Source: an uncultured Planctomycetia bacterium
GTDB taxonomy: Bacteria > Omnitrophota > Gorgyraeia > Tantalellales > Tantalellaceae
Length of the DNA: 64,000 bases
Assembly (NCBI GenBank): GCA_964527555.1
Contig: CAZGOG010000004.1
Coordinates: 10,593 to 74,592 of the forward strand
Direction of reading: 5' to 3'
This document shows, in pieces, positions 1-64,000 of this stretch. The position numbers and the translations under genes are program-made. A model generated the notes under the pieces. The model was not told the origin of the DNA. It ran no database searches and saw only the letters and a list, made by a program, of their open reading frames with translations. How positions within the stretch are numbered: position 1 is the first letter of the stretch; every line of letters starts with the position of its first letter.

Positions 1-859
1 GGTTCTCTTTCCATTTTTTATAGACTTTCACCCAGAGATTCAGATACACGCCTCTCTCAAGAAGCTTTTCAATGTCAATGCGTGCCGTCTCCCCGATTTT
101 TTTCATCATGGAGCCGTCTTTACCGATGACGATGGCTTTCTGGCTGGTGCGTTCCACAAAGATAGTGGCGTAGATCTTTAGCGGGCCTTTGGCAGAGTCG
201 GTTATCTCGTCGATGACCACCGCCACGGAATGGGGAACTTCCTCGTAGGTTTCCGTAAGGACTTTTTCTCTTATGATCTCCTGGATCATGAATTCGTTAG
301 TTTTGTCGGTCAGCTGGTCTTCCGGGTAGAGTAGGGGCCCTTCGGGAAGGTAAGACTTTATTACTTCAAGGAGCTCATCCAGGTCGTTCTGCTTAAGGGC
401 GCATATAGGGACGATCTCGTTGAAGGGGTAGAGGCTTTTAGCTTTCTTTATCAAAGGCAGAAGTCGCTTTTTTTCTTTAAGTTTGTCCGCTTTGTTTATG
501 ACAAAGATGACTTTTTTATTTTCTTCAGGTTTTGGAAGCCGGTTAAAGATATTCTCGTCGTCCTTGTTGAAAGCGCTTCTCGGGTCCGTGACAAAGAGGA
601 TTATGTCTGATTCCATAAGCGTGGATTGCGCGCGTGTAAGCATTATTTTGCCGAGAAGGTCATGCGGTTTATGTATGCCCGGCGTATCGACGAAGATTAT
701 CTGGCAGGCGTTTTCGGTCAATACCCCGCGTATATTGTCCCGCGTTGTTTCGGGCTTTTTGCTGATAATAGCGACCTTTTCTTTTAAAAAGCCGTTCAGC
801 ATGGTCGATTTACCCACGTTTGGCTGGCCTGATATGGCGACAAAACCTGATTTACCCAT
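1..859 (-). CDS. era: GTPase Era (C-terminus runs off window start)
   Basis: The reverse-complement translation from the ATG at 859-857 reads MGKSGFVAISGQPNVGKSTMLNGF..., with P-loop, DTPG and (V)INKAD motifs and a KH-like tail. No stop occurs before position 1. The listed + ORF 483..869 is the antisense shadow. Confidence 0.85.
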   Translation of the reverse strand, partial: MGKSGFVAISGQPNVGKSTMLNGFLKEKVAIISKKPETTRDNIRGVLTENACQIIFVDTPGIHKPHDLLGKIMLTRAQSTLMESDIILFVTDPRSAFNKDDENIFNRLPKPEENKKVIFVINKADKLKEKKRLLPLIKKAKSLYPFNEIVPICALKQNDLDELLEVIKSYLPEGPLLYPEDQLTDKTNEFMIQEIIREKVLTETYEEVPHSVAVVIDEITDSAKGPLKIYATIFVERTSQKAIVIGKDGSMMKKIGETARIDIEKLLERGVYLNLWVKVYKKWKEN

Positions 860-967
860 AGCGCAGTAATTATAGCAGTAAGAGAAACTTATGTAAAGGC
901 GTAGCATGTATATAATATTTCAGGGACGGCAGGGCTATGCATAAATCCGTATTTTATTAAAAAAACA

Positions 968-995
968 TTGGCAATTCATGTTTTAAAAGTATAAT
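968..995 (+). promoter_or_regulatory. sigma70-like promoter upstream of mgtE (TTGGCA-16-TATAAT)
   Basis: ttggca at 968-973, a 16-nt spacer, tataat at 990-995. The mgtE ATG at 1069 lies about 70 nt downstream. Confidence 0.4.
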
Positions 996-1068
996 AATAG
1001 GGTGATATTAATACAATCAGCACTTTTCTACTTGATAGACTCAAGTTCTTAAAAACCGCACGATTATT

Positions 1069-2439
1069 ATGGACGAGAGAAAAAAACCCGAAAACAAAGA
1101 AATCCGGACGACCGAAGAGAGAATAAACCGCATCAGGAAGCTCCTGGGAAAGTCCAAAGACAGTGAGGTGCGCGAGTTTCTTAAGGAGATGGCGCCTGAA
1201 GACGTGGCGGAACTGTTGGGAGAGTTTTCCGCTGGAGATAAGATAAAGATATTTAACTTGCTAAGCGCGGAAAACGCGGCCGTCGTGCTTGATGATACCG
1301 ATCCCGGGTCCCGCCTTCAGATCCTCCAGGGAGTCGAAAGCGATAAGCTTTCCAGTATTTTTGACCAGATGCCGGTAGACGAGGCCGCCGACGTTATAGA
1401 AGAGGTGCCGGAAGAAGACCGGGAAGATTTTCTGGATCTCATGGAGGAAAAAGACGCCGAAGAAGTCGAGGATATCCTCAGCTACCCGGAAGATAGCGCA
1501 GCCCGCGTTATGAACACCGCGTTTATCTCCATCGATGAGGCGAGTGACGTGGAAAACGCTGTTGCGCATATCCGCAGTCTTGAGATCGACGAGGAAGTCT
1601 TTTATATTTATGTGACTGATAAAGAAGGAAAACTGTGCGGGATAGTGCCGATGAGTAAGCTGGTGACTTCCCGCAAAGGGACGCTTATTAAAGACATCAT
1701 GGAGGAAGAAGTCTATTCGGTTCTTGTTGATGAAGACCAGGAAAAAGCGGCTCATATCATGAAAAAGTACGATCTTTTTTCCCTCCCGGTAGTGGATAAA
1801 GAGGGCCGTCCCGTTGGTCGCATAACCGCGGATGACATCATAGACGTCATGGATGAAGAGCACGGGGAGGATATAAGCCGGATGACCGGGACTATAGAGG
1901 AAGAGCAGGGTACCGAGACGGCATTCAAAGCGGCACAGAACCGCCTGCCCTGGCTTGTTACATGTATGCTCGGAAGCATAATTACGGGACTGGTCATACA
2001 ATTGTTCGAGATAACGATCGCCGAGACTATCGCGCTTGTCTCATTCATACCGGTGATTACGGCAACCGGCGGGAATTCGGGTGTACAGGCTTCGACCGTT
2101 GTGGTGAGAGAAATAGCTTTGGGGACCATGGGGTTTGCCAGGGTCGGAGAAGAAGTGTGGCGGCAGCTTAAAATAGCGCTTGGGCTGGGACTGGTCTGCG
2201 GGACCGTGCTTACCGTTCTTGCCGACATCTGGAAAAAAAACAGTACGGTGGGGATGATAGCGGGAGTTTCGATTTTTCTGGTCGTGGTATGGTCGAATAT
2301 CGTAGGCGTTGTAACGCCGGTCATCTTCCAAAAGATACGGATAGACCCGGCCATAGCATCCGGTCCGCTTATTACCACTTTAAACGATGTAATCGGAGTT
2401 TTTATTTATCTGAGTGTCGCGACGTTTTTCTTGGTATAA
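1069..2439 (+). CDS. mgtE: Mg2+ transporter MgtE (MgtE_N + CBS pair + TM domain)
   Basis: 456 aa with an acidic N-domain and CBS-like segments. The C-terminal TM domain carries GNSGVQASTVVVREIALG, typical of MgtE. Confidence 0.9.
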   Translation: MDERKKPENKEIRTTEERINRIRKLLGKSKDSEVREFLKEMAPEDVAELLGEFSAGDKIKIFNLLSAENAAVVLDDTDPGSRLQILQGVESDKLSSIFDQMPVDEAADVIEEVPEEDREDFLDLMEEKDAEEVEDILSYPEDSAARVMNTAFISIDEASDVENAVAHIRSLEIDEEVFYIYVTDKEGKLCGIVPMSKLVTSRKGTLIKDIMEEEVYSVLVDEDQEKAAHIMKKYDLFSLPVVDKEGRPVGRITADDIIDVMDEEHGEDISRMTGTIEEEQGTETAFKAAQNRLPWLVTCMLGSIITGLVIQLFEITIAETIALVSFIPVITATGGNSGVQASTVVVREIALGTMGFARVGEEVWRQLKIALGLGLVCGTVLTVLADIWKKNSTVGMIAGVSIFLVVVWSNIVGVVTPVIFQKIRIDPAIASGPLITTLNDVIGVFIYLSVATFFLV

Positions 2440-2505
2440 GATGGGAATAAGAGGGCTTGTTAAATAGTCCTTGTGTGCGTAAAAAACAAAAAGTGGAGGT
2501 CGATA

Positions 2506-2691
2506 ATGGGAAAAGTATTGAGTTTACTGATCGGGGCGATCGTAGCGGTTGTGGGTGTCATACTTCTTATCGCATGGTGGTATGAATTCCTGTTTATGCT
2601 TAGGGGGGCTCTGCCCGTACTTCTCATACTGGGCGGCGGCATCGCCGTTGCGGCAGGTCTTAGTGAGCTTAAGGATGTCTTAAAAAAATAA
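2506..2691 (+). CDS. small two-TM membrane protein (hypothetical)
   Basis: A ggagg SD lies 6 nt upstream of the ATG at 2506 (an internal Met of track ORF 2473..2691). MGKVLSLLIGAIVAVVGVILLIAWW... gives two hydrophobic helices. Confidence 0.45.
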   Translation: MGKVLSLLIGAIVAVVGVILLIAWWYEFLFMLRGALPVLLILGGGIAVAAGLSELKDVLKK

Positions 2692-2706
2692 AACGCCTGT
2701 TTTAGC

Positions 2707-3282
2707 ATGAAAAAACCTGCGAAATATGCATATTTTGGGCTGGGCGTACTGGCTCTATTTCTTTGCTGCTCTGGATGCATGAAGGACCGCGCTGAGCTTG
2801 AGAAGAGAATACTCAGTTACGATCCGTCTTTCAAAGCGACTATTGAGAAGAGGGATTCTTTGCGTAAAGAACTGGGTGGCCAGCAGGCTATTTTCCTGAA
2901 GAACGTACAAGAGATTGACGGGTCTATAAGTGCCTTGAAGGAAAGAAAGGTTCAGGTAAGGAAGGAGTACTCATCACAGATCGACAGGATCAGAAGACAG
3001 ATGCAGCCGGATAAAAGGCAGCTCGAAAGAGAGCTGATGGAACGAGAGCGCCAGTATAGAAGCAAAAAAGATGATTTAAGGAACATCAAAAGAGACATAA
3101 AAGAGATCACGGCGCTGATGGATAAGAAAGATAAGCTTGCATTCACCCAGGAAGAGATAAGGACATGGGGCGACAGGCTTTCTTATCTTATCGAGAAGAA
3201 GGAAATCGTAAACGGCGAGATAGACAAGCTAAAGGACGAGATCGAGATAACAAAACTTAAAATCGCGGTTATTGAAGTGTAA
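2707..3282 (+). CDS. coiled-coil lipoprotein (signal peptide + lipobox, function unknown)
   Basis: The N-terminus LALFLCCSGC looks like a lipobox. The remainder is charged heptad-like sequence. Confidence 0.45.
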   Translation: MKKPAKYAYFGLGVLALFLCCSGCMKDRAELEKRILSYDPSFKATIEKRDSLRKELGGQQAIFLKNVQEIDGSISALKERKVQVRKEYSSQIDRIRRQMQPDKRQLERELMERERQYRSKKDDLRNIKRDIKEITALMDKKDKLAFTQEEIRTWGDRLSYLIEKKEIVNGEIDKLKDEIEITKLKIAVIEV

Positions 3283-3315
3283 AGATTCTTAAAAAATAAA
3301 AGAAGGGGTTTTTAA

Positions 3316-4884
3316 GTGAAAGTACAAAGGGCACTGGTAAGCGTCTCCGATAAAACGGGTCTGGAAGAGTTTGTTAAAGGGCTCGATAAACTGGGCATCG
3401 AGATAATCTCGACGGGCGGTACCGCTAAAAGGATAAGCGGTCTCGGCATACCCGTGAAACTCGTCTCCGCCTACACGGGCTACCCGGAGATGCTGGACGG
3501 CAGAGTCAAGACGCTTAACCCGAAGATCCATGCGGGTATCTTGGCACTGCGTGACAACAAAGACCATATGCTCAAGCTTGAGGAAAACGGGATATTAACC
3601 ATAGACATGGTGGTGGTGAACCTCTATCCTTTTGAAGAGACGGTGTCACGCGAAGATGTGACTAAAGAAGAGGCTATCGAGAATATCGATATCGGCGGGC
3701 CGACGATGCTGCGCAGCGCCGCCAAGAATTACCGTTTTGTTGCCGCAGTGAGCTCTCCTTCTCAGTATGAGCGCGTTTTGCGCGAGCTCCAAGAGAACGG
3801 CTCAGAGCTTGCAGAAGACACACTTAAAGCCCTGGCCGAAGAAGTCTTCGCCAAGACTTCCAGATACGACGCTCTTATAGCCCGGTATCTGGCGAAAGGT
3901 GAGAAGACTGCCTCCCGGGAGGAGGCGGAGCTGCCCGATAGAATAGACTTTCACTTCGAGAAAGTACGCAAGCTGAGATACGGCGAGAACCCCCATCAGC
4001 ATGCGGCGTTTTACCGTGACACTTCATCGCGTGACGCGGGTATATGCGGCTTGGAGCAGTTGCAGGGCAAGGAACTTTCCTTTAACAATATACTCGACCT
4101 CAACGCCGCTTTTGAGATGGTAAGAAGTTTTACGTCTCCCACGGTAAGCATAGTCAAACATAACAACCCTTGTGGTGTCGCCACGGCAGAGACGCTGGAA
4201 GAAGCGTATCTGGAGGCGCTTGACTCTGATCCGTTAAGCGCTTTCGGGAGCATCATGGGTTTTAACGGAGTTATTGACGGGAAGATGGCTGAGACTATAC
4301 TGGATAAAGCTGATTTCATTGAATGCATTATCGCCCCGGCGTATGAAGAGGAAGCCCTTACGGTCTTTAAAAACAAAAAGAACCTCCGTCTTCTGAAAGT
4401 TCCGCTTTTAGTAAAATCTTCGACGAGCGAGCGGGACCTCAAAAAAATACGCGGAGGAGCGCTCATCCAGGATATAGACGAGAGGGCCGTCTCAAGGGAC
4501 GATATCAAAATCGTTACAAAACAAAAACCTTCGAACGATCAACTGGAGTCGCTTTTATTCGCATGGAAGGTCGTAAAATACGTCAAAAGTAACGCTATTG
4601 TGTTATCCCGTGGGACAAAGACTGTCGGTATAGGCGCGGGACAGATGTCGCGCGTTGATTCAGTGATAATAGCCATACGTAAAGCTGCCGAAAGGGCAAA
4701 AGGCGCATCTTTAGCCAGTGACGCGTTTTTCCCCAAGACGGATTCCATAGAAGCAGCCCAGAAAGCCGGCATAAGCTCCATTATACAGCCCGGCGGGTCC
4801 ATACGCGATGAAGAGATAATCGAAGCATGTAACCGTCTAAAAATCCCCATGGTCTTTACCGGGGTCCGGCACTTTAAACATTGA
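3316..4884 (+). CDS. purH: bifunctional AICAR formyltransferase / IMP cyclohydrolase PurH
   Basis: GTG start preceded by aagaagggg. The MGS-like N-domain reads VSVSDKTGLEEF...ISTGGTAK, and the 522-aa length fits PurH. Confidence 0.9.
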   Translation: MKVQRALVSVSDKTGLEEFVKGLDKLGIEIISTGGTAKRISGLGIPVKLVSAYTGYPEMLDGRVKTLNPKIHAGILALRDNKDHMLKLEENGILTIDMVVVNLYPFEETVSREDVTKEEAIENIDIGGPTMLRSAAKNYRFVAAVSSPSQYERVLRELQENGSELAEDTLKALAEEVFAKTSRYDALIARYLAKGEKTASREEAELPDRIDFHFEKVRKLRYGENPHQHAAFYRDTSSRDAGICGLEQLQGKELSFNNILDLNAAFEMVRSFTSPTVSIVKHNNPCGVATAETLEEAYLEALDSDPLSAFGSIMGFNGVIDGKMAETILDKADFIECIIAPAYEEEALTVFKNKKNLRLLKVPLLVKSSTSERDLKKIRGGALIQDIDERAVSRDDIKIVTKQKPSNDQLESLLFAWKVVKYVKSNAIVLSRGTKTVGIGAGQMSRVDSVIIAIRKAAERAKGASLASDAFFPKTDSIEAAQKAGISSIIQPGGSIRDEEIIEACNRLKIPMVFTGVRHFKH

Positions 4885-4940
4885 TCTCAGGGGCCGGGTC
4901 GTTGTTCTTAAGAGAATAACGATTATACAAGTGAAATCTT

Positions 4941-6257
4941 ATGCTTACCTACACTCAAACCCTCGAATATCTGGATTCTTTGGTTAACTATGAAAAGACG
5001 GGGATCCCCCCGGGTAAAAAAGATTTTGATCTGGACAGGCTTAAGGAAGCCTTGAAAGTTCTGGGAGGCCCCGAGCGCACTTACCGTTCGGTTCATATCG
5101 CCGGGACGAAAGGCAAGGGTTCCGTCTCTACGTTTACTTCCGCCATACTTGAGAGAAGCGGGTTCACCGTGGGCCTCTATACCTCGCCTCATTTATACTT
5201 TGAAAGGGAACGCATCAAGATAAACGGTGTAATGATCAGCGAGGAGGATTTTGCCGGTGCTTTCGATTTGATACTCGGGAGGCTCGGCGATCCTTTTTGC
5301 AGACAGTTCAGCTATTTTGAGATCTATACGTTAATCGCGATTGTTCATTTCAGCATGAATAAAGTGGATTTTGCCGTTTTTGAGACGGGCATGGGCGGAA
5401 GGCTGGATGCCACGAACGTGATCGATTCGGAAGTTTCTGCGGTAACGCCGGTGAGCTATGATCACATGGATTCTCTCGGCTATAAGATCGAAGAGATAGC
5501 CGGCGAGAAAGCGGCTATTATAAAGGGACGCTCACACTGCATAAGTTCTCATCAAGAGCCTTCCGTCATTAAGATAATAGAAGAGAAGTGCAGGGAGGCC
5601 GGCGCCTCTTTATCGGTCGTGGGCCGCGACATAACTTACCGGATCAGTCATATCGGCGAGGAGGGAAGCTCTTTTGACGTAGAGGGGCTTTTGAATAGTT
5701 ACCGGGGATGCCATACTAATATGCTGGGGGATTTCCAGGTGGCGAATGCCGCAACGGCTATAGGTATATGTGAGAAGCTCCTCGGGGATATCGGGGATAA
5801 AGGGATTTATAAAGACAGGGTCAAAGAAGGCATAAGATGCGCCTTTATCCACGGCAGGATGGAGGTCTTCTCCAAGGCGCCGCTTATCCTCATCGATGGC
5901 GCACAGAACGGGGATAGCGCCAGGAAACTGAAAAATTCTATTGAACAAATTTTTAGATATGATAGATTAATACTTCTCTTGGGGCTTTCGAAAGACAAGG
6001 ACATAAAAGGCGTGTGCGAAGAGCTTCTGCCGATTGCGGACGAGATAATACTTACGCGTGCTTCCGTAAAGCGCGCCCAGGACCCTTGTATTATACGGGG
6101 ATATATCAAAAGGAAGCCGGTGAGGGTGACCAGTGACGTCAAAGAAGCGCTCGGAGTAGCGTTTGAGACAGCTTCAAGAAGCGATATGATAGTGGTTACG
6201 GGATCATTCTTCTTGATCGGTGAAGCGGGCAAGCTGCTTTCCGCGGGAAAGTTGTAG
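4941..6257 (+). CDS. folC: folylpolyglutamate synthase / dihydrofolate synthase FolC
   Basis: The N-terminus is TLEYLDSL...HIAGTKGKGS, a Mur-ligase P-loop. The protein is 438 aa. Confidence 0.85.
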   Translation: MLTYTQTLEYLDSLVNYEKTGIPPGKKDFDLDRLKEALKVLGGPERTYRSVHIAGTKGKGSVSTFTSAILERSGFTVGLYTSPHLYFERERIKINGVMISEEDFAGAFDLILGRLGDPFCRQFSYFEIYTLIAIVHFSMNKVDFAVFETGMGGRLDATNVIDSEVSAVTPVSYDHMDSLGYKIEEIAGEKAAIIKGRSHCISSHQEPSVIKIIEEKCREAGASLSVVGRDITYRISHIGEEGSSFDVEGLLNSYRGCHTNMLGDFQVANAATAIGICEKLLGDIGDKGIYKDRVKEGIRCAFIHGRMEVFSKAPLILIDGAQNGDSARKLKNSIEQIFRYDRLILLLGLSKDKDIKGVCEELLPIADEIILTRASVKRAQDPCIIRGYIKRKPVRVTSDVKEALGVAFETASRSDMIVVTGSFFLIGEAGKLLSAGKL

Positions 6258-6270
6258 CGCTTTTTACCCA

Positions 6271-6391
6271 TGCACCAGAAGGCCACGCCCGTAAGGGCGT
6301 GGCCTTCGGTGCAGGGTTCCGCTTGACGGAAAGACTGAAACTGTGGATGCCATGGGCGTTAGCCCATGGAGCTTCACCTCCGGTTTTTTTT
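6271..6391 (+). terminator. extended GNRA-capped hairpin (6271-6313) plus second hairpin and T8 tract (6350-6391) between folC and mnmE
   Basis: TGCACC-AGA-AGGCCACGCCC-GTAA-GGGCGTGGCCT-TC-GGTGCA, then CCATGGGC-GTTA-GCCCATGG, then GGAG..CTCC followed by TTTTTTTT. The tract ends 20 nt before the mnmE ATG. Confidence 0.45.
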
Positions 6392-6411
6392 AAATTAATA
6401 AACCAGCAGAT

Positions 6412-7806
6412 ATGATGGCGAGACTAGATAATGATACCATAGCGGCTATTTCCACGCCTCTCGGCCAGGGGGGTATAGTGGTAGTGCGTATAAGCGGAAC
6501 GGATGCGACCGGTATCGCGGACAGGATATTTGACTCAGCCGGCGGCAGTAAACCCTCTTCGTTTGCCAGTTACACGCTTAGGCGCGGATATATAAAAGCG
6601 CCTAAAACTGAGGAAATAATAGATGAAGTGCTTCTTACCGTCATGCGTGCTCCGAAGACATACACGGCTGAAGACGTGGTGGAGATAAACTGTCACGGCG
6701 GCACGATGCCTTCAAAAAGGGTGCTTGAAGTGTGTCTCGATGAAGGGGCGCGACTGGCGGAACCCGGAGAGTTTACCAAAAGGGCCTTTTTAAACGGCAG
6801 GATCGATCTTTCACAGGCCGAAGCGGTACTTGATATTATAAGATCCGAGACCGAAGCTTCCAGGAAAATAGCTCTCAGCCAGATGCGGGGCGAGTTTTCC
6901 GCCAGGATCCGCGTTCTCAGGGATTCGATGATAGGGATACTTTCTTCTATTGAGCTTGCGATAGATTTTTCGGACGAAGACGTGGAATTTGCCAAAACTA
7001 AAGAGATTATTAAACGGGTGGAGGATGTCCACTCTTCCATCAGCGAGATACTTGAAACTTCTGAAAAAGGCATAGTCTTGCGTGAAGGCGCAAGTGTCGT
7101 CATATGCGGCAGGCCCAACGTGGGTAAATCGAGTTTGATGAATGCACTCCTGAGGGATGAGAGGGTGATCGTCACCCCTGTTGCGGGTACGACAAGGGAT
7201 ATTATCGAAGAAGCGATAAACATCAGCGGCGTAAAGGTGCGTATCTCTGATACGGCCGGTATAATCGAGACGAAAGACAGAGTCGAGATAGAAGGCATCA
7301 AGCGTTCCAAACAAAAACTCGAATGCGCCGATATCGTGATTTTTATGCTGGATAACAGCCTTCCATTATCCGGGAAGGACAAGGATATATACGATGCGAT
7401 TAAGGATAAAAGTGTCATAATCGCCGCGAACAAGTCGGATCTAAAGAGGCAGCTTGATATAGACGAAGTAAAAGCGTCTTTTTCCGCCGGCGAGGTTTTG
7501 GAAGTTTCCGCGCTTAAGAAGAAGGGACTTGGAAAACTTGAAAACGCCATAGCCGAAAAACTTTTTAAAGGAAAAGTAATAATACCGGAAGGCCCTATCG
7601 TGACGAATATGCGCCACAAGAAGCTTCTTGAGCGTGCCCGCACGGCGACGGGTAGGGCGATGGAGCTTGCCGGGAGTGAATATAACGGTGAACTGGTGGC
7701 AAGCGACCTTAATGAGGCGGTGCACCAGATGGGACTTATTATAGGCGAATCTATCGAAGATGATATCCTCCAGAGGATATTCCGCGGATTTTGCATAGGT
7801 AAATAA
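6412..7806 (+). CDS. mnmE: tRNA modification GTPase MnmE (TrmE)
   Basis: The G-domain carries [14 protein letters not shown] and NKSD, and the protein ends in the diagnostic C-terminal CIGK. Confidence 0.9.
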
Positions 7807-7817
7807 AGGGAGGCGTA

Positions 7818-8384
7818 ATGGATAAAGAAAAAATAAAAAAAGCGGTAAAAGACATACTTAAAGCGATCGGGGAGGATCCTTCGAGAAGCGGACTTAAATA
7901 TACCCCCCAAAGGGTAGCGGATATGTATGAGGATATACTGAGCGGCATGAAAAAAAACGCCGAAGATGATCTAAAAGTGGTTTTTGAGGAAGAACATGAC
8001 GAGATCATACTTCTTAAAGACATTCCGCTGTATTCCATATGTGAGCATCATCTGGTCCCATTTATGGGGAGGGCGCATGTGGCATATATTCCTGATGGGA
8101 ACAGGATCACGGGTCTGAGTAAAGTCGTCAGGGTCGTTGACACCCTTTCCAGGAGGCTTCAGCTGCAGGAAAGGCTTACTACCGAAATAGCTGGAGTCCT
8201 GATGAAAAAACTCAAGCCCAAAGGGGTTTTGGTGGTCATAGAGGCGGAACATCTCTGTATGAGCATGAGGGGCGTACGTAAACCCGGCGTAATCACTACC
8301 ACAAGTGCGGTAAAAGGCATTTTTCGTACCAGCCAGAAGACCCGTTCGGAAGCCTTGTCACTTATAAGGCATTCCAGATGGTAA
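7818..8384 (+). CDS. folE: GTP cyclohydrolase I FolE
   Basis: Carries the CEHHLVPF motif and is 188 aa. Confidence 0.9.
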
Positions 8385-8519
8385 GGGCCCTCTTCTTTAG
8401 CGGCATAAGCAGAAAACCCTTTATTTTTTCAGTAGTCTATAATATAATTGGCTAATAAATTATATAGAAATATGCCCCTCAAAAGGCTTTAACAGACAAA
8501 AAAGATAGATTATAAGAAT

Positions 8520-8978
8520 ATGAATGATCATACCGATTTATGGTATTTTTTACATAACGATGTAGTCGTTAATACGTTTTTGGGATGGTTTGCCGCCCAG
8601 ACCGTTAAGGTTATTATGGGCGTTATAAGGGAAAAACGCTTTAATTTTAAATGGTTTGTGGGTACCGGCGGTATGCCGAGTTCACATGTGGCAGGGGTGA
8701 CAGCCATGGTCACAAGCGTAGGTCTCTACGAAGGAGTGGCGACGGCTCTGTTTGGAGTGACGCTTATGTTTACCATAGTGGTCATATGTGACGCCCAGGG
8801 TGTGAGGTGGTCTACGGGCAAGCAGGCAGAGATATTAAACAAGATAATGGACGATATCTACTGGAAGAAAAGGATCCAGGAAGACAGGCTGAAAGAACTT
8901 ATAGGCCACACCCCGATGCAGGTAGTAGCGGGTATACTCGTCGGACTTATAGTCGCATTTGCGTTATATATTTTCTAA
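8520..8978 (+). CDS. divergent PAP2 (acid phosphatase/vanadium haloperoxidase-related, YuiD-like) membrane protein
   Basis: 152 aa with 3-4 TM segments. It carries a GGMPSSHVAG motif typical of the DUF212/divergent PAP2 family. Confidence 0.5.
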   Translation: MNDHTDLWYFLHNDVVVNTFLGWFAAQTVKVIMGVIREKRFNFKWFVGTGGMPSSHVAGVTAMVTSVGLYEGVATALFGVTLMFTIVVICDAQGVRWSTGKQAEILNKIMDDIYWKKRIQEDRLKELIGHTPMQVVAGILVGLIVAFALYIF

Positions 8979-8996
8979 AAAGACAGGAGAGGATCC

Positions 8997-9953
8997 GTGC
9001 AAAGAAACGCCCCTGTTCTAATCATGATACTTATAGCGGTCTCTGTTATCACGGCGCTGTCGTTTTTCTCGATAAACAAGGCTTACCATGGACTCGAGGA
9101 GGCGGGCTACCTTGATAAATCTCAGCTGATTTATGACAGGGCCCAGGAATTTTTGGAGAGAAACGAGCGCGATAAAGCCATCAACGCTTTTGTGATGAAC
9201 ACTAAAGCGTATCCCACCTCCAGCTATACTAAGGAATCACTCAAGGCTTTGATATACATTTATCTTGACAGAGGCGATTATGAAAAGGCGGGGTATTATT
9301 ACAGGTCGCTGGTGAATAATTTCCCCGAGACAGAGGATGCCGATAAGATACTCGCCAGGATCGAAGAGCTTAACATGGAGATGCTTAAGTCCCGGTCTCC
9401 GGATGAAGAGAGCGTTGACTATAAAGTCCGGGCGGGGGACACCCTTTACGGTATCGCGAAGAAGTTTAATACGACGGTGGAACTCATCAAGAAAACCAAC
9501 AACCTTTCAAGCGATACTATACGTATGGGCCAGAACCTTAAGGTAAATATCTCGACGTTCTCCATCTTTATCGATAAATCCAGGAACACTTTAGTGCTCA
9601 AAAAGAATGAAGTGCCTTTTAAGACGTACAGGGTTGCGACGGGTGAGAATAATTCCACCCCGGTGGGCAGCTTCACCATCGTAGAGAAAATGATTAAGCC
9701 TCCATGGACGAAACCCGGTGTCGGTATAGTCATGCCCGACAGTCCCGAATATGAACTGGGTGAGAGGTGGATGGCTATTTCTGTTTCAGGATACGGTATT
9801 CACGGCACCAATGACGCTTCTTCCATAGGGAAACAATCGACTGCCGGATGCGTGCGTATGCACAACGGTGATGTTATCGAACTGTATGACATTGTTCCGG
9901 TAGGAACCCGGGTTGAGATAGTAAACGCCGAAGATGCTGTTATAAGACGGTAA
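8997..9953 (+). CDS. LysM-domain L,D-transpeptidase (YkuD family) with N-terminal TPR-like region
   Basis: GTG start with an aggagagg SD. The LysM domain reads [29 protein letters not shown]. The catalytic YkuD motif is HGT....AGCVRM. Confidence 0.75.
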
Positions 9954-9976
9954 ACGATCAGCGGAAACGAATAAAC

Positions 9977-10933
9977 ATGGCTATTACCCTTGATTTCGAA
10001 AAACCTATAATAGAGCTCGAGACAAAGATCGAAGAGCTCAAGAAGTTTACCAGGGATGAACATATTGATCTTTCCGATGAGATAATCAGGCTCAATGAGA
10101 GGCTGGAGAAGCTCAGGAAAGAGGTATTTCATAACCTTACTTCCTGGCAGAAAGTGCAGCTTTCACGGCATCCGGACAGGCCCTATACGCTTAATTATAT
10201 CGACATGATCACAGAAGATTTCATGGAGATCCATGGTGACCGCCATTTTTCTGACGATAAAGCCCTTATAGGGGGGCTGGCCAGGATCGGCGGACAGAAA
10301 CTCATGATCCTGGGACATCAAAAAGGCCGTGAGACCAAAGAGAACCTTGAAAGGAATTTCGGTTGCGCTCACCCCGAGGGATACCGCAAAGCCATGCGTC
10401 TTATGAGAATGGCTGAAAAATATAATATACCGGTAGTTGCTTTTATAGATACCCCCGGCGCTTATCCCGGTATAGGCGCTGAGGAACGCGGGCAAGCCGA
10501 GGCGATAGCTTACAACCTTAGGGGAATGGCGGGGCTTAAAGTGCCCATACTCGTATTTGTCATCGGTGAGGGAGGTTCCGGCGGAGCCCTCGGAATAGGC
10601 ATAGGGGATAGGATATTTGTCTTGGAGAACGCCTATTATTCCGTGATCTCACCGGAAGGCTGCGCCGCGATACTGTGGAGGGAGCCTTCAAAAGCCTCTG
10701 CTGCGGCTAAGTGCCTCAGGCTGACAGCGCCGGAACTGCTCGAGCTGGGTATAATCGACGGGATAATACCTGAGCCTCTCGGGGGTGCTCACAGAAATCC
10801 CGTTCTTGCGGCAAACGAGATAAAAAAGGTCATAGACAAAAACCTTAAAGAGCTCTCAAAGCTTTCGGAAGATGAACTTCTTGATGCCAGGTACAGAAAA
10901 TACAGGAGTATCGGCGTATATGACGAGGGGTGA
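9977..10933 (+). CDS. accA: acetyl-CoA carboxylase carboxyltransferase alpha subunit AccA
   Basis: [15 protein letters not shown]... with the crotonase-fold motif GGSGGALG. The protein is 318 aa. Confidence 0.9.
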
Positions 10934-10943
10934 TTTTAAAGAC

Positions 10944-11351
10944 ATGAAAACCACTATTGATAACGACAGTCATCTGCTCAAAGAAGTGAGTAAAAAACTC
11001 ATAAGCACGCTTCGGGCGCATAAAGTCAGGGAAGATATTATCTTTGATATTCATGTAGGTTTTGAGGAAGCCCTTCGCAATGCCATGATACATGGGAACA
11101 AGCAGGATCCCGGCAAAAAAGTGGTTGTTGAGACGGATATTATAGAAAACGCCGTGGTGATATCGGTAGAAGACGAGGGAGAAGGGTTCGATCCGAAAAA
11201 ACTGCCGGATCCCACGCTTGATGAGAACATTCTTAAGGAAGGCGGCCGCGGGGTCTATCTTATAAACCATCTTATGGACGAGGTCAAATATGAAAATGGC
11301 GGAAGAAGAGTTGTTATGATAAAATATTTTAATAAAAATGCCAACAAATGA
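10944..11351 (+). CDS. RsbW/SpoIIAB-like anti-sigma factor serine kinase (GHKL HATPase_c)
   Basis: N-box EALRNAMIHG, G1 DEGEGFD and G2 GGRGVYLI are all present. The start was chosen at the internal ATG at 10944, after the accA stop. Track ORF 10872 and the alternative 10920 start both overlap accA. Confidence 0.7.
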   Translation: MKTTIDNDSHLLKEVSKKLISTLRAHKVREDIIFDIHVGFEEALRNAMIHGNKQDPGKKVVVETDIIENAVVISVEDEGEGFDPKKLPDPTLDENILKEGGRGVYLINHLMDEVKYENGGRRVVMIKYFNKNANK

Positions 11352-11363
11352 CGGAGGCAGGAG

Positions 11364-11696
11364 ATGCAGATCAATCTGGAAAAGAAAGGCGAGGTATCGG
11401 TTTTTAAGGTCACCGGTGACATCGATATCGAAAGCGCACCTCAGGTAAAAAAGACCTTTGATAAAGCGATTACTTCAGCCAGTAAACAGGTCGTGATAAA
11501 CCTGCAGGAAGTCAGTTACGTGGACAGCTCCGGGCTTGCCACGCTGGTTGAGATCCTGAAAAACATGCGCAGCCACGGAGGAAAGCTGAAACTGGCCAAT
11601 CTTTCCGCCAAGGTAAAGGGGCTTTTTGAGATAACCAAACTGGATAAACTGTTTGATATCGCTCAAAGCGAAGAAGAAGCTATTAATTCTTTCTGA
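11364..11696 (+). CDS. STAS-domain anti-sigma-factor antagonist (SpoIIAA/RsbV-like, phosphorylatable Ser)
   Basis: 110 aa. It carries the ...YVDSSGLATLVEIL motif, in which the DSSG serine matches the phospho-site of SpoIIAA/RsbV. Confidence 0.75.
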   Translation: MQINLEKKGEVSVFKVTGDIDIESAPQVKKTFDKAITSASKQVVINLQEVSYVDSSGLATLVEILKNMRSHGGKLKLANLSAKVKGLFEITKLDKLFDIAQSEEEAINSF

Positions 11697-11737
11697 TTTA
11701 GGGTAAACTAATAGCAATATTATTAGAAAAGAAAACT

Positions 11738-12535
11738 ATGAAGAATCCGATAAGTGTCGTAGGAAGTATAGCGATCAGGCTCGTTAAGAGCATCACGGAC
11801 ATACTGGCGCTTTTGTGTAATACGATCATATGGATAATAATGGGGCCCCTTAAGGGCAAGGCGGCCAGCCGGCAGAGTATTTTCCAGCAGATGGTCTTTG
11901 CGGGAGTGCAGTCCGTTGTCATTGTCTTTTTCGTGTCGTTTTTTACCGGTATAGTCATAGCCATGCAGAGCGCCTATCAGCTTAAACAGCTGGGCGCGAT
12001 AATTTACGTGGCTCCCATGGTCAGCATAAGTCTGGCCAGGGAACTGGGGCCGGTCTTCACCGCACTGGTTGTAACCGGCAGAGTCGGCTCGGCGATAACG
12101 GCGGAGCTGGGGACCATGAAAGTCTCCGAGCAGATCGAGGCCCTTGAGACTTTGGCGCTCGATCCCGTAAGGTTCCTTGTGGTGCCGCGCTTTTTAGCGC
12201 TTCTGGTGATGCTTCCGTGTCTTACGATCATGAGCGATATCGTCGGCATACTGGGCGGCCTTCTTGTCGGCGTGTTCAACCTTCAGATCAACCCCTACAG
12301 GTACATAACTTTTTCTTTTGATTTCATGACATGGAAGGACGTATGGACGGGTCTGGTGAAAAGCGGAGTATTTGCGGTTATAATTTCCATGGTGGCCTGC
12401 CACGTGGGGCTTGAGACGCGCGGCGGCGCCGAGGGCGTAGGAAGATCCACGACGCTGAGCGTCGTTATCAGTTTTATAATGATCATTGTTTTTGATTGTC
12501 TCTTGACGGGACTGTTTTATTTTTCAAACGTATAA
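11738..12535 (+). CDS. mlaE: MlaE-family ABC transporter permease
   Basis: 265 aa and 5-6 TM segments, with an N-terminus typical of the MlaE/Ttg2B family. Confidence 0.8.
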   Translation: MKNPISVVGSIAIRLVKSITDILALLCNTIIWIIMGPLKGKAASRQSIFQQMVFAGVQSVVIVFFVSFFTGIVIAMQSAYQLKQLGAIIYVAPMVSISLARELGPVFTALVVTGRVGSAITAELGTMKVSEQIEALETLALDPVRFLVVPRFLALLVMLPCLTIMSDIVGILGGLLVGVFNLQINPYRYITFSFDFMTWKDVWTGLVKSGVFAVIISMVACHVGLETRGGAEGVGRSTTLSVVISFIMIIVFDCLLTGLFYFSNV

Positions 12536-12550
12536 ATATTTCAGGAAAAT

Positions 12551-13351
12551 ATGGAAGAAAGAGAAGTTGTAGTAGAAGTCAAGGATCTGGTAAAAAAGTT
12601 CGGCGAAAGGACCGTTTTAAACGGGGTCGACCTCAAAGTATACAGGGGAGAGACCTTTGTTATCATGGGCGGCTCCGGCTGCGGTAAAAGCACGCTGCTG
12701 CGTCATATGATAGGAAGCCTCAAGGCCACCAGCGGAAGGGTTATCTTGCTTGGCGAGGATATCACGGATCTATACGACTCCCAGCTCGATGATGTCCGCA
12801 AGAAAATAGGAATGTCGTTTCAGTCTTCCGCGCTTTTCGATTCGATGACGGTAGCTGAAAACGTAAGCCTGGCGCTTAGGGAACACACGAAACTGGAAAG
12901 GAGCGTCATCGATATCGTGGTAAAGATGAAGCTCGAACTCGTGGGCCTGAGGGGCTTTGAGGACCTTATGCCCAGCGAGCTTTCCGGCGGTATGAGAAAA
13001 AGAGTGGGCCTGGCCCGGGCCATAGCGATGGATCCCGAGATAATTTTTTATGACGAGCCTACCGCGGGACTCGATCCTATCGTGGCGGCTGTGATAGACA
13101 AGCTTATAATAGATCTTTCCAAGAAAATGGCCATAACAAGCGTCGTGGTCACGCATGACATGAAGAGCGTAATGGCTATAGCGGACAGGATAGCCATGCT
13201 TTATGAAGGCAAAGTCCTCGAGACGGGGACGCCTTATGAGATACAGAATTCCGCAAACGAGATGGTCCAGCAGTTCATAAACGGCAACCATGACGGGCCG
13301 ATACGGTTTTTCCAGCAGAAAGATGATTATCTGGAACACTTAACCCAGTAA
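12551..13351 (+). CDS. mlaF: MlaF-family ABC transporter ATP-binding protein
   Basis: Walker A GGSGCGKST, signature LSGGMRKRV and Walker B IIFYDEPT. Confidence 0.85.
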   Translation: MEEREVVVEVKDLVKKFGERTVLNGVDLKVYRGETFVIMGGSGCGKSTLLRHMIGSLKATSGRVILLGEDITDLYDSQLDDVRKKIGMSFQSSALFDSMTVAENVSLALREHTKLERSVIDIVVKMKLELVGLRGFEDLMPSELSGGMRKRVGLARAIAMDPEIIFYDEPTAGLDPIVAAVIDKLIIDLSKKMAITSVVVTHDMKSVMAIADRIAMLYEGKVLETGTPYEIQNSANEMVQQFINGNHDGPIRFFQQKDDYLEHLTQ

Positions 13352-13375
13352 AACGGTATAAAAAGGAGAGAAATC

Positions 13376-13972
13376 ATGAGATTGTCCAACGAAATAAAAG
13401 CAGGTTTTGTTGTTGTGGTAGCGATCGCTATCGGGGTGTTCTTTTTTGCCAAGACCGCCACTTTCATGGCCCAGACGTATGACCTGAAGACGTTTTTCGG
13501 GTATGCGGGCAATCTCAAACCCGATGCGATAGTAAAACTTGCCGGGGTCGAAGTCGGGAGGGTGAAAACCATAGACTTTGTATATGATCCCGAGACAAGG
13601 GTGGAATGCCTGCTTGAATTAGACGTGAGCGCCAGGGTCCGGAAAGACTCCCTGGCTTATGTGGCTACCTCCGGGTTTGTGGGGGATGCGTACGTCGGCC
13701 TTACGTCGGGAAGTGCCGATGAGTTTATGGTCCCCGGAAGCACCGTGGAGAGCGAAGATCCTATCGAGATGCGCCTCTTAATGAAAAAAGCCGAGGATAT
13801 TGCAAACAACCTTGACAGCATACTCGTCCAGATAAAGGGGGTTGTCACGGATAACCGGCAGAACATGGATAATATCGTGGTTAACCTCGAAAAGACTACG
13901 GAGAACTTCAAAGAGTTCAGCGAAGACGTCAAAAAGAATCCATGGAAGCTCCTTTTTAAACCCAAAGACTAG
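13376..13972 (+). CDS. mlaD: MlaD-like MCE-domain periplasmic substrate-binding protein
   Basis: An N-terminal TM anchor is followed by an MCE domain (LAGVEVGRVKTIDF). Confidence 0.75.
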   Translation: MRLSNEIKAGFVVVVAIAIGVFFFAKTATFMAQTYDLKTFFGYAGNLKPDAIVKLAGVEVGRVKTIDFVYDPETRVECLLELDVSARVRKDSLAYVATSGFVGDAYVGLTSGSADEFMVPGSTVESEDPIEMRLLMKKAEDIANNLDSILVQIKGVVTDNRQNMDNIVVNLEKTTENFKEFSEDVKKNPWKLLFKPKD

Positions 13973-13989
13973 TATACGAAAGGACTGAT

Positions 13990-14781
13990 ATGAAAAAACT
14001 TTTGCTGTTATTAGTATGCCTCGCTTTGTCTATAGGCTTGACCAGCGCTTACGCGCTGGATGAAAAAGTTGTCGTCGTATCGCATGACGGGGACGTAAAA
14101 GTCATTCCTGCCGGCCAGGCACAGGCGATTGCGTGCCAGAACGGAATGCTGCTGAAAGAGGGCAGCCGCGTGATCACCGGCAAGGCTTCCTATGTCACGA
14201 TAGCTTTTGATAAAGCCGGGCGCAATCTTGTGAAAATAAAAGAAAACACCGAAGTAGTCATAAAACTTGACGGCTCCGACAAGATAGAGCTTGTTGACGG
14301 CGTGGTCTTTGCTCTTTTGCAAAAACTTGACCGGGGCGAGACGTTCCGCGTGAGAACGCCCTGCGCGGTCTGCGGCGCAAGAGGAACGGCCTGGATGACG
14401 GAGACGAACGGCTTAGTCACATATGTAGGCGTTTTCGGAAGCAACGTCTTTGCAAGCGGTATCAATAAAGACGGCTCCGTTATGGAGAAGAAATACTGGG
14501 TGAAAAACGGATACCAGAGGATGATAGAGAAGTTCAAAGATCCGGGTGATGAAAAGAAGGTGCCTGAAGACACGCTTAAAAAATGGAAGAAAGAATTCGG
14601 CCTTGGGGAAAAAGGCAGGAAAGACAAGGAAAAAGGTTTCTGGGGCGGCACAAACTACCGCGAGAAGCAGATAAACACGCTCGAGGACCGTAAAAGCAGG
14701 GAAGAAGTAGAAGAAGAGCAAGAGGAGAAAGATAAACATAACCGTAAATACACCGGTTACGGATTTACTACGGGAACGTAA
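13990..14781 (+). CDS. secreted FecR-domain protein, paralog 1
   Basis: Signal peptide MKKLLLLLVCLALSIGLTSAYA. The FecR-like pattern is LLKEGSRVITGKASYVTIAFD...VVIKL...GETFRVRTPCAVCGARGTAWMTET, with a charged C-terminal tail. Confidence 0.5.
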   Translation: MKKLLLLLVCLALSIGLTSAYALDEKVVVVSHDGDVKVIPAGQAQAIACQNGMLLKEGSRVITGKASYVTIAFDKAGRNLVKIKENTEVVIKLDGSDKIELVDGVVFALLQKLDRGETFRVRTPCAVCGARGTAWMTETNGLVTYVGVFGSNVFASGINKDGSVMEKKYWVKNGYQRMIEKFKDPGDEKKVPEDTLKKWKKEFGLGEKGRKDKEKGFWGGTNYREKQINTLEDRKSREEVEEEQEEKDKHNRKYTGYGFTTGT

Positions 14782-14790
14782 CAGCGCGTA

Positions 14791-15825
14791 ATGAGATTTG
14801 ATATAAAGAAAATTCTGATCTTACTAGTGTATATCGCCTCGGTTATCTGGGGAGGATGCTCTTCTCATGCCGCGGAAGAGGCGGTCGTAGTTATCTCTTA
14901 CGCGGGGGATGTAAAAGTAATCCCTCCTTCCAGCACGGAAAAGGTGGCGTGTAAACCGGGTATGATCCTCAAGGAAGGCACCCGTGTTGTTACGGGAAAA
15001 GAATCATACTTAAAGATAGCTTTCGACAGGTCCGAACGAAACGTTGTAAAAATAGAAGAAAACAGCGAAGTAGTCATAAAGCTTGACGGTGACGACAAGA
15101 TAGAGCTTGTAGACGGAAAGGTTTTTGCTTCACTACAGGACATTAAAAAAGGCGAGACGTTTCGCATAAGGACTCCTTGCGCCACTTGCGGCGCAAGGGG
15201 CACAGGATGGCTTACCGAAACGGACGGATCGACAATGAATGTGTCTGTTTACGAAGGTACCGTCTTTGTGCGCGGCATGAATAAAGACGGTACTGTCATG
15301 GAGAAAGAGTATTTAGTCAAAGAAGGATTTCAGAGGAAAGTTAATATATTCAAACGCCCGGAAAAGCCGATAAAGATCCCGGAGCGGAAGTTCACGCAGA
15401 TAAAAGACGGGGCTAGAGGCATAGTGGGGGTCAGACATCCGGCAAAGGAAGGGGCGAATCCCCTCGTAGATGTCCCCAGGGAACTGATTACAGAGGTCAT
15501 CAAGGATACTGAGGGGCTTATTGGACTTCGCAGGGAGCCGGAAGAGCCGGCACTTAAAGAGATTGAGAAGCCGGAAGTTATAGAAGTCGACAGGACCGAG
15601 TTAATTGAGAGGATCGAAAGTTCAGGTGCCGTGACGGATAAACTGGAAAGAATAGAGACTTTTGAAAAACCGGAATTTTTTGAAAGGCCTGAAGTCTTCG
15701 GAAGGGACGAAAGGCCCGAAAAACCCGAAAGACCCGAAATGCCGCCGAGAGACGAAAGATTCAACAAAATAGAGAGGCCCCGGGTACTGGACTCTAATTT
15801 AAGGGATAAAATAAATACAAGGTAA
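14791..15825 (+). CDS. secreted FecR-domain protein, paralog 2 with Glu/Arg/Pro-rich repetitive C-terminal tail
   Basis: The core is about 60% identical to paralog 1 (ISYAGDVKVIPP...GETFRIRTPCATCGARGTGWLTETDG). The tail has ERPE/KPE repeats. Confidence 0.5.
   Translation: MRFDIKKILILLVYIASVIWGGCSSHAAEEAVVVISYAGDVKVIPPSSTEKVACKPGMILKEGTRVVTGKESYLKIAFDRSERNVVKIEENSEVVIKLDGDDKIELVDGKVFASLQDIKKGETFRIRTPCATCGARGTGWLTETDGSTMNVSVYEGTVFVRGMNKDGTVMEKEYLVKEGFQRKVNIFKRPEKPIKIPERKFTQIKDGARGIVGVRHPAKEGANPLVDVPRELITEVIKDTEGLIGLRREPEEPALKEIEKPEVIEVDRTELIERIESSGAVTDKLERIETFEKPEFFERPEVFGRDERPEKPERPEMPPRDERFNKIERPRVLDSNLRDKINTR
15709..15744 (+). repeat. four imperfect 9-bp tandem repeats (GAAAGGCCC/GAAAAACCC/GAAAGACCC/GAAATGCCG) inside the paralog-2 tail
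   Basis: Read directly from the sequence. They encode RPE-KPE-RPE-MPP. Confidence 0.6.
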
Positions 15826-15850
15826 CGAGATAAAAAGAAGGGGGAGACAG

Positions 15851-16912
15851 GTGACTATAAAATATAATCGCATATTGAAGCTTCCCGTTATAATAACTCT
15901 GATTCTGGCAGTTTTTGTATTTTTCCCGGTACCAGAAGCTGTAGCTATTGACGAACAGATAACCGACAGGTACCCGTCGGCTACCGCGTCTCCCAAACAG
16001 AAGATAAAAGAAGCGGGAGAGGAATATGTATACGAACCTGAAACACGCACGAGTTTCACCGGTTATGTGGATATGCAGGGCGGGTACGACAATAACGTGG
16101 ATCTTGACTCCCAGAGGAATAAGGACGGGTTTATCCAGACCACGGCTAACGTGGATATTGCGTATGAACAGACGGAAAACTTAAAACTAAGGACCGGTCT
16201 CGATCTTTTTAATTCCACCTATTTTAATTACAACAGAAACAATCTCTTAGACACTTCCCCGTACATCGGGTTTGATTACAAGTTTGCTCCGAATATAATC
16301 TCCAAGAACCGGATCATATTCGATTATTACTGGTTCCCGACGGAGGAGGAAGACACTTTTTATGGGCCCGCACTTTCGACGTCTCTGAGGCATTATTTCG
16401 CGAATAATTTTTTCCAGGAAGCCGGCTTTGAATACCTGTGGAGATGGTATACGAAGCAGAAGGTGGTCCTTTCCAACCTTTCAACGGGGTCCGATAAACG
16501 TTACGACAGCCGTTACAGGGTGCAGTATACCGTAGGATACTACTCGAACCGTTTTATCGCAAAACTCAGGAACGAGTTCAGCCAGAACAACTCCAACTAT
16601 GAATACGAAAACTATTATGATTACTGGCGCTGGAGGGTTAAGCCGTCGGTAATGTTCTTTTTTACGGATAAGTTTTATACGGACGTTAGTTTGATTTACA
16701 GGTATACCGATTACAGCGATCGCCTGGCGACGGATAATGCCAGCGAGAAAGTTCACAATAACACTTATATAATTAACGCCTCGTTCTATTACGATATTAC
16801 CAAGGATATTACCTGGGGCATTACGTATTCCTACAGCGAGAACCTTTCTAACGACCCGTATGAGAAATATTCCGGCAGCGTCGTGACCAGCGGTATTTAT
16901 TACAGCTTTTAG
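15851..16912 (+). CDS. putative outer-membrane beta-barrel protein
   Basis: Signal-anchor-like N-terminus, Tyr/Asn/Asp-rich alternating segments, and a C-terminal ...GIYYSF ending in Phe. Confidence 0.45.
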   Translation: MTIKYNRILKLPVIITLILAVFVFFPVPEAVAIDEQITDRYPSATASPKQKIKEAGEEYVYEPETRTSFTGYVDMQGGYDNNVDLDSQRNKDGFIQTTANVDIAYEQTENLKLRTGLDLFNSTYFNYNRNNLLDTSPYIGFDYKFAPNIISKNRIIFDYYWFPTEEEDTFYGPALSTSLRHYFANNFFQEAGFEYLWRWYTKQKVVLSNLSTGSDKRYDSRYRVQYTVGYYSNRFIAKLRNEFSQNNSNYEYENYYDYWRWRVKPSVMFFFTDKFYTDVSLIYRYTDYSDRLATDNASEKVHNNTYIINASFYYDITKDITWGITYSYSENLSNDPYEKYSGSVVTSGIYYSF

Positions 16913-17030
16913 CTTTATATAAACTTTGCAGTAGGATGAGCGCCTTGCCGGTATGTATGGGTTTTCAGTTATCCCTTTCACCGGGACCGACCGGCAAGCC
17001 GGCTAAATGAGAGATCCTGACTAAGAGCCG

Positions 17031-18944
17031 ATGAATAAATTCGATAAAAATAGAATAACTTATTTTGCTTTAGGGGCTTTTTTAATAGCACTCTTTCTTT
17101 TCTTTTCCTATTCCAGGGTATTCGACGAGTTCGAGTACAGTACCCTTGACCTCAGGTACAGGCTCCGGCCTCCCCAGCCCGTCAGTAAAGACATAATAAT
17201 CGTCGAGGTAGGAGACGATTCCATAGAAAAAATAGGCCAGTGGCCTTTTCCCCGTAATTACCACGCGCTTTTGACCAAAGCACTCAGTGTTTCCGGCGCG
17301 CGCACGATCGTTTTTGATATCTTTTTCAGCGAAGAAAAAGAGAAAGACGCGGATTTTGCGGAAGCCATCAAAGCATCCGGGAGGGTATACCTGCCTTATG
17401 TTTTTGAGCCGGACAGAAACCCATCCGATAGGACCTGCCTCCATGCCATTGGCTATGCCGCACCACTTATAGAAGTGCTGAAGAAGGAAGCCAAAGGCAC
17501 GGGGTTTATAAACGTTGAGCCGGACATAGACGGGAAGATACGCCGTATACCTCCTTTTATCGAATATAAGGGTGAGTTTTACCCGCATTTAACGGTACTG
17601 GCCGCACTTAACAATCTTGGGTATTCGTTCAGTGACGTGCAGATAATTCCCGGCAAGAAAATAATAGTAAGCGGAAGTATGGTGATCCCTTTAGATGAAG
17701 ACTCTTCTCTTTTAGTCGATTATCCGGCAGTCTGGGGCAAAGCTTTCCGTCATTATTCTTATGTGGATGTACTCCAGTCGTATCTTGCGGACATAACCGG
17801 GCAGGAACCGGTGTTGGACCTGAGTGTATTCAAGGACGCAGTGTGTTTTATCGGTATGACGGCGACCGCCTCTCCCGATGCGCACCCCTCGCCGCTGGAG
17901 CCGCTCTATGCGGGTATAGGGGTCCATACCAGCGTTTACAACAGTATAATCGAAAATATCTTCCTGCGCAGACTTAACAGATGGGGCAATCTCCTTATCC
18001 TTGTCTTTATGTGGTTTTTGACGGCCCACGTGACGGTGAGAAGCCGTAAGAGGTTTGCGCTCTTTTCCATCCTGCTTATTATGGCGGTATATATTATCCT
18101 GGCGGTACTTCTTTTCTGGCCGCTGGGCCTGTGGATAGACGTTTTCTATCCGCTTATCACGATGGCCGCGGTTTACGTTATTTTCACGTTTAAAAAATAT
18201 ATAGGTGAGATCCAGAAAAGGGAGATCATTGAAAAAGAGCTTGATATCGCCAAAGACATTCAGCAGAGCTTTCTGCCGTCAGAAGTGCCGACTGTCGGAG
18301 GCATGGATGTGAAAGTCGAGATGCTGACGGCGCGCCAGGTCGGCGGTGATCTTTATGACATAATCCAGCTGGATGATAAAAAACTGGGAGTCATGATAGG
18401 GGATGTTTCCGGAAAAGGCGTACCCGCGGCTCTTTATATGGCAAGGGTCGTAAGCGTCTTTAAAACTTTTGTAAGGGAAGGGGCGCCTTCTGTGGTCCTT
18501 AAAAAGGTCAATGAAAGGCTTGTAAGTGAAGCCGGCAGTAATCTTTTCGTGACTGTTACATACATGATCTTCGATTCTGAAAAGAATACCACCACCTTTT
18601 CCATCGGCGGACACCTGCCGACACTTCTTATTGAACCTGACGGGGGAGTGGAACTCTTGGACGTATCTGAAGGTATGCCGCTGGGTATGATAGAAGGCGA
18701 TTTCGGTTCCGGCGAAAGAGAGTATAGACCGGGGAGCATCTTCGTCCTTTATACCGATGGTGTCACCGAGGCGATGAATATAAAAAACGAGATGTTCGGC
18801 GAGGAACGCCTGGTCGAGCTGGCCAGGAGTTTGAAAGGTTTCTCATCTGAAGACGTAGTCAAGGTTCTGCATAAAGCGGTTTTGGACTTTGCGGGAAAAG
18901 CAAAACAGCACGATGATATAACTGTAATGGCCATAAAGATTTAG
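17031..18944 (+). CDS. CHASE2 sensor domain / TM / PP2C-type (SpoIIE/RsbU-like) serine phosphatase
   Basis: An N-terminal TM and an extracytoplasmic CHASE2-like region of about 300 aa are followed by TM helices. The C-terminal SpoIIE-like domain has MIGDVSGKGVPAALYM and ...YTDGVTEA. Confidence 0.8.
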   Translation: MNKFDKNRITYFALGAFLIALFLFFSYSRVFDEFEYSTLDLRYRLRPPQPVSKDIIIVEVGDDSIEKIGQWPFPRNYHALLTKALSVSGARTIVFDIFFSEEKEKDADFAEAIKASGRVYLPYVFEPDRNPSDRTCLHAIGYAAPLIEVLKKEAKGTGFINVEPDIDGKIRRIPPFIEYKGEFYPHLTVLAALNNLGYSFSDVQIIPGKKIIVSGSMVIPLDEDSSLLVDYPAVWGKAFRHYSYVDVLQSYLADITGQEPVLDLSVFKDAVCFIGMTATASPDAHPSPLEPLYAGIGVHTSVYNSIIENIFLRRLNRWGNLLILVFMWFLTAHVTVRSRKRFALFSILLIMAVYIILAVLLFWPLGLWIDVFYPLITMAAVYVIFTFKKYIGEIQKREIIEKELDIAKDIQQSFLPSEVPTVGGMDVKVEMLTARQVGGDLYDIIQLDDKKLGVMIGDVSGKGVPAALYMARVVSVFKTFVREGAPSVVLKKVNERLVSEAGSNLFVTVTYMIFDSEKNTTTFSIGGHLPTLLIEPDGGVELLDVSEGMPLGMIEGDFGSGEREYRPGSIFVLYTDGVTEAMNIKNEMFGEERLVELARSLKGFSSEDVVKVLHKAVLDFAGKAKQHDDITVMAIKI

Positions 18945-18957
18945 AAAGAGGGAGGAG

Positions 18958-20589
18958 ATGCAGCTAAAACTTGAAAGACTTAAGAATTTTACCCCCAGAA
19001 AGGGGCCGCTTCTTTTAATCATCATGGACGGTGTGGGGATGGGTAAGGAGGATGAGACCAACGGCGTGTACGTTGCCAAGACGCCGTGCCTGGATAAACT
19101 CTTTAAGAGTAAACTTTTCACTACACTCCAGGCTCACGGTACCGCGGTCGGCCTTCCCTCGGATGATGATATGGGGAACAGTGAAGTCGGACACAACGCT
19201 TTAGGTGCCGGAAGAGTGTTCGCGCAAGGAGCGAAACGGGTAAATGTGGCGATAAGAGACGGATCTATCTTTAAAAGCGATGTCTGGAAGAAACTCGTTT
19301 CAAGAGTCAAGGAAAAGGGAAGCACCTTTCACTTGATAGGACTTTTATCGGACGGCAACGTCCACTCTAATATCAAGCAGCTCTTCGACATGGTGAGGCG
19401 CCTTGCGGAAGAAGGAGTGAAGCGCGTGCGAATTCATGCGCTTTTAGACGGACGCGACGTGCCTGAGAAGTCCGCCCTCACTTATATAGACATGACGGAA
19501 GAAGTGCTTGATAAAGTGCGCAAAGATAAAGGTTATGATTACAGGATCGCTTCCGGCGGGGGACGCATGGTCACGACCATGGACAGGTATGAGGCTGACT
19601 GGTCAGTTGTAAAGCGGGGCTGGGATGCCCATGTCCTCGGCAAGGCGAGACAGTTTCCTTCCGCTGGCGCAGCCGTTCAGACATATTATGACGAGGATCC
19701 CGGTATGACGGATCAGTATATGGACTCTTTCGTTGTAGCCGAGGGTGGCGAACCCGTAGGCCGCATATTAGACGGCGATTCTGTTGTCTTTTTTAATTTT
19801 AGAGGCGACCGGGCTATTGAGATATCCCGGGCTTTTGAGGAGAAAGATTTTAAATTCTTTGACCGCGAAAGGTATCCCGATATTCTTTATGCGGGGATGC
19901 TGCAATATGACGAGGATACGCACATACCTAAGTATTATCTTGTTGAGCCGCCTGAGATTGATAAAACAGTGAGTGAATACTTATGCACCGCCGGAGTAAG
20001 GATGTTCGCTATCAGCGAGACGCAGAAGTTCGGGCATGTGACGTATTTCTGGAATGGGAACAAGTCCGGGTACGTTTGCAAGGAGCTTGAAGAATATTAC
20101 GAAATACCGTCGGATAAAGTGCAGTTCGACAAGGCCCCGAAGATGAAAGCGCCTGAGATAACGGAGAAGACCACGGGACTCTTAAAAAGCGGGAAGTTCC
20201 GGTTCGGCAGGCTGAATTTCGCAAACGGGGATATGGTGGGGCATACTGCTGTAGTGCCGGCTATTATAAAGGCTATGGAGACGGTGGACTCCTGCGTCGA
20301 GAAACTTCTTGATGTAGTAAAAGCGCTTGATGGGATAGCAATAGTTACCGCTGATCACGGCAATTCAGAGGAGATGTTCACCTATAAAGAAGGCAAGAAA
20401 GTCGTTCCCAAGACGGCTCACACATTGAATCCGGTACCTTTTATCATATATGACCCCGGGTATGCGGGAGAATACAGTATGGCCGATATTCCCGAAAAAG
20501 GGCTTTCGAATGTGGCTGGGACTATCCTGAATCTTTTGGGGTACGAGAACGTCAAGGACTATGATCCACCCCTTATAACGTTTAATTAA
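18958..20589 (+). CDS. gpmI: 2,3-bisphosphoglycerate-independent phosphoglycerate mutase
   Basis: Carries MGNSEVGHNALGAGRV, a C-terminal ADHGN and is 543 aa. Confidence 0.9.
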   Translation: MQLKLERLKNFTPRKGPLLLIIMDGVGMGKEDETNGVYVAKTPCLDKLFKSKLFTTLQAHGTAVGLPSDDDMGNSEVGHNALGAGRVFAQGAKRVNVAIRDGSIFKSDVWKKLVSRVKEKGSTFHLIGLLSDGNVHSNIKQLFDMVRRLAEEGVKRVRIHALLDGRDVPEKSALTYIDMTEEVLDKVRKDKGYDYRIASGGGRMVTTMDRYEADWSVVKRGWDAHVLGKARQFPSAGAAVQTYYDEDPGMTDQYMDSFVVAEGGEPVGRILDGDSVVFFNFRGDRAIEISRAFEEKDFKFFDRERYPDILYAGMLQYDEDTHIPKYYLVEPPEIDKTVSEYLCTAGVRMFAISETQKFGHVTYFWNGNKSGYVCKELEEYYEIPSDKVQFDKAPKMKAPEITEKTTGLLKSGKFRFGRLNFANGDMVGHTAVVPAIIKAMETVDSCVEKLLDVVKALDGIAIVTADHGNSEEMFTYKEGKKVVPKTAHTLNPVPFIIYDPGYAGEYSMADIPEKGLSNVAGTILNLLGYENVKDYDPPLITFN

Positions 20590-20590
20590 C

Positions 20591-20619
20591 TTGACTATAA
20601 AAGAGACAAGTACTAAAAT
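20591..20619 (+). promoter_or_regulatory. sigma70-like promoter for tRNA-Leu (TTGACT-17-TAAAAT)
   Basis: ttgact at 20591-20596, a 17-nt spacer, taaaat at 20614-20619. The tRNA begins at 20645. Confidence 0.5.
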
Positions 20620-20644
20620 TATTTTTTCAAAGTCTCGAAACCTT

Positions 20645-20732
20645 GCCGGAGTGGTGGAATTGGCAGACGCGCTGGACTCAAAATCCAGTGGGGTATCCCC
20701 CCATGTGGGTTCGACTCCCACCTCCGGCACCA
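20645..20732 (+). tRNA. tRNA-Leu (anticodon CAA), long variable arm, encoded CCA
   Basis: Acceptor GCCGGAG pairs with CTCCGGC. The anticodon stem CTGGA/TCCAG closes a CTCAAAA loop, and the T-arm is GGTTCGACTCC. 88 nt. Confidence 0.9.
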
Positions 20733-20750
20733 TGGTTCGACGCGCAAAAA

Positions 20751-20776
20751 AGCCTGTTCAAAAACAGGCTTTTTTG
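20751..20776 (+). terminator. rho-independent terminator after tRNA-Leu
   Basis: A 7-bp stem (AGCCTGT ... ACAGGCT) with a 6-nt loop, followed by TTTTTT. Confidence 0.7.
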
Positions 20777-20901
20777 CTTGCTCACCATTTGTGCTCAGAG
20801 GAGTCGAACCATGATCCCGAGCAAGCTAAATATTCTGACGATAGGAAGAATATTTAGCGCGCCGAGGGACAATCTACACAGCTCTCGAACAGCGAAGCAG
20901 A

Positions 20902-20917
20902 CCCACCTCCGGCACCA
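20902..20917 (+). repeat. 16-bp perfect direct repeat of the tRNA-Leu 3-prime end (CCCACCTCCGGCACCA)
   Basis: It is identical to 20717-20732. An inverted copy of the T-arm core (GGAGTCGAACC) lies between them at 20791-20801. Confidence 0.7.
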
Positions 20918-21134
20918 CTATTAAAATTCGGACCTTTGGCCGGCGGTAATAGGTCAACCGCCGCCTTCGGCCCCTTCGGGCTGCTGGTAAACGCAGCCGA
21001 ATTTTTTTGAGAGGGAACCGATGGTTCCCTCTCAACGCCCGCCTTCGGCGGGCTGCTCACCCTCCTTTATAGGTAAGACGGGTGTAAACCCATGGGGCTC
21101 CACTTTTTAACAAACACAAAAAACCCGATTTAGG

Positions 21135-21163
21135 TTGACACATATAAAAAAAAGAGGTAACTT
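21135..21163 (+). promoter_or_regulatory. candidate promoter (TTGACA-17-TAACTT) in the 600-bp intergenic region
   Basis: ttgaca at 21135-21140, a 17-nt spacer, taactt at 21158-21163. Confidence 0.35.
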
Positions 21164-21244
21164 AAATTCAAGAAGTGTTATGACTCCCTAGAAATGGACA
21201 TTTTAAAGGGATGACCCATGAAAAGCAGATATTTCAGATAATAA

Positions 21245-21285
21245 GGGCAATACGCAACTCTGGATAGTGTATTGTCCTTTTTTTT
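21245..21285 (+). terminator. intrinsic terminator / attenuator hairpin 50 nt upstream of the subtilase gene
   Basis: GGGCAATAC plus a 15-nt loop plus GTATTGTCC (9 bp with one G-U pair), followed by TTTTTTTT. Confidence 0.55.
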
Positions 21286-21334
21286 ATGAAGAGTTTATAC
21301 GAGGCACAAAATCTATTGAAATAAGGAGAGAAAA

Positions 21335-24300
21335 ATGAGGATTCAAAAAATATACAAGCTATTTTTAGGGATTTCTATAATAAGTCTGTTCGTATTATCT
21401 TTAATGATGCCTGAAGCTGCGGCAGTTGAGACCTACGACGTGATAAGATTTATTGCTCCGGTAGATGGGGATACATGGACTTATACGGGCGACGCGGAAA
21501 TGACTGTGACCGTGGATGGCACAAAGAATATATCGGGAGTGCCGGTGACATGTTACAGTTATAACGGCGGCCAGGCGGGAGGAGAAGAGGACGGCTCGGA
21601 GGAATATCAGATTATTGACCTAGAGGGTATAAACAGTTATGGTGTCGGGGCCCGGGATGATAACGGAGACTGGCTGGAGATGATTTTTGACGCGCCGCTT
21701 TCAATAGCGCCGAGATATGTAGAGTTAGGAGAGACTTATTACGGCAGCACGACTTATACGATATTTACGTATAAAATCCAGATAACTTCCAGTTTTACGG
21801 TTGATGAAGTGGAGGATGTCACTCTTCCCTCCGGAGTTGCCTACAAAGACGCATTAAAAGTTACAATGACACTTCATATGGAGAACTCTCTTCTTGGAAT
21901 AAATGAGACTTCAGGATACGAAAGCTGGAATGTAAGCGGTCTGGGGCCGGTTAAAGTCGTAAATACTATACTTCCGGCGGAACCCGAAGAGTCATACCTT
22001 GAAAGTGCTACAGTGCATCACGATTCCGGATATAAGAAGGCGGAGGTGTTTTCCGCACCTGACGGGGAAGGGTATTTTTATTATCAGTATCGTGATGAGG
22101 ATTATAATGGCCAGGGTTTCGGCAGAGTAAGCAGGAAACAGAGACCGGATACGAGCTATACAACATTCGAGGGCTATTATGAAAGAGCCGGTTCTAACCT
22201 TGACGGGTACCTTGAGAAAAACGGCGGGAAGATAGCTGATGAAGACAGCATCCTTATGCAGGGTTCTCATGCGGTTAAGGTAACCCCTAAACTTAACTCT
22301 TCAGACGTAAGATATGAAATACCGAATTATGCCGATTATGCGGGAGAGACTGTGACTTTTTCATGCTGGGTGCGTTCCTCGGGAGAAAGAGCGGCATGTA
22401 TTGAAATAAGGGACGGTTCGACTATCACCAGATCCGAGAGGCATTCCGGTAGCGGCGGATGGGAGCTTCTTACAATCACGCATACGGTAGCTAATGACCC
22501 GGCATATTTAAGGCTTAGATTTATTCCGGATAAAAGAGACGGGGATGATATCGCTTATTTTGACAATGCGATGTTCGGCAAGCCTTCTCTTCCGGGTAAG
22601 AACCTTCTTTTTAACAACGATTTTGAGTATTGGCATACGGCAGATGCGGACCAGGCGAAATATGTCAAAGAATATAATGAAAACGGTCTTATCGTAAAGT
22701 CCAGTGAGTATTATTCAGACGGTACGCTGTTTCGCCAGACGCTTTTTGATGGTTATTATGACGGTTCCCCTTCGGGGCTCGACGGCTGGGAAGTTGCCAA
22801 CGGGGGCAGCTTGGATGATGAAACTGCCACCGTGAGATCCGAGTCTCATTCCGCAGAAGTGGCAGCGGACCTGGTATCTTCAGACTTAAGATACGAAGTT
22901 TTGCACTACACGGATTATGCAGGCGCAGAAATCACTTTTTCGTGCTGGGTGTATTCCGAGGCGGCAAATTCAGCTCTTATCGAAGTAAGAGACGGCTCAA
23001 GCGTTACAAGATCCGCGTATCATTCGGGTTCCGGCGCCTGGGAGCTTCTCACAGTCACTCATACCGTCTCAGGATCTCCCGATTATCTAAGGTTTAGACT
23101 CATCCCTGATAAAAACGACGGGAATGATCCCGCCTGTTTTGATGATGCGGCATTCGAAAGAAGCGCCGATCCTGGAAACGACCTCTTTTTAAACAGCGGT
23201 TTTGAACACTGGTATGCTCCGGGTGATGATCAAGCCAGATACGTTACCGAGCGTGGGGCGGGCGGCGCTTTTATCAGTAGATGCGAATATTATTCCGACG
23301 GCACGCTTCATAAGCAAACATGCGACGAGGGTGAAGCTGTTTACTCCTGGTATGCGCCCAGCGGCAGGATGCACACTAAAGAGCTGCTTCTTGAGAACGG
23401 TGACCCCGCGGGGACGATATACGAGTATAGCGATGAAGACTGGAACTGCAGTAATTACGGCAGATTGATCAAAAAGACTGGGCCCAGCGGGACATATACG
23501 GTATTTGAAAATTATTTTGATTGCACCCGTTTTGGACTTGATGGATGGGAGATTGGAAACTTTGCTTCTTTCGCGGATGAGACTTCTACGGTGAGAGGAG
23601 GTTCGCATTCTACTAAAGTCAATGCTACGCTCACTTGTTCAGATATGAGATATGAAGGGGCAAACTATATGGATTATGCAGGTGAGGAAATCACTTTTTC
23701 GTGCTGGGTGTATTCCGAGGCGGCAAATTCAGCTCTTATCGAAGTAAGAGACGGCTCAAGCGTTACAAGATCCGCGTATCATTCGGGTTCCGGCGCCTGG
23801 GAGCTTCTCACAGTCACTCATACCGTCTCAGGATCTCCCGATTATCTAAGGTTTAGACTCATCCCTGATAAAAACGATGGGAATGATTCCGCCTATTTTG
23901 ATGATGCGACTTTTGAGCGAAGCGCCGATCCCGGGAATAACCTCCTTTTCAACAGCGGCTTTGAGCATTGGCGCGCTCCGGCGACCGACCAGGCGAGATA
24001 CGTAAAAGAGTATGCAGCGGACGATACTTTGCTTGAAACGTACGAATACTATTCTGACGGTACGCTGTATGAGTATTTGAATTTTGGGCCCAGTTCGCTG
24101 GTTTTAGAGGAGGGATTACAGTTTAATGAGGTAGCTGATCCCCCCTTACCGGAAAGCGTGGAGTATTTCTATGGGAGGATAGACGAGCTTAAAGCTGTTT
24201 CGGATGGACGCGGTGTCACAATTGCAATACTTGATACGGGGTTAGATACAGGCCGCCTTGATATTGATGTCATCGGCGGATTTGATTTTGCAGGGGAAAA

Positions 24301-25033
24301 CTGCTTTGACGGATTTTCCGATAGCGATTATACCGACTTTATAGGGCACGGCACTTTTACAGCCAGTGTCATTAAAGGTGAAGATGCGAGGGGAGTTGCC
24401 CCGGAGGCCGATATTCTTTCGGTTAAGGTGTTTGATAACCAGGGTGGGACGACTTCAGGCATTGTCGCCCGGGCGATCCGTTACGCGGCGGATATGGGCG
24501 CAAAAATCATAGCGATGCCGTTCAGTCTACTTCCGATAAACGGCCAGGTTGAAAGTGCTATTGACTATGCTACCGGCAAAGGCGCTATATTAATAGCTTC
24601 AGCAGGCAACGAGGGAAGTGAAGTAGAGGATACAAGCCTTGCGGCAAATGGTAAAGTTATCACGGTAGGCGCAGCTGATAATAACGGAAAAATGTCGGCG
24701 TGGAGCAATTACGGAAGTGAACTGGACCTTCTGGCGCCCTGGGATGTTGTGACCCTGGAAGAGGGAGGGGCGGGGACTTCTTTCTCGGCGGCCTTTGTAG
24801 CCGGTCTTACGGCGCTCATGCTTTCTGAGAATCCGGATATGACTGAGGAAGACGTGATTGAAGAACTCAAGGCTCTTACATCTGGCTTTGATATGGGAGG
24901 CGCAGAAGAAATCAAAGGCGCCGCTTATAATGACGTCATCTCCATGCAGGAAGCAGAAAGCAAAAACCGCACTGACTTTACCGGGTATTCGCCGGAGATG
25001 GATATTTATGTCGCGCCCGGCGCCGAGCATTAA
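21335..25033 (+). CDS. secreted modular subtilisin-like serine protease (peptidase S8) with three ~250-aa N-terminal repeat modules (YD-repeat-like motif + CBM4/9-like beta-sandwich)
   Basis: Signal peptide with AAAVE. Each repeat carries ...SHS..V......SDLRYE..NY.DYAGE.ITFSCWV.S.....ALIEVRDGSSVTRSAYHSGSGAWELLTVTHTV...PDYLRFRLIPDKNDG. Each also carries EYYSDGTL and YEYSDEDWN..NYGRL motifs. The C-terminal S8 triad is D(TIAILDTG), H(HGTFTAS), S(GTSFSAAFVAG). Confidence 0.85.
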   Translation: MRIQKIYKLFLGISIISLFVLSLMMPEAAAVETYDVIRFIAPVDGDTWTYTGDAEMTVTVDGTKNISGVPVTCYSYNGGQAGGEEDGSEEYQIIDLEGINSYGVGARDDNGDWLEMIFDAPLSIAPRYVELGETYYGSTTYTIFTYKIQITSSFTVDEVEDVTLPSGVAYKDALKVTMTLHMENSLLGINETSGYESWNVSGLGPVKVVNTILPAEPEESYLESATVHHDSGYKKAEVFSAPDGEGYFYYQYRDEDYNGQGFGRVSRKQRPDTSYTTFEGYYERAGSNLDGYLEKNGGKIADEDSILMQGSHAVKVTPKLNSSDVRYEIPNYADYAGETVTFSCWVRSSGERAACIEIRDGSTITRSERHSGSGGWELLTITHTVANDPAYLRLRFIPDKRDGDDIAYFDNAMFGKPSLPGKNLLFNNDFEYWHTADADQAKYVKEYNENGLIVKSSEYYSDGTLFRQTLFDGYYDGSPSGLDGWEVANGGSLDDETATVRSESHSAEVAADLVSSDLRYEVLHYTDYAGAEITFSCWVYSEAANSALIEVRDGSSVTRSAYHSGSGAWELLTVTHTVSGSPDYLRFRLIPDKNDGNDPACFDDAAFERSADPGNDLFLNSGFEHWYAPGDDQARYVTERGAGGAFISRCEYYSDGTLHKQTCDEGEAVYSWYAPSGRMHTKELLLENGDPAGTIYEYSDEDWNCSNYGRLIKKTGPSGTYTVFENYFDCTRFGLDGWEIGNFASFADETSTVRGGSHSTKVNATLTCSDMRYEGANYMDYAGEEITFSCWVYSEAANSALIEVRDGSSVTRSAYHSGSGAWELLTVTHTVSGSPDYLRFRLIPDKNDGNDSAYFDDATFERSADPGNNLLFNSGFEHWRAPATDQARYVKEYAADDTLLETYEYYSDGTLYEYLNFGPSSLVLEEGLQFNEVADPPLPESVEYFYGRIDELKAVSDGRGVTIAILDTGLDTGRLDIDVIGGFDFAGENCFDGFSDSDYTDFIGHGTFTASVIKGEDARGVAPEADILSVKVFDNQGGTTSGIVARAIRYAADMGAKIIAMPFSLLPINGQVESAIDYATGKGAILIASAGNEGSEVEDTSLAANGKVITVGAADNNGKMSAWSNYGSELDLLAPWDVVTLEEGGAGTSFSAAFVAGLTALMLSENPDMTEEDVIEELKALTSGFDMGGAEEIKGAAYNDVISMQEAESKNRTDFTGYSPEMDIYVAPGAEH
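22928..23118 (+). repeat. 191-bp perfect intragenic direct repeat, copy A (copy B at 23687-23877, period 759 bp)
   Basis: The DNA is identical between the second and third protease repeat modules. The flanks are about 75-85% identical. Confidence 0.8.
23687..23877 (+). repeat. 191-bp perfect intragenic direct repeat, copy B
   Basis: Identical to 22928-23118. Confidence 0.8.
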
Positions 25034-25087
25034 CCCTATCGGTTATTATCTATTCTGAAAAATTCCTGGGGATAAGACCAAAAACTA

Positions 25088-25116
25088 TTGACATCGTTTT
25101 ATGGCGATGTTATATT
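25088..25116 (+). promoter_or_regulatory. near-consensus sigma70 promoter for tRNA-Ala (TTGACA-17-TATATT)
   Basis: ttgaca at 25088-25093, a 17-nt spacer, tatatt at 25111-25116. The tRNA starts at 25139. Confidence 0.6.
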
Positions 25117-25138
25117 TGTTTTTCAGCAGACACCAAGT

Positions 25139-25214
25139 GGGGCTGTAGCTCAGCTGGGAGAGCGCGTGCATGGCATGCATGAGGTCAGGGGTTCGATCCC
25201 CCTCAGCTCCACCA
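25139..25214 (+). tRNA. tRNA-Ala (anticodon GGC) with G3:U70 identity pair and encoded CCA
   Basis: The acceptor GGGGCTG pairs with CAGCTCC, giving a G3:U70 pair. The anticodon loop ATGGCAT gives GGC. The T-arm is AGGGG-TTCGATC-CCCCT. Confidence 0.9.
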
Positions 25215-25335
25215 TCCTTCGACGCGCCAAAAAACCTCTTAGGTTATACTGGAAAGGTTTTTTGGCTTGCTCAGGATGTGGTGAGCAAGGCTCTCGACTA
25301 CGCTCAGGCCGCGCCGAACCACAATAATACCGGCT

Positions 25336-25614
25336 ATGTGGTATGTATATATACTAAAATGTGCAGACAGCACGCTTTACACAGGCGTTAATATCGATAT
25401 TTCCCGACGAGTAAAGCGGCATAACGCGAGAATAGGCGGCACTTATACCCGAACTCGTGTGCCCGTTGCTTTGGCTTACTCTGAAGAATGTCCCAGTTAT
25501 TCGGCAGCTCTTAAACGTGAAGCTCAGATCAAACGTTGGACAAAAAAGAAGAAGCTTGCGTTAATAGCTGGCGATGTCTCTTATCTGCACGAATTGAGCA
25601 AATCCTGCGATTAA
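25336..25614 (+). CDS. GIY-YIG nuclease family protein (YhbQ/UPF0213-like)
   Basis: WYVYILKCADSTLYTGVNIDISRRVKRHN is a classic GIY-YIG N-terminal motif. The protein is 92 aa. Confidence 0.7.
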   Translation: MWYVYILKCADSTLYTGVNIDISRRVKRHNARIGGTYTRTRVPVALAYSEECPSYSAALKREAQIKRWTKKKKLALIAGDVSYLHELSKSCD

Positions 25615-25622
25615 TTTCAAGT

Positions 25623-26273
25623 CTAAGGCAGAAACTCTTCCTCAAGTGCGGAAAGCGCTTCTTGCAGGAAATCCGTCAAAAGCTTCTCCTTTTTATCCAG
25701 ACTCTCTCCGCCCGGTTTTGCAGAAAGCTGAAAAGTGAACGCGGAGTTTCTCCTTTTCACGATAGAGTCAAGTACGTTTATTATCCTGAACTCTAAAAGG
25801 TCAGCTACATATCTTCGGTTTATCCTGTAACTGTAAAACATAAGTATTTTACTGCCGTTTTTTTGCGCAAGTATTTTTTTGAGCGGAACACGAGGGCTTT
25901 TTTCATCGTTTAGGATTATCATTTCATCCCCCAGGCTTTTAAACGACCAGCCGGATCCGACCCAGCATAGCTGAGGAGCGTGGGGAGTTTTGTCTTTTTT
26001 TGTGTATTCAAAATAAGCGAGATACAACTCGACTTTTTCGCCCTCCTTGTTTTTATACTCGCGGATCAGTATATCATCCGCTCCGAGATAAGTCGCCAGG
26101 TAATCTGAGCTGGTTTGTTCTTTGCCCTGCCACTCGCCGAGCTCGAAAGGAAAATATAAAAATGCTTTTCTAAGAGGAACAGGCTTACCCTCCGGAATAA
26201 AATTAATGTACAAAATAGAGGCAATCAGGATCAGCCATGATGCGAGTATGATTATAGTTTTTGAGAGTTTCAT
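25623..26273 (-). CDS. epsI: exosortase-associated EpsI-family protein
   Basis: 216 aa with an N-terminal anchor and a His-x-Pro...Cys region (HAPQLCW). It is translationally coupled (ATGA overlap) to the upstream exosortase gene. Confidence 0.65.
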   Translation of the reverse strand: MKLSKTIIILASWLILIASILYINFIPEGKPVPLRKAFLYFPFELGEWQGKEQTSSDYLATYLGADDILIREYKNKEGEKVELYLAYFEYTKKDKTPHAPQLCWVGSGWSFKSLGDEMIILNDEKSPRVPLKKILAQKNGSKILMFYSYRINRRYVADLLEFRIINVLDSIVKRRNSAFTFQLSAKPGGESLDKKEKLLTDFLQEALSALEEEFLP

Positions 26274-27082
26274 TAAGTCTTCCTCGATAAAAGGTCGTTT
26301 ATCGTAAAAAGTATTAAAAAGCCTATTATAAGAACCACTATGCCGGTCGTGTCATGGATGGAGGGGAGAATTTCCTGAAGGTTACGCATGTAAGCGATAT
26401 ACGCCGTTGAGACCAGTCTTACCGTATTCATGAGGACCGCTAGGATTATACTCGATATAAAAAGAAGCACTCTATTCTTAATATTTTTCTGAAATATATA
26501 TCCCAGGGCTAATGATATCGCCATGAACACTATAAGACTTCTTAAGCCGCTGCAGGGGGTTGCAACTACCAGTTTGCAGGAAGGGAGGTTTATTATGTTC
26601 CCTTCGCGCATAGCGCTGATACCGAAAAGTTTTATGAAGAAAAAAGCCAGGCGTGTACTGAACAGCCTCAGGTGAAACGTGATCGTTGTGTACACAAGCT
26701 GAGGCAGGGGTATCATAAAAACAAGATACGATATGGAAAAGGCGGTTTTTTTTGCCATTTCCCTGCCTGCCTGGGCGTAGACAAGGCCGAATAACACTAT
26801 CAACATGGAAAAGCATTGCAGGAAGAACTGGTATCCCATCCTTGCTGAGATGTACAGGATCACGCCGGAGAGAATAAACAAGACGCCTGAAGCCGAAGGA
26901 GAAATCCGTGTGTTTTTCAAGCTTTCCCTGTTCCTCCATAGGAAATAGATCGAAAGAATGGGGATAAAGAACCCGTGAGAATAATCCTCAACTGTCATCC
27001 ATTCTGTAACAAGCTCGGGGAATAGAGGCAGATACAACAGGGTAAAGAGGACTATATTTGTGGCAAGCTGGACATAACCCAT
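26273..27082 (-). CDS. xrt: exosortase (PEP-CTERM protein-sorting transpeptidase, Xrt family)
   Basis: A polytopic membrane protein with the N-terminal EDYSHGFFIP motif, an active-site-like Cys in ATPCSGLRSL, and a conserved N..R (LMNTVRL). Confidence 0.8.
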   Translation of the reverse strand: MGYVQLATNIVLFTLLYLPLFPELVTEWMTVEDYSHGFFIPILSIYFLWRNRESLKNTRISPSASGVLFILSGVILYISARMGYQFFLQCFSMLIVLFGLVYAQAGREMAKKTAFSISYLVFMIPLPQLVYTTITFHLRLFSTRLAFFFIKLFGISAMREGNIINLPSCKLVVATPCSGLRSLIVFMAISLALGYIFQKNIKNRVLLFISSIILAVLMNTVRLVSTAYIAYMRNLQEILPSIHDTTGIVVLIIGFLILFTINDLLSRKT

Positions 27083-27202
27083 TTGGTGTTAGTATATACT
27101 TAAGTGCGGGCAAAGGCAAATTCTCCGGTTTTGTGACGCAAACATGGTTTCTGGGTCAGGAAATTTTTGATTTTTAATATTTGAAAGAGTATACTCCTTA
27201 TA

Positions 27203-28129
27203 ATGACGCATAAGCTAATAATATTAGTTTTATTTCTATCACCCCTTTTTACTGTCTCTTTAGGTGCAGACGAAGATACGGATCTTAAGGAATATATCGA
27301 GGACAAACTGGTAATAGCCAGATCCTATTACCAGCAGGGTTTTGCCGCTGGCCGGGATCCGGTATATTTTGACCGCGCAATAGAGGAATATACGAATATA
27401 CTGAAAACAGATCCCTGGAACAAAGAGGCAATAGTCGGCATGGCGGACATATATACCTCGAGAAAGAATTATGACGAGGCTGAAAGATTATACAGGCAAT
27501 CGATCAAATTAGACCCCTGGAACGTGGATTATCATCTAAAGCTGGGATTTCACTATATCGCCAGAGATTTAAGAGAAGAGGCGCTCGAAGAGGCGAACTG
27601 GGTGATCGAGTATGACCCGGAAAACGTAAGAGCACGCCTCTTAAGAGGTATTGTATATGAAAAAACGAGAGATCCGGCGGACGCGATAGACGAGTATCTC
27701 TATGCGATCAGGCATTTCGAGGCCGAAGGCAAAATTGCCTTTGAGATAGACGCGCGTTTAAGACTCGGCGCTCTGTACCTAAAAGAAAAGCTGATATTTG
27801 ATGGAGTAGAGCAGTATGAAGAAGTGGTTAAGATCGAACCAAGGTTTATAAGAGGGTATCTGGAGCTGGCGAATGTTTATTATCGCCTGGGCCGTATAGA
27901 TAAAGCGATTTCCACGCTTAAATTGCTGCTCAGGCATGGGGAGAGAGTTCCACAAGCGCATGTGATGCTCGCGCTTATATATTTCTATAGCGGCGATTAT
28001 GATGCCTCTTTTGCTTATTTTAAGAAGGCGGAGGCTTTTGGGGTCAGCTTTGGGGGCGAGCTTCTGGAGACGTTTAATAAGGTTAAAAGGGCCAAGGAAG
28101 AAAGCGTTAGAGCCGGGGAGCAAGAATAA
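27203..28129 (+). CDS. secreted TPR-repeat protein
   Basis: A signal peptide followed by multiple 34-aa TPR-like repeats (W-LG-Y-A-Y-A-P patterns). Confidence 0.65.
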   Translation: MTHKLIILVLFLSPLFTVSLGADEDTDLKEYIEDKLVIARSYYQQGFAAGRDPVYFDRAIEEYTNILKTDPWNKEAIVGMADIYTSRKNYDEAERLYRQSIKLDPWNVDYHLKLGFHYIARDLREEALEEANWVIEYDPENVRARLLRGIVYEKTRDPADAIDEYLYAIRHFEAEGKIAFEIDARLRLGALYLKEKLIFDGVEQYEEVVKIEPRFIRGYLELANVYYRLGRIDKAISTLKLLLRHGERVPQAHVMLALIYFYSGDYDASFAYFKKAEAFGVSFGGELLETFNKVKRAKEESVRAGEQE

Positions 28130-28134
28130 AGCCG

Positions 28135-29964
28135 ATGGATAAAATGTCTAAAAAAGGAATCCTATCAATAATCGCGGTTCTAGCCGTAGTCAGTATACTA
28201 TTTTTGTTCATAAGACTCTTCTTCTGGCCCCAGAGCAAAAAACCCAATATTCTTCTTATTACAACCCAGTCGTTAAGACCCAGCCACTTAAGCTGTTACG
28301 GTTACAGGCGTTTTAAGACCGGAGCTATTGATAATCTGGCAGGCGAGGGGCTCGTATTTGAGAATTCTTACTGCGACGTACCCGTCCCTGTTTACGGTTA
28401 TGCCTCAATCCTGAGCGGCAAGACCGGTTCCTCAGCGATATCAAGGCAAGGAGACAGTATCTATCTTAATATTTCAAGTAAGTTCTTAAGTGAGTACCTC
28501 CAGGAAAGCGGCTATGAAACGGTAGCCCTTACCGCTAACCCTGAACTCTCGAAAGCCATGGGTTTTGGAAAAGGATTTAATACGTTCCAGAATATAGGGG
28601 CGTCTCTGCCGAGGGCCGGTTTTCCTTTTGCCAGCAAAAAAGTCACTGAGGAAACCCTGGAAAATCTAAAAAAGTTTAGAAAAGGGAAAAAACCCGTTTT
28701 CCTGTGGGCAGATTACGCTATACCGCGGTTCCCTTACATCGTGCCCAGTTATTTTCTGGAGGCGGAGAATGATTTTGCCTATGATAGACAAGTAGTCTTC
28801 CTGGATAGTGAAATATCAAAGCTGATGGCAGGTGTTAAAAAACTCGGCCTGGACAATAATACCATAGTTATATTCACCGCGACGAACGGGGAAGCTCTTG
28901 GCGAACACGAAGAGCCGACCCACGGTGTGTTCTTGTATGATGCGACCGTAAAAACCCCGCTTATTATAAGATTTCCAAAGGATTTTTTTAAAGGAAATAG
29001 AATAAAAAAAGCTGTTTCTAATATCGACATCACTCCTACTGTTTTAGATATTCTCGGGATAGATAGTACGGAAGGCGGGTTTGACGGGATAAGCCTTCTT
29101 GACAGGCTTGAAGAGAGAAGAAGAGGTTCGGAAGACGTCTATCTTGAGTCCTTGGTCGGTTATTATGAATTCGGATGGAGCCCGCTTGTCGGGATAGTCT
29201 CAGACGGCTATAAATATATCCAGGCGCCTGAGCCTGAGCTTTATGATCTGGCAAAAGACCCTCATGAACTTAAAAATATAGCATCTTTTGATGAAGAAAA
29301 AGCCGAAGAGTTAAAAAATAAACTGTTTAAATACATCACCGAGAAAAGACCCCAGCTTCTTAGTATGGTGGACAGGGGAGAAGACCCCAAAGAGAGGGCA
29401 GGGGTGCTTAAGCCTTATCTACTGGCCATGTATTTCGGCAATGTCAATGTAGAGTGGCTCATAAGTATTTACAGGAATCTCCTGGCCATGGATCCGGATA
29501 ATAAGACGTTCAAGTATGTTCTGGCAAAACTTTTCATGCGCGTTAATAAACCACACCTGGCGGAGTATTATCTGGAAGAGATCACTGCCGCAAGCCCCGA
29601 TTCCAACCAGGCGTGGGAACTTCTGGGGATGGCGTATGCCCAGCAGAAGGAGGGCGACAATGCCGTTGAGTGTTACGAAAAGGCGATTGCCATTATTTAT
29701 GATATGCCGGTCTCTTTGAATAATCTTGCGTGGGCATACGCGCAAAAAGGCGTAAAGCTGGAGGAAGCTCTTAAATACGCACAGCGGGCGAACGAGCTTT
29801 TGCCCAATCAGCCCAAGATGATGGACACGCTTGCAGAAGTTTATTTTAAAATGGGGGATAAAGAGGAAGCCCTTGAAATAATTAGAAAAGCCGCGTCACT
29901 CGATCCACAGTCAGAATATCTTCAGAAAAGGTTAGGAGAAATAGAGGGGTTTATTTCTTCATAA
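28135..29964 (+). CDS. membrane-anchored sulfatase-like (alkaline phosphatase superfamily) enzyme fused to C-terminal TPR domain
   Basis: An N-terminal TM, then a sulfatase N-domain pattern (LLITTQSLRPSHLSCYGY, ...TNGEALGEHEEPTHG), then C-terminal TPR repeats. No canonical C/S-x-P-x-R formylglycine motif is present. Confidence 0.6.
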   Translation: MDKMSKKGILSIIAVLAVVSILFLFIRLFFWPQSKKPNILLITTQSLRPSHLSCYGYRRFKTGAIDNLAGEGLVFENSYCDVPVPVYGYASILSGKTGSSAISRQGDSIYLNISSKFLSEYLQESGYETVALTANPELSKAMGFGKGFNTFQNIGASLPRAGFPFASKKVTEETLENLKKFRKGKKPVFLWADYAIPRFPYIVPSYFLEAENDFAYDRQVVFLDSEISKLMAGVKKLGLDNNTIVIFTATNGEALGEHEEPTHGVFLYDATVKTPLIIRFPKDFFKGNRIKKAVSNIDITPTVLDILGIDSTEGGFDGISLLDRLEERRRGSEDVYLESLVGYYEFGWSPLVGIVSDGYKYIQAPEPELYDLAKDPHELKNIASFDEEKAEELKNKLFKYITEKRPQLLSMVDRGEDPKERAGVLKPYLLAMYFGNVNVEWLISIYRNLLAMDPDNKTFKYVLAKLFMRVNKPHLAEYYLEEITAASPDSNQAWELLGMAYAQQKEGDNAVECYEKAIAIIYDMPVSLNNLAWAYAQKGVKLEEALKYAQRANELLPNQPKMMDTLAEVYFKMGDKEEALEIIRKAASLDPQSEYLQKRLGEIEGFISS

Positions 29965-30170
29965 GGAATCTTGTTACTGCCGCCCCTCGCTAATCCTTAA
30001 CAAAAGCCAGCTGTTGCGCTTTAGGAGAAGGGTGATAGTTGATAACAAATATAAACAAACCTGATTATATCGTATGATATTTATGAATATGTCTTGAGGA
30101 AGAAAAGTTATTATGTTATATTATGCCTTCAGAAGGGGTATTAACCTTATATCTTTTTACATTTAGTATA

Positions 30171-32630
30171 ATGGAAGCATACAATTTCAACGAAATCGAA
30201 AAAAAGTGGCAAAAGAGATGGAGGAAAGAAGGCCTTTTTAAGGTTGACGTAAAAGATTACGCCAACAAGTTTTACTGTCTTATGATGTTCCCGTATCCTT
30301 CAGCCGGACTTCATGTGGGCCATGGACGCAATTATATCATTGGGGATGTAGTGGCCAGATACAAGATGATGAGAGGATTTAATGTCCTTACTCCCATGGG
30401 CTGGGATGCGTTTGGCCTGCCGGCGGAAAACGCCGCTATCAAAAACGGTATTCATCCAAAAAAATCCACTTTAAACAATATAGCTCTTATGAAAAGGCAG
30501 CTTGATTCCTGGGGGGTTGAATACGACTGGGACCGGGAAGTAACCTCATGCCTGCCTGATTATTACAAATGGACGCAGTGGATATTCCTTAAGCTTTATG
30601 AAAAAGGCCTTGTTTACAGAAAAAAAGCCTTTGTTAACTGGTGCCCTTCCTGCAGTACTGTTCTTGCTAATGAGCAGGTTGTTAGCGGCAGCTGCGAAAG
30701 ATGCGATACCCAGGTTGAGCAGAAGGAACTTGAGCAGTGGTTTTTCGGGATCACCTCTTACGCGGAACGACTTTTAAACGACTTGGGTAAGCTGGACGAG
30801 TGGCCCGAGAAGGTAAAGACTATGCAGCGCAACTGGATAGGTCGCTCGGAAGGGGTTAATATAGACTTTCCGATTGCCGGTTCCGATGAAAAGCTTACCT
30901 GCTTCACTACGCGCGTTGATACTATTTATGGATGCACTTATATGGTGCTTGCCCCTGAACATCCAATGGTCGATGAGCTTATAGAGAAGAGTCCGGATAA
31001 AGCTAAAATTAAGAAATTTGTCCAAGGAGTCCGCAGTCAGTCTATGCTGAGCCGCCTCCAGGCCCAGGAGGAGAAAAAAGGTATTTTTACCGGCAAATAC
31101 GTGATAAACCAGGTGAATGGCAGGAAGATCCCGCTTTGGATAGCCGATTATGTGCTTATGGAGTATGGTACTGGCGCCGTAATGGCCGTGCCGGCGCACG
31201 ACCAGAGGGACTTCGAGTTCGCAACAAAATATGATCTGCCTATAGAAATTGTAATAGATAATCCTTCAGAGCACCTTGAAGCAGGTAAATTGACCGAAGC
31301 TTATGAGGATGAAGGTGTTCTAATTTCTTCCGGGCCTTTTGACGGCGTGAAGAACACTCTTGCCATGGGAAAAATAGCCGATTACATGGAAAAAAAAGGT
31401 ATCGGCAAAAGAGCCATCCACTATAAACTGCGGGACTGGCTTATCTCAAGACAGAGGTACTGGGGCGCACCTATCCCCATGGTTTACTGCGGGGTTTGCG
31501 GTGTTGTGCCTGTTCCAGAGGAAGAGCTTCCCGTTCTTCTTCCGGAAGGCGCCCAGTTCAGGCCTACGGGCGAGTCGCCTTTAAAAGATGCGCCGGAATT
31601 CGTAAACGCGAAATGTCCCTCCTGCGGCGGTCAGGCAAGGCGCGAGATCGACACGATGGATACCTTTGTTGACTCCAGCTGGTATTACTTGAGGTATATC
31701 TCCCCAAAAACAGAAGATAAACCGTTCGTGACGGAAGACGTCAACAGGTGGCTTCCGGTAGACCAGTATATAGGCGGCGTGGAACACGCGATACTCCACC
31801 TTCTATATTCAAGGTTTATAACGAAAGTGTTTTTTGACATGGGTCTTGTCGCGTTCGATGAGCCGTTCCAGAGGCTTTTTACTCAAGGGATGATAATTAA
31901 AAATGGCGCCAAAATGTCCAAATCCAAAGGTAATGTCGTAAGCCCTGACGCCCTTATAGAAAAATATGGAGCAGATACGGTTCGCCTCTATACGCTTTTT
32001 ATTGGACCTCCCGAGAAGGACGCCGAGTGGTCCGATAGAGGCGTCGAGGGCGCGTATAGATTTTTAAGGCGGGTATGGAATCTTCTGGATATAGTCAAAG
32101 ATGCTCCTCAGTCCGCGAAGGATAAAGGGAGTGAAGAGGACCTCATCAGAAAGATGCACCAGACTATAAAGAAGGTTACCGAAGACGTTGATGAGGAATT
32201 TCATTTTAATACGGCTATTAGCGCCGTTATGGAGCTGGTTAACCAGGCGTACGCTTCGCTTGGCGAGAAGGGCGAGGTGCCTTACGGGAAGGACTGCGTC
32301 CGTGAAGTACTGGGCAATATAACGCTTCTTTTGGCGCCTTTTGTTCCTCATATAGCCGAAGAGATGAGGGAAAGGATGGGTGAGAAAGGAAGCATTTTCA
32401 GCTGCACCTGGCCGGCTTTTAAGGAAGAGATGCTGGAAGCCGATACTGTTGTCGTCCCCGTGCAGGTGAACGGCAAACTGCGAGGCACTATCGAGATGCC
32501 CCGGGGTCTTGAAGAAGAAAAAGTAAAAAAAATCATCCTCGATGACGAAAAGATAAAAGAGTTCTTAGGCGACAAAGATATCCGCAAATGGATAATCTTG
32601 CCGAATAAACTGGTCAATATAGTCATATAA
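30171..32630 (+). CDS. leuS: leucyl-tRNA synthetase
   Basis: HIGH motif (PYPSAGLHVGHGRNY) and KMSKS motif (KMSKSKGN). The start was set at MEAYNFNEIEKKWQ (30171), matching the LeuS N-terminus. The track ORF begins at 30123. Confidence 0.9.
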   Translation: MEAYNFNEIEKKWQKRWRKEGLFKVDVKDYANKFYCLMMFPYPSAGLHVGHGRNYIIGDVVARYKMMRGFNVLTPMGWDAFGLPAENAAIKNGIHPKKSTLNNIALMKRQLDSWGVEYDWDREVTSCLPDYYKWTQWIFLKLYEKGLVYRKKAFVNWCPSCSTVLANEQVVSGSCERCDTQVEQKELEQWFFGITSYAERLLNDLGKLDEWPEKVKTMQRNWIGRSEGVNIDFPIAGSDEKLTCFTTRVDTIYGCTYMVLAPEHPMVDELIEKSPDKAKIKKFVQGVRSQSMLSRLQAQEEKKGIFTGKYVINQVNGRKIPLWIADYVLMEYGTGAVMAVPAHDQRDFEFATKYDLPIEIVIDNPSEHLEAGKLTEAYEDEGVLISSGPFDGVKNTLAMGKIADYMEKKGIGKRAIHYKLRDWLISRQRYWGAPIPMVYCGVCGVVPVPEEELPVLLPEGAQFRPTGESPLKDAPEFVNAKCPSCGGQARREIDTMDTFVDSSWYYLRYISPKTEDKPFVTEDVNRWLPVDQYIGGVEHAILHLLYSRFITKVFFDMGLVAFDEPFQRLFTQGMIIKNGAKMSKSKGNVVSPDALIEKYGADTVRLYTLFIGPPEKDAEWSDRGVEGAYRFLRRVWNLLDIVKDAPQSAKDKGSEEDLIRKMHQTIKKVTEDVDEEFHFNTAISAVMELVNQAYASLGEKGEVPYGKDCVREVLGNITLLLAPFVPHIAEEMRERMGEKGSIFSCTWPAFKEEMLEADTVVVPVQVNGKLRGTIEMPRGLEEEKVKKIILDDEKIKEFLGDKDIRKWIILPNKLVNIVI

Positions 32631-32662
32631 GTTCTAAAAAATAGAAGAGAAAATATTTATCT

Positions 32663-33418
32663 ATGAAAAAACTGATTTGGGTATTGTTTGCGCTGAGTAT
32701 TTTCTCTTGCGGCGTTGCCTTTTCAGAAGACCTTGCCATAAAGCGCGCGGAAGAATACCAATCAAAGATCCCTGTCTCTTTAGTTAAAAGAATCACACTT
32801 CCGAAAGGGTATCACGAAGGCCTTTTCTTTGACGATAGATTCATCTGGGTAAGTAACGGCGAGGGGAAGAACACCTGGCTTATAGACCCGGCTACCGGCA
32901 GCATAGCCTCAGAGATAACATCCCCCGGAAGTTTTACCGAAGGGATAGTCGCCTCCGGCGACGGCACTTTCTGGGTAACGGATTGGCTTGATAAGAAGCT
33001 GTACAGGACAACTCTCGAGAACGGTAAGATGATCATCAAGCACGCAATAGACCTTGCGCCCGCTCATCCCGCGGGTCTTGTATGGACGGGCAGGAGACTT
33101 TTTGTCGTTACCTGGACAAGGGGGCTGGGGACGAAGTTTCACCTGCTTGAATTTGACGAGAAAGGAAACCTTCTGGGAAAGATCCGTATTAAACGGATAC
33201 ATGAACCGGCTCACCTGGGGTGGGACGGGAAGCACCTTTGGATTACAAGCTGGTATAACCAGTTGGTTTACAAAATAGACACAGACAAGTTTAAGATTTT
33301 AGGGTCCTTCAAGTCTCCTGCGCCGGATACAACCGGGATAACGTGGGACGGCAGATATTTTTGGGTTACCGGTACTCACGCAGACTTGTACCAGCTGGAG
33401 GTGGGCAGATCCGATTAA
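32663..33418 (+). CDS. secreted beta-propeller-like repeat protein (function unknown; Vgb/NHL/glutamine-cyclotransferase-like)
   Basis: A signal peptide, with repeated G..FWVTDW / LFVVTW / LWITSW / FWVTG blade-like motifs. Confidence 0.4.
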   Translation: MKKLIWVLFALSIFSCGVAFSEDLAIKRAEEYQSKIPVSLVKRITLPKGYHEGLFFDDRFIWVSNGEGKNTWLIDPATGSIASEITSPGSFTEGIVASGDGTFWVTDWLDKKLYRTTLENGKMIIKHAIDLAPAHPAGLVWTGRRLFVVTWTRGLGTKFHLLEFDEKGNLLGKIRIKRIHEPAHLGWDGKHLWITSWYNQLVYKIDTDKFKILGSFKSPAPDTTGITWDGRYFWVTGTHADLYQLEVGRSD

Positions 33419-33528
33419 AAACAACTTTTTTATACTTATTTATTTGATATTTAATAAAAATAAAGTTGACAAAAAGTTAAATAAGGTAAATAATAGACTT
33501 GTAATAGAAGAGATTAAAAGGGGAGAAG

Positions 33529-33897
33529 ATGCGGTTTACCATTCAGGAAAAAATAGCGCTTATCATCCTTGCGATATTATTATGCATAGGTTCGGCTGTT
33601 CTTTATTCGAAAGAAGCCCGCCCTTATTGCCGGATTATTATTGAAGAAAACGGCATAAGGGAAGAGTTTACGCTCAAGGAAATAGAGGCGCGTCTTAAAG
33701 AGCGCCGAAAAATCGACATTAATACCGCCGCATGTAAAGAGATCACGGCAATCGACGGTATCGGTGAAGTTCTTGCCGGAAGGATAGTCCGGTATCGGGA
33801 TACTCATGGAGCTTTTTATAGCGAGAAGGACCTCTTAAAAGTAGAAGGTATAGGGCAAAAGAAATTCGAGAAAATCAGAGAGTATGTGAGATTTTAA
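33529..33897 (+). CDS. comEA: ComEA-like helix-hairpin-helix DNA-binding competence protein
   Basis: An N-terminal TM and C-terminal tandem HhH (INTAACKEITAIDGIGEVLAGRIVRYR...KVEGIGQKKFEKI). Confidence 0.75.
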   Translation: MRFTIQEKIALIILAILLCIGSAVLYSKEARPYCRIIIEENGIREEFTLKEIEARLKERRKIDINTAACKEITAIDGIGEVLAGRIVRYRDTHGAFYSEKDLLKVEGIGQKKFEKIREYVRF

Positions 33898-33923
33898 ATA
33901 GTTGTGGAGGGGAAAATAGATTT

Positions 33924-36359
33924 ATGAAACGTCCTTTGCTGGTACCAATAGCTGGTTTTCTTATCGGCATAATTGCCGCCGAATCAAGCGGGAGCTTGGG
34001 CCTTATGGAGGGTATTTGGATTACTATTCTCGGTGCGGCGGCTTTTCTGATTTTTCTTTTTATCAGAAAGAATAAGACTTTTTATTTTTTTCTGTGCCTT
34101 TTGTTTTTTCTTCTTGGCGTTTTCAGATATTCCAGCAGCTTTACACTGGAGGAAAACGGTATATCAAACTTTGTTACGGAAGCGCAAAAAGAGGCCCTCC
34201 TTTTCGGGACTGTAGCAAAAGAACCCGAACGGAAGGGTATCTCATATCTGTCGCGTCTTGTCTTTCCCTTAGAAGTGGAACGCGTTCTCATGGGAGACAG
34301 AGAGGAGCCTACAGGCGGGCTTATCCAGGTGAACCTGTACAAACCTCAAGAGGAGCCTCGCATAGGCGATAGATTGATTATCGGAGGCAAGCTCTCTCTT
34401 GCGGAAGGATCGAATAACCCGGCCGGGTTTGATTACAGGAAATATTTAAGACGTAAAGGTATAAATGCGGTTTTGTCCTCTTCCGGGAAAGATTATTATC
34501 TGAAAGTGGGCGAAAAAAAGGGAGGCGCGCTTCGAATCCGCCGTTTTTTAAGCGTGCTCAGAAATAATTCGGACCAGGCTATCAAAAAATATCTTTCACC
34601 TGGGGCAAGCGCTTTTACCAGAAGCGTTATCCTGGGTTTAAGATCGGATATCAGCGACGAGGTTAACGATACATTTGTCAAGACCGGTACCATGCATATA
34701 CTGGCCGTAAGCGGTCTTCATATAGGGCTGGTAGCTCTTATCATCATGGGAGTGTTACGGTTTGTGCGATGTCCCAGGAGTTTTGGACATTTTTTAGTGA
34801 TCATCGGTATCTTCGCCTTCAGCATCTTTACAGGGAGCCGTCCTTCCTCCATGCGTGCCGCTATCATGGGAGCGTTTCTTCTTATCAGCATGTTACTTGG
34901 CCGCAAAAGCGATATTGTAAGCGCTCTCAGCCTTTCAGCGTTTTTAATAATGTTCTTTTATCCCGCCCAGATTTTTGACGGAGGATTCGTACTTTCATAT
35001 ATGGCGGTTCTTTCCATTATCTATATTGTGCCTCTTACCGATACTTTTTTTGGTTTAAAACCCCCTGTCTTTGGCGAGAGAAAAACCCTTCGCGCTAAAA
35101 AATATCTGGCTAAATCGATTTCGCTATCACTTGCTGTGTGGATAGGGATGATGCCGGTTATTGCTTCATATTTCCGCATAGTAACGCCTTCGGTAGTTCT
35201 TTCGAATCTTCTGGCAGTTCCGGTGCTTTTTATAGTGGTGATACTGGGCTTTTGCCTGATCGTGACCGGATCTGTAGGGTTTCTTGCACCTCTTGCCGGT
35301 TTTATAGCGGACATTTTAGATCTTGTCATACCTTTTTTTATTAAAGCAATGCAGCTGGTTACAAAAATTCCTTTTTCGCATATAAGGGTATCGGCACCAT
35401 CAGTTGGACTGGTAGTCTTTTTTTATGTGGTATTGATCATCTCTTTTCTGTATTTTCATAAAAATAATAAAAAAAGCGTTCTTTTAATATCAGCACTTTT
35501 CGTGTTTAACCTTTTTGTGTGGAATGAGGCAGCCCACAGGCCGCCGGATTCAACGCGTATCACGTTTTTTGATACGGGTAAGGCCGACGCCTCTTTGATG
35601 GAGTTTCCTGACGGGAGCGTTATGCTTATTGACGGCGCCTCGGGCGGCATGGTTAAGGGCATGGATGCGGGTTATTGTATTTTAGCGCCGTACCTTTGGC
35701 AGAAGGGGATAAGGCGTATAGATTGCGTTCTTCTTACTCATGCACATGAGGATCATATAGGGGGGCTCGCATATATACTGAAAAATTTTGATGTAGGAAC
35801 TTTTATTGATGGAGGGGAAGTAGAAGAGGACGGATTTGAGAAGCGGCTTTACAAAGAGATACAGAGGTGCGTTAAAAAAAGAAATATACGTTATGTGAGG
35901 GTAAAAAGAGGAGATGTCATAAAGGGATTTCCGCATATGGACCTTTTTGTACTTAATCCGGACAATAAAAGTGGTTTTAAAGACTTAAATAATAGGTCAG
36001 TTGTCTTAAAGGCTGTTACCAAAGGCGGTAACAGCCTTCTTTTTTGCGCGGATGCCGAAGCAGAAGCCATAAAAGAGATGCTTAAGTTTGGTTCTTTTCT
36101 CCAAGCGGATATTCTGAAAGCTCCCCATCATGGTGCGGGATTGGGGGATATGTATGTAATAGAGGAGTTTTTAAGTCAGGGAAAGTATCCTTTCTGTGTA
36201 GTTACAAATTATGATGCGCTTCATCTGAACAAAGAACTCGTAAAGATATTTGATAGGGAAAAAGCAGATATGTATGTAACAGGAGAGAAGGGCGCGATCA
36301 TTGCCCAAGAGGAGGATGATGGGTTTAAGATTTTTTCTTATAAGAAGACTAAGTCTTAA
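33924..36359 (+). CDS. comEC: DNA internalization-related competence protein ComEC/Rec2
   Basis: 811 aa with a competence polytopic domain. The C-terminal metallo-beta-lactamase motif is LLTHAHEDHIGG. Confidence 0.85.
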   Translation: MKRPLLVPIAGFLIGIIAAESSGSLGLMEGIWITILGAAAFLIFLFIRKNKTFYFFLCLLFFLLGVFRYSSSFTLEENGISNFVTEAQKEALLFGTVAKEPERKGISYLSRLVFPLEVERVLMGDREEPTGGLIQVNLYKPQEEPRIGDRLIIGGKLSLAEGSNNPAGFDYRKYLRRKGINAVLSSSGKDYYLKVGEKKGGALRIRRFLSVLRNNSDQAIKKYLSPGASAFTRSVILGLRSDISDEVNDTFVKTGTMHILAVSGLHIGLVALIIMGVLRFVRCPRSFGHFLVIIGIFAFSIFTGSRPSSMRAAIMGAFLLISMLLGRKSDIVSALSLSAFLIMFFYPAQIFDGGFVLSYMAVLSIIYIVPLTDTFFGLKPPVFGERKTLRAKKYLAKSISLSLAVWIGMMPVIASYFRIVTPSVVLSNLLAVPVLFIVVILGFCLIVTGSVGFLAPLAGFIADILDLVIPFFIKAMQLVTKIPFSHIRVSAPSVGLVVFFYVVLIISFLYFHKNNKKSVLLISALFVFNLFVWNEAAHRPPDSTRITFFDTGKADASLMEFPDGSVMLIDGASGGMVKGMDAGYCILAPYLWQKGIRRIDCVLLTHAHEDHIGGLAYILKNFDVGTFIDGGEVEEDGFEKRLYKEIQRCVKKRNIRYVRVKRGDVIKGFPHMDLFVLNPDNKSGFKDLNNRSVVLKAVTKGGNSLLFCADAEAEAIKEMLKFGSFLQADILKAPHHGAGLGDMYVIEEFLSQGKYPFCVVTNYDALHLNKELVKIFDREKADMYVTGEKGAIIAQEEDDGFKIFSYKKTKS

Positions 36360-36421
36360 TATACAAAAATTGATGGGTGTTTAAGCAGATGTTAGAAACC
36401 AAAAAGTAAGGAGCAAACTCC

Positions 36422-36450
36422 TTGACGCTAAATTGCTTTAATAATATAAT
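36422..36450 (+). promoter_or_regulatory. candidate sigma70 promoter upstream of cysD (TTGACG-17-TATAAT)
   Basis: ttgacg at 36422-36427, a 17-nt spacer, tataat at 36445-36450. Confidence 0.4.
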
Positions 36451-36535
36451 AAAAAGTCACTATTCATGTCAAAAGACAAAGTGTGTATGTTGGTAGCGTT
36501 CATTAATATTATAATCACATAGATCACATATACAT

Positions 36536-37336
36536 ATGACACATCTCGATAAATTAGAAAATCAAAGTATTTATATCATAAGGGAAGCGTACAGTCAGTT
36601 CAGAAAAGTGGCTATGCTCTGGTCAATCGGTAAAGATTCTACCGCTCTTCTTTGGCTGGTAAGAAAAGCATTCCTGGGAAAAATACCTTTCCCAGTGGTC
36701 CATATCGATACTACCCATAAATTTCAGGAAATTTACGATTTTCGCGATAAATACGCGAAAGAATGGGGACTTAACCTCATAACCGCGAAAAATGAGGAAG
36801 CCCTTGAAAAAGGGGTAGGGCCCGAGACGGGGAAGTTCCAGTGCTGTACGGAACTTAAGACAAACGCTTTGAAAAAAGCCATAGATAAATACGGTTTCAA
36901 AGCCTTGTATCTGGCTATTAGAAGGGATGAGCACGGCATCAGGGCGAAAGAAAGGATCTTTTCACCGAGAGATGAGGATTTTGAATGGGATTATAAAGAC
37001 CAGCCCCCGGAATTATGGGACCAGTATAAGTCGAAAGCCAGGGAAGAGGAGCACTTAAGGGTGCATCCTCTTTTGGGCTGGAGGGAAATAGACGTCTGGG
37101 AATATGTGAAGCGCGAGAACCTGCCTATAACGTCTCTATATTTCGCGAAAAGCGGCCAGAGATACAGGAGTATAGGATGCGAATGTTGCTGCAGGCCTAT
37201 AGATTCGGTTGCGGCGACGGTGGAAGAGGTTGTCGAAGAATTAAAGGTCACCAAGATCTCGGAAAGAAGCGGACGCGCCCAGGATAAGGAATCCGCATAC
37301 ATGATGCAGAAACTCAGGTCCCTGGGGTATATGTAA
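36536..37336 (+). CDS. cysD: sulfate adenylyltransferase subunit 2 (PAPS-reductase-like fold)
   Basis: MLWSIGKDSTALLWL is a PP-loop SGGKDS-like motif. The protein is 266 aa. Confidence 0.8.
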   Translation: MTHLDKLENQSIYIIREAYSQFRKVAMLWSIGKDSTALLWLVRKAFLGKIPFPVVHIDTTHKFQEIYDFRDKYAKEWGLNLITAKNEEALEKGVGPETGKFQCCTELKTNALKKAIDKYGFKALYLAIRRDEHGIRAKERIFSPRDEDFEWDYKDQPPELWDQYKSKAREEEHLRVHPLLGWREIDVWEYVKRENLPITSLYFAKSGQRYRSIGCECCCRPIDSVAATVEEVVEELKVTKISERSGRAQDKESAYMMQKLRSLGYM

Positions 37337-37348
37337 AACGGGCAATTT

Positions 37349-38575
37349 ATGGAAACACTTAACTTTGTAATAGTGGGGCATATTGATCACGGTAAATCCA
37401 CTCTTATCGGGAGGCTCCTTTATGACACCGACTCTCTTGCCCCGGACAAGATAGAAGAGATAAGGAACTCCTCGGAAGAATTGGGGAAAGATACTGAGTT
37501 TGCTTATCTACTGGATCACCTGGAAGAAGAGCGCCAGCAAGGCATCACCATCGAGACGACACAGGTCTTTTTCAAATCCGGCGGACGGGAATATGTCATT
37601 ATCGATGCTCCCGGTCATGTGGAGTTCGTCAAAAATATGATCACAGGCGCTTCACACGCCGAGGCGGCGGTTCTTTTAATCGATGCCGCTGAAGGCGTTA
37701 AGGAACAGACGAAACGGCATACTTACCTCCTGTCACTATTAGGGATAAAACAGATAATAGTGCTTATTAACAAGATGGACCTAGTTGGGTACAGTGAGGA
37801 GACGTTTAGATCTATCAAGGAAAAAATAGAGAAGTTCCTTGCCGGTATCGGCATGGAAGGCGCTTTTTACATACCGATCTCCGCTTTAAAGGGTGAAAAC
37901 GTCACAAAAACGTCAAAAGAAATACCTTGGTATAAAGGCCCCGCTTTCTTGGGATCCCTTAGCTCGCTTAAAGTGGAAAAGTCCGAAGAGGAAAAGCCGC
38001 TTCTTTTTCCTGTCCAGGATGTGTATAAGATCGAAGATAAAAGAGTGACCGTAGGCAGAGTCGAAGCAGGCGTCATTAAAAAAGGCCAGACCATAAAGAT
38101 CCTACCGCACGAACAGACTACCAAGGTAAAGACCATAGAGAAATATCCTTTCGTTGTAAATGAAAGCTCAAGCGGAGAAAGCATAGGAATTACTACCGAG
38201 GATAGGGTTTTCTTGGACCGCGGTGATATCGTGTGCGCCGAAGGGGAAGAGCCGCGTTTTACGGATTCTTTTTATGCGAATATAGTATGGCTTTCAAAAA
38301 AGGATTTCAGTAAAGATGAAAAACTGATCATTAAGTGCGCCACCCAGGAGACCACCTGCAGGATCGAAGAGATTAAAGAAAGAATAAATTCTTCTACTCT
38401 TGAAGTCGTTGAGGAAAACGCTAGCGGACTTAAAAATCTCGAAGTAGGAGAAGTTTTAATAAAGACCAAAAAACCCATAGCGGTTAAAACGTTTAGTGAT
38501 GTCCAGGAACTGGGCAGGTTCGTGCTTGTCAAGGACGAGAACACCTGCGCCGGCGGTATCGTAACTTCTTTATAA
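37349..38575 (+). CDS. cysN: sulfate adenylyltransferase subunit 1 (GTPase), no fused APS-kinase domain
   Basis: GTPase motifs [14 protein letters not shown] and NKMD. The 408-aa protein ends after the beta-barrel domains. Confidence 0.8.
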
Positions 38576-38594
38576 ACAAGGGAAACTACTAAAA

Positions 38595-39887
38595 ATGGCT
38601 AGAGTGGTAATCATAGGACTTGATGGCGTTCCGTACGGTCTTCTTGAGGATTTTGCAAAGCGGGGTATCATGCCCAGGACGAAAGAAGTCATTGAGAGGG
38701 GGACTTTCAGGAAAATGGCTTCTTCGATACCCGAGATCTCCTCGGTTGCCTGGTCTTCTGTCATAACAGGCAAAAATCCTGCCGAGCACGGGATCTTCGG
38801 GTTTACTGATTTCCCGGATAATACTTACAGGCTATCATTTCCCAATTTCAGTCAGCTGAAGACCGAGACTTTTTGGGAGAAGGATGCTTCCAGTCGTCAC
38901 ATCATCGTAAACGTCCCTTCCACTTATCCGGCACGCCGGCTTAACGGTATCCTGATATCGGGTTTTGTGGCTTTGGATCTTGAAAGAGCCGTTTATCCGA
39001 CTGCCATGCTCGCTCACCTGGAGAAAATGGATTACAGGGTCGATGTCGATTCCGCTAAAGCGCATAAATCGCTGGAGCTTTTTCTTAAGGACCTTAATAT
39101 CACCAACGAAACGCGTATAGGCGCTTACAGGCATCTCTGGGAAGAAGAATGGGACACCTTCATGTTTGTTTTTACCGGCAGTGATCGTCTCATGCACTTT
39201 TTGTGGGATGCTTACGAGGATGAGAGGCATGAGTTTCATCAGGAATTTGTGAATTATTTTCGAAGGATAGATATGATAATAGGTGAAATAGCCTCTAAGA
39301 TGAAAGAGGATGACTCGCTAATAATGCTTTCTGATCATGGGTTTGAAAGATTGGAAAAGGACGTGTATGTGAACCGCATCTTAAAGGAAGCCGGTTTTCT
39401 TAAATTGATGGAGGGGCAAGCGGTAAGTTTCAGCAGTATTGACCATGGCACTAGAGCATTTGCGCTTGACCCGGCTCGCATATATATAAATCTGGAAGAG
39501 AGGTATCCCCGCGGCAGCGTCCCTTTGAGAATGAGGGAGAAGGTTACGGAAGAAGTGGAAGAACTATTCAATAATTTCGAAATAGAGGGTGAAAAAGTCA
39601 TAAAGAGCCTTTACAGGAAGGAAGAGATATATTCCGGGACTTATTTTGACAGGGCTCCGGATCTTGTTCTTGTTGGAGAAAAAGGTTTTAACTTAAAGGC
39701 GGCTATAAACGCCGAAGAGGTCTGGTCAAAAGGTATTTTTACGGGCAAGCATACACAAGAGGATGCGTTTCTTCTGGTTAACAGGAAATGTAATACTGAT
39801 ATTATTCCAGAAAACGTCACAGTAAGCGATGTTGTCGGTGTTATAGACAGATTAAAGGAGGCAATAAATGAGCGGCAAGTTGCATAA
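38595..39887 (+). CDS. type I phosphodiesterase / nucleotide pyrophosphatase family (alkaline phosphatase superfamily) protein
   Basis: IIGLDG...IPEISSVAWSSVITGKNPAEHGI matches the Phosphodiest family pattern. Confidence 0.6.
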   Translation: MARVVIIGLDGVPYGLLEDFAKRGIMPRTKEVIERGTFRKMASSIPEISSVAWSSVITGKNPAEHGIFGFTDFPDNTYRLSFPNFSQLKTETFWEKDASSRHIIVNVPSTYPARRLNGILISGFVALDLERAVYPTAMLAHLEKMDYRVDVDSAKAHKSLELFLKDLNITNETRIGAYRHLWEEEWDTFMFVFTGSDRLMHFLWDAYEDERHEFHQEFVNYFRRIDMIIGEIASKMKEDDSLIMLSDHGFERLEKDVYVNRILKEAGFLKLMEGQAVSFSSIDHGTRAFALDPARIYINLEERYPRGSVPLRMREKVTEEVEELFNNFEIEGEKVIKSLYRKEEIYSGTYFDRAPDLVLVGEKGFNLKAAINAEEVWSKGIFTGKHTQEDAFLLVNRKCNTDIIPENVTVSDVVGVIDRLKEAINERQVA

Positions 39888-41415
39888 TGCGGAATGTACA
39901 TGCTGGAACTGTCCTGCGATAAACTTGGCAGGTAAGGTGGATTTCAGGGCCTGTGGCCAGTCCACGGCTGAATTTGACAAGCGTAAAGACACCTCTTCCG
40001 AAAGTCACATCATGGCTGAGTGTAAGAGGCGTCCCGAGCTCGGGCTTTTTGACCCGACGAGCATCACTTTCAGGGAGTGTCCCGAATGGGTCGAAAGCCC
40101 TTACGGATATCTGCTTAAGAACATGCGCGTCATGATACTGGGGATGGACGGGTATCTGGGGTGGACACTGGCGCTCTGGCTTTCTAAACTGGGATGCAGG
40201 GTAAGCGGAGTGGATAATTACAGCCGGCGCAATTGGGTGAAAGAGAGAGGTTCTCATACGGTTGTTCCTGTAGCTACCATGACGGACCGGCTTCATGTCG
40301 CAAAGGAGGTGCTGGACACGACCATAGATTTCCGTGAACTTGATATAATGGACAGGGAGCTATTAAAGGAGTTCATCGAAGAAATAAAACCGGAGGCGAT
40401 CGTCCATTACGGCGAGTGCCCCAGTGCGCCGTACAGTATGATAGATTTTGAGCATGCAAGCTATGTCCAGAAGAACAATGTCATAGGGACGCTGGGATTA
40501 CTTTTCACCATGCACGAGGCTGTTCCAGAGACTTCTCTCATAAAACTCGGTACGATGGGTGAGTACGGTACGCCTCTTACCGGCCGGCCGCTTTTTGAGG
40601 GGATGTTTCCCGCCGATGCCGTTCTTAGCTGGCAGGGACGCCAGTGGAGCATGGGAGGGGAACTTACCCCGCGCGACCCGGTTTCTTTTTATCACTGCTC
40701 TAAAGTGCAGGATACTTTCAACGTCTATGAAGCGTGTAAATACTGGTGGCTGCGTTCCTATGACGTAATGCAGGGCGTTATATACGGGGTTCATACCGAT
40801 CAGGTAAGCGCCGATCCGCGTCTCAGGACGCGTTTTGATATAGACGAATGTTTCGGCACGGTTATAAACCGTTATGTTGCCCAGGCGGTTATAGGATTCC
40901 CGCTTACGCTTTACGGGGCGGGAGAACAGGTAAGGGGTTTTATCGCTTTGGAAGAAGCGATGAGATGCATGACTAGACTCATTGCCAAACCTCCCGAACC
41001 GGGACAGTACGGGGTTGTGAACCAGATGTCGGGGTACTGCAGCATGAGGAGGCTTGCTGAGACGGTCAAAAAAGTCGGGGAGAAGGAATTCGGACTCAAG
41101 GTAAAGATCCAGCGCGTTGAGAACCCGCGGGTTGAAGCTGATAGGCACCCCTTTGAGCCCATCTTCAAGAACCTTCCCGAAGAGTTCGGATTCGTTCAGA
41201 AAAATATGCTCGAGGAAGAGATTTACAGGATGTTTAAACTTCTTACCCAGCGTAGGATAAAAGGAAGGATCGAGGAGAAAAAGCACCTTATCCTGCCTAA
41301 GACCTGGTGGTCAGGCGTGAAGAAAGAAGTTGAAAGACTGGAACTTATTGAAAACGGAAATGATATCAAAAAGGTGAAAGCCGAAGATGGCGAAACCGTT
41401 AGCGTTGGCAGATAA
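39868..41415 (+). CDS. sqdB: UDP-sulfoquinovose synthase (SqdB/SQD1 family) with ~85-aa Cys-rich N-terminal extension
   Basis: A strong aggagg SD lies 6 nt before the ATG at 39868. From MRVMILGMDGYLGW onward the protein shows HYGECPSAPYSMID, KLGTMGEYGTP, SFYHCSK, GFPLTLYGAGEQVRGF and NPRVEADRH. These are the SQD1/SqdB signature blocks. Confidence 0.8.
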   Translation: MSGKLHNAECTCWNCPAINLAGKVDFRACGQSTAEFDKRKDTSSESHIMAECKRRPELGLFDPTSITFRECPEWVESPYGYLLKNMRVMILGMDGYLGWTLALWLSKLGCRVSGVDNYSRRNWVKERGSHTVVPVATMTDRLHVAKEVLDTTIDFRELDIMDRELLKEFIEEIKPEAIVHYGECPSAPYSMIDFEHASYVQKNNVIGTLGLLFTMHEAVPETSLIKLGTMGEYGTPLTGRPLFEGMFPADAVLSWQGRQWSMGGELTPRDPVSFYHCSKVQDTFNVYEACKYWWLRSYDVMQGVIYGVHTDQVSADPRLRTRFDIDECFGTVINRYVAQAVIGFPLTLYGAGEQVRGFIALEEAMRCMTRLIAKPPEPGQYGVVNQMSGYCSMRRLAETVKKVGEKEFGLKVKIQRVENPRVEADRHPFEPIFKNLPEEFGFVQKNMLEEEIYRMFKLLTQRRIKGRIEEKKHLILPKTWWSGVKKEVERLELIENGNDIKKVKAEDGETVSVGR

Positions 41416-41704
41416 TAGTTTTGAAAACGAAGTTATAGCTTCCAAGCAGCCAGTTTTGGTGGATTTTTGGGCATCTTGGTGCCCTCCGTGCAAAATGGTG
41501 GAGCCCACGATCGGGGAACTTGCACAAGAGATCAGCGATAAGGTGAAGATAACAAAGATAAACGTTGACCAGAATCCTAAAAGCGCATCTGACTATAATA
41601 TAATGGGTGTTCCGACCTTTATTCTTTTTAAAGACGGCAAGGAGGTCACCAGGCGGGTAGGCGCTCAATCCAAGGCGCAGCTTTTAGATATGCTAGAGAC
41701 ATAA
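41387..41704 (+). CDS. trxA: thioredoxin (CPPC active site)
   Basis: VLVDFWASWCPPCKM... in a 105-aa protein. It overlaps the sqdB 3-prime end by 29 nt. Confidence 0.85.
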   Translation: MAKPLALADNSFENEVIASKQPVLVDFWASWCPPCKMVEPTIGELAQEISDKVKITKINVDQNPKSASDYNIMGVPTFILFKDGKEVTRRVGAQSKAQLLDMLET

Positions 41705-41719
41705 ATACTAGACAAACAA

Positions 41720-42670
41720 ATGCGGAAGAAAGTTTTTATAACAGGAGGCGCCGGCTTCATCGGCGCCAATTTTGTCAAATACCTCCTGGATAAAGGAGGG
41801 GTTGATATAACTGTCTATGATAACCTTTCGGCATGTTCCGGGGCAAATTTAACGGCAGCTATAGAAGATTCCGCGAGGAAAGGGAAAGTAAAACTCGTTG
41901 AAGGTGATATTCTAGATACTACTGAATTATATAAATCTATTAAAGGACATAACGCGGTAGTTCATCTCGCTGCGCATACACAGGTGGTGGAGTCCCTTAA
42001 GGACCCCAAAGAGAATTTTGAAATTAATGCCACGGGTACTTTGAATATTCTGGAAGCCGCCCGGGCAAATAAGATAAAAAGGTTTGTTTTTGCTTCTTCT
42101 AATGCGGCAGTTGGGGAGCAAATCCCTCCAATAAATGAACGGATGGTACCAGCGCCCCTTTCCCCGTACGGAGCGACCAAGCTGCACGGGGAGGCATTAT
42201 GCTCGGCGTATTTTCATTCCTATGATATGGAGACTATATCTCTTCGTTTCGCGAATGCTTACGGGCTGTATTCGAAGCATAAGACGTCAGTGGTGGCGAA
42301 ATTTTTAAAGAAATCTAAAAAAGCGCAAAAACTTGAGATATACGGCGACGGCAAGCAAACCCGCGATTTTATCCACGCGCGTGACATCGCGCAGGCGATA
42401 TTTTTATCTCTTAAGACTTATAATAATAACCGTAAAAATTCGGTTTTTGGCGGAGTTTTTCAGATTGCTACGGGAGAAGAGACCAGGATAACCGATTTAG
42501 CTAAAATGGTAAATGCACTCAAAGGTAAAGAGAGGGGGAATGTAAAGTTTTCTCCTCCCAGAAAAGGCGAGATAAGGAAGAATTTCTCGGATATCTCAAA
42601 AGCGAAAAGACTTCTAAAGTTCTGCCCTTCCATTACCCTGGAAGAAGGTATAAGTGAGCTTTTTGCCTAG
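41720..42670 (+). CDS. NAD-dependent epimerase/dehydratase (extended SDR)
   Basis: Rossmann motif GGAGFIGANF, catalytic YGATK and 316 aa. Confidence 0.75.
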   Translation: MRKKVFITGGAGFIGANFVKYLLDKGGVDITVYDNLSACSGANLTAAIEDSARKGKVKLVEGDILDTTELYKSIKGHNAVVHLAAHTQVVESLKDPKENFEINATGTLNILEAARANKIKRFVFASSNAAVGEQIPPINERMVPAPLSPYGATKLHGEALCSAYFHSYDMETISLRFANAYGLYSKHKTSVVAKFLKKSKKAQKLEIYGDGKQTRDFIHARDIAQAIFLSLKTYNNNRKNSVFGGVFQIATGEETRITDLAKMVNALKGKERGNVKFSPPRKGEIRKNFSDISKAKRLLKFCPSITLEEGISELFA

Positions 42671-42701
42671 CACGGCAAAAAGAAAAGCGTTGGAGCCGGC
42701 C

Positions 42702-43673
42702 ATGGATATGAACACTGCGAAAGATAAGAAGTTTTTACTCTCCGTTGTAGTGCCAGTCTGTAACGAGGAAGAGAACCTTAAAGGGTTTCATAGGTGCTTA
42801 AGAGACGTTCTTGACAAGACGGGTGAAAGGACTGAGATTGTTTTTGTCGATGACGGTAGCCGTGATTCCAGCCTTGAAATAATGAAGGAGCTTTACAAAG
42901 AGGATCCCGACATAGTCATAGTGCATCTTTCCAGAAATTTCGGTCACCAGCTTGCCATTACCGCAGGGATAGATCATGCCAGAGGTGACGCGGTAGTTAC
43001 GATCGATGCGGATCTTCAGGACCCGCCGGAACTTATCCTTAAGATGCTCGAGGAATGGAAAAAGGGATACGATGTTGTCAATGCTGCCAGAGACGCGCGG
43101 GAGGGCGAGGGAATTATCAAACTTTTTACCGCTTCAGCGTTTTACTGGGTGATACAGAGGATCACGCATGTGGATATGTCTATGAGCGAGGGAGATTTTC
43201 GTCTGATTGACAGGAAAGTCGCTCAAGGGCTGAAGAGAATAAAGGAGAGACACCGTTATATACGGGGTTTGGTTTCCTGGATGGGGTATAAGCAAACGGT
43301 AATAAAATATAAGCGCGACAGGAGGGCAAAGGGGAAACCAAAATATTCATTATGGAAATCTTTTATCCTGGCTGTTGATGCGATTACCACCTTTTCATAT
43401 ATTCCGCTACGCATAGCTGTCGTAACGGGATTTTTTCTGTCGTTCTGCGCATTGGTAATGGGAATTTATATAGTATTTTTGAAGGTTTTTACAAGCCAAA
43501 TAAGGGTCCCCGGCTATGCGGCCTTGTTTACAGCCACGGTGTTTCTGGGTGGAGTGCAGCTAATTGTTCTGGGTATTGTAGGAGAGTATTTGGGGCGCTG
43601 TTTTGAAGAAACCAGGCAAAGGCCGCTGTATTATGTCAGGGATTTGATTCGAAGGGACTCTTGTGAAAAATAA
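42702..43673 (+). CDS. GT2 polyprenol-phosphate glycosyltransferase (ArnC/GtrB/DPM1-like) with C-terminal TM helices
   Basis: LSVVVPVCNEEENL...VFVDDGSRDSS and a DAD-type motif, with two C-terminal TM helices. The start was set at MDMNTAKDKKF; the track ORF begins at 42654. Confidence 0.75.
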   Translation: MDMNTAKDKKFLLSVVVPVCNEEENLKGFHRCLRDVLDKTGERTEIVFVDDGSRDSSLEIMKELYKEDPDIVIVHLSRNFGHQLAITAGIDHARGDAVVTIDADLQDPPELILKMLEEWKKGYDVVNAARDAREGEGIIKLFTASAFYWVIQRITHVDMSMSEGDFRLIDRKVAQGLKRIKERHRYIRGLVSWMGYKQTVIKYKRDRRAKGKPKYSLWKSFILAVDAITTFSYIPLRIAVVTGFFLSFCALVMGIYIVFLKVFTSQIRVPGYAALFTATVFLGGVQLIVLGIVGEYLGRCFEETRQRPLYYVRDLIRRDSCEK

Positions 43674-43693
43674 AAGGGTGATAAATCAAGTAG

Positions 43694-44425
43694 ATGCTTA
43701 GGACTCTCAATGAAAAAAAAAATAGAGGCACCAGATTTGATACCCAAAGGTCTAAAGATTTTTTCAATAAACTAGGGAAAAATTATGTCAAGTCTGCCAA
43801 AGCTGAATACGACCGCATATACAGCCGTACCGCCAGTATCATAGAGCCATATCTAAAAGGAAAAGTCTTGAATCTGGGGAGCGGCGGGATAGATCTTCCA
43901 GATTCAAGGGGTATGACCCTGCAAGTTTCACTAGATACCTCAGAGGAACTGATTAAATGTCACAAGCTTGGAGAAGGGCGCGAAGCTATTTGCGCGGAGG
44001 CAAGAGATCTCCCTTTCGAAGGGGAATCGTTTGATGTGATTGTGGCTCATTTTTCCCTGCATCATTTTGCTCAAGAATCGGTCTTTCTCACGTTCGAATA
44101 CGTTCGAGAGGTTTTTCGAAGTATAAAAAGAATTATAAAAAAAAGGGGCAAGGTAATAATAGCGGAAAACACCGTCAATGATGCTGTCGCTTTTTTTGAG
44201 AAACTGGGCTACCCTGCGCTAAGGTCAATATTAAGCAGATCAAAACGACCTCCTGTTTATTTATTTTCCGTGAGGACGCTGAACGCCTTTTTAAAAGAGG
44301 CGGGATTCAGGCTTTTAAATTTCACAAGTTTCAAAGAGGAGGCAAAACCGCTTCTACTGCCTTTTTCTATTCCAAGAAGCGTGAACCCTATGTCCATATC
44401 TGTATTTATCGGGGAAAAACAATGA
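43694..44425 (+). CDS. class I SAM-dependent methyltransferase (1 of 4 in tandem)
   Basis: Motif I reads VLNLGSGG. Confidence 0.65.
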   Translation: MLRTLNEKKNRGTRFDTQRSKDFFNKLGKNYVKSAKAEYDRIYSRTASIIEPYLKGKVLNLGSGGIDLPDSRGMTLQVSLDTSEELIKCHKLGEGREAICAEARDLPFEGESFDVIVAHFSLHHFAQESVFLTFEYVREVFRSIKRIIKKRGKVIIAENTVNDAVAFFEKLGYPALRSILSRSKRPPVYLFSVRTLNAFLKEAGFRLLNFTSFKEEAKPLLLPFSIPRSVNPMSISVFIGEKQ

Positions 44426-45249
44426 ATACTGAAAGTACTGGGCTTAAGAGGCTGGACTCCGAAGAGAGATTTCATGACAGCTATGCGGATTCGCTAAAAG
44501 CGGAAGAGCTTTTGGTCGATGAAAGCTTTGAAGCCCTTACTGCGCAGGAGAATAAGTTTGTACTGGAAGAGTTTGGTTCACTTTGCGGTAAGTCATTACT
44601 TGATCTTGGCTGCGGCGCGGGAGAATCCGCCGTTTATTTCGCAAAGAAAGGCGCCAAAGTCACGGCGGTAGATATTTCAAGCGGGATGCTGAGGCGAGCG
44701 GAAGAGCTGGCCGGCATTCACGGCGTAAGTATCGAAACTTTGCAACTGGACGCCGGGGACATTATGTCGTTGGGGAGTCGATTTGATTACATCTACGGAA
44801 ACGGCGTTTTGCATCATATGGATTTCGAGAACATGATAGCTGACGTTAAAAAAGTGCTATCTCCCGGCGGTAAAGCCGTCTTTATAGAGCCGTTTGCCCA
44901 CAATTTTATAATTAACATATACCGCAGGCTAGCGAAAGATGTGCGCAGTCCGCAGGAAGAGCCGCTTAAGTTTAGGGATATAAAATTCTTCAGGAGACAT
45001 TTTAAAGAGGTAAAGCATAAAGAATTCTGGTTTTTTTCTTTGTTGGTTTTTGTCGTTTTGTTTCTTAAGGGGATACATCCCTCAAGGGAGCGTTATTGGA
45101 AGTATGTTATCAGACATGCTGAGGAATATAAACAAATGTTTCTTATTTTAAGTTCTTTGGACAGAGTGATATTAAAAGTGTTCCCCTTTCTTGGGAGATT
45201 TTGTTGGAATACGGTAGTTGTTCTGGAAGAGCCGTACCATGAGAAGTGA
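44422..45249 (+). CDS. class I SAM-dependent methyltransferase (2 of 4)
   Basis: Motif I LLDLGCGAGE and motif post-I VTAVDIS. Confidence 0.7.
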   Translation: MNTESTGLKRLDSEERFHDSYADSLKAEELLVDESFEALTAQENKFVLEEFGSLCGKSLLDLGCGAGESAVYFAKKGAKVTAVDISSGMLRRAEELAGIHGVSIETLQLDAGDIMSLGSRFDYIYGNGVLHHMDFENMIADVKKVLSPGGKAVFIEPFAHNFIINIYRRLAKDVRSPQEEPLKFRDIKFFRRHFKEVKHKEFWFFSLLVFVVLFLKGIHPSRERYWKYVIRHAEEYKQMFLILSSLDRVILKVFPFLGRFCWNTVVVLEEPYHEK

Positions 45250-45964
45250 TACATATAAATGGCTTGATGATATTCAAGACAACCATTGGTGGCTTAATGC
45301 CAGGAAAGAGATCGTCACGAATCTATTTGAGAAATATTCGGATTCTGATTTGTTGAATATTCTGGAGATAGGTTTTGGGACCGGTGGAGTTTTGGAAGCG
45401 GTATCAAGGTATGGTCAAGCGTGGGGTATGGATAGTGCTGAGGCTATAAAGTATGCCCAAAAGCGGTATCCCGACACTCGTCTTTTTGAGGGCAGATTAC
45501 CCGATGAAGTACCTTTTCCGGAAAACTCGGTCGATAGAGTCATAATGCTTGATGTGCTTGAGCATATTGAGGATGACTCTTTATCTCTGAAAAAAATAGC
45601 GGGTTTACTTCGGCCTGGAGGAATGCTTTTTTTGACGGTTCCAGCATTTAGTTTTTTATGGGGCAAGCATGATATGGATGCAATGCATAGAAGAAGGTAC
45701 AGCCGTAGAGAAATCATCCAGAAACTAAAAGGGGCAGGGTTTGATATAGTAAAATGCAGTTATTTTAATATGTTTTTATTCTTTCCGATAGCTCTTGCAA
45801 AGATGAGTAACAAAATAAGGACTAGTTCTGTGGAAAAAAAAGAATTTCCGCAAGTGATAGAGAATTTATTTTATAACATTTTTAGAAGCGAAAAGATTTT
45901 TCTTGAGAGATTCAATTTGCCCTTTGGCATATCAATAATCTGTATCGTTCAAAAAAATAAATGA
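45218..45964 (+). CDS. class I SAM-dependent methyltransferase (3 of 4)
   Basis: Motif I ILEIGFGTGG. Confidence 0.7.
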   Translation: MFWKSRTMRSDTYKWLDDIQDNHWWLNARKEIVTNLFEKYSDSDLLNILEIGFGTGGVLEAVSRYGQAWGMDSAEAIKYAQKRYPDTRLFEGRLPDEVPFPENSVDRVIMLDVLEHIEDDSLSLKKIAGLLRPGGMLFLTVPAFSFLWGKHDMDAMHRRRYSRREIIQKLKGAGFDIVKCSYFNMFLFFPIALAKMSNKIRTSSVEKKEFPQVIENLFYNIFRSEKIFLERFNLPFGISIICIVQKNK

Positions 45965-46602
45965 AAATGAATAATATAGAGAAAAAAATCTTATCTTTAT
46001 GTAAAAGGGGTAAAATCTTCAGATTTTTTACTAGACTTAAATTTTCTCTGATACCTTTTAATAAGATAAGCGAGCTATTGCCGGATGAAGGTCAGATTTA
46101 TGAACTTGGTTCAGGGTACGGGTTTGAGGCAGCTTATCTGGCTTTAGATAAACCGGGAAGAGTTGTTACCGGGATTGATATAGATAAAAAACGCGTTGAA
46201 ACAGCTAAAAATATCACAGAAAAAGTGTCTAATCTAAGATTCTCATGTGCGGATATAAAAGAGGTAGATCTTTCCGAGTCTAACGGTATATTGATGGTTA
46301 GTTTCCTGCATCATTTGCAATACCCGGATCAGGTGGCTCTAATAAAGAAGTGCTACGATTCTTTAACAGCGAATGGGACATTACTTATTTTAGATCCGGT
46401 TAATCATCCTCCGTTTAAAAATTTCATGAACTGGTTAAGTGACTGGCTATTGTATCCGTTCTCTGATAAGGCTTTTTTACGTTCGAAAGATGATCTGGTG
46501 GATTTGGTAGAGTCAGCCGGTTTTGACGCGCGGGGTGAGATAGAGAAAAGTAGCGGCTGGGGACTATTTTCTTATGCGCTTGTTGTGGGGAAGAAGCTAT
46601 GA
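45961..46602 (+). CDS. class I SAM-dependent methyltransferase (4 of 4)
   Basis: Motif I IYELGSGYGF. Confidence 0.65.
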   Translation: MKMNNIEKKILSLCKRGKIFRFFTRLKFSLIPFNKISELLPDEGQIYELGSGYGFEAAYLALDKPGRVVTGIDIDKKRVETAKNITEKVSNLRFSCADIKEVDLSESNGILMVSFLHHLQYPDQVALIKKCYDSLTANGTLLILDPVNHPPFKNFMNWLSDWLLYPFSDKAFLRSKDDLVDLVESAGFDARGEIEKSSGWGLFSYALVVGKKL

Positions 46603-48236
46603 AAAAGGCAAATTTAAGAGGAGCAACTATCGCATTAATGATATTCATTCTTGTAATAAGTCTGGCCTATTACGGCGCTTATTACAACAAGCTGGCGTAT
46701 CCCGTTAAGGATTACGGCTGTTTGCTTTCAGGCGGGGCGAGGGTTTCTTCCGGACAGATGCCTTATATCAATTTTTTCTCTTATTATCCGCCGTTACGTT
46801 ATCTAGTGTTGGGGGGATGGTTTAAAATGTTGGGAGTTTCGGTGGAATCCTCTCAATTACTTTTAGCTTTCTTGTTAACTCTTTCTAATCTTTTGCTTTT
46901 TTTGGTTGCTTGCAGATTTCTGCCCAGGATCTTAGCTTTGATCCCGGTGATCATTCATCTAATAATGCCGGGACCATGGTGGAAAGTCTGGTTTATGCTT
47001 TCCGTGTTAACGGGTCTTTTGTTTATTTTGAGGTATATTGAAAGACCCGATAAACTGCGCGCTTCTCTAGCGGGTTTTGCATGCGGTATTATGATATGGA
47101 TAAGGCAGGATATAGGATGTTATCTTCTGCTTACACTGGCGGTTATTTTCGTAATAACATATCTAAAGAAAACTCCGCTAAGGAATTTTATTTACTGCGT
47201 TTCAGGTGGGATAGCAAGCGGCATGACATTTATCTTTTATTACATGCTAAGAGGCGGCAATATAGTTGATTTTTTCAGGGATACCCTATGGACCGTTTAT
47301 ATCACCAGGCAGGCTGCCGGTGATGCTGCGCGTTTCTGGGTCTATCCCAATACTTTGTTCGGCATTGCAGGAATTCTGTTTATGTTCATTTTCGCTTTTA
47401 TCATATATAAGAGAAGGGAAGATATGACACTTTTTACCCGTTTGTGTGCTTTATTGATCATGACGGGTTTTTGCTTTTTCCATATGCAGATAGGCAGTTT
47501 CAAGTATTATAGGTTCCCGCAGGATCAGGCGTTAATGTATATAATTATGGTGTTTATCGGATTAGAGACATACCGGCTTATGGCGGGTAAAACAAATAAG
47601 ATGCTTGTGAGAGTAAGCTCTTCCTTGGTTCTTGTATTTATAATTTCCGGCATTTCCTTTTATTCTTATTATACTTTCTTTGCCCTAAGTAAAAGCGGTT
47701 ACTTTGCTTACACGGGTATTTTACCGTACTTTAAGAAAAACTGGCAAAAGACAAATATAGAACGCATGGGTAATGTCATGATTAAACGGGAAAAAGCCAT
47801 GGCGTTTAAGAATGCGATTAAGGCGATCGACAGCGCCGCGGAAGTCAATGAAGATGTTTTCTATGGCAGTAATGCTTTTTTGGCTTTTCTTTCCGCCCAT
47901 CCCACACCGGCAAGGGAGGATGTAGTGTACTTTCTTTTTGCCGATAAAAGCGTTATGCGGGATTTTCTGGAAAGGGCAAAAGAAAAAGCTCCAAAAGTTG
48001 TTGTTTTATCGGCGGTAGATCGCCGGATCGCAAGACGTAATCCCGAAGAAAATATTAGGCCGGTTCTTGATTTTGTTAAGAATAACTATGATTTTTCCGA
48101 GAAAGTTGGCAGATATTACGTTTTTGTTAAGGCTGAAAACCCTGATAGGATTGAGACGGAAAAGCGTCTTAACAGTCTATTCTTTGGAGGCGGGAAGAAA
48201 GAGAAATCAGCCAGGGCGAAGCATGATTATGAATAA
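46599..48236 (+). CDS. polytopic membrane protein with GT-C-like architecture (candidate ArnT/GtrC-type periplasmic glycosyltransferase)
   Basis: About 370 aa containing 10 or more predicted TM helices, then a soluble C-terminal domain of about 170 aa. The assignment is from architecture only. Confidence 0.35.
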   Translation: MKKANLRGATIALMIFILVISLAYYGAYYNKLAYPVKDYGCLLSGGARVSSGQMPYINFFSYYPPLRYLVLGGWFKMLGVSVESSQLLLAFLLTLSNLLLFLVACRFLPRILALIPVIIHLIMPGPWWKVWFMLSVLTGLLFILRYIERPDKLRASLAGFACGIMIWIRQDIGCYLLLTLAVIFVITYLKKTPLRNFIYCVSGGIASGMTFIFYYMLRGGNIVDFFRDTLWTVYITRQAAGDAARFWVYPNTLFGIAGILFMFIFAFIIYKRREDMTLFTRLCALLIMTGFCFFHMQIGSFKYYRFPQDQALMYIIMVFIGLETYRLMAGKTNKMLVRVSSSLVLVFIISGISFYSYYTFFALSKSGYFAYTGILPYFKKNWQKTNIERMGNVMIKREKAMAFKNAIKAIDSAAEVNEDVFYGSNAFLAFLSAHPTPAREDVVYFLFADKSVMRDFLERAKEKAPKVVVLSAVDRRIARRNPEENIRPVLDFVKNNYDFSEKVGRYYVFVKAENPDRIETEKRLNSLFFGGGKKEKSARAKHDYE

Positions 48237-49389
48237 AACTAAATTAATTCTTGTTATAACTCTTAGTATGATCTTTGTGTTTTTATGGGCAAAGAGCACC
48301 AGCTGGGTTCGTCTGGCTAAAGCAGATTTTTATATTAAGGAAGGCCAGACGGATAAGGCCCTCAAGGTTTATGAGAGTATTTTTCGTAAGGAAGAAATAT
48401 TATCCGAAAGCGGGACAGTTCGCACGTTTTTTAAATTAAAACCGCAGAAAGAGTATAATGTCGGTTCTTTTTTGGCTGATTATTATAAAAATAACGGCGA
48501 TCTTGAGAAAGAAATAAAATGCCTGAAAAGACTCGCGCAGTTAAAACCAAATGAGGAAAATAGTTATCTCAGGCTTTATGATATTTATGTAAGTAAAGAT
48601 GATATCAGGGAAGCAACGAAGGTGGTTGCCTGTTATGAAAAGGCCAATAGTCGCATTTTCCCGAGAGAAATGCCCCGCGATTTACTTTGGGAATATAACC
48701 TGGGGAAAAGTTATTTGGATAAAGGCATGCTCGAAAAGGCTGAAAAATCATTCAAGTTTTGTCTTGAGAAAAACAGTAAATTCGCGGATGTATATTATTT
48801 ACTAGGCGCAGTTTACCAGAAAGAAGGGAGGAGGGAGGAGGCAATCGAAGAGTACCGGCAGGCTGTCAGCATCGCTCCGAACCACATGGGCTCATTGGTT
48901 GCTTTAAGCGGATTATATGAAAAGCCGGGTGCAGGTGAAGGCCAGTTTATAGAAAAGAGAATTGAGGAATTAACGCCTCCCGATAAGGCGGATATTAATT
49001 TTTCTGATAAGATTCAGCTTTTGGGGTATGATATCGGAATAGGCGCGGATAAAAGAGCGCTTTTTAAGTTCTGGTTTAAATGTTTGAGTGAAATAGACAG
49101 GGATTATTTGTGTGTGATCTATGTTAAAACAAAGGATCTGGATTTATTGCCGCCAAAACGAAAAAATATAGGATTTTTATGTTTTTCCGATAAAATAGCG
49201 GGAGGTACTTCAAACTGGCAGATAGGTGAAGTATATACGACTGAATTTAAAAGAAGAGTAAAGACAGAAAAATATCAGGTGATATTTTTTCTTAAAAGTT
49301 CCGGCGGTGAAGATTCTTCCCCGATGGTTTTAAGAAACACTGCCACAGGCGGAAGGAACGCGGATCTGGGGGTTATAAGGATTTTTTAA
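48223..49389 (+). CDS. membrane-anchored TPR-repeat protein
   Basis: An N-terminal TM (MIMNKTKLILVITLSMIFVFLW) and several TPR-like repeats. The start is an internal Met of track ORF 48067. Confidence 0.5.
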   Translation: MIMNKTKLILVITLSMIFVFLWAKSTSWVRLAKADFYIKEGQTDKALKVYESIFRKEEILSESGTVRTFFKLKPQKEYNVGSFLADYYKNNGDLEKEIKCLKRLAQLKPNEENSYLRLYDIYVSKDDIREATKVVACYEKANSRIFPREMPRDLLWEYNLGKSYLDKGMLEKAEKSFKFCLEKNSKFADVYYLLGAVYQKEGRREEAIEEYRQAVSIAPNHMGSLVALSGLYEKPGAGEGQFIEKRIEELTPPDKADINFSDKIQLLGYDIGIGADKRALFKFWFKCLSEIDRDYLCVIYVKTKDLDLLPPKRKNIGFLCFSDKIAGGTSNWQIGEVYTTEFKRRVKTEKYQVIFFLKSSGGEDSSPMVLRNTATGGRNADLGVIRIF

Positions 49390-49410
49390 ATCAAAGGTTT
49401 TCAGTTTATT

Positions 49411-50970
49411 ATGCAAGCTAAGAAGAGAAGAAGGATGTTTAAGGCGCTATTGGTAGGGACGGTATTTTCCTTTATCGGCATTGTGACTAACCAGCTTGGG
49501 GGAATAGGTCTTAAGGTAATGCTTGCGCGTCTCCTGGGGCCGGAAGAATTTGGTCTGGTGAACCTGAGTTTAGCCATACTGGTAGTTGTGACAAGTTTCA
49601 CCCTTATGGGATACCAGAACGGGGTCACGCGTTTTACTGCCTTTTACAAAGGACAGGGTGAAACGGGTAAAATCAAAACCACGATTCAAATTGTCTGGAA
49701 AATCATACTTCTTTCGTCATGTGCAGGGGGGCTTCTTGTTTATCTATTTTCCGGGAAGATGGCCGCAAGCGTTTTCCACGATCAGAAACTGATGCCGGTA
49801 TTAAAGATATTTGCTTTCGCCGTGCCCTTACTCGCTTTAAGCAGGGTGTTTAATGCGGGCCTGCGCGGGTTTAAAAAGATCCATCTTGTTATCATCACGG
49901 ACAGAATCTTGTGGCGGGTAATGCCTTTGGTATTAGTTGCGTTTCTCTTCCTGTTCTTTAATCTCGAGCTTAACGGTGTGGCATATTCATTTCTTATTAC
50001 TGTTGCTATGATGCTTATGGTATCGGCGATCTTTTTATATAGGGAAATCGTCTCTTACCCGAATAGTTTGGATAAAAAAACATGTTTAAGGGAAATAACC
50101 CAGTATTCATGGCCGGTAGCTCTGGTAGAAATCGGGAATAACTTAAAAACCAGGACCGACACACTTCTAATAGCGTTTTTCCTGGGGGCTTATGAAGTTG
50201 GTATATTTTCCGTGGCGCTTACCCTTGCCGCTTTTTTACACCTTTTTTTAAGTTCAATAGTTGTCATATTTAATCCGGTCGCTTCAGAGCTCTTTGGTGA
50301 GAATAATATGGCTGAGATAGGCAGGATCTTTTCGCTTGTCACAAAATGGCTTGTCTTATTGGCGCTTCCGATTTTACTATTCCTTATGTTTTTTCCCGGG
50401 ATAACGATTTCGGTTTTGTTTGGCGCCTCTTACAAAAGCGCGGCTCCCGCATTAGCTATTCTCGCATTTTGTTTTTTTGCAAAAACCGCTGTGGGGCCCA
50501 GTGGAGCTACGTTGCTTGCTATGGGGCATTCAAAGATTAACATGCTGATTTCTATTTCGACGCTTCTTGTCAGTATTTTCCTGTGTCTTTTGCTGATTCC
50601 AAGGTACGGGATAATCGGGGCGGCGATAGCAACAGGATCTGCTACTATATTCCAGCAGGCAAGCATGTTTGTTATGATGAGGAAATATATCGAAGTACAC
50701 TTTTTCAGAAAAAAACTGTTTTTTTATATCGGCTATTGTATTACGCTAAGCGCGATCTTTCGGATATCTTTAGGCAATTTCATGCATAACATATTAGGTC
50801 TTTTTGCACTTGGCGTATTGTTTTACGTTCTTGCCCTATATGGGGTATTAATCACCAAACAGCTGGAAAGAGATGATCTTGTCCTGATCGCCAGGTTTCG
50901 TCGGAAGATCAGGTCGAAAAGAAAATATTCCAACAAAACCCTGCAGGCTGGGGATAATAACTATATGTAG
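49411..50970 (+). CDS. wzx: Wzx-type polysaccharide flippase (MOP superfamily, Polysacc_synt)
   Basis: 519 aa and about 14 TM segments, with an N-terminus typical of O-unit flippases. Confidence 0.75.
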   Translation: MQAKKRRRMFKALLVGTVFSFIGIVTNQLGGIGLKVMLARLLGPEEFGLVNLSLAILVVVTSFTLMGYQNGVTRFTAFYKGQGETGKIKTTIQIVWKIILLSSCAGGLLVYLFSGKMAASVFHDQKLMPVLKIFAFAVPLLALSRVFNAGLRGFKKIHLVIITDRILWRVMPLVLVAFLFLFFNLELNGVAYSFLITVAMMLMVSAIFLYREIVSYPNSLDKKTCLREITQYSWPVALVEIGNNLKTRTDTLLIAFFLGAYEVGIFSVALTLAAFLHLFLSSIVVIFNPVASELFGENNMAEIGRIFSLVTKWLVLLALPILLFLMFFPGITISVLFGASYKSAAPALAILAFCFFAKTAVGPSGATLLAMGHSKINMLISISTLLVSIFLCLLLIPRYGIIGAAIATGSATIFQQASMFVMMRKYIEVHFFRKKLFFYIGYCITLSAIFRISLGNFMHNILGLFALGVLFYVLALYGVLITKQLERDDLVLIARFRRKIRSKRKYSNKTLQAGDNNYM

Positions 50971-51015
50971 GGTTACTTGCGTGCTATTTTATAAGATGTA
51001 TATGATGGGTGAAAG

Positions 51016-51903
51016 ATGTCAATTATAGTTAATATTTGCGGTCCGGGTCGTTCCGGGAGCACTCTGCTTGGTTCAATGCTGGGCAATTCTCCAAATGCTT
51101 TTCATTGCGGGGAAGTTTATGCCTGGTTCAGACCGTATCGAACGCATCATTTTAAAATCAAGTGCACCTGTAAGGAAGACCCATGTCCATACTGGGAAAA
51201 GATCAAGGATTATCCGGAGAGTGACTTTCACAAAAAGGCATTCGAAAGGCTGGGTGTTGATTTTGTAATAGACTCCTCAAAAGAAATTTCATGGGTGGTA
51301 GACAATAACAGGTGGGCCGCTAGAAACGGCATCAAAGTGATTAATTTGATAATCTGGAAAAAACTATTAGATCTAGTTTATTCCCACTGGAAACGGGGTA
51401 GGGGTATGGTAAGTTGGCGCAGAAATTTTTTGAACTGGCATAGAAAATTTTCTGATACGCGCCTTCCGTTTGTTTCCGTGTGTTATAACGAGCTTGCAAG
51501 TGACCCCTCGGGTAAGTTAAAAGATATATGCAGAGTGATCGGTATGGAATATTCCCCGGGAAAAGAGGACTTCTGGAATAGACCCCAGCATCATCTTTTT
51601 GGCAGCTTAGGCATAAGGAAACAACTGGAAACTGGCAATTTCGAAGGGATTAGACCGCCGGAAGAATTTTCACCTGAGTTTAAAAAAAATTTGGAATTTT
51701 TAAATGAAAAAATCACCAAGGATAAAGAAGTTCAAGGAATAATGGAGAGACTGGAGGAAAGGGAGGTCTCGAACATTGACTATCAGGCGTGTGGGGAGAC
51801 GGCAAAGTGGATGCGCAGGGTCTATCCGCCCTGGTATTATCTTAAGAAAGTGCAAAGAGTATATAAGAGACACTTTCCTCAAGTTTGGATTCATGAGCAA
51901 TAG
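51016..51903 (+). CDS. sulfotransferase-family protein
   Basis: ICGPGRSGSTLLGSML is a 5-prime-PSB-like P-loop of PAPS-dependent sulfotransferases. Confidence 0.6.
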   Translation: MSIIVNICGPGRSGSTLLGSMLGNSPNAFHCGEVYAWFRPYRTHHFKIKCTCKEDPCPYWEKIKDYPESDFHKKAFERLGVDFVIDSSKEISWVVDNNRWAARNGIKVINLIIWKKLLDLVYSHWKRGRGMVSWRRNFLNWHRKFSDTRLPFVSVCYNELASDPSGKLKDICRVIGMEYSPGKEDFWNRPQHHLFGSLGIRKQLETGNFEGIRPPEEFSPEFKKNLEFLNEKITKDKEVQGIMERLEEREVSNIDYQACGETAKWMRRVYPPWYYLKKVQRVYKRHFPQVWIHEQ

Positions 51904-51933
51904 GGGCTATTAAGAGAAGGATATTGGTGGCTA

Positions 51934-53250
51934 ATGGATGAGGTGTTAAAGATTCCCAGCATAAAAATCCGTCAGATTTTCTTTCTGTTAGCTCTGGGGA
52001 TTATACCATTTTATGTCATAGCGCGGCTTACGCAGTATAAGTTCTTTTTTATATATACCGCATTTGTTTTTTATAACCTCTTGATACTGTCCTTTTATTA
52101 CCGTAAGGCGCTGTTTTACACGGTCAAAAACAATGTCTTAATGATCGGGTTGTTTGCTTCTTTCTATGTGTCGTCAGTCTGGAGTATAAACCGCGGCGAA
52201 GTTTTATGGTCCTCTTTTGTTGTTACTATTTACCTTTTGGTATATATGATTTTCTGCTTTATTGTGGTCAACTATACCCATAAGGACATCGAAGGCATAT
52301 ACATGTTTATACCGGTTTTCTTGTTCGTGCTAAACGTAGTTTTGATCTATAAATACGGCAATATCCGCGTTGAAACCGTACAGGTAAACGAATTTATTAT
52401 AAGCCGGGGAGGGGAAGCAACCGATTTGATCGGTATCGAGAGGGTCAGGGACGTCTTGCGGTCTTTTCCTAATCATATGGTCGCGCTGGTGGAAGTGTGT
52501 ATTCCCTTCCTTTTGTACTTTATCAAATTCCAGAGGAGAAAACTGTTCTTGTATATGATACTGGCACTTGCCCTGTTCGATGTTTTTATTTCACAGTCAC
52601 TAAGTGCGTATGCGGTTCTTATAATCGTGCTTGTAATGACTTCGCTTATGTATAGCCGTAATGCCTTTAGATTTATAAAATACATGTTTGCCATGCTGCT
52701 AGTGGTGGGTATAATTTTTTCAGTGCTTCTCGCTATACCGCGGACTAACCGGTTCATAAATATAACATGGTACCGGCTTGCCCGGTTTTCAGACAATGTG
52801 CAGACTTTCGTGGAAGGAGGGGAAGAGGAGGCTGGTAACAGAATAAAGATGTACAAGACGGGGTTTAAAATCATAAGGAAACATCCTGTTTTAGGTGTTG
52901 GGTTTGACAATTTCGGCGCGTATATGCAGAAAATATACGGTTTTGAAGTTATTTCACACAATGTTATTTTTACGGTTTGGACTGGATCCGGAATTATAGG
53001 CTTAATTTTGTTTTTAAGCATTATCTTTAAAGCTTTTAAGAATTTATGGAGAAAGCACAAGCATTACTATCGCAGCAATCCGGAACTTTCATACTGGTTT
53101 TTGGCTAACTGGATAGCGCTACTGCTCTTGCTGATTCACGGACAAACGCGGCCACTGTTGAATAACCCTGTTTTTTATCTGCCTCTGGCGGTAGGGCTTA
53201 TGAGCAAGGATACTGCTTCTGGCGAGGAAGAATACTTGAAGAGGGCATGA
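51934..53250 (+). CDS. O-antigen ligase / Wzy-like polymerase family membrane protein
   Basis: About 10 TM segments and a periplasmic loop with a ...GVGFDNFGAY... motif typical of the Wzy_C family. Confidence 0.6.
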   Translation: MDEVLKIPSIKIRQIFFLLALGIIPFYVIARLTQYKFFFIYTAFVFYNLLILSFYYRKALFYTVKNNVLMIGLFASFYVSSVWSINRGEVLWSSFVVTIYLLVYMIFCFIVVNYTHKDIEGIYMFIPVFLFVLNVVLIYKYGNIRVETVQVNEFIISRGGEATDLIGIERVRDVLRSFPNHMVALVEVCIPFLLYFIKFQRRKLFLYMILALALFDVFISQSLSAYAVLIIVLVMTSLMYSRNAFRFIKYMFAMLLVVGIIFSVLLAIPRTNRFINITWYRLARFSDNVQTFVEGGEEEAGNRIKMYKTGFKIIRKHPVLGVGFDNFGAYMQKIYGFEVISHNVIFTVWTGSGIIGLILFLSIIFKAFKNLWRKHKHYYRSNPELSYWFLANWIALLLLLIHGQTRPLLNNPVFYLPLAVGLMSKDTASGEEEYLKRA

Positions 53251-54341
53251 AGATACTGATAATTACGACAAGAGACAAAAGGGAGAGATATCGTTTTTTA
53301 TCTGAACCGTTGGCAAAGATAGAGAATGTTAAAATCACTCTCTTTCGAAACGATGAAAACATTTTAAACTTTATTGTTAAATCTTTATTCTATGCGGTAA
53401 GAAACAGGGATTTTAATCTTATCCTCGTTTATGGTGGTGACTTTAAGAGTCTTTTCTGGACTTTTCTAGCAAGGACGGTGGTAAAAGCGAAAGTAATCTG
53501 TCGTCTAGGGGGTGACCCTATAGTTATAAGGAAAAAAGTCATAAAAACTGTTTTAGCGAATCATAAGTTTTTCAGGTATGTTAAACTGGCGATAAATTAT
53601 TTTATTACGAAAATACTTTTGCGATGCATCGATGGGGCCGTGGTCGTAAATAAATCTTTGATCGTTAGTTTAAAGAAATATACGCGCGAAGGAATACCAA
53701 TAGCAGTTATCCCGCAGCCCATAGCTGTAAAAGAGAGAGCCGAAAACAGTTTCTTTACAGCTAAAAGGGAGGAGTTTCATTTGTTGACGGTGACAAATCT
53801 CTCTTATCGGGATAAATATGAAGGTGTGTGTATGGTAATAAAAAATCTAAGTGAAGAGTTTAAATCAAATTATGGAAGCGCAAGGATTGTGTACGATATT
53901 CTCGGGGGAGGGTATTACCTTGAGAAGCTGAAAAAATTTTTAGAAAAATATACAGACCTACCCGACAATCTCAAAATTAACATGCATGGTTATGTTGAGA
54001 GGACAGAGCCTTTTTATAAAAATGCGGATTTATTTATTTACTCTTCTACTGTCGATGCAACGCCGAATGTTTTACTGGAAGCACAAAGTTACGGATTGGC
54101 GCTTCTGGTCAACTCCTATGAACCGTTTTATAATATCCTCAAAGAGGATGTAAATGCGCTCTTTTTCGATGACAGGGCGGGGGTAATTTTTCGCAGTAAG
54201 TTTAATGAGCTTTTGGAGAACAAGGCATTACGGGAGAGAATGGGGCGGAACAATCTCGAAAATATAGAGAAAAATTATTCCATTGGAGCGATAGCACAGA
54301 AATGGGAGTCATTTTTATCAAAACAAGAAATTAGAAAATAA
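53247..54341 (+). CDS. GT4 glycosyltransferase
   Basis: C-terminal Glycos_transf_1 pattern (...TPNVLLEAQSYGLALLV). Confidence 0.7.
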   Translation: MKILIITTRDKRERYRFLSEPLAKIENVKITLFRNDENILNFIVKSLFYAVRNRDFNLILVYGGDFKSLFWTFLARTVVKAKVICRLGGDPIVIRKKVIKTVLANHKFFRYVKLAINYFITKILLRCIDGAVVVNKSLIVSLKKYTREGIPIAVIPQPIAVKERAENSFFTAKREEFHLLTVTNLSYRDKYEGVCMVIKNLSEEFKSNYGSARIVYDILGGGYYLEKLKKFLEKYTDLPDNLKINMHGYVERTEPFYKNADLFIYSSTVDATPNVLLEAQSYGLALLVNSYEPFYNILKEDVNALFFDDRAGVIFRSKFNELLENKALRERMGRNNLENIEKNYSIGAIAQKWESFLSKQEIRK

Positions 54342-54342
54342 C

Positions 54343-55107
54343 ATGAATATAGCATTGATTTACAGAGGGATGATGGTATATGGTTTTTCGGGGATATTAC
54401 CACTGTATGTAGTTGCCGAATACCCAAGATCAGGCGGTACGTGGTTTGGGCAGATACTTGCAGAGTATCTGAATATTCCGTTTCCACGAAACAGGAAACC
54501 TGCTTTCAGATCATGTGTCATGCATGGGCATTATTTATATTCTCCTCTTATCAAGAACATCTTTATCGTTGTCAGGGATGGCCGTGACGTTATGGTCTCT
54601 TACTATTTTCACAGCTTGTTCATAAACGATAAATTTAATGCTTCGAGAGTGGAGCGTACAAGAAGAGCCCTGAGGTTTGAGGATTACCATGACGTAAAGA
54701 AAAACCTGCCGAAGTTTATCAAATATAAATTCACAAAAAGCATTTACAACAGGTTTACATGGTGTGAATTTGCTAACAATTGGCTTGATAAAGGGGTTAC
54801 TTTAGTAAAATACGAGAATTTGTTACAGGATGCTGCACGCGAAGCGGGAAGAGCTATAGAAAACGTGTGTGGTGTCAAAGCAGATTACGAACGCCTTGAA
54901 AAAGCGGCCGCGAAATATTCGTTTAAGAATCAGTCCCAAAGGGATCCCGGTGAAGAGAATAGGTCAAAATTTTTAAGAAAAGGAATAGCGGGGGATTGGA
55001 AAAATTATTTTACTAAGGATGCCTGCGAGGTTTTTGATAATTACGCCGGGGAAACTCTCATCCGTCTGGGATACGAAAAGGATAAAAGCTGGATAAACGA
55101 TATTTAA
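54343..55107 (+). CDS. sulfotransferase (Sulfotransfer_1-like)
   Basis: YPRSGGTWF matches the PKSGTTW 5-prime-PSB motif, plus an RDGRDV 3-prime-PB-like region. Confidence 0.7.
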   Translation: MNIALIYRGMMVYGFSGILPLYVVAEYPRSGGTWFGQILAEYLNIPFPRNRKPAFRSCVMHGHYLYSPLIKNIFIVVRDGRDVMVSYYFHSLFINDKFNASRVERTRRALRFEDYHDVKKNLPKFIKYKFTKSIYNRFTWCEFANNWLDKGVTLVKYENLLQDAAREAGRAIENVCGVKADYERLEKAAAKYSFKNQSQRDPGEENRSKFLRKGIAGDWKNYFTKDACEVFDNYAGETLIRLGYEKDKSWINDI

Positions 55108-55119
55108 ATTAGGAATATT

Positions 55120-56244
55120 ATGAATATTGCGATTAGTACTTTAGCTATAGGTTTTGCGGGAGGTAAGGATTACGCCAAGATGCTGATAAAGCACTTGGCT
55201 GAGAATGACAGAGATAACAATTACTTTATTTTCCTGAACCCACAGAAAGAAGAACTTATAAAAGAGGCAGAAAATTTTCAGTATATAAAATGCGGGTTTC
55301 CCTCACGAAATATTATTTTCAGATTACTATGGGAGCAGCTGTATCTGCCCTTTATCTTAAAGAGAAGAAGGATAGACGTTTTGTATAATCTTTCGGGGTA
55401 TGATGTTTTTTTTGCGCCCTGTAAGAAGGTTCTTAAGATAGCCAACATGGCTCCTTTTTGTCAGCAGACTGTAAGAGAAGCAGACCCGGTAAGCAAGGCA
55501 AGGCTTTTTCTTTTGAAGTATTTGGGGCTGATTTCTTTTAAGACGGTGGATGCGGTTATCGTTATGAGCGAGAGCGCAAAAACGGATCTGTTGAAAAAGA
55601 CAGGGGCTTCAGCTGACAAGTTTTTTGGAATCCTGCACAGCGCGGATATACAGAATCTAAAAGACTGTGGCGACACAGAAGAAAAACTCGTTGACGGTGA
55701 TTATGCACTTGCAGTCTCTAACATATACCCCTATAAGAAACTCATCGAAACTATTGAAGCTTTCCATATTTTCTTGAAAGAAAGCAAAAATCCTTCTTTA
55801 AAGCTGGTTATAGCAGGGGCGATTAAGAATAAAAAGTATTATGCTAAAGTACTTAAGTTTATTAAAGACAAGGACTTAGGGGGCAAAGTGGTTTTCCTGG
55901 GTTTTGTCCCCAGAAATCAATTGTACTGGCTGTATAAAAGGTGTAAAATTTTTATTTTTAGTTCGATAGTTGAAACTTGTTCCAGAGCGTTGATTGAAGC
56001 CATGAAATGCGGCACTGCTATCCTGTGTTCCGAAAGAAGCGTTCTGCCAGAGATATGTCAGGAGGCAGCTGTTTATTTTGATCCGGATAACCCTGTAGAT
56101 TTATCCGAGAAAATGGAGAAGTTGTTACAGTCCTCGGATTTAATTGAACAGATGAAGACAAAGAGTTTAAAGAGAGCAGAAGAATTTGATTGGGACAAAA
56201 CTGCACTTAAAACGCTTGAGGCATTAGAGCGAGTAGCTTCCTGA
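55120..56244 (+). CDS. GT4 glycosyltransferase
   Basis: A GT-B fold with ...ETCSRALIEAMKCGTAILCSE. Confidence 0.75.
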   Translation: MNIAISTLAIGFAGGKDYAKMLIKHLAENDRDNNYFIFLNPQKEELIKEAENFQYIKCGFPSRNIIFRLLWEQLYLPFILKRRRIDVLYNLSGYDVFFAPCKKVLKIANMAPFCQQTVREADPVSKARLFLLKYLGLISFKTVDAVIVMSESAKTDLLKKTGASADKFFGILHSADIQNLKDCGDTEEKLVDGDYALAVSNIYPYKKLIETIEAFHIFLKESKNPSLKLVIAGAIKNKKYYAKVLKFIKDKDLGGKVVFLGFVPRNQLYWLYKRCKIFIFSSIVETCSRALIEAMKCGTAILCSERSVLPEICQEAAVYFDPDNPVDLSEKMEKLLQSSDLIEQMKTKSLKRAEEFDWDKTALKTLEALERVAS

Positions 56245-56293
56245 TGATGCAGTAGATGGCCTTTAAACGGACAATAAGGAAGAGAGCGGATAT

Positions 56294-57592
56294 ATGAATA
56301 AAAAGAATGTGATACTTATAACTGTTGATTCCCTGAGGAAAGATTTCTTGTCACTTTCTGATGGCGCATTCCCTAATTTAAAAAAACTAGCTGGAGAAAG
56401 CTGTGTTTTTAACAATGTTTACGCGACTGCACCGGCAACTAGGGGGGCCTTTTCTTCGATTTTTACATCCACATATCCGTCAATGTACGGGGGCAAGATC
56501 TCGATATCCGAGGAGAGGATGACGATAGCGGAAGCATTTAAAAGATCTGGATGGAGAACTTACGGGTTTCATTCCAATCCGTTTTTAAGCAAGCTATTTA
56601 AATATGACAAGGGTTTTAAGGTTTTTTATGATGATCTTTCCATTACTGAGAGGATGAGCGGCAGCAAGATGCACCTGGTGAATAGAATAAAAAGGATTAT
56701 AAAACTGCAAGCATATTTACCGGCGGAAAAACTTAATAAAAAAGTTTTTGGTATCTTAGATAATAACGACTTGAAAGAAGAGAATAATTTCATCTGGGTA
56801 CATTATATGGATGCCCATGGGCCGTATTACGGGAGGAGAAGAGGTATTTCTTTAGCAAGACCTTTTTATGAAATGAGATGGCAAAAAGCCATAAGAGCAA
56901 GAAGTAACAGCCACCTGACAGCAAAACTTAAGAAGGATTACGTCAATGAACTTAAATATTTGGATGTTTATATAGGAGAGCTAATAGATTATTTTAAAAA
57001 GCGCGGTATCTATGACCAAAGCATTATTGTATTTATGGCGGATCATGGAGACGCGTTTGGGGAGCATGGGTTTTATTCACATCCACAGAAATTATATAAT
57101 GAACTTATAAAAATACCACTAATGATGAAGTTTCCAAAAAAGTTTACTACTAAAATTGATTTAGATAAGTTAATAAGTACAATTGATTTAGCTCCGTCAT
57201 TGTTGAATTTTTGTGAAGTGAAAGTACCGGAGAAATTTTTAGGTATTGATTTTGTCTCAGATAATTTTAATGAGTATGTTTTCAGTGAAGCGGATACTCG
57301 CATAGATATGAATACCGGAGAGCAAATAGAGCAAATGTTTTCGCTTGTAAACGATAAATGGAAGTATATATTTGAGACGGAGAGCAAAACTGAAGAATTG
57401 TTCGATCTTATCTCTGATCCACATGAAATTACGGATTTATCGGGAGATCATCCTGAAGTCATGCTAATGATGAAACGCAAACTTGCGGAGTATAGAAACT
57501 TACTTGCTAGTGGTGAGAAAGAAACTCGCCTCGAACAAAAAGAGGATATTGAACAGATTGAAGAAAGATTAAAAACTTTAGGATACATGTAA
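56294..57592 (+). CDS. sulfatase-like hydrolase/transferase (alkaline phosphatase superfamily), non-canonical FGly position
   Basis: ILITVDSLRKDFL and ADHGDAFGEHG sulfatase blocks. The CxPxR position reads ATAPATR. Confidence 0.65.
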   Translation: MNKKNVILITVDSLRKDFLSLSDGAFPNLKKLAGESCVFNNVYATAPATRGAFSSIFTSTYPSMYGGKISISEERMTIAEAFKRSGWRTYGFHSNPFLSKLFKYDKGFKVFYDDLSITERMSGSKMHLVNRIKRIIKLQAYLPAEKLNKKVFGILDNNDLKEENNFIWVHYMDAHGPYYGRRRGISLARPFYEMRWQKAIRARSNSHLTAKLKKDYVNELKYLDVYIGELIDYFKKRGIYDQSIIVFMADHGDAFGEHGFYSHPQKLYNELIKIPLMMKFPKKFTTKIDLDKLISTIDLAPSLLNFCEVKVPEKFLGIDFVSDNFNEYVFSEADTRIDMNTGEQIEQMFSLVNDKWKYIFETESKTEELFDLISDPHEITDLSGDHPEVMLMMKRKLAEYRNLLASGEKETRLEQKEDIEQIEERLKTLGYM

Positions 57593-57594
57593 AA

Positions 57595-59790
57595 ATGAAG
57601 CAGCTCATCCAGAATTTTAAATCAGGCCACTTAAGTCTTATGGAAGCGCCGGTTCCTAATCCGGGTGAAAACGATCTGTTGCTTAAAACTCTTAATTCCG
57701 TTGTCAGTGTAGGGACTGAAAAGAATATAAATGCGTTTGCCAAAAGTTCATTATTGGCAAAAGCTAAATCACGGCCGGATCTTCTCAAACAGCTATTAAA
57801 CAAAGCCGCGAGGGAAGGGGTCTTCGGAGCTTTCAGCGGTGCCATGAGAAGATTGGATGAGCTTCTGCCGCTTGGGTACAGCTCCTGTGGCACCGTAATC
57901 AAAGGCGGGGCAAAAGTCACCGGCTTTAGAACGGGCGAGAGGGTAGCGGTTTTCGGCACAAGGTATGCCTCACATGCGGAATACACCGCTAGCCCCCAAG
58001 AAAACGTAGTCAAAGTTCCGGATAATGTTGATAGCGAATCAGCGGCATTTACGTCTTTAGGTGCTATAGCAATAAACGGTGTGCGTAATACGCAGTTAAA
58101 GGAAAAGGCTGATGTCGCAGTTATAGGCCTAGGGATTATAGGGTTTATTACGGCGCTGGTTTTAAAAGCCTATGGGCATAATGTCGCCGTTTTTGATATA
58201 AATCATGGAAGAGTTGAAAAGGCAAGAAAGCTGGGGATAACAAAATCTTTTGATAACAGCAATTCCGGCGCCGAAGAGGCGGCGCTAGCGGTTACAAATC
58301 ATAAAGGATTTGATTCTGTAATAATAACAGCTTCCACAAAGTCAAGTCAGCCCATAGATTTAGCTGCGAAGATTTCCCGGTTCAGGGGAAGGATAGTTTT
58401 GGTTGGAGTTGTAGGGTTGGATCTTTCCAGAAGGTCTTTCTATGAGAAAGAATTGGAATTTGTGGTCTCTAAGGATGCCGGACCGAAACCGGATACATCC
58501 GGTGAAGACAGCAGAAAAAATTACGTTCTTCCGGATAAAGAGTGGACTCAGGGAGGAAATATGGAAGAGTTCTTGAGTCTGCTTTCGGAAAAGAAGCTGG
58601 ATGTCAGACCCTTGATTACGCACAGGATTGATTTTGACGATATATTAAACTCTTATAAGGAGATATTGTCTGGTACCACGGGCACAGATTATTTGGGCAC
58701 AGTCATCAAATATAAGGGGGAAAGCGAGGAGTCAAACCTCCTGCATTTAGAAAAAAATAAACAGCCGAAAAGAGCAAACTCACAAGATAAGGTTAATATC
58801 GCCGTCATCGGTACGGGACAGTTCGCCCGGAATATTTTTCTGCCCCTCTTGTTTAAGAATAATAAACTAAACTTAAGAGCGGTCTCAAGCGAAAAAGGGC
58901 TTTCTGCCCGGCAGACAGGCCAAAAGTATAATGCCGAGTATGTGACTACGGATTATAAGGAGATTTTAAAGGACAAATGCACGGATTCGGTGTTTATTAT
59001 GACAAGACATGATAAACATGCAAGTATGGTCATTGATGCGTTAAATGCCGGTAAAAATATTTATGTTGAAAAACCTTTGTGCTTAACTAGGAATGAGTTA
59101 AAGGAGGTTGCGGAGAATTACCGGCGAAAATCGTCCGGTGAAAAAGCGCCTTTTATAATGGTTGGATTTAACAGGCGCTTTTCCTCTCTTGCCAAAGAGG
59201 CTAAGGAGTTTTTATCTGAGTCCGGCAATTCGCCCAAGGTAATAACCATCAGGGCCAATGTGGGTTATATCCTCCGGGATCACTGGTCCCAGGACATGAA
59301 TATCGGCGGCGGAAGGATAATAGGCGAGGTATGTCATTACATCGATCTGGTTAATTATTTCACCGATAGTTTTCCCATAAGCGTGTATGCATCAAAGATG
59401 GCAGGTTCCGAAAACAAGGATGACGTGCTTATAAATTTGGAATATTCTGACGGTTCGGTCGCGAACATTTGTTACTCTGCCAGCGGCACTAAAGCATATC
59501 CCAGAGAACGCATTGAGGTCTTTTCCGCCGGCAGCGTTTGTGTGATAGATGATTTTATGATGACCGAATATGCAAGATCTGGTTCCAGGAAGAAAAAACG
59601 CCTTCTTACCAGAGACATGGGTTACAAAGCTGAAATAGATGCTTTCATGGATGTTGTATCTCTGGGCACAGAACCTCCGGTTGATTTTAATAGTTACCTC
59701 AGGACCACTTTGGCAAGTTTTAGTATTATTGAGTCTATTGATAGACGCGCAAAGATTGATATTGATTATTCGGATTATTTAATGAGGTAA
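57595..59790 (+). CDS. fusion protein: MDR-type (alcohol-dehydrogenase-like) domain + Gfo/Idh/MocA oxidoreductase domain
   Basis: N-terminal GTVIKGG...GERVAVFG plus Rossmann VAVIGLGIIG. C-terminal Rossmann NIAVIGTGQFARN plus a Gfo/Idh/MocA C-domain. Confidence 0.65.
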   Translation: MKQLIQNFKSGHLSLMEAPVPNPGENDLLLKTLNSVVSVGTEKNINAFAKSSLLAKAKSRPDLLKQLLNKAAREGVFGAFSGAMRRLDELLPLGYSSCGTVIKGGAKVTGFRTGERVAVFGTRYASHAEYTASPQENVVKVPDNVDSESAAFTSLGAIAINGVRNTQLKEKADVAVIGLGIIGFITALVLKAYGHNVAVFDINHGRVEKARKLGITKSFDNSNSGAEEAALAVTNHKGFDSVIITASTKSSQPIDLAAKISRFRGRIVLVGVVGLDLSRRSFYEKELEFVVSKDAGPKPDTSGEDSRKNYVLPDKEWTQGGNMEEFLSLLSEKKLDVRPLITHRIDFDDILNSYKEILSGTTGTDYLGTVIKYKGESEESNLLHLEKNKQPKRANSQDKVNIAVIGTGQFARNIFLPLLFKNNKLNLRAVSSEKGLSARQTGQKYNAEYVTTDYKEILKDKCTDSVFIMTRHDKHASMVIDALNAGKNIYVEKPLCLTRNELKEVAENYRRKSSGEKAPFIMVGFNRRFSSLAKEAKEFLSESGNSPKVITIRANVGYILRDHWSQDMNIGGGRIIGEVCHYIDLVNYFTDSFPISVYASKMAGSENKDDVLINLEYSDGSVANICYSASGTKAYPRERIEVFSAGSVCVIDDFMMTEYARSGSRKKKRLLTRDMGYKAEIDAFMDVVSLGTEPPVDFNSYLRTTLASFSIIESIDRRAKIDIDYSDYLMR

Positions 59791-59791
59791 T

Positions 59792-60931
59792 ATGAGTATA
59801 AAAATCCTAAAGAAAGAAGAATTAACTAAAAATGTCGCGGTCATCATCGGAACCAGGCCGGGGATAGTCAAATTTGCCCCTGTGGTAAAAGAACTGAAAA
59901 AAAGGAAAGTGGATTTTTTCATAATACATGCTGGCCAGCATTATTCCTATAATATGGATAGGCAGTTTTTCGAACAACTTAATCTGCCAAGACCTAAGCA
60001 TGTTAATACCCATGTGAGGAATTACAAACTGCACGGGGAACAGACTGCTGAGATGATAAAGGGCATTGAAAGAGTGCTTTTTAAAGAAAAGCCTTCCGTG
60101 GTTATAGTGGGGGGAGACGCGAACACGAATCTCGCAGGAGCTTTAGCCGCCAGAAAACTGGGGATAAAACTGGTGCATATGGAGGCCGGCCTAAGAAGCA
60201 ATGACTGGAGTATGCCCGAAGAGCATAACAGGGTAATGATCGATCACATATCGGAGATTTTACTCGCGCCTACAAAGATAGCGCGGGAAAACCTTAAAAA
60301 AGATAATGTGAAGGGGAAAATAGTAGTGGTCGGCAATCCCATAGTCGATGCTGTAAACGATCATGTTAAGATCGCCAAGAAAAGCAGCCAGATACTGGGT
60401 AAGTTGCGTCTTGAGCCAAAAAAGTTTTTTCTTTTGACCTTTCACAGGGAAGAAAACGTCGATTCAAAGAAGAAAGTAAAAGCTATTATCAAAGTCATTA
60501 AAGAGGTTGTAAAGACTTTTCCGTATCCTATCGTGTTTCCTGTCCATCCCAGAACCATGAGAAGGATAAAGTTTTTTGGGTATATGGACGAGATAAAAAA
60601 CATAAGAGGTCTAAAGGTAATAAAAGCAGTCGGTTACTTTGATTTTCTTCAGCTTTTATCCAACAGCAAAGTTGTCCTTACGGATTCAGGCGGGGTGCAG
60701 GAGGAGTGCTGTATTTTAAAGGTCCCCTGCGTTACTCTACGCGAAAATACCGAAAGGCCTGAGACCGTCGCGGTAGGCGCTAACATAATCGCTTCCACCG
60801 ACCACAAGAAGGTAGCTGGAGCAGTGAAACAGTTTTTATCAAAAAACAAGAAAAAGAATTGGAAAAATCCTTTCGGAAGGAATTGCGCAAAAAAGATTGT
60901 CGACATTCTGGGTTCAGAGATAGAGGATTAA
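59792..60931 (+). CDS. wecB: UDP-N-acetylglucosamine 2-epimerase (non-hydrolysing)
   Basis: VAVIIGTRPGIVKFAPV..., HAGQHYSYNM, and the HMEAGLRS and DSGGVQEE motifs. Confidence 0.85.
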   Translation: MSIKILKKEELTKNVAVIIGTRPGIVKFAPVVKELKKRKVDFFIIHAGQHYSYNMDRQFFEQLNLPRPKHVNTHVRNYKLHGEQTAEMIKGIERVLFKEKPSVVIVGGDANTNLAGALAARKLGIKLVHMEAGLRSNDWSMPEEHNRVMIDHISEILLAPTKIARENLKKDNVKGKIVVVGNPIVDAVNDHVKIAKKSSQILGKLRLEPKKFFLLTFHREENVDSKKKVKAIIKVIKEVVKTFPYPIVFPVHPRTMRRIKFFGYMDEIKNIRGLKVIKAVGYFDFLQLLSNSKVVLTDSGGVQEECCILKVPCVTLRENTERPETVAVGANIIASTDHKKVAGAVKQFLSKNKKKNWKNPFGRNCAKKIVDILGSEIED

Positions 60932-60932
60932 A

Positions 60933-61979
60933 TTGATAAACATGAAAAGCTACGTTGATCTACTCAGGTTGTATTTATACGACAAAACAGGAGCCGGAAA
61001 GGTTCTTCCTGCCAGAGTGAACCCTTTTCGGTCCAGTATAAGACTCACGGAGAGGTGTAACTCGAGATGTACCACCTGCGGTTACTGGAAAAAAGAGTGG
61101 GAAGACAGAATATCGACGGAGAAGGCGATAGACGTGATCAAGCAGCTTAAGGATTTGGGTGTAAAACGGCTGCGGTTTACGGGTGGAGAACCTTTATTAC
61201 GCGAAGATTTGTTTAATATTCTTAAGGAAATAGACACTTTGAGATTCGAAAAAATCACACTGGCGACCAACGGCATACTTCTCGATAAGTATTATAAGGA
61301 AATAAACAATTCCTGTTTGACCGATCTTGGGGTTTCCATTGACGGTCTGGCTGAAGTAAACGATAAAATCCGCGGCATACCCGGAGGTTTTGAAAGAGTA
61401 ATGGACTCTTTAAAACTTATACAGGGCAAGAGGATAACGATCATGTCCACGTTGAGTTCATATCTGGCGAAAGACCTTGAGGGGCTGTTCGCTTTGATAG
61501 AAGAGAAAAAACTCTTATGGGACATGAATCTGCCCGATAATAGACCGTATTTTCTTAAAGATGTGGATATTGACGATTTTTGGCCTCTTCCGGCGGAAGT
61601 GGATGCTATTCTGGAGGCGATAAACAGGAATATAGGTAAACCTTTTATGAAGAGGATATCAAAGAGTCAGCTTGATTATACGGAAAAGTATCTTAAAAAA
61701 GAGAAACTTGAAGAAGTGCCTTGTTTTCTTGGGTATACCGATATAGACATTGACTCGGAAGGCAGAGTTTATTCAGGCTGTTACGTGCTGCCGGAGATCG
61801 GGAACATCCTTGATGACGACCTTAAGACGACAATAAGTAGAGGCTCTTATAATGAGAGGTTACGCAGCATGCTTGATAGAAACTGTCCGGGGTGTAATTG
61901 CGGATACGAACTTAATTTAATTGTTCAAAATTTGCCTTCGCGCTTCTTAAAATCTATACTAGGACGCGGAAGAAAATAG
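60933..61979 (+). CDS. radical SAM enzyme with C-terminal SPASM-like Cys cluster
   Basis: CNSRCTTC (Cx3Cx2C), with C-terminal Cys residues ...CFLGY...GCYV...CPGCNCGY. Confidence 0.7.
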   Translation: MINMKSYVDLLRLYLYDKTGAGKVLPARVNPFRSSIRLTERCNSRCTTCGYWKKEWEDRISTEKAIDVIKQLKDLGVKRLRFTGGEPLLREDLFNILKEIDTLRFEKITLATNGILLDKYYKEINNSCLTDLGVSIDGLAEVNDKIRGIPGGFERVMDSLKLIQGKRITIMSTLSSYLAKDLEGLFALIEEKKLLWDMNLPDNRPYFLKDVDIDDFWPLPAEVDAILEAINRNIGKPFMKRISKSQLDYTEKYLKKEKLEEVPCFLGYTDIDIDSEGRVYSGCYVLPEIGNILDDDLKTTISRGSYNERLRSMLDRNCPGCNCGYELNLIVQNLPSRFLKSILGRGRK

Positions 61980-61986
61980 GGGGAAA

Positions 61987-63207
61987 ATGCATGTCTTGTA
62001 CATAACGGATTACTTTAATACCCCCGAAGACGGTGGGCTCTTAAGAACCTGGGAAATAGCACAGTACTTGCGGAAAAAGGATCATAAGGTAACCGTTATT
62101 TGTTCCTCTGCTCATCATATGACCGGCAAGACCGCGGAAAGAAACGGCCTGCTTAACAGGATGAATGTTAATGGGATAGATGTAATAAAAACTCATTCAT
62201 TCGCTAATTACAGGAATTCAAATTTAAACAGGATTATTTATTATATATTTTTCCCGATACTAGCATTTTTTGGCGCTTTGACTGTCAGAAAACCCGACGT
62301 TGTCATAACTTCATCGCCGCCCTTATCATTACTTCCTTTCGGGTTTTTGTTCTGCAGAATGAAACGCAAAAAATTCATAATAGAAGTCCGTGACGCATGG
62401 CTTGAGTTTGCGATCGCCCGCGGTCTTGTTCCGATGAAACTCATCAAACCGCTAAAAGTCCTTCAATATTACCTATTCAAAAAAGCAGACAGGATCATTG
62501 CCGTAACTCCCAGGATTAAAAAGATAGTGGATAAGTATTCAAAAGACAGTTCCAAAAGCATTCTTCTGATGAACGGGTTTGAAGACGATGTTGATGAGGG
62601 AATCAAACATTCCGAAGAAGAAATGATGAAGCTCAAGGAAGAATACGCTTTAGAGGACAAATTCATCGTCATATATACGGGTACACTGGGGCTTGCTCGT
62701 GATCACGAGGTTTTTGGAAAGACCGCTCTTTTGCTTAAGGGATATGAGGATATGCTGTTCCTCTTCATCGGTGAAGGGGAGAAAAAGAAGGAGCTGGTCA
62801 ATTACTGCAGGGATAACGCTCTTGGGAACTGTAAGTTTTTGCCGCTTCAACCGCGCTATAAAATCCCTTTATTTTTGAAAGTATCGCATGTGGCCATAAA
62901 CTCTATACGCAAAAATGACGCTCTTGAATCAAGCCTTTCAAATAAGATTTTTGATTATCTTGGAAATGGCGTTCCTGTCGTCTTTGCCGGCAAGGGCGAT
63001 ACAGCTGACTTCCTCGAGGAAAGCGGCGGCGGGATATGCACTGAGGCGGAGAACGCCGAAGAGATGAAGCGCGCCATCCTTAAATTTTACAAATCGGAAA
63101 AGTTCAGAGAAGAGACGGCAAAGCAGGGGCAAACGTACGTTCTTAAAAACTATACAAGGAGCAGGCTCCTTTCGAAACTGGATGATTTATTGAAAGATAT
63201 AACCTAA
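61987..63207 (+). CDS. GT4 glycosyltransferase
   Basis: An N-terminal Glyco_trans_4-like domain and a C-terminal GT-B domain (GEGEKKKEL...). Confidence 0.7.
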   Translation: MHVLYITDYFNTPEDGGLLRTWEIAQYLRKKDHKVTVICSSAHHMTGKTAERNGLLNRMNVNGIDVIKTHSFANYRNSNLNRIIYYIFFPILAFFGALTVRKPDVVITSSPPLSLLPFGFLFCRMKRKKFIIEVRDAWLEFAIARGLVPMKLIKPLKVLQYYLFKKADRIIAVTPRIKKIVDKYSKDSSKSILLMNGFEDDVDEGIKHSEEEMMKLKEEYALEDKFIVIYTGTLGLARDHEVFGKTALLLKGYEDMLFLFIGEGEKKKELVNYCRDNALGNCKFLPLQPRYKIPLFLKVSHVAINSIRKNDALESSLSNKIFDYLGNGVPVVFAGKGDTADFLEESGGGICTEAENAEEMKRAILKFYKSEKFREETAKQGQTYVLKNYTRSRLLSKLDDLLKDIT

Positions 63208-63262
63208 AGGCGGATTATTGAACATCGATAAAGAAAAAATAATAAGGTGGATTGACGGGCTC

Positions 63263-64000
63263 ATGGAATTCGCGCTCTTGTTCCTGATATTTACCCTGCC
63301 TTTTTCAAAGTCGCTTTTGGAAGGAGCTTTTATAACTTTACTTTCTTTATGGGTTATAAAACGGCTCGTATGTTATAGCAGAGGAGCCTCATTAATCACT
63401 GCGTTTAAGCCGGTAAGTACGGAACCAGGTCCGGCTATCGGTGTTTTTATTTTTATCGGTTTTTTGTCAACACTTGCGAGTGTTTCATTTTATTTGAGTT
63501 TAGAGGGGTTTTTCTGTAAGCTCTTTGAATGGGTTATGTTATATTTTATCGTCACTGAACTTCTGACCGAGAGAAAACAGTTGATCAGGGTCCTGGCAGT
63601 GTTTTTTATTTCGATGATAGTCATATCCGCGGATGGTATTTTCCAGATGATCACGGGTACAGATCTTTTAAGAGGGCGTCCCATTTTCGGCTGCAGGATC
63701 AGCAGCTCCTTCCACAACCCCAATGAATTCGCCGGCTGGCTTGTGGTGATGATCCCGGTGGCATTAAGCTTCGCATATTGCGGCGGAAGCACTTGGTCTG
63801 ATGTTTTCCTGAAATTCAAATGGGTCAGATATTTAATCAGGCCGCTGCTATGGATTTTATTGGCCCTATTGATATTTTGCCTGATTTTTACTTATACAAG
63901 AGGCGCCTGGGTAGCGGTACTAATATCGATAATTTTTCTCGGGATTCTTAAAAGCAAGAAATTGATAGTGTGCTTTTTGATAGTTCTAATGTTCATGCCT
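63263..64000 (+). CDS. O-antigen ligase/Wzy-like membrane protein (3-prime end beyond window)
   Basis: Manual translation reads MEFALLFLIFTLPF...FTYTRGAWVAVLISIIF..., with a Wzy_C-like TYTRGAW motif and multiple TM helices. aaggtgg lies 12 nt upstream of the ATG. Confidence 0.55.
   Translation, partial: MEFALLFLIFTLPFSKSLLEGAFITLLSLWVIKRLVCYSRGASLITAFKPVSTEPGPAIGVFIFIGFLSTLASVSFYLSLEGFFCKLFEWVMLYFIVTELLTERKQLIRVLAVFFISMIVISADGIFQMITGTDLLRGRPIFGCRISSSFHNPNEFAGWLVVMIPVALSFAYCGGSTWSDVFLKFKWVRYLIRPLLWILLALLIFCLIFTYTRGAWVAVLISIIFLGILKSKKLIVCFLIVLMFMP

Follow-up and report, generated by a model that had tools for sequence, protein, structure and literature searches.

The closest described relatives of the enzyme at the center of this locus are the UDP-sulfoquinovose (UDP-SQ) synthases, known as SQD1 in Arabidopsis, SqdB in bacteria and Agl3 in Sulfolobus acidocaldarius, for which the in vivo mechanism of sulfur transfer has been described as still unknown (PMC4388408). 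In the 64-kb stretch of DNA analyzed here (the window), we found a SqdB homolog that shares with these enzymes the extended SDR fold, the GxxGxxG motif and residues T145, Y182, K186, H183 and M146/E148/Y149, and that likely has the same substrate, UDP-glucose, and the same product, UDP-SQ. For the window enzyme, as for Agl3, the context suggests a glycan and not a thylakoid lipid. The genes that follow also recall a known type of system, in which GtrB/ArnC/DPM1-type glycosyltransferases are combined with GT-C transfer (O-antigen glucosylation, L-Ara4N modification of lipid A and the archaeal AglD/AglJ steps): a GT2 with two C-terminal TM helices stands right after nucleotide-sugar genes, with a polytopic membrane protein and a flippase nearby. 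The point at which the window system departs from the known one is the source of sulfite.

Open reading frame and Pfam/NCBIfam profile checks recovered every gene named in the initial annotation, all on the + strand and at or near the positions assigned to them. They form a single operon, cysD-cysN-AP-[Cys4 domain-SqdB]-Trx-epimerase-GT2, at the head of a Wzx/Wzy surface-glycan locus, probably in an Omnitrophota genome:

36422..36450, + strand: sigma-70-like promoter match, TTGACG-17-TATAAT (11/12), within the 176-nt gap 5' of cysD; a consensus match only
36536..37336, + strand: CysD, sulfate adenylyltransferase small subunit, 266 aa (PF01507; NF003587, 354 bits versus a cutoff of 195)
37349..38575, + strand: CysN, sulfate adenylyltransferase GTPase subunit, 408 aa (TIGR02034, 368.8 bits versus 336.1)
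38595..39887, + strand: AP, PF01663 phosphodiesterase-like, 430 aa, with Ser49 as nucleophile and a complete two-metal site
39868..40122, + strand: Cys4 domain, residues 1-85 of long-form SqdB, from alignments (no Pfam match)
40123..41415, + strand: SQD1/SqdB-like extended SDR body (E = 5e-83 to SQD1, full length)
41387..41704, + strand: thioredoxin (Trx), WCPPC active site, 105 aa (TIGR01068, 121 bits versus 96.8)
41720..42670, + strand: UDP-hexose 4-epimerase-like (GalE-like) SDR, 316 aa; its best PDB relatives are epimerases
42654..43673, + strand: GT2 of the GtrB/ArnC/PgfS type (PF00535) with two C-terminal TM helices (256-274 and 291-309)

The promoter match is consistent with an operon start at cysD, and a CysD of the same 266-aa form stands ahead of the module at locus L091. 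Both cysD and cysN scored above their family cutoffs, and the phosphodiesterase-like gene, the overlapping thioredoxin, the epimerase and the polyprenol-phosphate GT2 were all present as initially described. CysN carries no APS-kinase domain (Pfam detected GTP_EFTU domains only), and the product of CysDN is therefore APS. The 64 kb encode no APS kinase, APS reductase or PAPS reductase, enzymes that the initial annotation had recommended looking for across the genome. An exosortase system lies upstream in the window.

The whole sqdB reading frame (39868-41415) overlaps the AP stop codon by 20 nt at its 5' start, and the thioredoxin gene overlaps the sqdB stop codon by 29 nt. At 515 aa, the protein is longer than the roughly 390 aa first assigned to it, and we take the 85 extra N-terminal residues to be translated because they are conserved. 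Its alignment with SQD1 of Arabidopsis (1QRR/1I24; E = 5e-83) runs the full length, the four SqdB motifs quoted at the outset are all in the translation, and T145, M146, E148, Y149, Y182, H183 and K186 were invariant in an alignment of long and short forms. The protein is a genuine SQD1-family enzyme, in which the full catalytic set for oxidation and dehydration is kept. To call it an “unambiguous” SqdB was nevertheless an overstatement: it reached 423 bits with NF041015, the NCBIfam UDP-SQ synthase equivalog, under the cutoff of 575, and the HMM and phylogenetic check proposed with that assignment upheld the SQD1 family while placing the protein in a distinct monophyletic clade.

This long-form clade is discrete and is marked by an N-terminal four-cysteine domain. 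The extension and its four invariant cysteines were kept in 120 of the 120 best homologs, and long forms have a remodeled active-site loop (residues 237-268) with nine extra residues and H188 replaced by Q. In a neighbor-joining tree the long forms were monophyletic on a stem of length 0.32, with median identities of 67% between long forms, 52% between short forms and 44% between long and short. Long forms occurred in Omnitrophota, Chloroflexota, Planctomycetota, Fibrobacterota, Asgard, Bathyarchaeia, Thermoplasmatota and DPANN, and their loci span about ten phyla, reduced DPANN genomes included. The literature that we searched contained no description of the module, and long-form SqdB is a variant widespread among bacteria and archaea that has so far gone undescribed. 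The carriers are mostly anaerobes of sulfidic habitats.

An AP gene upstream and a noncanonical thioredoxin downstream flank long-form SqdB almost always, translationally coupled and across many phyla. AP adjoined it directly on the upstream side at 18 of the 20 genome loci that could be assessed, and Trx was directly downstream at 18 of 19. A search with AP retrieved 80 metagenome loci, of which 47 had a fused SqdB next to AP, and Trx followed directly in all 34 complete loci with a fused SqdB. Neither an AP match nor an adjacent Trx was found at any of 61 short-form loci, where the lone Trx match lay ~6 kb off on the opposite strand. Intergenic gaps in the module were mostly -32 to +20 nt, and pairwise distances of AP and SqdB were correlated (r = 0.86). 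The phosphodiesterase-like gene and the thioredoxin, initially treated as bystanders, are by these adjacency counts conserved core partners of the clade.

This conserved upstream partner, AP, is by its sequence a predicted soluble enzyme of the alkaline-phosphatase superfamily, in the NPP/PhnA branch. D10, S49, N106, D197, H201, D247, H248 and H386 were invariant in the alignment, with S49 aligned to Thr64 of PhnA, and there were no invariant cysteines. In an AF2 model (pLDDT 90), the nearest folds were PhnA and NPPs (TM about 0.6), hydrolases that attack phosphorus and not sulfur. We propose APS as the substrate. The cysDN genes lay directly upstream of AP in the window and at L091, L135, L138 and L140, and cysN-AP pairs without any SqdB occurred at L137, L151, L162 and L163, which ties AP to APS, in the slot held by cysC or cysH in classical operons. 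However, cysDN adjoined AP at only about 20% of AP loci, and cysDN-AP loci without SqdB had no thioredoxin, so that AP may use APS otherwise, as a kinase analog, hydrolase or sulfotransferase, with Trx serving SqdB only.

In the Cys4 domain, C12, C15, C52 and C71 were invariant in alignments, C29, R27 and R55 nearly so, and R54 was invariant among fused forms. The domain had no Pfam match, and its AF2 model (pLDDT 77) matched neither a solved structure in the PDB nor a viral predicted one. Stand-alone Cys4 proteins of 70-94 aa were encoded directly 3' of AP genes that lack SqdB; similar ones also occurred in unrelated contexts (L092, L093 and L094). As a simple alternative, the four cysteines could hold a structural zinc. 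Of 18 module thioredoxins, all 17 with a readable active site had WC[PLSTV][PA]C and never WCGPC. A sulfotransferase is fused to the module Trx at L023, and sulfotransferases recur beside the module at L019, L020, L022 and in the window.

Reduction of sulfate S(VI) to a sulfonate takes exactly two electrons, which is what thioredoxin supplies in the chemistry of CysH enzymes. We tentatively propose, at somewhat below even odds, that AP, the Cys4 domain and Trx jointly deliver the sulfur donor, sulfite made from APS. CysDN would form APS; AP would split the phosphosulfate and hand its sulfo group on to a thiol, either in the Cys4 domain or in thioredoxin; and two electrons from thioredoxin would free sulfite beside the glucose-5,6-ene intermediate, so that a CysH-type APS reductase would be replaced and free sulfite avoided. 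The explanation as a whole, with a sulfo-sugar product and this mode of sulfur delivery added to the observed operon and clade, has in our judgment an even chance of being right. The module points to a novel route that feeds sulfur into a surface sugar.

It is also conceivable, though rather unlikely, that this is an ordinary sulfite-dependent SqdB supplied by a canonical APS/PAPS reductase encoded elsewhere in the genome, with Trx keeping a zinc-binding Cys4 domain reduced, repairing sulfitolysis damage or acting in redox regulation, and AP doing housekeeping around nucleotides (PAP, PPi or UDP-sugar hydrolysis). Catalytic residues identical to those of canonical enzymes, the downstream partners shared with short forms, the hydrolase folds nearest to AP and the missing Trx at cysDN-AP loci without SqdB all agree with this, but it leaves unexplained the translational coupling of AP and a noncanonical Trx to the long form, seen in >90% of its loci over about ten phyla and at no short-form locus, as well as the presence of the Cys4 domain after AP where SqdB is missing. 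AP might instead be a nonorthologous stand-in for APS kinase or PAP phosphatase, for PAPS supply or PAP removal, with the Cys4 domain and Trx, fused to SqdB or otherwise attached to it, as the actual sulfonucleotide-reducing part. The cysD-cysN-AP order mirrors the classical cysDNC operon, the sulfotransferases beside the module and the Trx fusion would fit, and AP-superfamily enzymes transfer phosphoryl groups via a phospho-Ser intermediate; AP is, however, nearest the diesterase and C-P hydrolase branch and not the monoesterases, and neither a nucleotide-binding fold in the 85-residue domain nor a phosphoryl donor is apparent, making this improbable.

The remodeled loop, with its nine extra residues and H188-to-Q change, could also mean that a different nucleophile, such as an enzyme-bound persulfide or hydrosulfide, is added to the glucose-5,6-ene. 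The product would be a 6-thio sugar that Trx releases or recycles and that adjacent methyltransferases possibly S-methylate. A dedicated Trx and Cys-rich domain, the sulfidic habitats of most carriers, which are anaerobes, and the frequency of methyltransferases as neighbors speak for this reading, which we nevertheless consider very improbable given the direct link to sulfate-activating cysDN, a GT2 and epimerase downstream as for canonical SqdB and a module without a sulfur-carrier or rhodanese gene. Least likely of all is an ordinary SQDG-like membrane sulfolipid made by a GT4 acting as an SqdX-type sulfoquinovosyltransferase, the polysaccharide genes being mere neighbors. SqdX is a GT4, a GT4 directly follows the module at L006 and L091 and the window encodes three; yet in the window it is an epimerase and a GtrB-type GT2, and no GT4, that are coupled directly to the module, the window GT4s match generic glycan-GT4 models only and the module stands in glycan loci that have flippases.

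We consider it probable that the product is UDP-SQ, possibly 4-epimerized to UDP-sulfofucose, and that the GtrB-type GT2 passes the sugar to polyprenyl phosphate for decoration of a glycan or protein outside the membrane; UDP-SQ or its C4 epimer is the probable product because a GT2 and an epimerase are common to short and long forms downstream. Epimerase homologs were present at 13 long-form and 11 short-form loci, and the window protein, whose best PDB relatives were UDP-Glc 4-epimerase 4ZRM, UDP-GlcA 4-epimerase 6ZL6 and WbgU, is a candidate UDP-SQ 4-epimerase. GT2 homologs were present at 10 long-form loci, at several directly after Trx, and at 17 short-form loci; the window GT2, with 266 bits to the PgfS model and 184 bits to an ArnC-type model, both under cutoffs, is a candidate polyprenyl-phosphate sulfo-sugar synthase. 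The genes further downstream are as follows:

43694..46602, + strand: four class-I SAM methyltransferases in tandem
46599..48236, + strand: polytopic membrane protein, 545 aa, about 9 TM helices and a soluble C-terminal domain (TM profile)
48223..49389, + strand: TPR protein (start as in the JGI call for L001)
49411..50970, + strand: Wzx-type flippase (PF13440, PF01943)
51016..51903, + strand: sulfotransferase-like protein (weak Sulfotransfer_3 match)
51934..53250, + strand: Wzy/O-antigen-ligase-like polymerase (PF04932)
53247..54341, + strand: GT4 glycosyltransferase, no match to the sulfolipid-synthase model
54343..55107, + strand: sulfotransferase (Sulfotransfer_1)
55120..56244, + strand: GT4 glycosyltransferase
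56294..57592, + strand: sulfatase-family protein (PF00884), no TM segment in a hydropathy scan

The 545-aa membrane protein had no Pfam or NCBIfam match and was not detectably similar to the PMT_2 protein of L090, a locus with a comparable GT2-methyltransferase-GT-C series; it is a candidate GT-C-like transferase that would use the lipid-linked sulfo-sugar. The flippase, GT4s and two sulfotransferases of the initial annotation were recovered, one sulfotransferase by the weak match only, while its plural polymerases came down to one evident Wzy-type gene. Its statement that no sulfolipid synthase is evident was borne out within the window, where none of the three GT4s matched such a model. Its proposal of sulfoquinovose in a surface glycan gained from the operon with cysDN, epimerase and GT2 at a Wzx/Wzy locus. 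We infer that the most natural reading is a surface glycan that carries a sulfo-sugar, because the SqdB-cysDN operon heads this locus, the epimerase and GT2 follow, the GT4s lack a sulfolipid-synthase match and an exosortase lies upstream, although an SqdX might be encoded elsewhere in the genome.

Compared with GtrB/ArnC/DPM1 systems, the window system differs in that its sugar would be a 6-sulfo hexose and its putative GT-C has no detectable family. Unlike SQD1, SqdB and Agl3, the window SqdB has an extra 85-residue Cys4 domain, a remodeled 153-178 loop with nine added residues and Q for H188, belongs to a separate clade ~44% identical to short forms, has AP and thioredoxin neighbors and falls under the equivalog cutoff; Arg101, essential in Agl3, is Pro here, as it is in 53 of the 61 short forms in our prokaryotic sample. 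With the assimilatory APS/PAPS reductase CysH and its thioredoxin there is a functional analogy only: CysDN activates sulfate and Trx would act as two-electron donor, AP takes the place next to cysDN in the operon, conserved cysteines could carry an S-sulfo intermediate and the four-Cys set recalls the [4Fe-4S] ligands of APS reductases, but no PAPS_reduct/ATP-PPase domain is present besides CysD, and the protein put forward as catalyst is of the alkaline-phosphatase fold and uses two metals and a Ser nucleophile. AP agrees with NPP and PhnA in family (PF01663), in fold (TM about 0.6) and in its two-metal ligands, its Asn and the position of the Ser/Thr nucleophile, but is only 15-17% identical to them, is cytoplasmic and reaches 21 bits versus 407 with the PhnA equivalog; and it differs from every characterized NPP/PhnA member in its genomic tie to cysDN, the Cys4 domain and SqdB.

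The genes between 36.5 and 63.2 kb are tightly spaced and all on one strand, and scans with Pfam and NCBIfam bore out the gene list of the initial annotation. The main point goes beyond that list: a gene of the alkaline-phosphatase superfamily (AP), an SqdB homologue carrying an N-terminal Cys4 domain and a thioredoxin (Trx) form a conserved module with a link to cysDN. The genes are arranged as follows.

36536-37336, + strand, cysD (NF003587, 354 bits against a cutoff of 195)
37349-38575, + strand, cysN without an APS-kinase domain (TIGR02034, 368.8 bits against a cutoff of 336.1)
38595-39887, + strand, AP, a soluble PF01663 "type I phosphodiesterase/nucleotide pyrophosphatase" (Pfam, 134 bits)
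39868-41415, + strand, SQD1/SqdB homologue of 515 aa (SQD1 alignment)
41387-41704, + strand, thioredoxin (TIGR01068, 121.3 bits against a cutoff of 96.8)
41720-42670, + strand, GalE-like SDR (Pfam/NCBIfam)
42654-43673, + strand, GT2 (PF00535)
between the GT2 and the next entry, + strand, four methyltransferases (Pfam/NCBIfam)
3' of the methyltransferases, + strand, 545-aa polytopic membrane protein without a family match
then in order, + strand, TPR protein, Wzx, sulfotransferase-like protein, Wzy, GT4, sulfotransferase, GT4
at the distal end, + strand, sulfatase-family protein, ADH/GFO fusion, UDP-GlcNAc 2-epimerase, radical-SAM protein, third GT4

cysD and cysN adjoin with a gap of 12 nt and both exceed their family cutoffs; because CysN has no APS-kinase domain, the product of CysDN should be APS. 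The AP gene overlaps that of the SqdB homologue by 20 nt, which in turn overlaps the Trx gene by 29 nt. There is a good sigma-70-like promoter match 5' of cysD, and an Rfam scan of the window found two tRNAs only, with no riboswitch ahead of cysD. No APS kinase, APS/PAPS reductase or CysQ is encoded within the whole 64-kb window, the sole PAPS_reduct protein being CysD itself (CysD model, 354 bits; CysH model, 70 bits). The same contig occurs as JGI Ga0309773_1000204 (145 kb), with near-identical contigs in several samples, and the nearest named homologues are from Candidatus Omnitrophota.

Upstream of cysD lie comEA/comEC and leuS and, farther up, an exosortase of the EpsH family with a DUF3485 protein (25623-27082, - strand), after which come a TPR protein and a sulfatase-TPR fusion of 609 aa (27203-29964, + strand). 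This succession of genes suggests that a PEP-CTERM/exosortase system accompanies the glycan locus. The two minus-strand open reading frames at 25.6-27.1 kb had been considered as APS kinase or CysQ and were rejected on being identified as the exosortase and the DUF3485 protein. Between tRNA genes at 20645-20729 and 25139-25211 lies the gene of a 1232-aa protein (21335-25033) whose C-terminal domain is a subtilase.

The SDR body of the SqdB homologue (residues 2-399) aligns end to end with residues 12-394 of Arabidopsis SQD1 (E = 5.3e-83), and the N-terminal GxxGxxG NAD site of the extended SDR fold is present as GMDGYLG. In SQD1 numbering, Thr145, Tyr182, Lys186, His183 and Met146/Glu148/Tyr149 are invariant or nearly so across 21 homologues with the Cys4 domain (long forms) and 61 canonical homologues without it (short forms). 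Mutagenesis of Sulfolobus Agl3 has shown that the corresponding Met, Glu and Tyr residues (M145, E147 and Y148) matter, that work being also the source of the catalytic roles, and that the R101A change abolishes activity (PMC4388408). The Arg101 position is occupied by Pro185 in all 21 long forms, and also by Pro in 53/61 short prokaryotic homologues, so that Arg101 is not family-defining in prokaryotes. The initial annotation had called the protein an unambiguous SqdB homologue. Its fold, catalytic residues and alignment with SQD1 uphold the family assignment; as to the equivalog, the protein scores 423.4 bits on the UDP-sulfoquinovose synthase model NF041015, still its best family match by far but under the cutoff of 575, and it falls in a separate clade. 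We dropped the idea of a thiol-based active site, built on the replacement of Gln100/Arg101 by Cys/Pro and on the Cys in SFYHCSK, given the Pro in most short forms; moreover, archaeal long forms have Ile in place of Cys184, and Val prevails at position 277.

Of more than 7,900 relatives in the database, the best 120 (72-86% identity) all keep the extra ~85 N-terminal residues where they are complete. Their conservation across phyla led us to reject Met85 as the true start of the protein. One of the long-form database homologues (P0245, 845 aa) carries an intein-like insertion of ~330 residues, beginning with Cys and ending with Asn, between KLG and TMGE, immediately ahead of the catalytic Thr. 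With each GTDB species represented by a single genome, the scan was cleanly bimodal, long forms matching from residue 1-7 at 59-83% identity and short canonical forms from about residue 86 at 40-48%. The long-form hosts are both bacterial (Dehalococcoidia, Anaerolineae, Thermodesulfobacteriota, Omnitrophota, Fibrobacterota and Planctomycetota) and archaeal (Thermoplasmatota, Woesearchaeota, Promethearchaeota and Bathyarchaeia). A neighbor-joining tree groups the 21 long forms as a single clade with a long stem, the median identity being 67% between long forms, 52% between short forms and 44% between the two. Long forms also have fixed substitutions (e.g., H188 to Q) and, in place of SQD1 residues 153-178, a remodelled invariant loop that is nine residues longer.

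Within the Cys4 domain, C12-x2-C15, C52 and C71 are invariant, C29, R27 and R55 nearly so, and R54 does not vary in the fused forms. The domain had no Pfam match; its model is a small beta-rich unit of moderate confidence (pLDDT 77), for which no structural neighbor was found in PDB or BFVD. Stand-alone Cys4 proteins are encoded directly 3' of AP genes with no SqdB nearby in loci L087, L088, L095 and L096-L100, which suggests that the domain is able to work with AP where SqdB is absent. Further stand-alone relatives occur away from AP genes (L092:548-790, L093:514-777 and L094:6001-6252), so the association with AP is not exclusive. One of these last three lies beside UbiA and an MCM helicase in an apparently mobile or viral element, another among very short phage-like genes and the remaining one within a methyltransferase/GT2/B12-radical-SAM glycan cluster.

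When the window proteins were compared with 83 independent loci by tblastn, an AP homologue was found directly 5' of the SqdB gene in 18/20 long-form loci with upstream DNA, and Trx directly 3' in 18 of the 19 with downstream DNA. Among the 61 short-form loci tblastn found no AP homologue and no adjoining Trx, the one Trx match being ~6 kb off on the opposite strand. Independent look-ups showed the same gene order in Chloroflexota, Nitrospinota and other Omnitrophota. In the reverse approach, a metagenome scan with a diverse AP alignment yielded 80 loci, 47 of which have a fused Cys4-SqdB gene immediately 3' of AP and 5 a stand-alone Cys4 gene (70-94 aa) in that place; Trx was present in every one of the 34 loci where SqdB was complete and the DNA continued beyond it. 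Intergenic distances within the module are mostly -32 to +20 nt. Pairwise distances of AP and SqdB are correlated (r = 0.86), as expected of a unit that would be co-inherited or co-transferred.

The Trx of the window has the active site WCPPC, not the canonical WCGPC, and where readable the module Trx motifs are WC[PLSTV][PA]C, mostly WCPPC and never WCGPC. The invariant residues of AP (D10, S49, N106, D197, H201, D247, H248 and H386) make up a complete two-metal site, with S49 aligned to the nucleophile T64 of phosphonoacetate hydrolase (PhnA). The AP model (pLDDT 90) has PhnA and the NPPs as its nearest structures, at only 15-17% identity, and AP scores 21 bits on the PhnA equivalog TIGR02335, under the 407-bit cutoff. 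By its PF01663 match, metal ligands, Asn, Ser nucleophile and fold, AP is a member of the NPP/PhnA branch of the superfamily. Other genes recur beside the module. A small Sulfotransfer_3 protein of ~200 aa is found at L019:22-672, L020:10466-11041 and L022:9905-10501, with no detectable relation to the window's own sulfotransferases; these recurrent neighbors had been considered as APS kinase or CysQ, which was rejected on their proving to be sulfotransferases. In a Planctomycetaceae MAG (L023:9533-10606) Sulfotransfer_3 is fused in frame to the WCPPC Trx of the module, and in a Bathyarchaeia MAG (L017:2672-4750) a 692-aa molybdopterin oxidoreductase (PF00384 and PF01568) is encoded directly 3' of Trx.

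The five-gene order of the window, cysD-cysN-AP-Cys4/SqdB-Trx, recurs in four other loci (L091, L135, L138 and L140), and cysN adjoins AP in 10 of the 50 AP loci with upstream DNA, AP standing where cysC or cysH stands in classical operons. At least four of these ten (L137, L151, L162 and L163) have no SqdB or Trx 3' and are polysaccharide loci with flippases, sulfatase-TPR proteins and further PF01663 paralogues. The existence of cysDN-AP operons without SqdB links AP to sulfate activation independently of SqdB. Between cysD and cysN, L163 has an inserted TauE/SafE-family transporter, and L138, L150 and L151 have an open reading frame of ~104 aa, the sole copy scanned (that of L151) matching DUF2061.

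SQD1-type chemistry needs sulfite, CysDN yields APS with its sulfur as S(VI), and APS is normally converted to sulfite by a CysH-type reductase with thioredoxin. How sulfur reaches UDP-sulfoquinovose synthase in vivo has been described as still unknown (PMC4388408). A reading that uses all parts of the module is that AP would act on APS, that the sulfo group would pass to a thiol on either the Cys4 domain or Trx, that Trx would provide two electrons and that sulfite would be set free at the SqdB active site. We put this forward tentatively, judging it somewhat less probable than an even chance, since it is weakened by several observations: AP has no invariant Cys, the enzymes nearest to it in structure attack phosphorus, the four cysteines of Cys4 may bind a structural zinc, Trx is missing as well where a cysDN-AP locus has no SqdB, and the genome may have a cysH outside the 64-kb window. 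Alternatively, AP may stand in for APS kinase or PAP phosphatase, and the small sulfotransferase beside the module, including its fusion to Trx, speaks for this. Another possibility is that the partners only protect or regulate an SqdB that is otherwise ordinary and sulfite-dependent.

If the sulfur-supply reading is taken further, AP, Cys4 and the noncanonical Trx would together be a new Trx-dependent APS reductase or sulfo-carrier that channels sulfite into the fused SqdB, a claim that we consider rather unlikely as it stands. Such a module would have spread by gene transfer among uncultured anaerobic bacteria, Asgard archaea, Bathyarchaeia, Thermoplasmatota and DPANN, and would supply their cell-surface glycans with sulfoquinovose or sulfofucose, needing neither free sulfite nor CysH.

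Clustering the neighbors of long-form loci showed homologues of the SDR at 41720-42670 in 13 and a GT2 in 10, in several directly 3' of Trx. Short-form loci have a GT2 in 17 and an SDR in 11, with only housekeeping genes as other neighbors. As the downstream partners are shared and the upstream or flanking partners differ, we infer that the long form makes the same kind of nucleotide sugar as the short form and that the novelty is in the sulfur input. The SDR is nearest to UDP-glucose, UDP-glucuronate and UDP-GalNAc 4-epimerases, and we speculate that it might be a UDP-sulfoquinovose 4-epimerase yielding UDP-sulfofucose. Sulfofucose is found in Thermoplasma N-glycans, with no biosynthetic pathway known (PMC12421959), and the module locus offers a candidate route to it.

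The GT2 has two C-terminal transmembrane helices (256-274 and 291-309), as in polyprenyl-phosphate transferases of the GtrB/ArnC type, and is under the equivalog cutoffs (PgfS, 266 bits against 500; ArnC-type, 184 against 529). The 545-aa protein, with about nine transmembrane helices and a soluble tail, resembles a GT-C in outline only. In a related Omnitrophota locus (L090) a GT2, a radical SAM protein, methyltransferases and a PMT_2 GT-C follow the module; the 545-aa protein was considered as a relative of that GT-C, and the comparison found no similarity. The sulfo-sugar would probably pass from UDP to polyprenyl phosphate, be flipped across the membrane in lipid-linked form and, outside, be transferred to the Wzx/Wzy-made polymer or to protein, with O-methylation and O-sulfation as further decorations. 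Sulfotransferases need PAPS, and the window has no APS kinase to supply it to its own. In a comparison with family models the three GT4s of the window match only generic GT4 models and none resembles a named sulfolipid synthase; a SqdX may be encoded elsewhere in the genome. The earlier proposal, that a surface polymer carries a sulfo-sugar, is plausible and partly supported, by the presence of SqdB, epimerase and GT2 in a Wzx/Wzy locus.

Two sulfatase-family proteins (56294-57592 and 28135-29964) lie within or beside this biosynthetic glycan locus. The first (432 aa) has no predicted transmembrane helix, and since a hydrolytic sulfatase would be odd within a sulfation locus, they may have a different role. 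The distal part also encodes an unusual 731-aa fusion of a zinc-type alcohol dehydrogenase to a GFO/IDH/MocA oxidoreductase (57595-59790) and a PTO1314-like radical-SAM protein (60933-61979); radical-SAM genes are likewise found 3' of the module in L090 and L091.

Few organosulfur compounds on Earth are as abundant as sulfoquinovose, and our literature search found no paper linking UDP-sulfoquinovose synthase with thioredoxin, an AP-family enzyme or these phyla. The three-gene module, which ranges from Omnitrophota to Asgard archaea and in the window and several relatives forms one operon with sulfate activation, makes the question of the enzyme's sulfur source directly testable. It also gives a first context for a large orphan PF01663 clade and a new small Cys4 domain, and predicts surface glycans bearing sulfo-sugars in many uncultured anaerobic lineages. 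If true, a sulfonucleotide-reducing system with an alkaline-phosphatase fold would amount to a new category of enzyme system.

That the module might work like an APS/PAPS reductase is offered as a hypothesis only; unlike CysH, it has no PAPS_reduct domain with a C-terminal catalytic Cys motif, CysD apart, in the 64 kb. The SqdB homologue itself, a family member by fold and catalytic residues, is expected to work like SQD1, SqdB and Agl3, and the long form differs from them in being a clade of its own, with an extra domain and with AP and Trx as partners.
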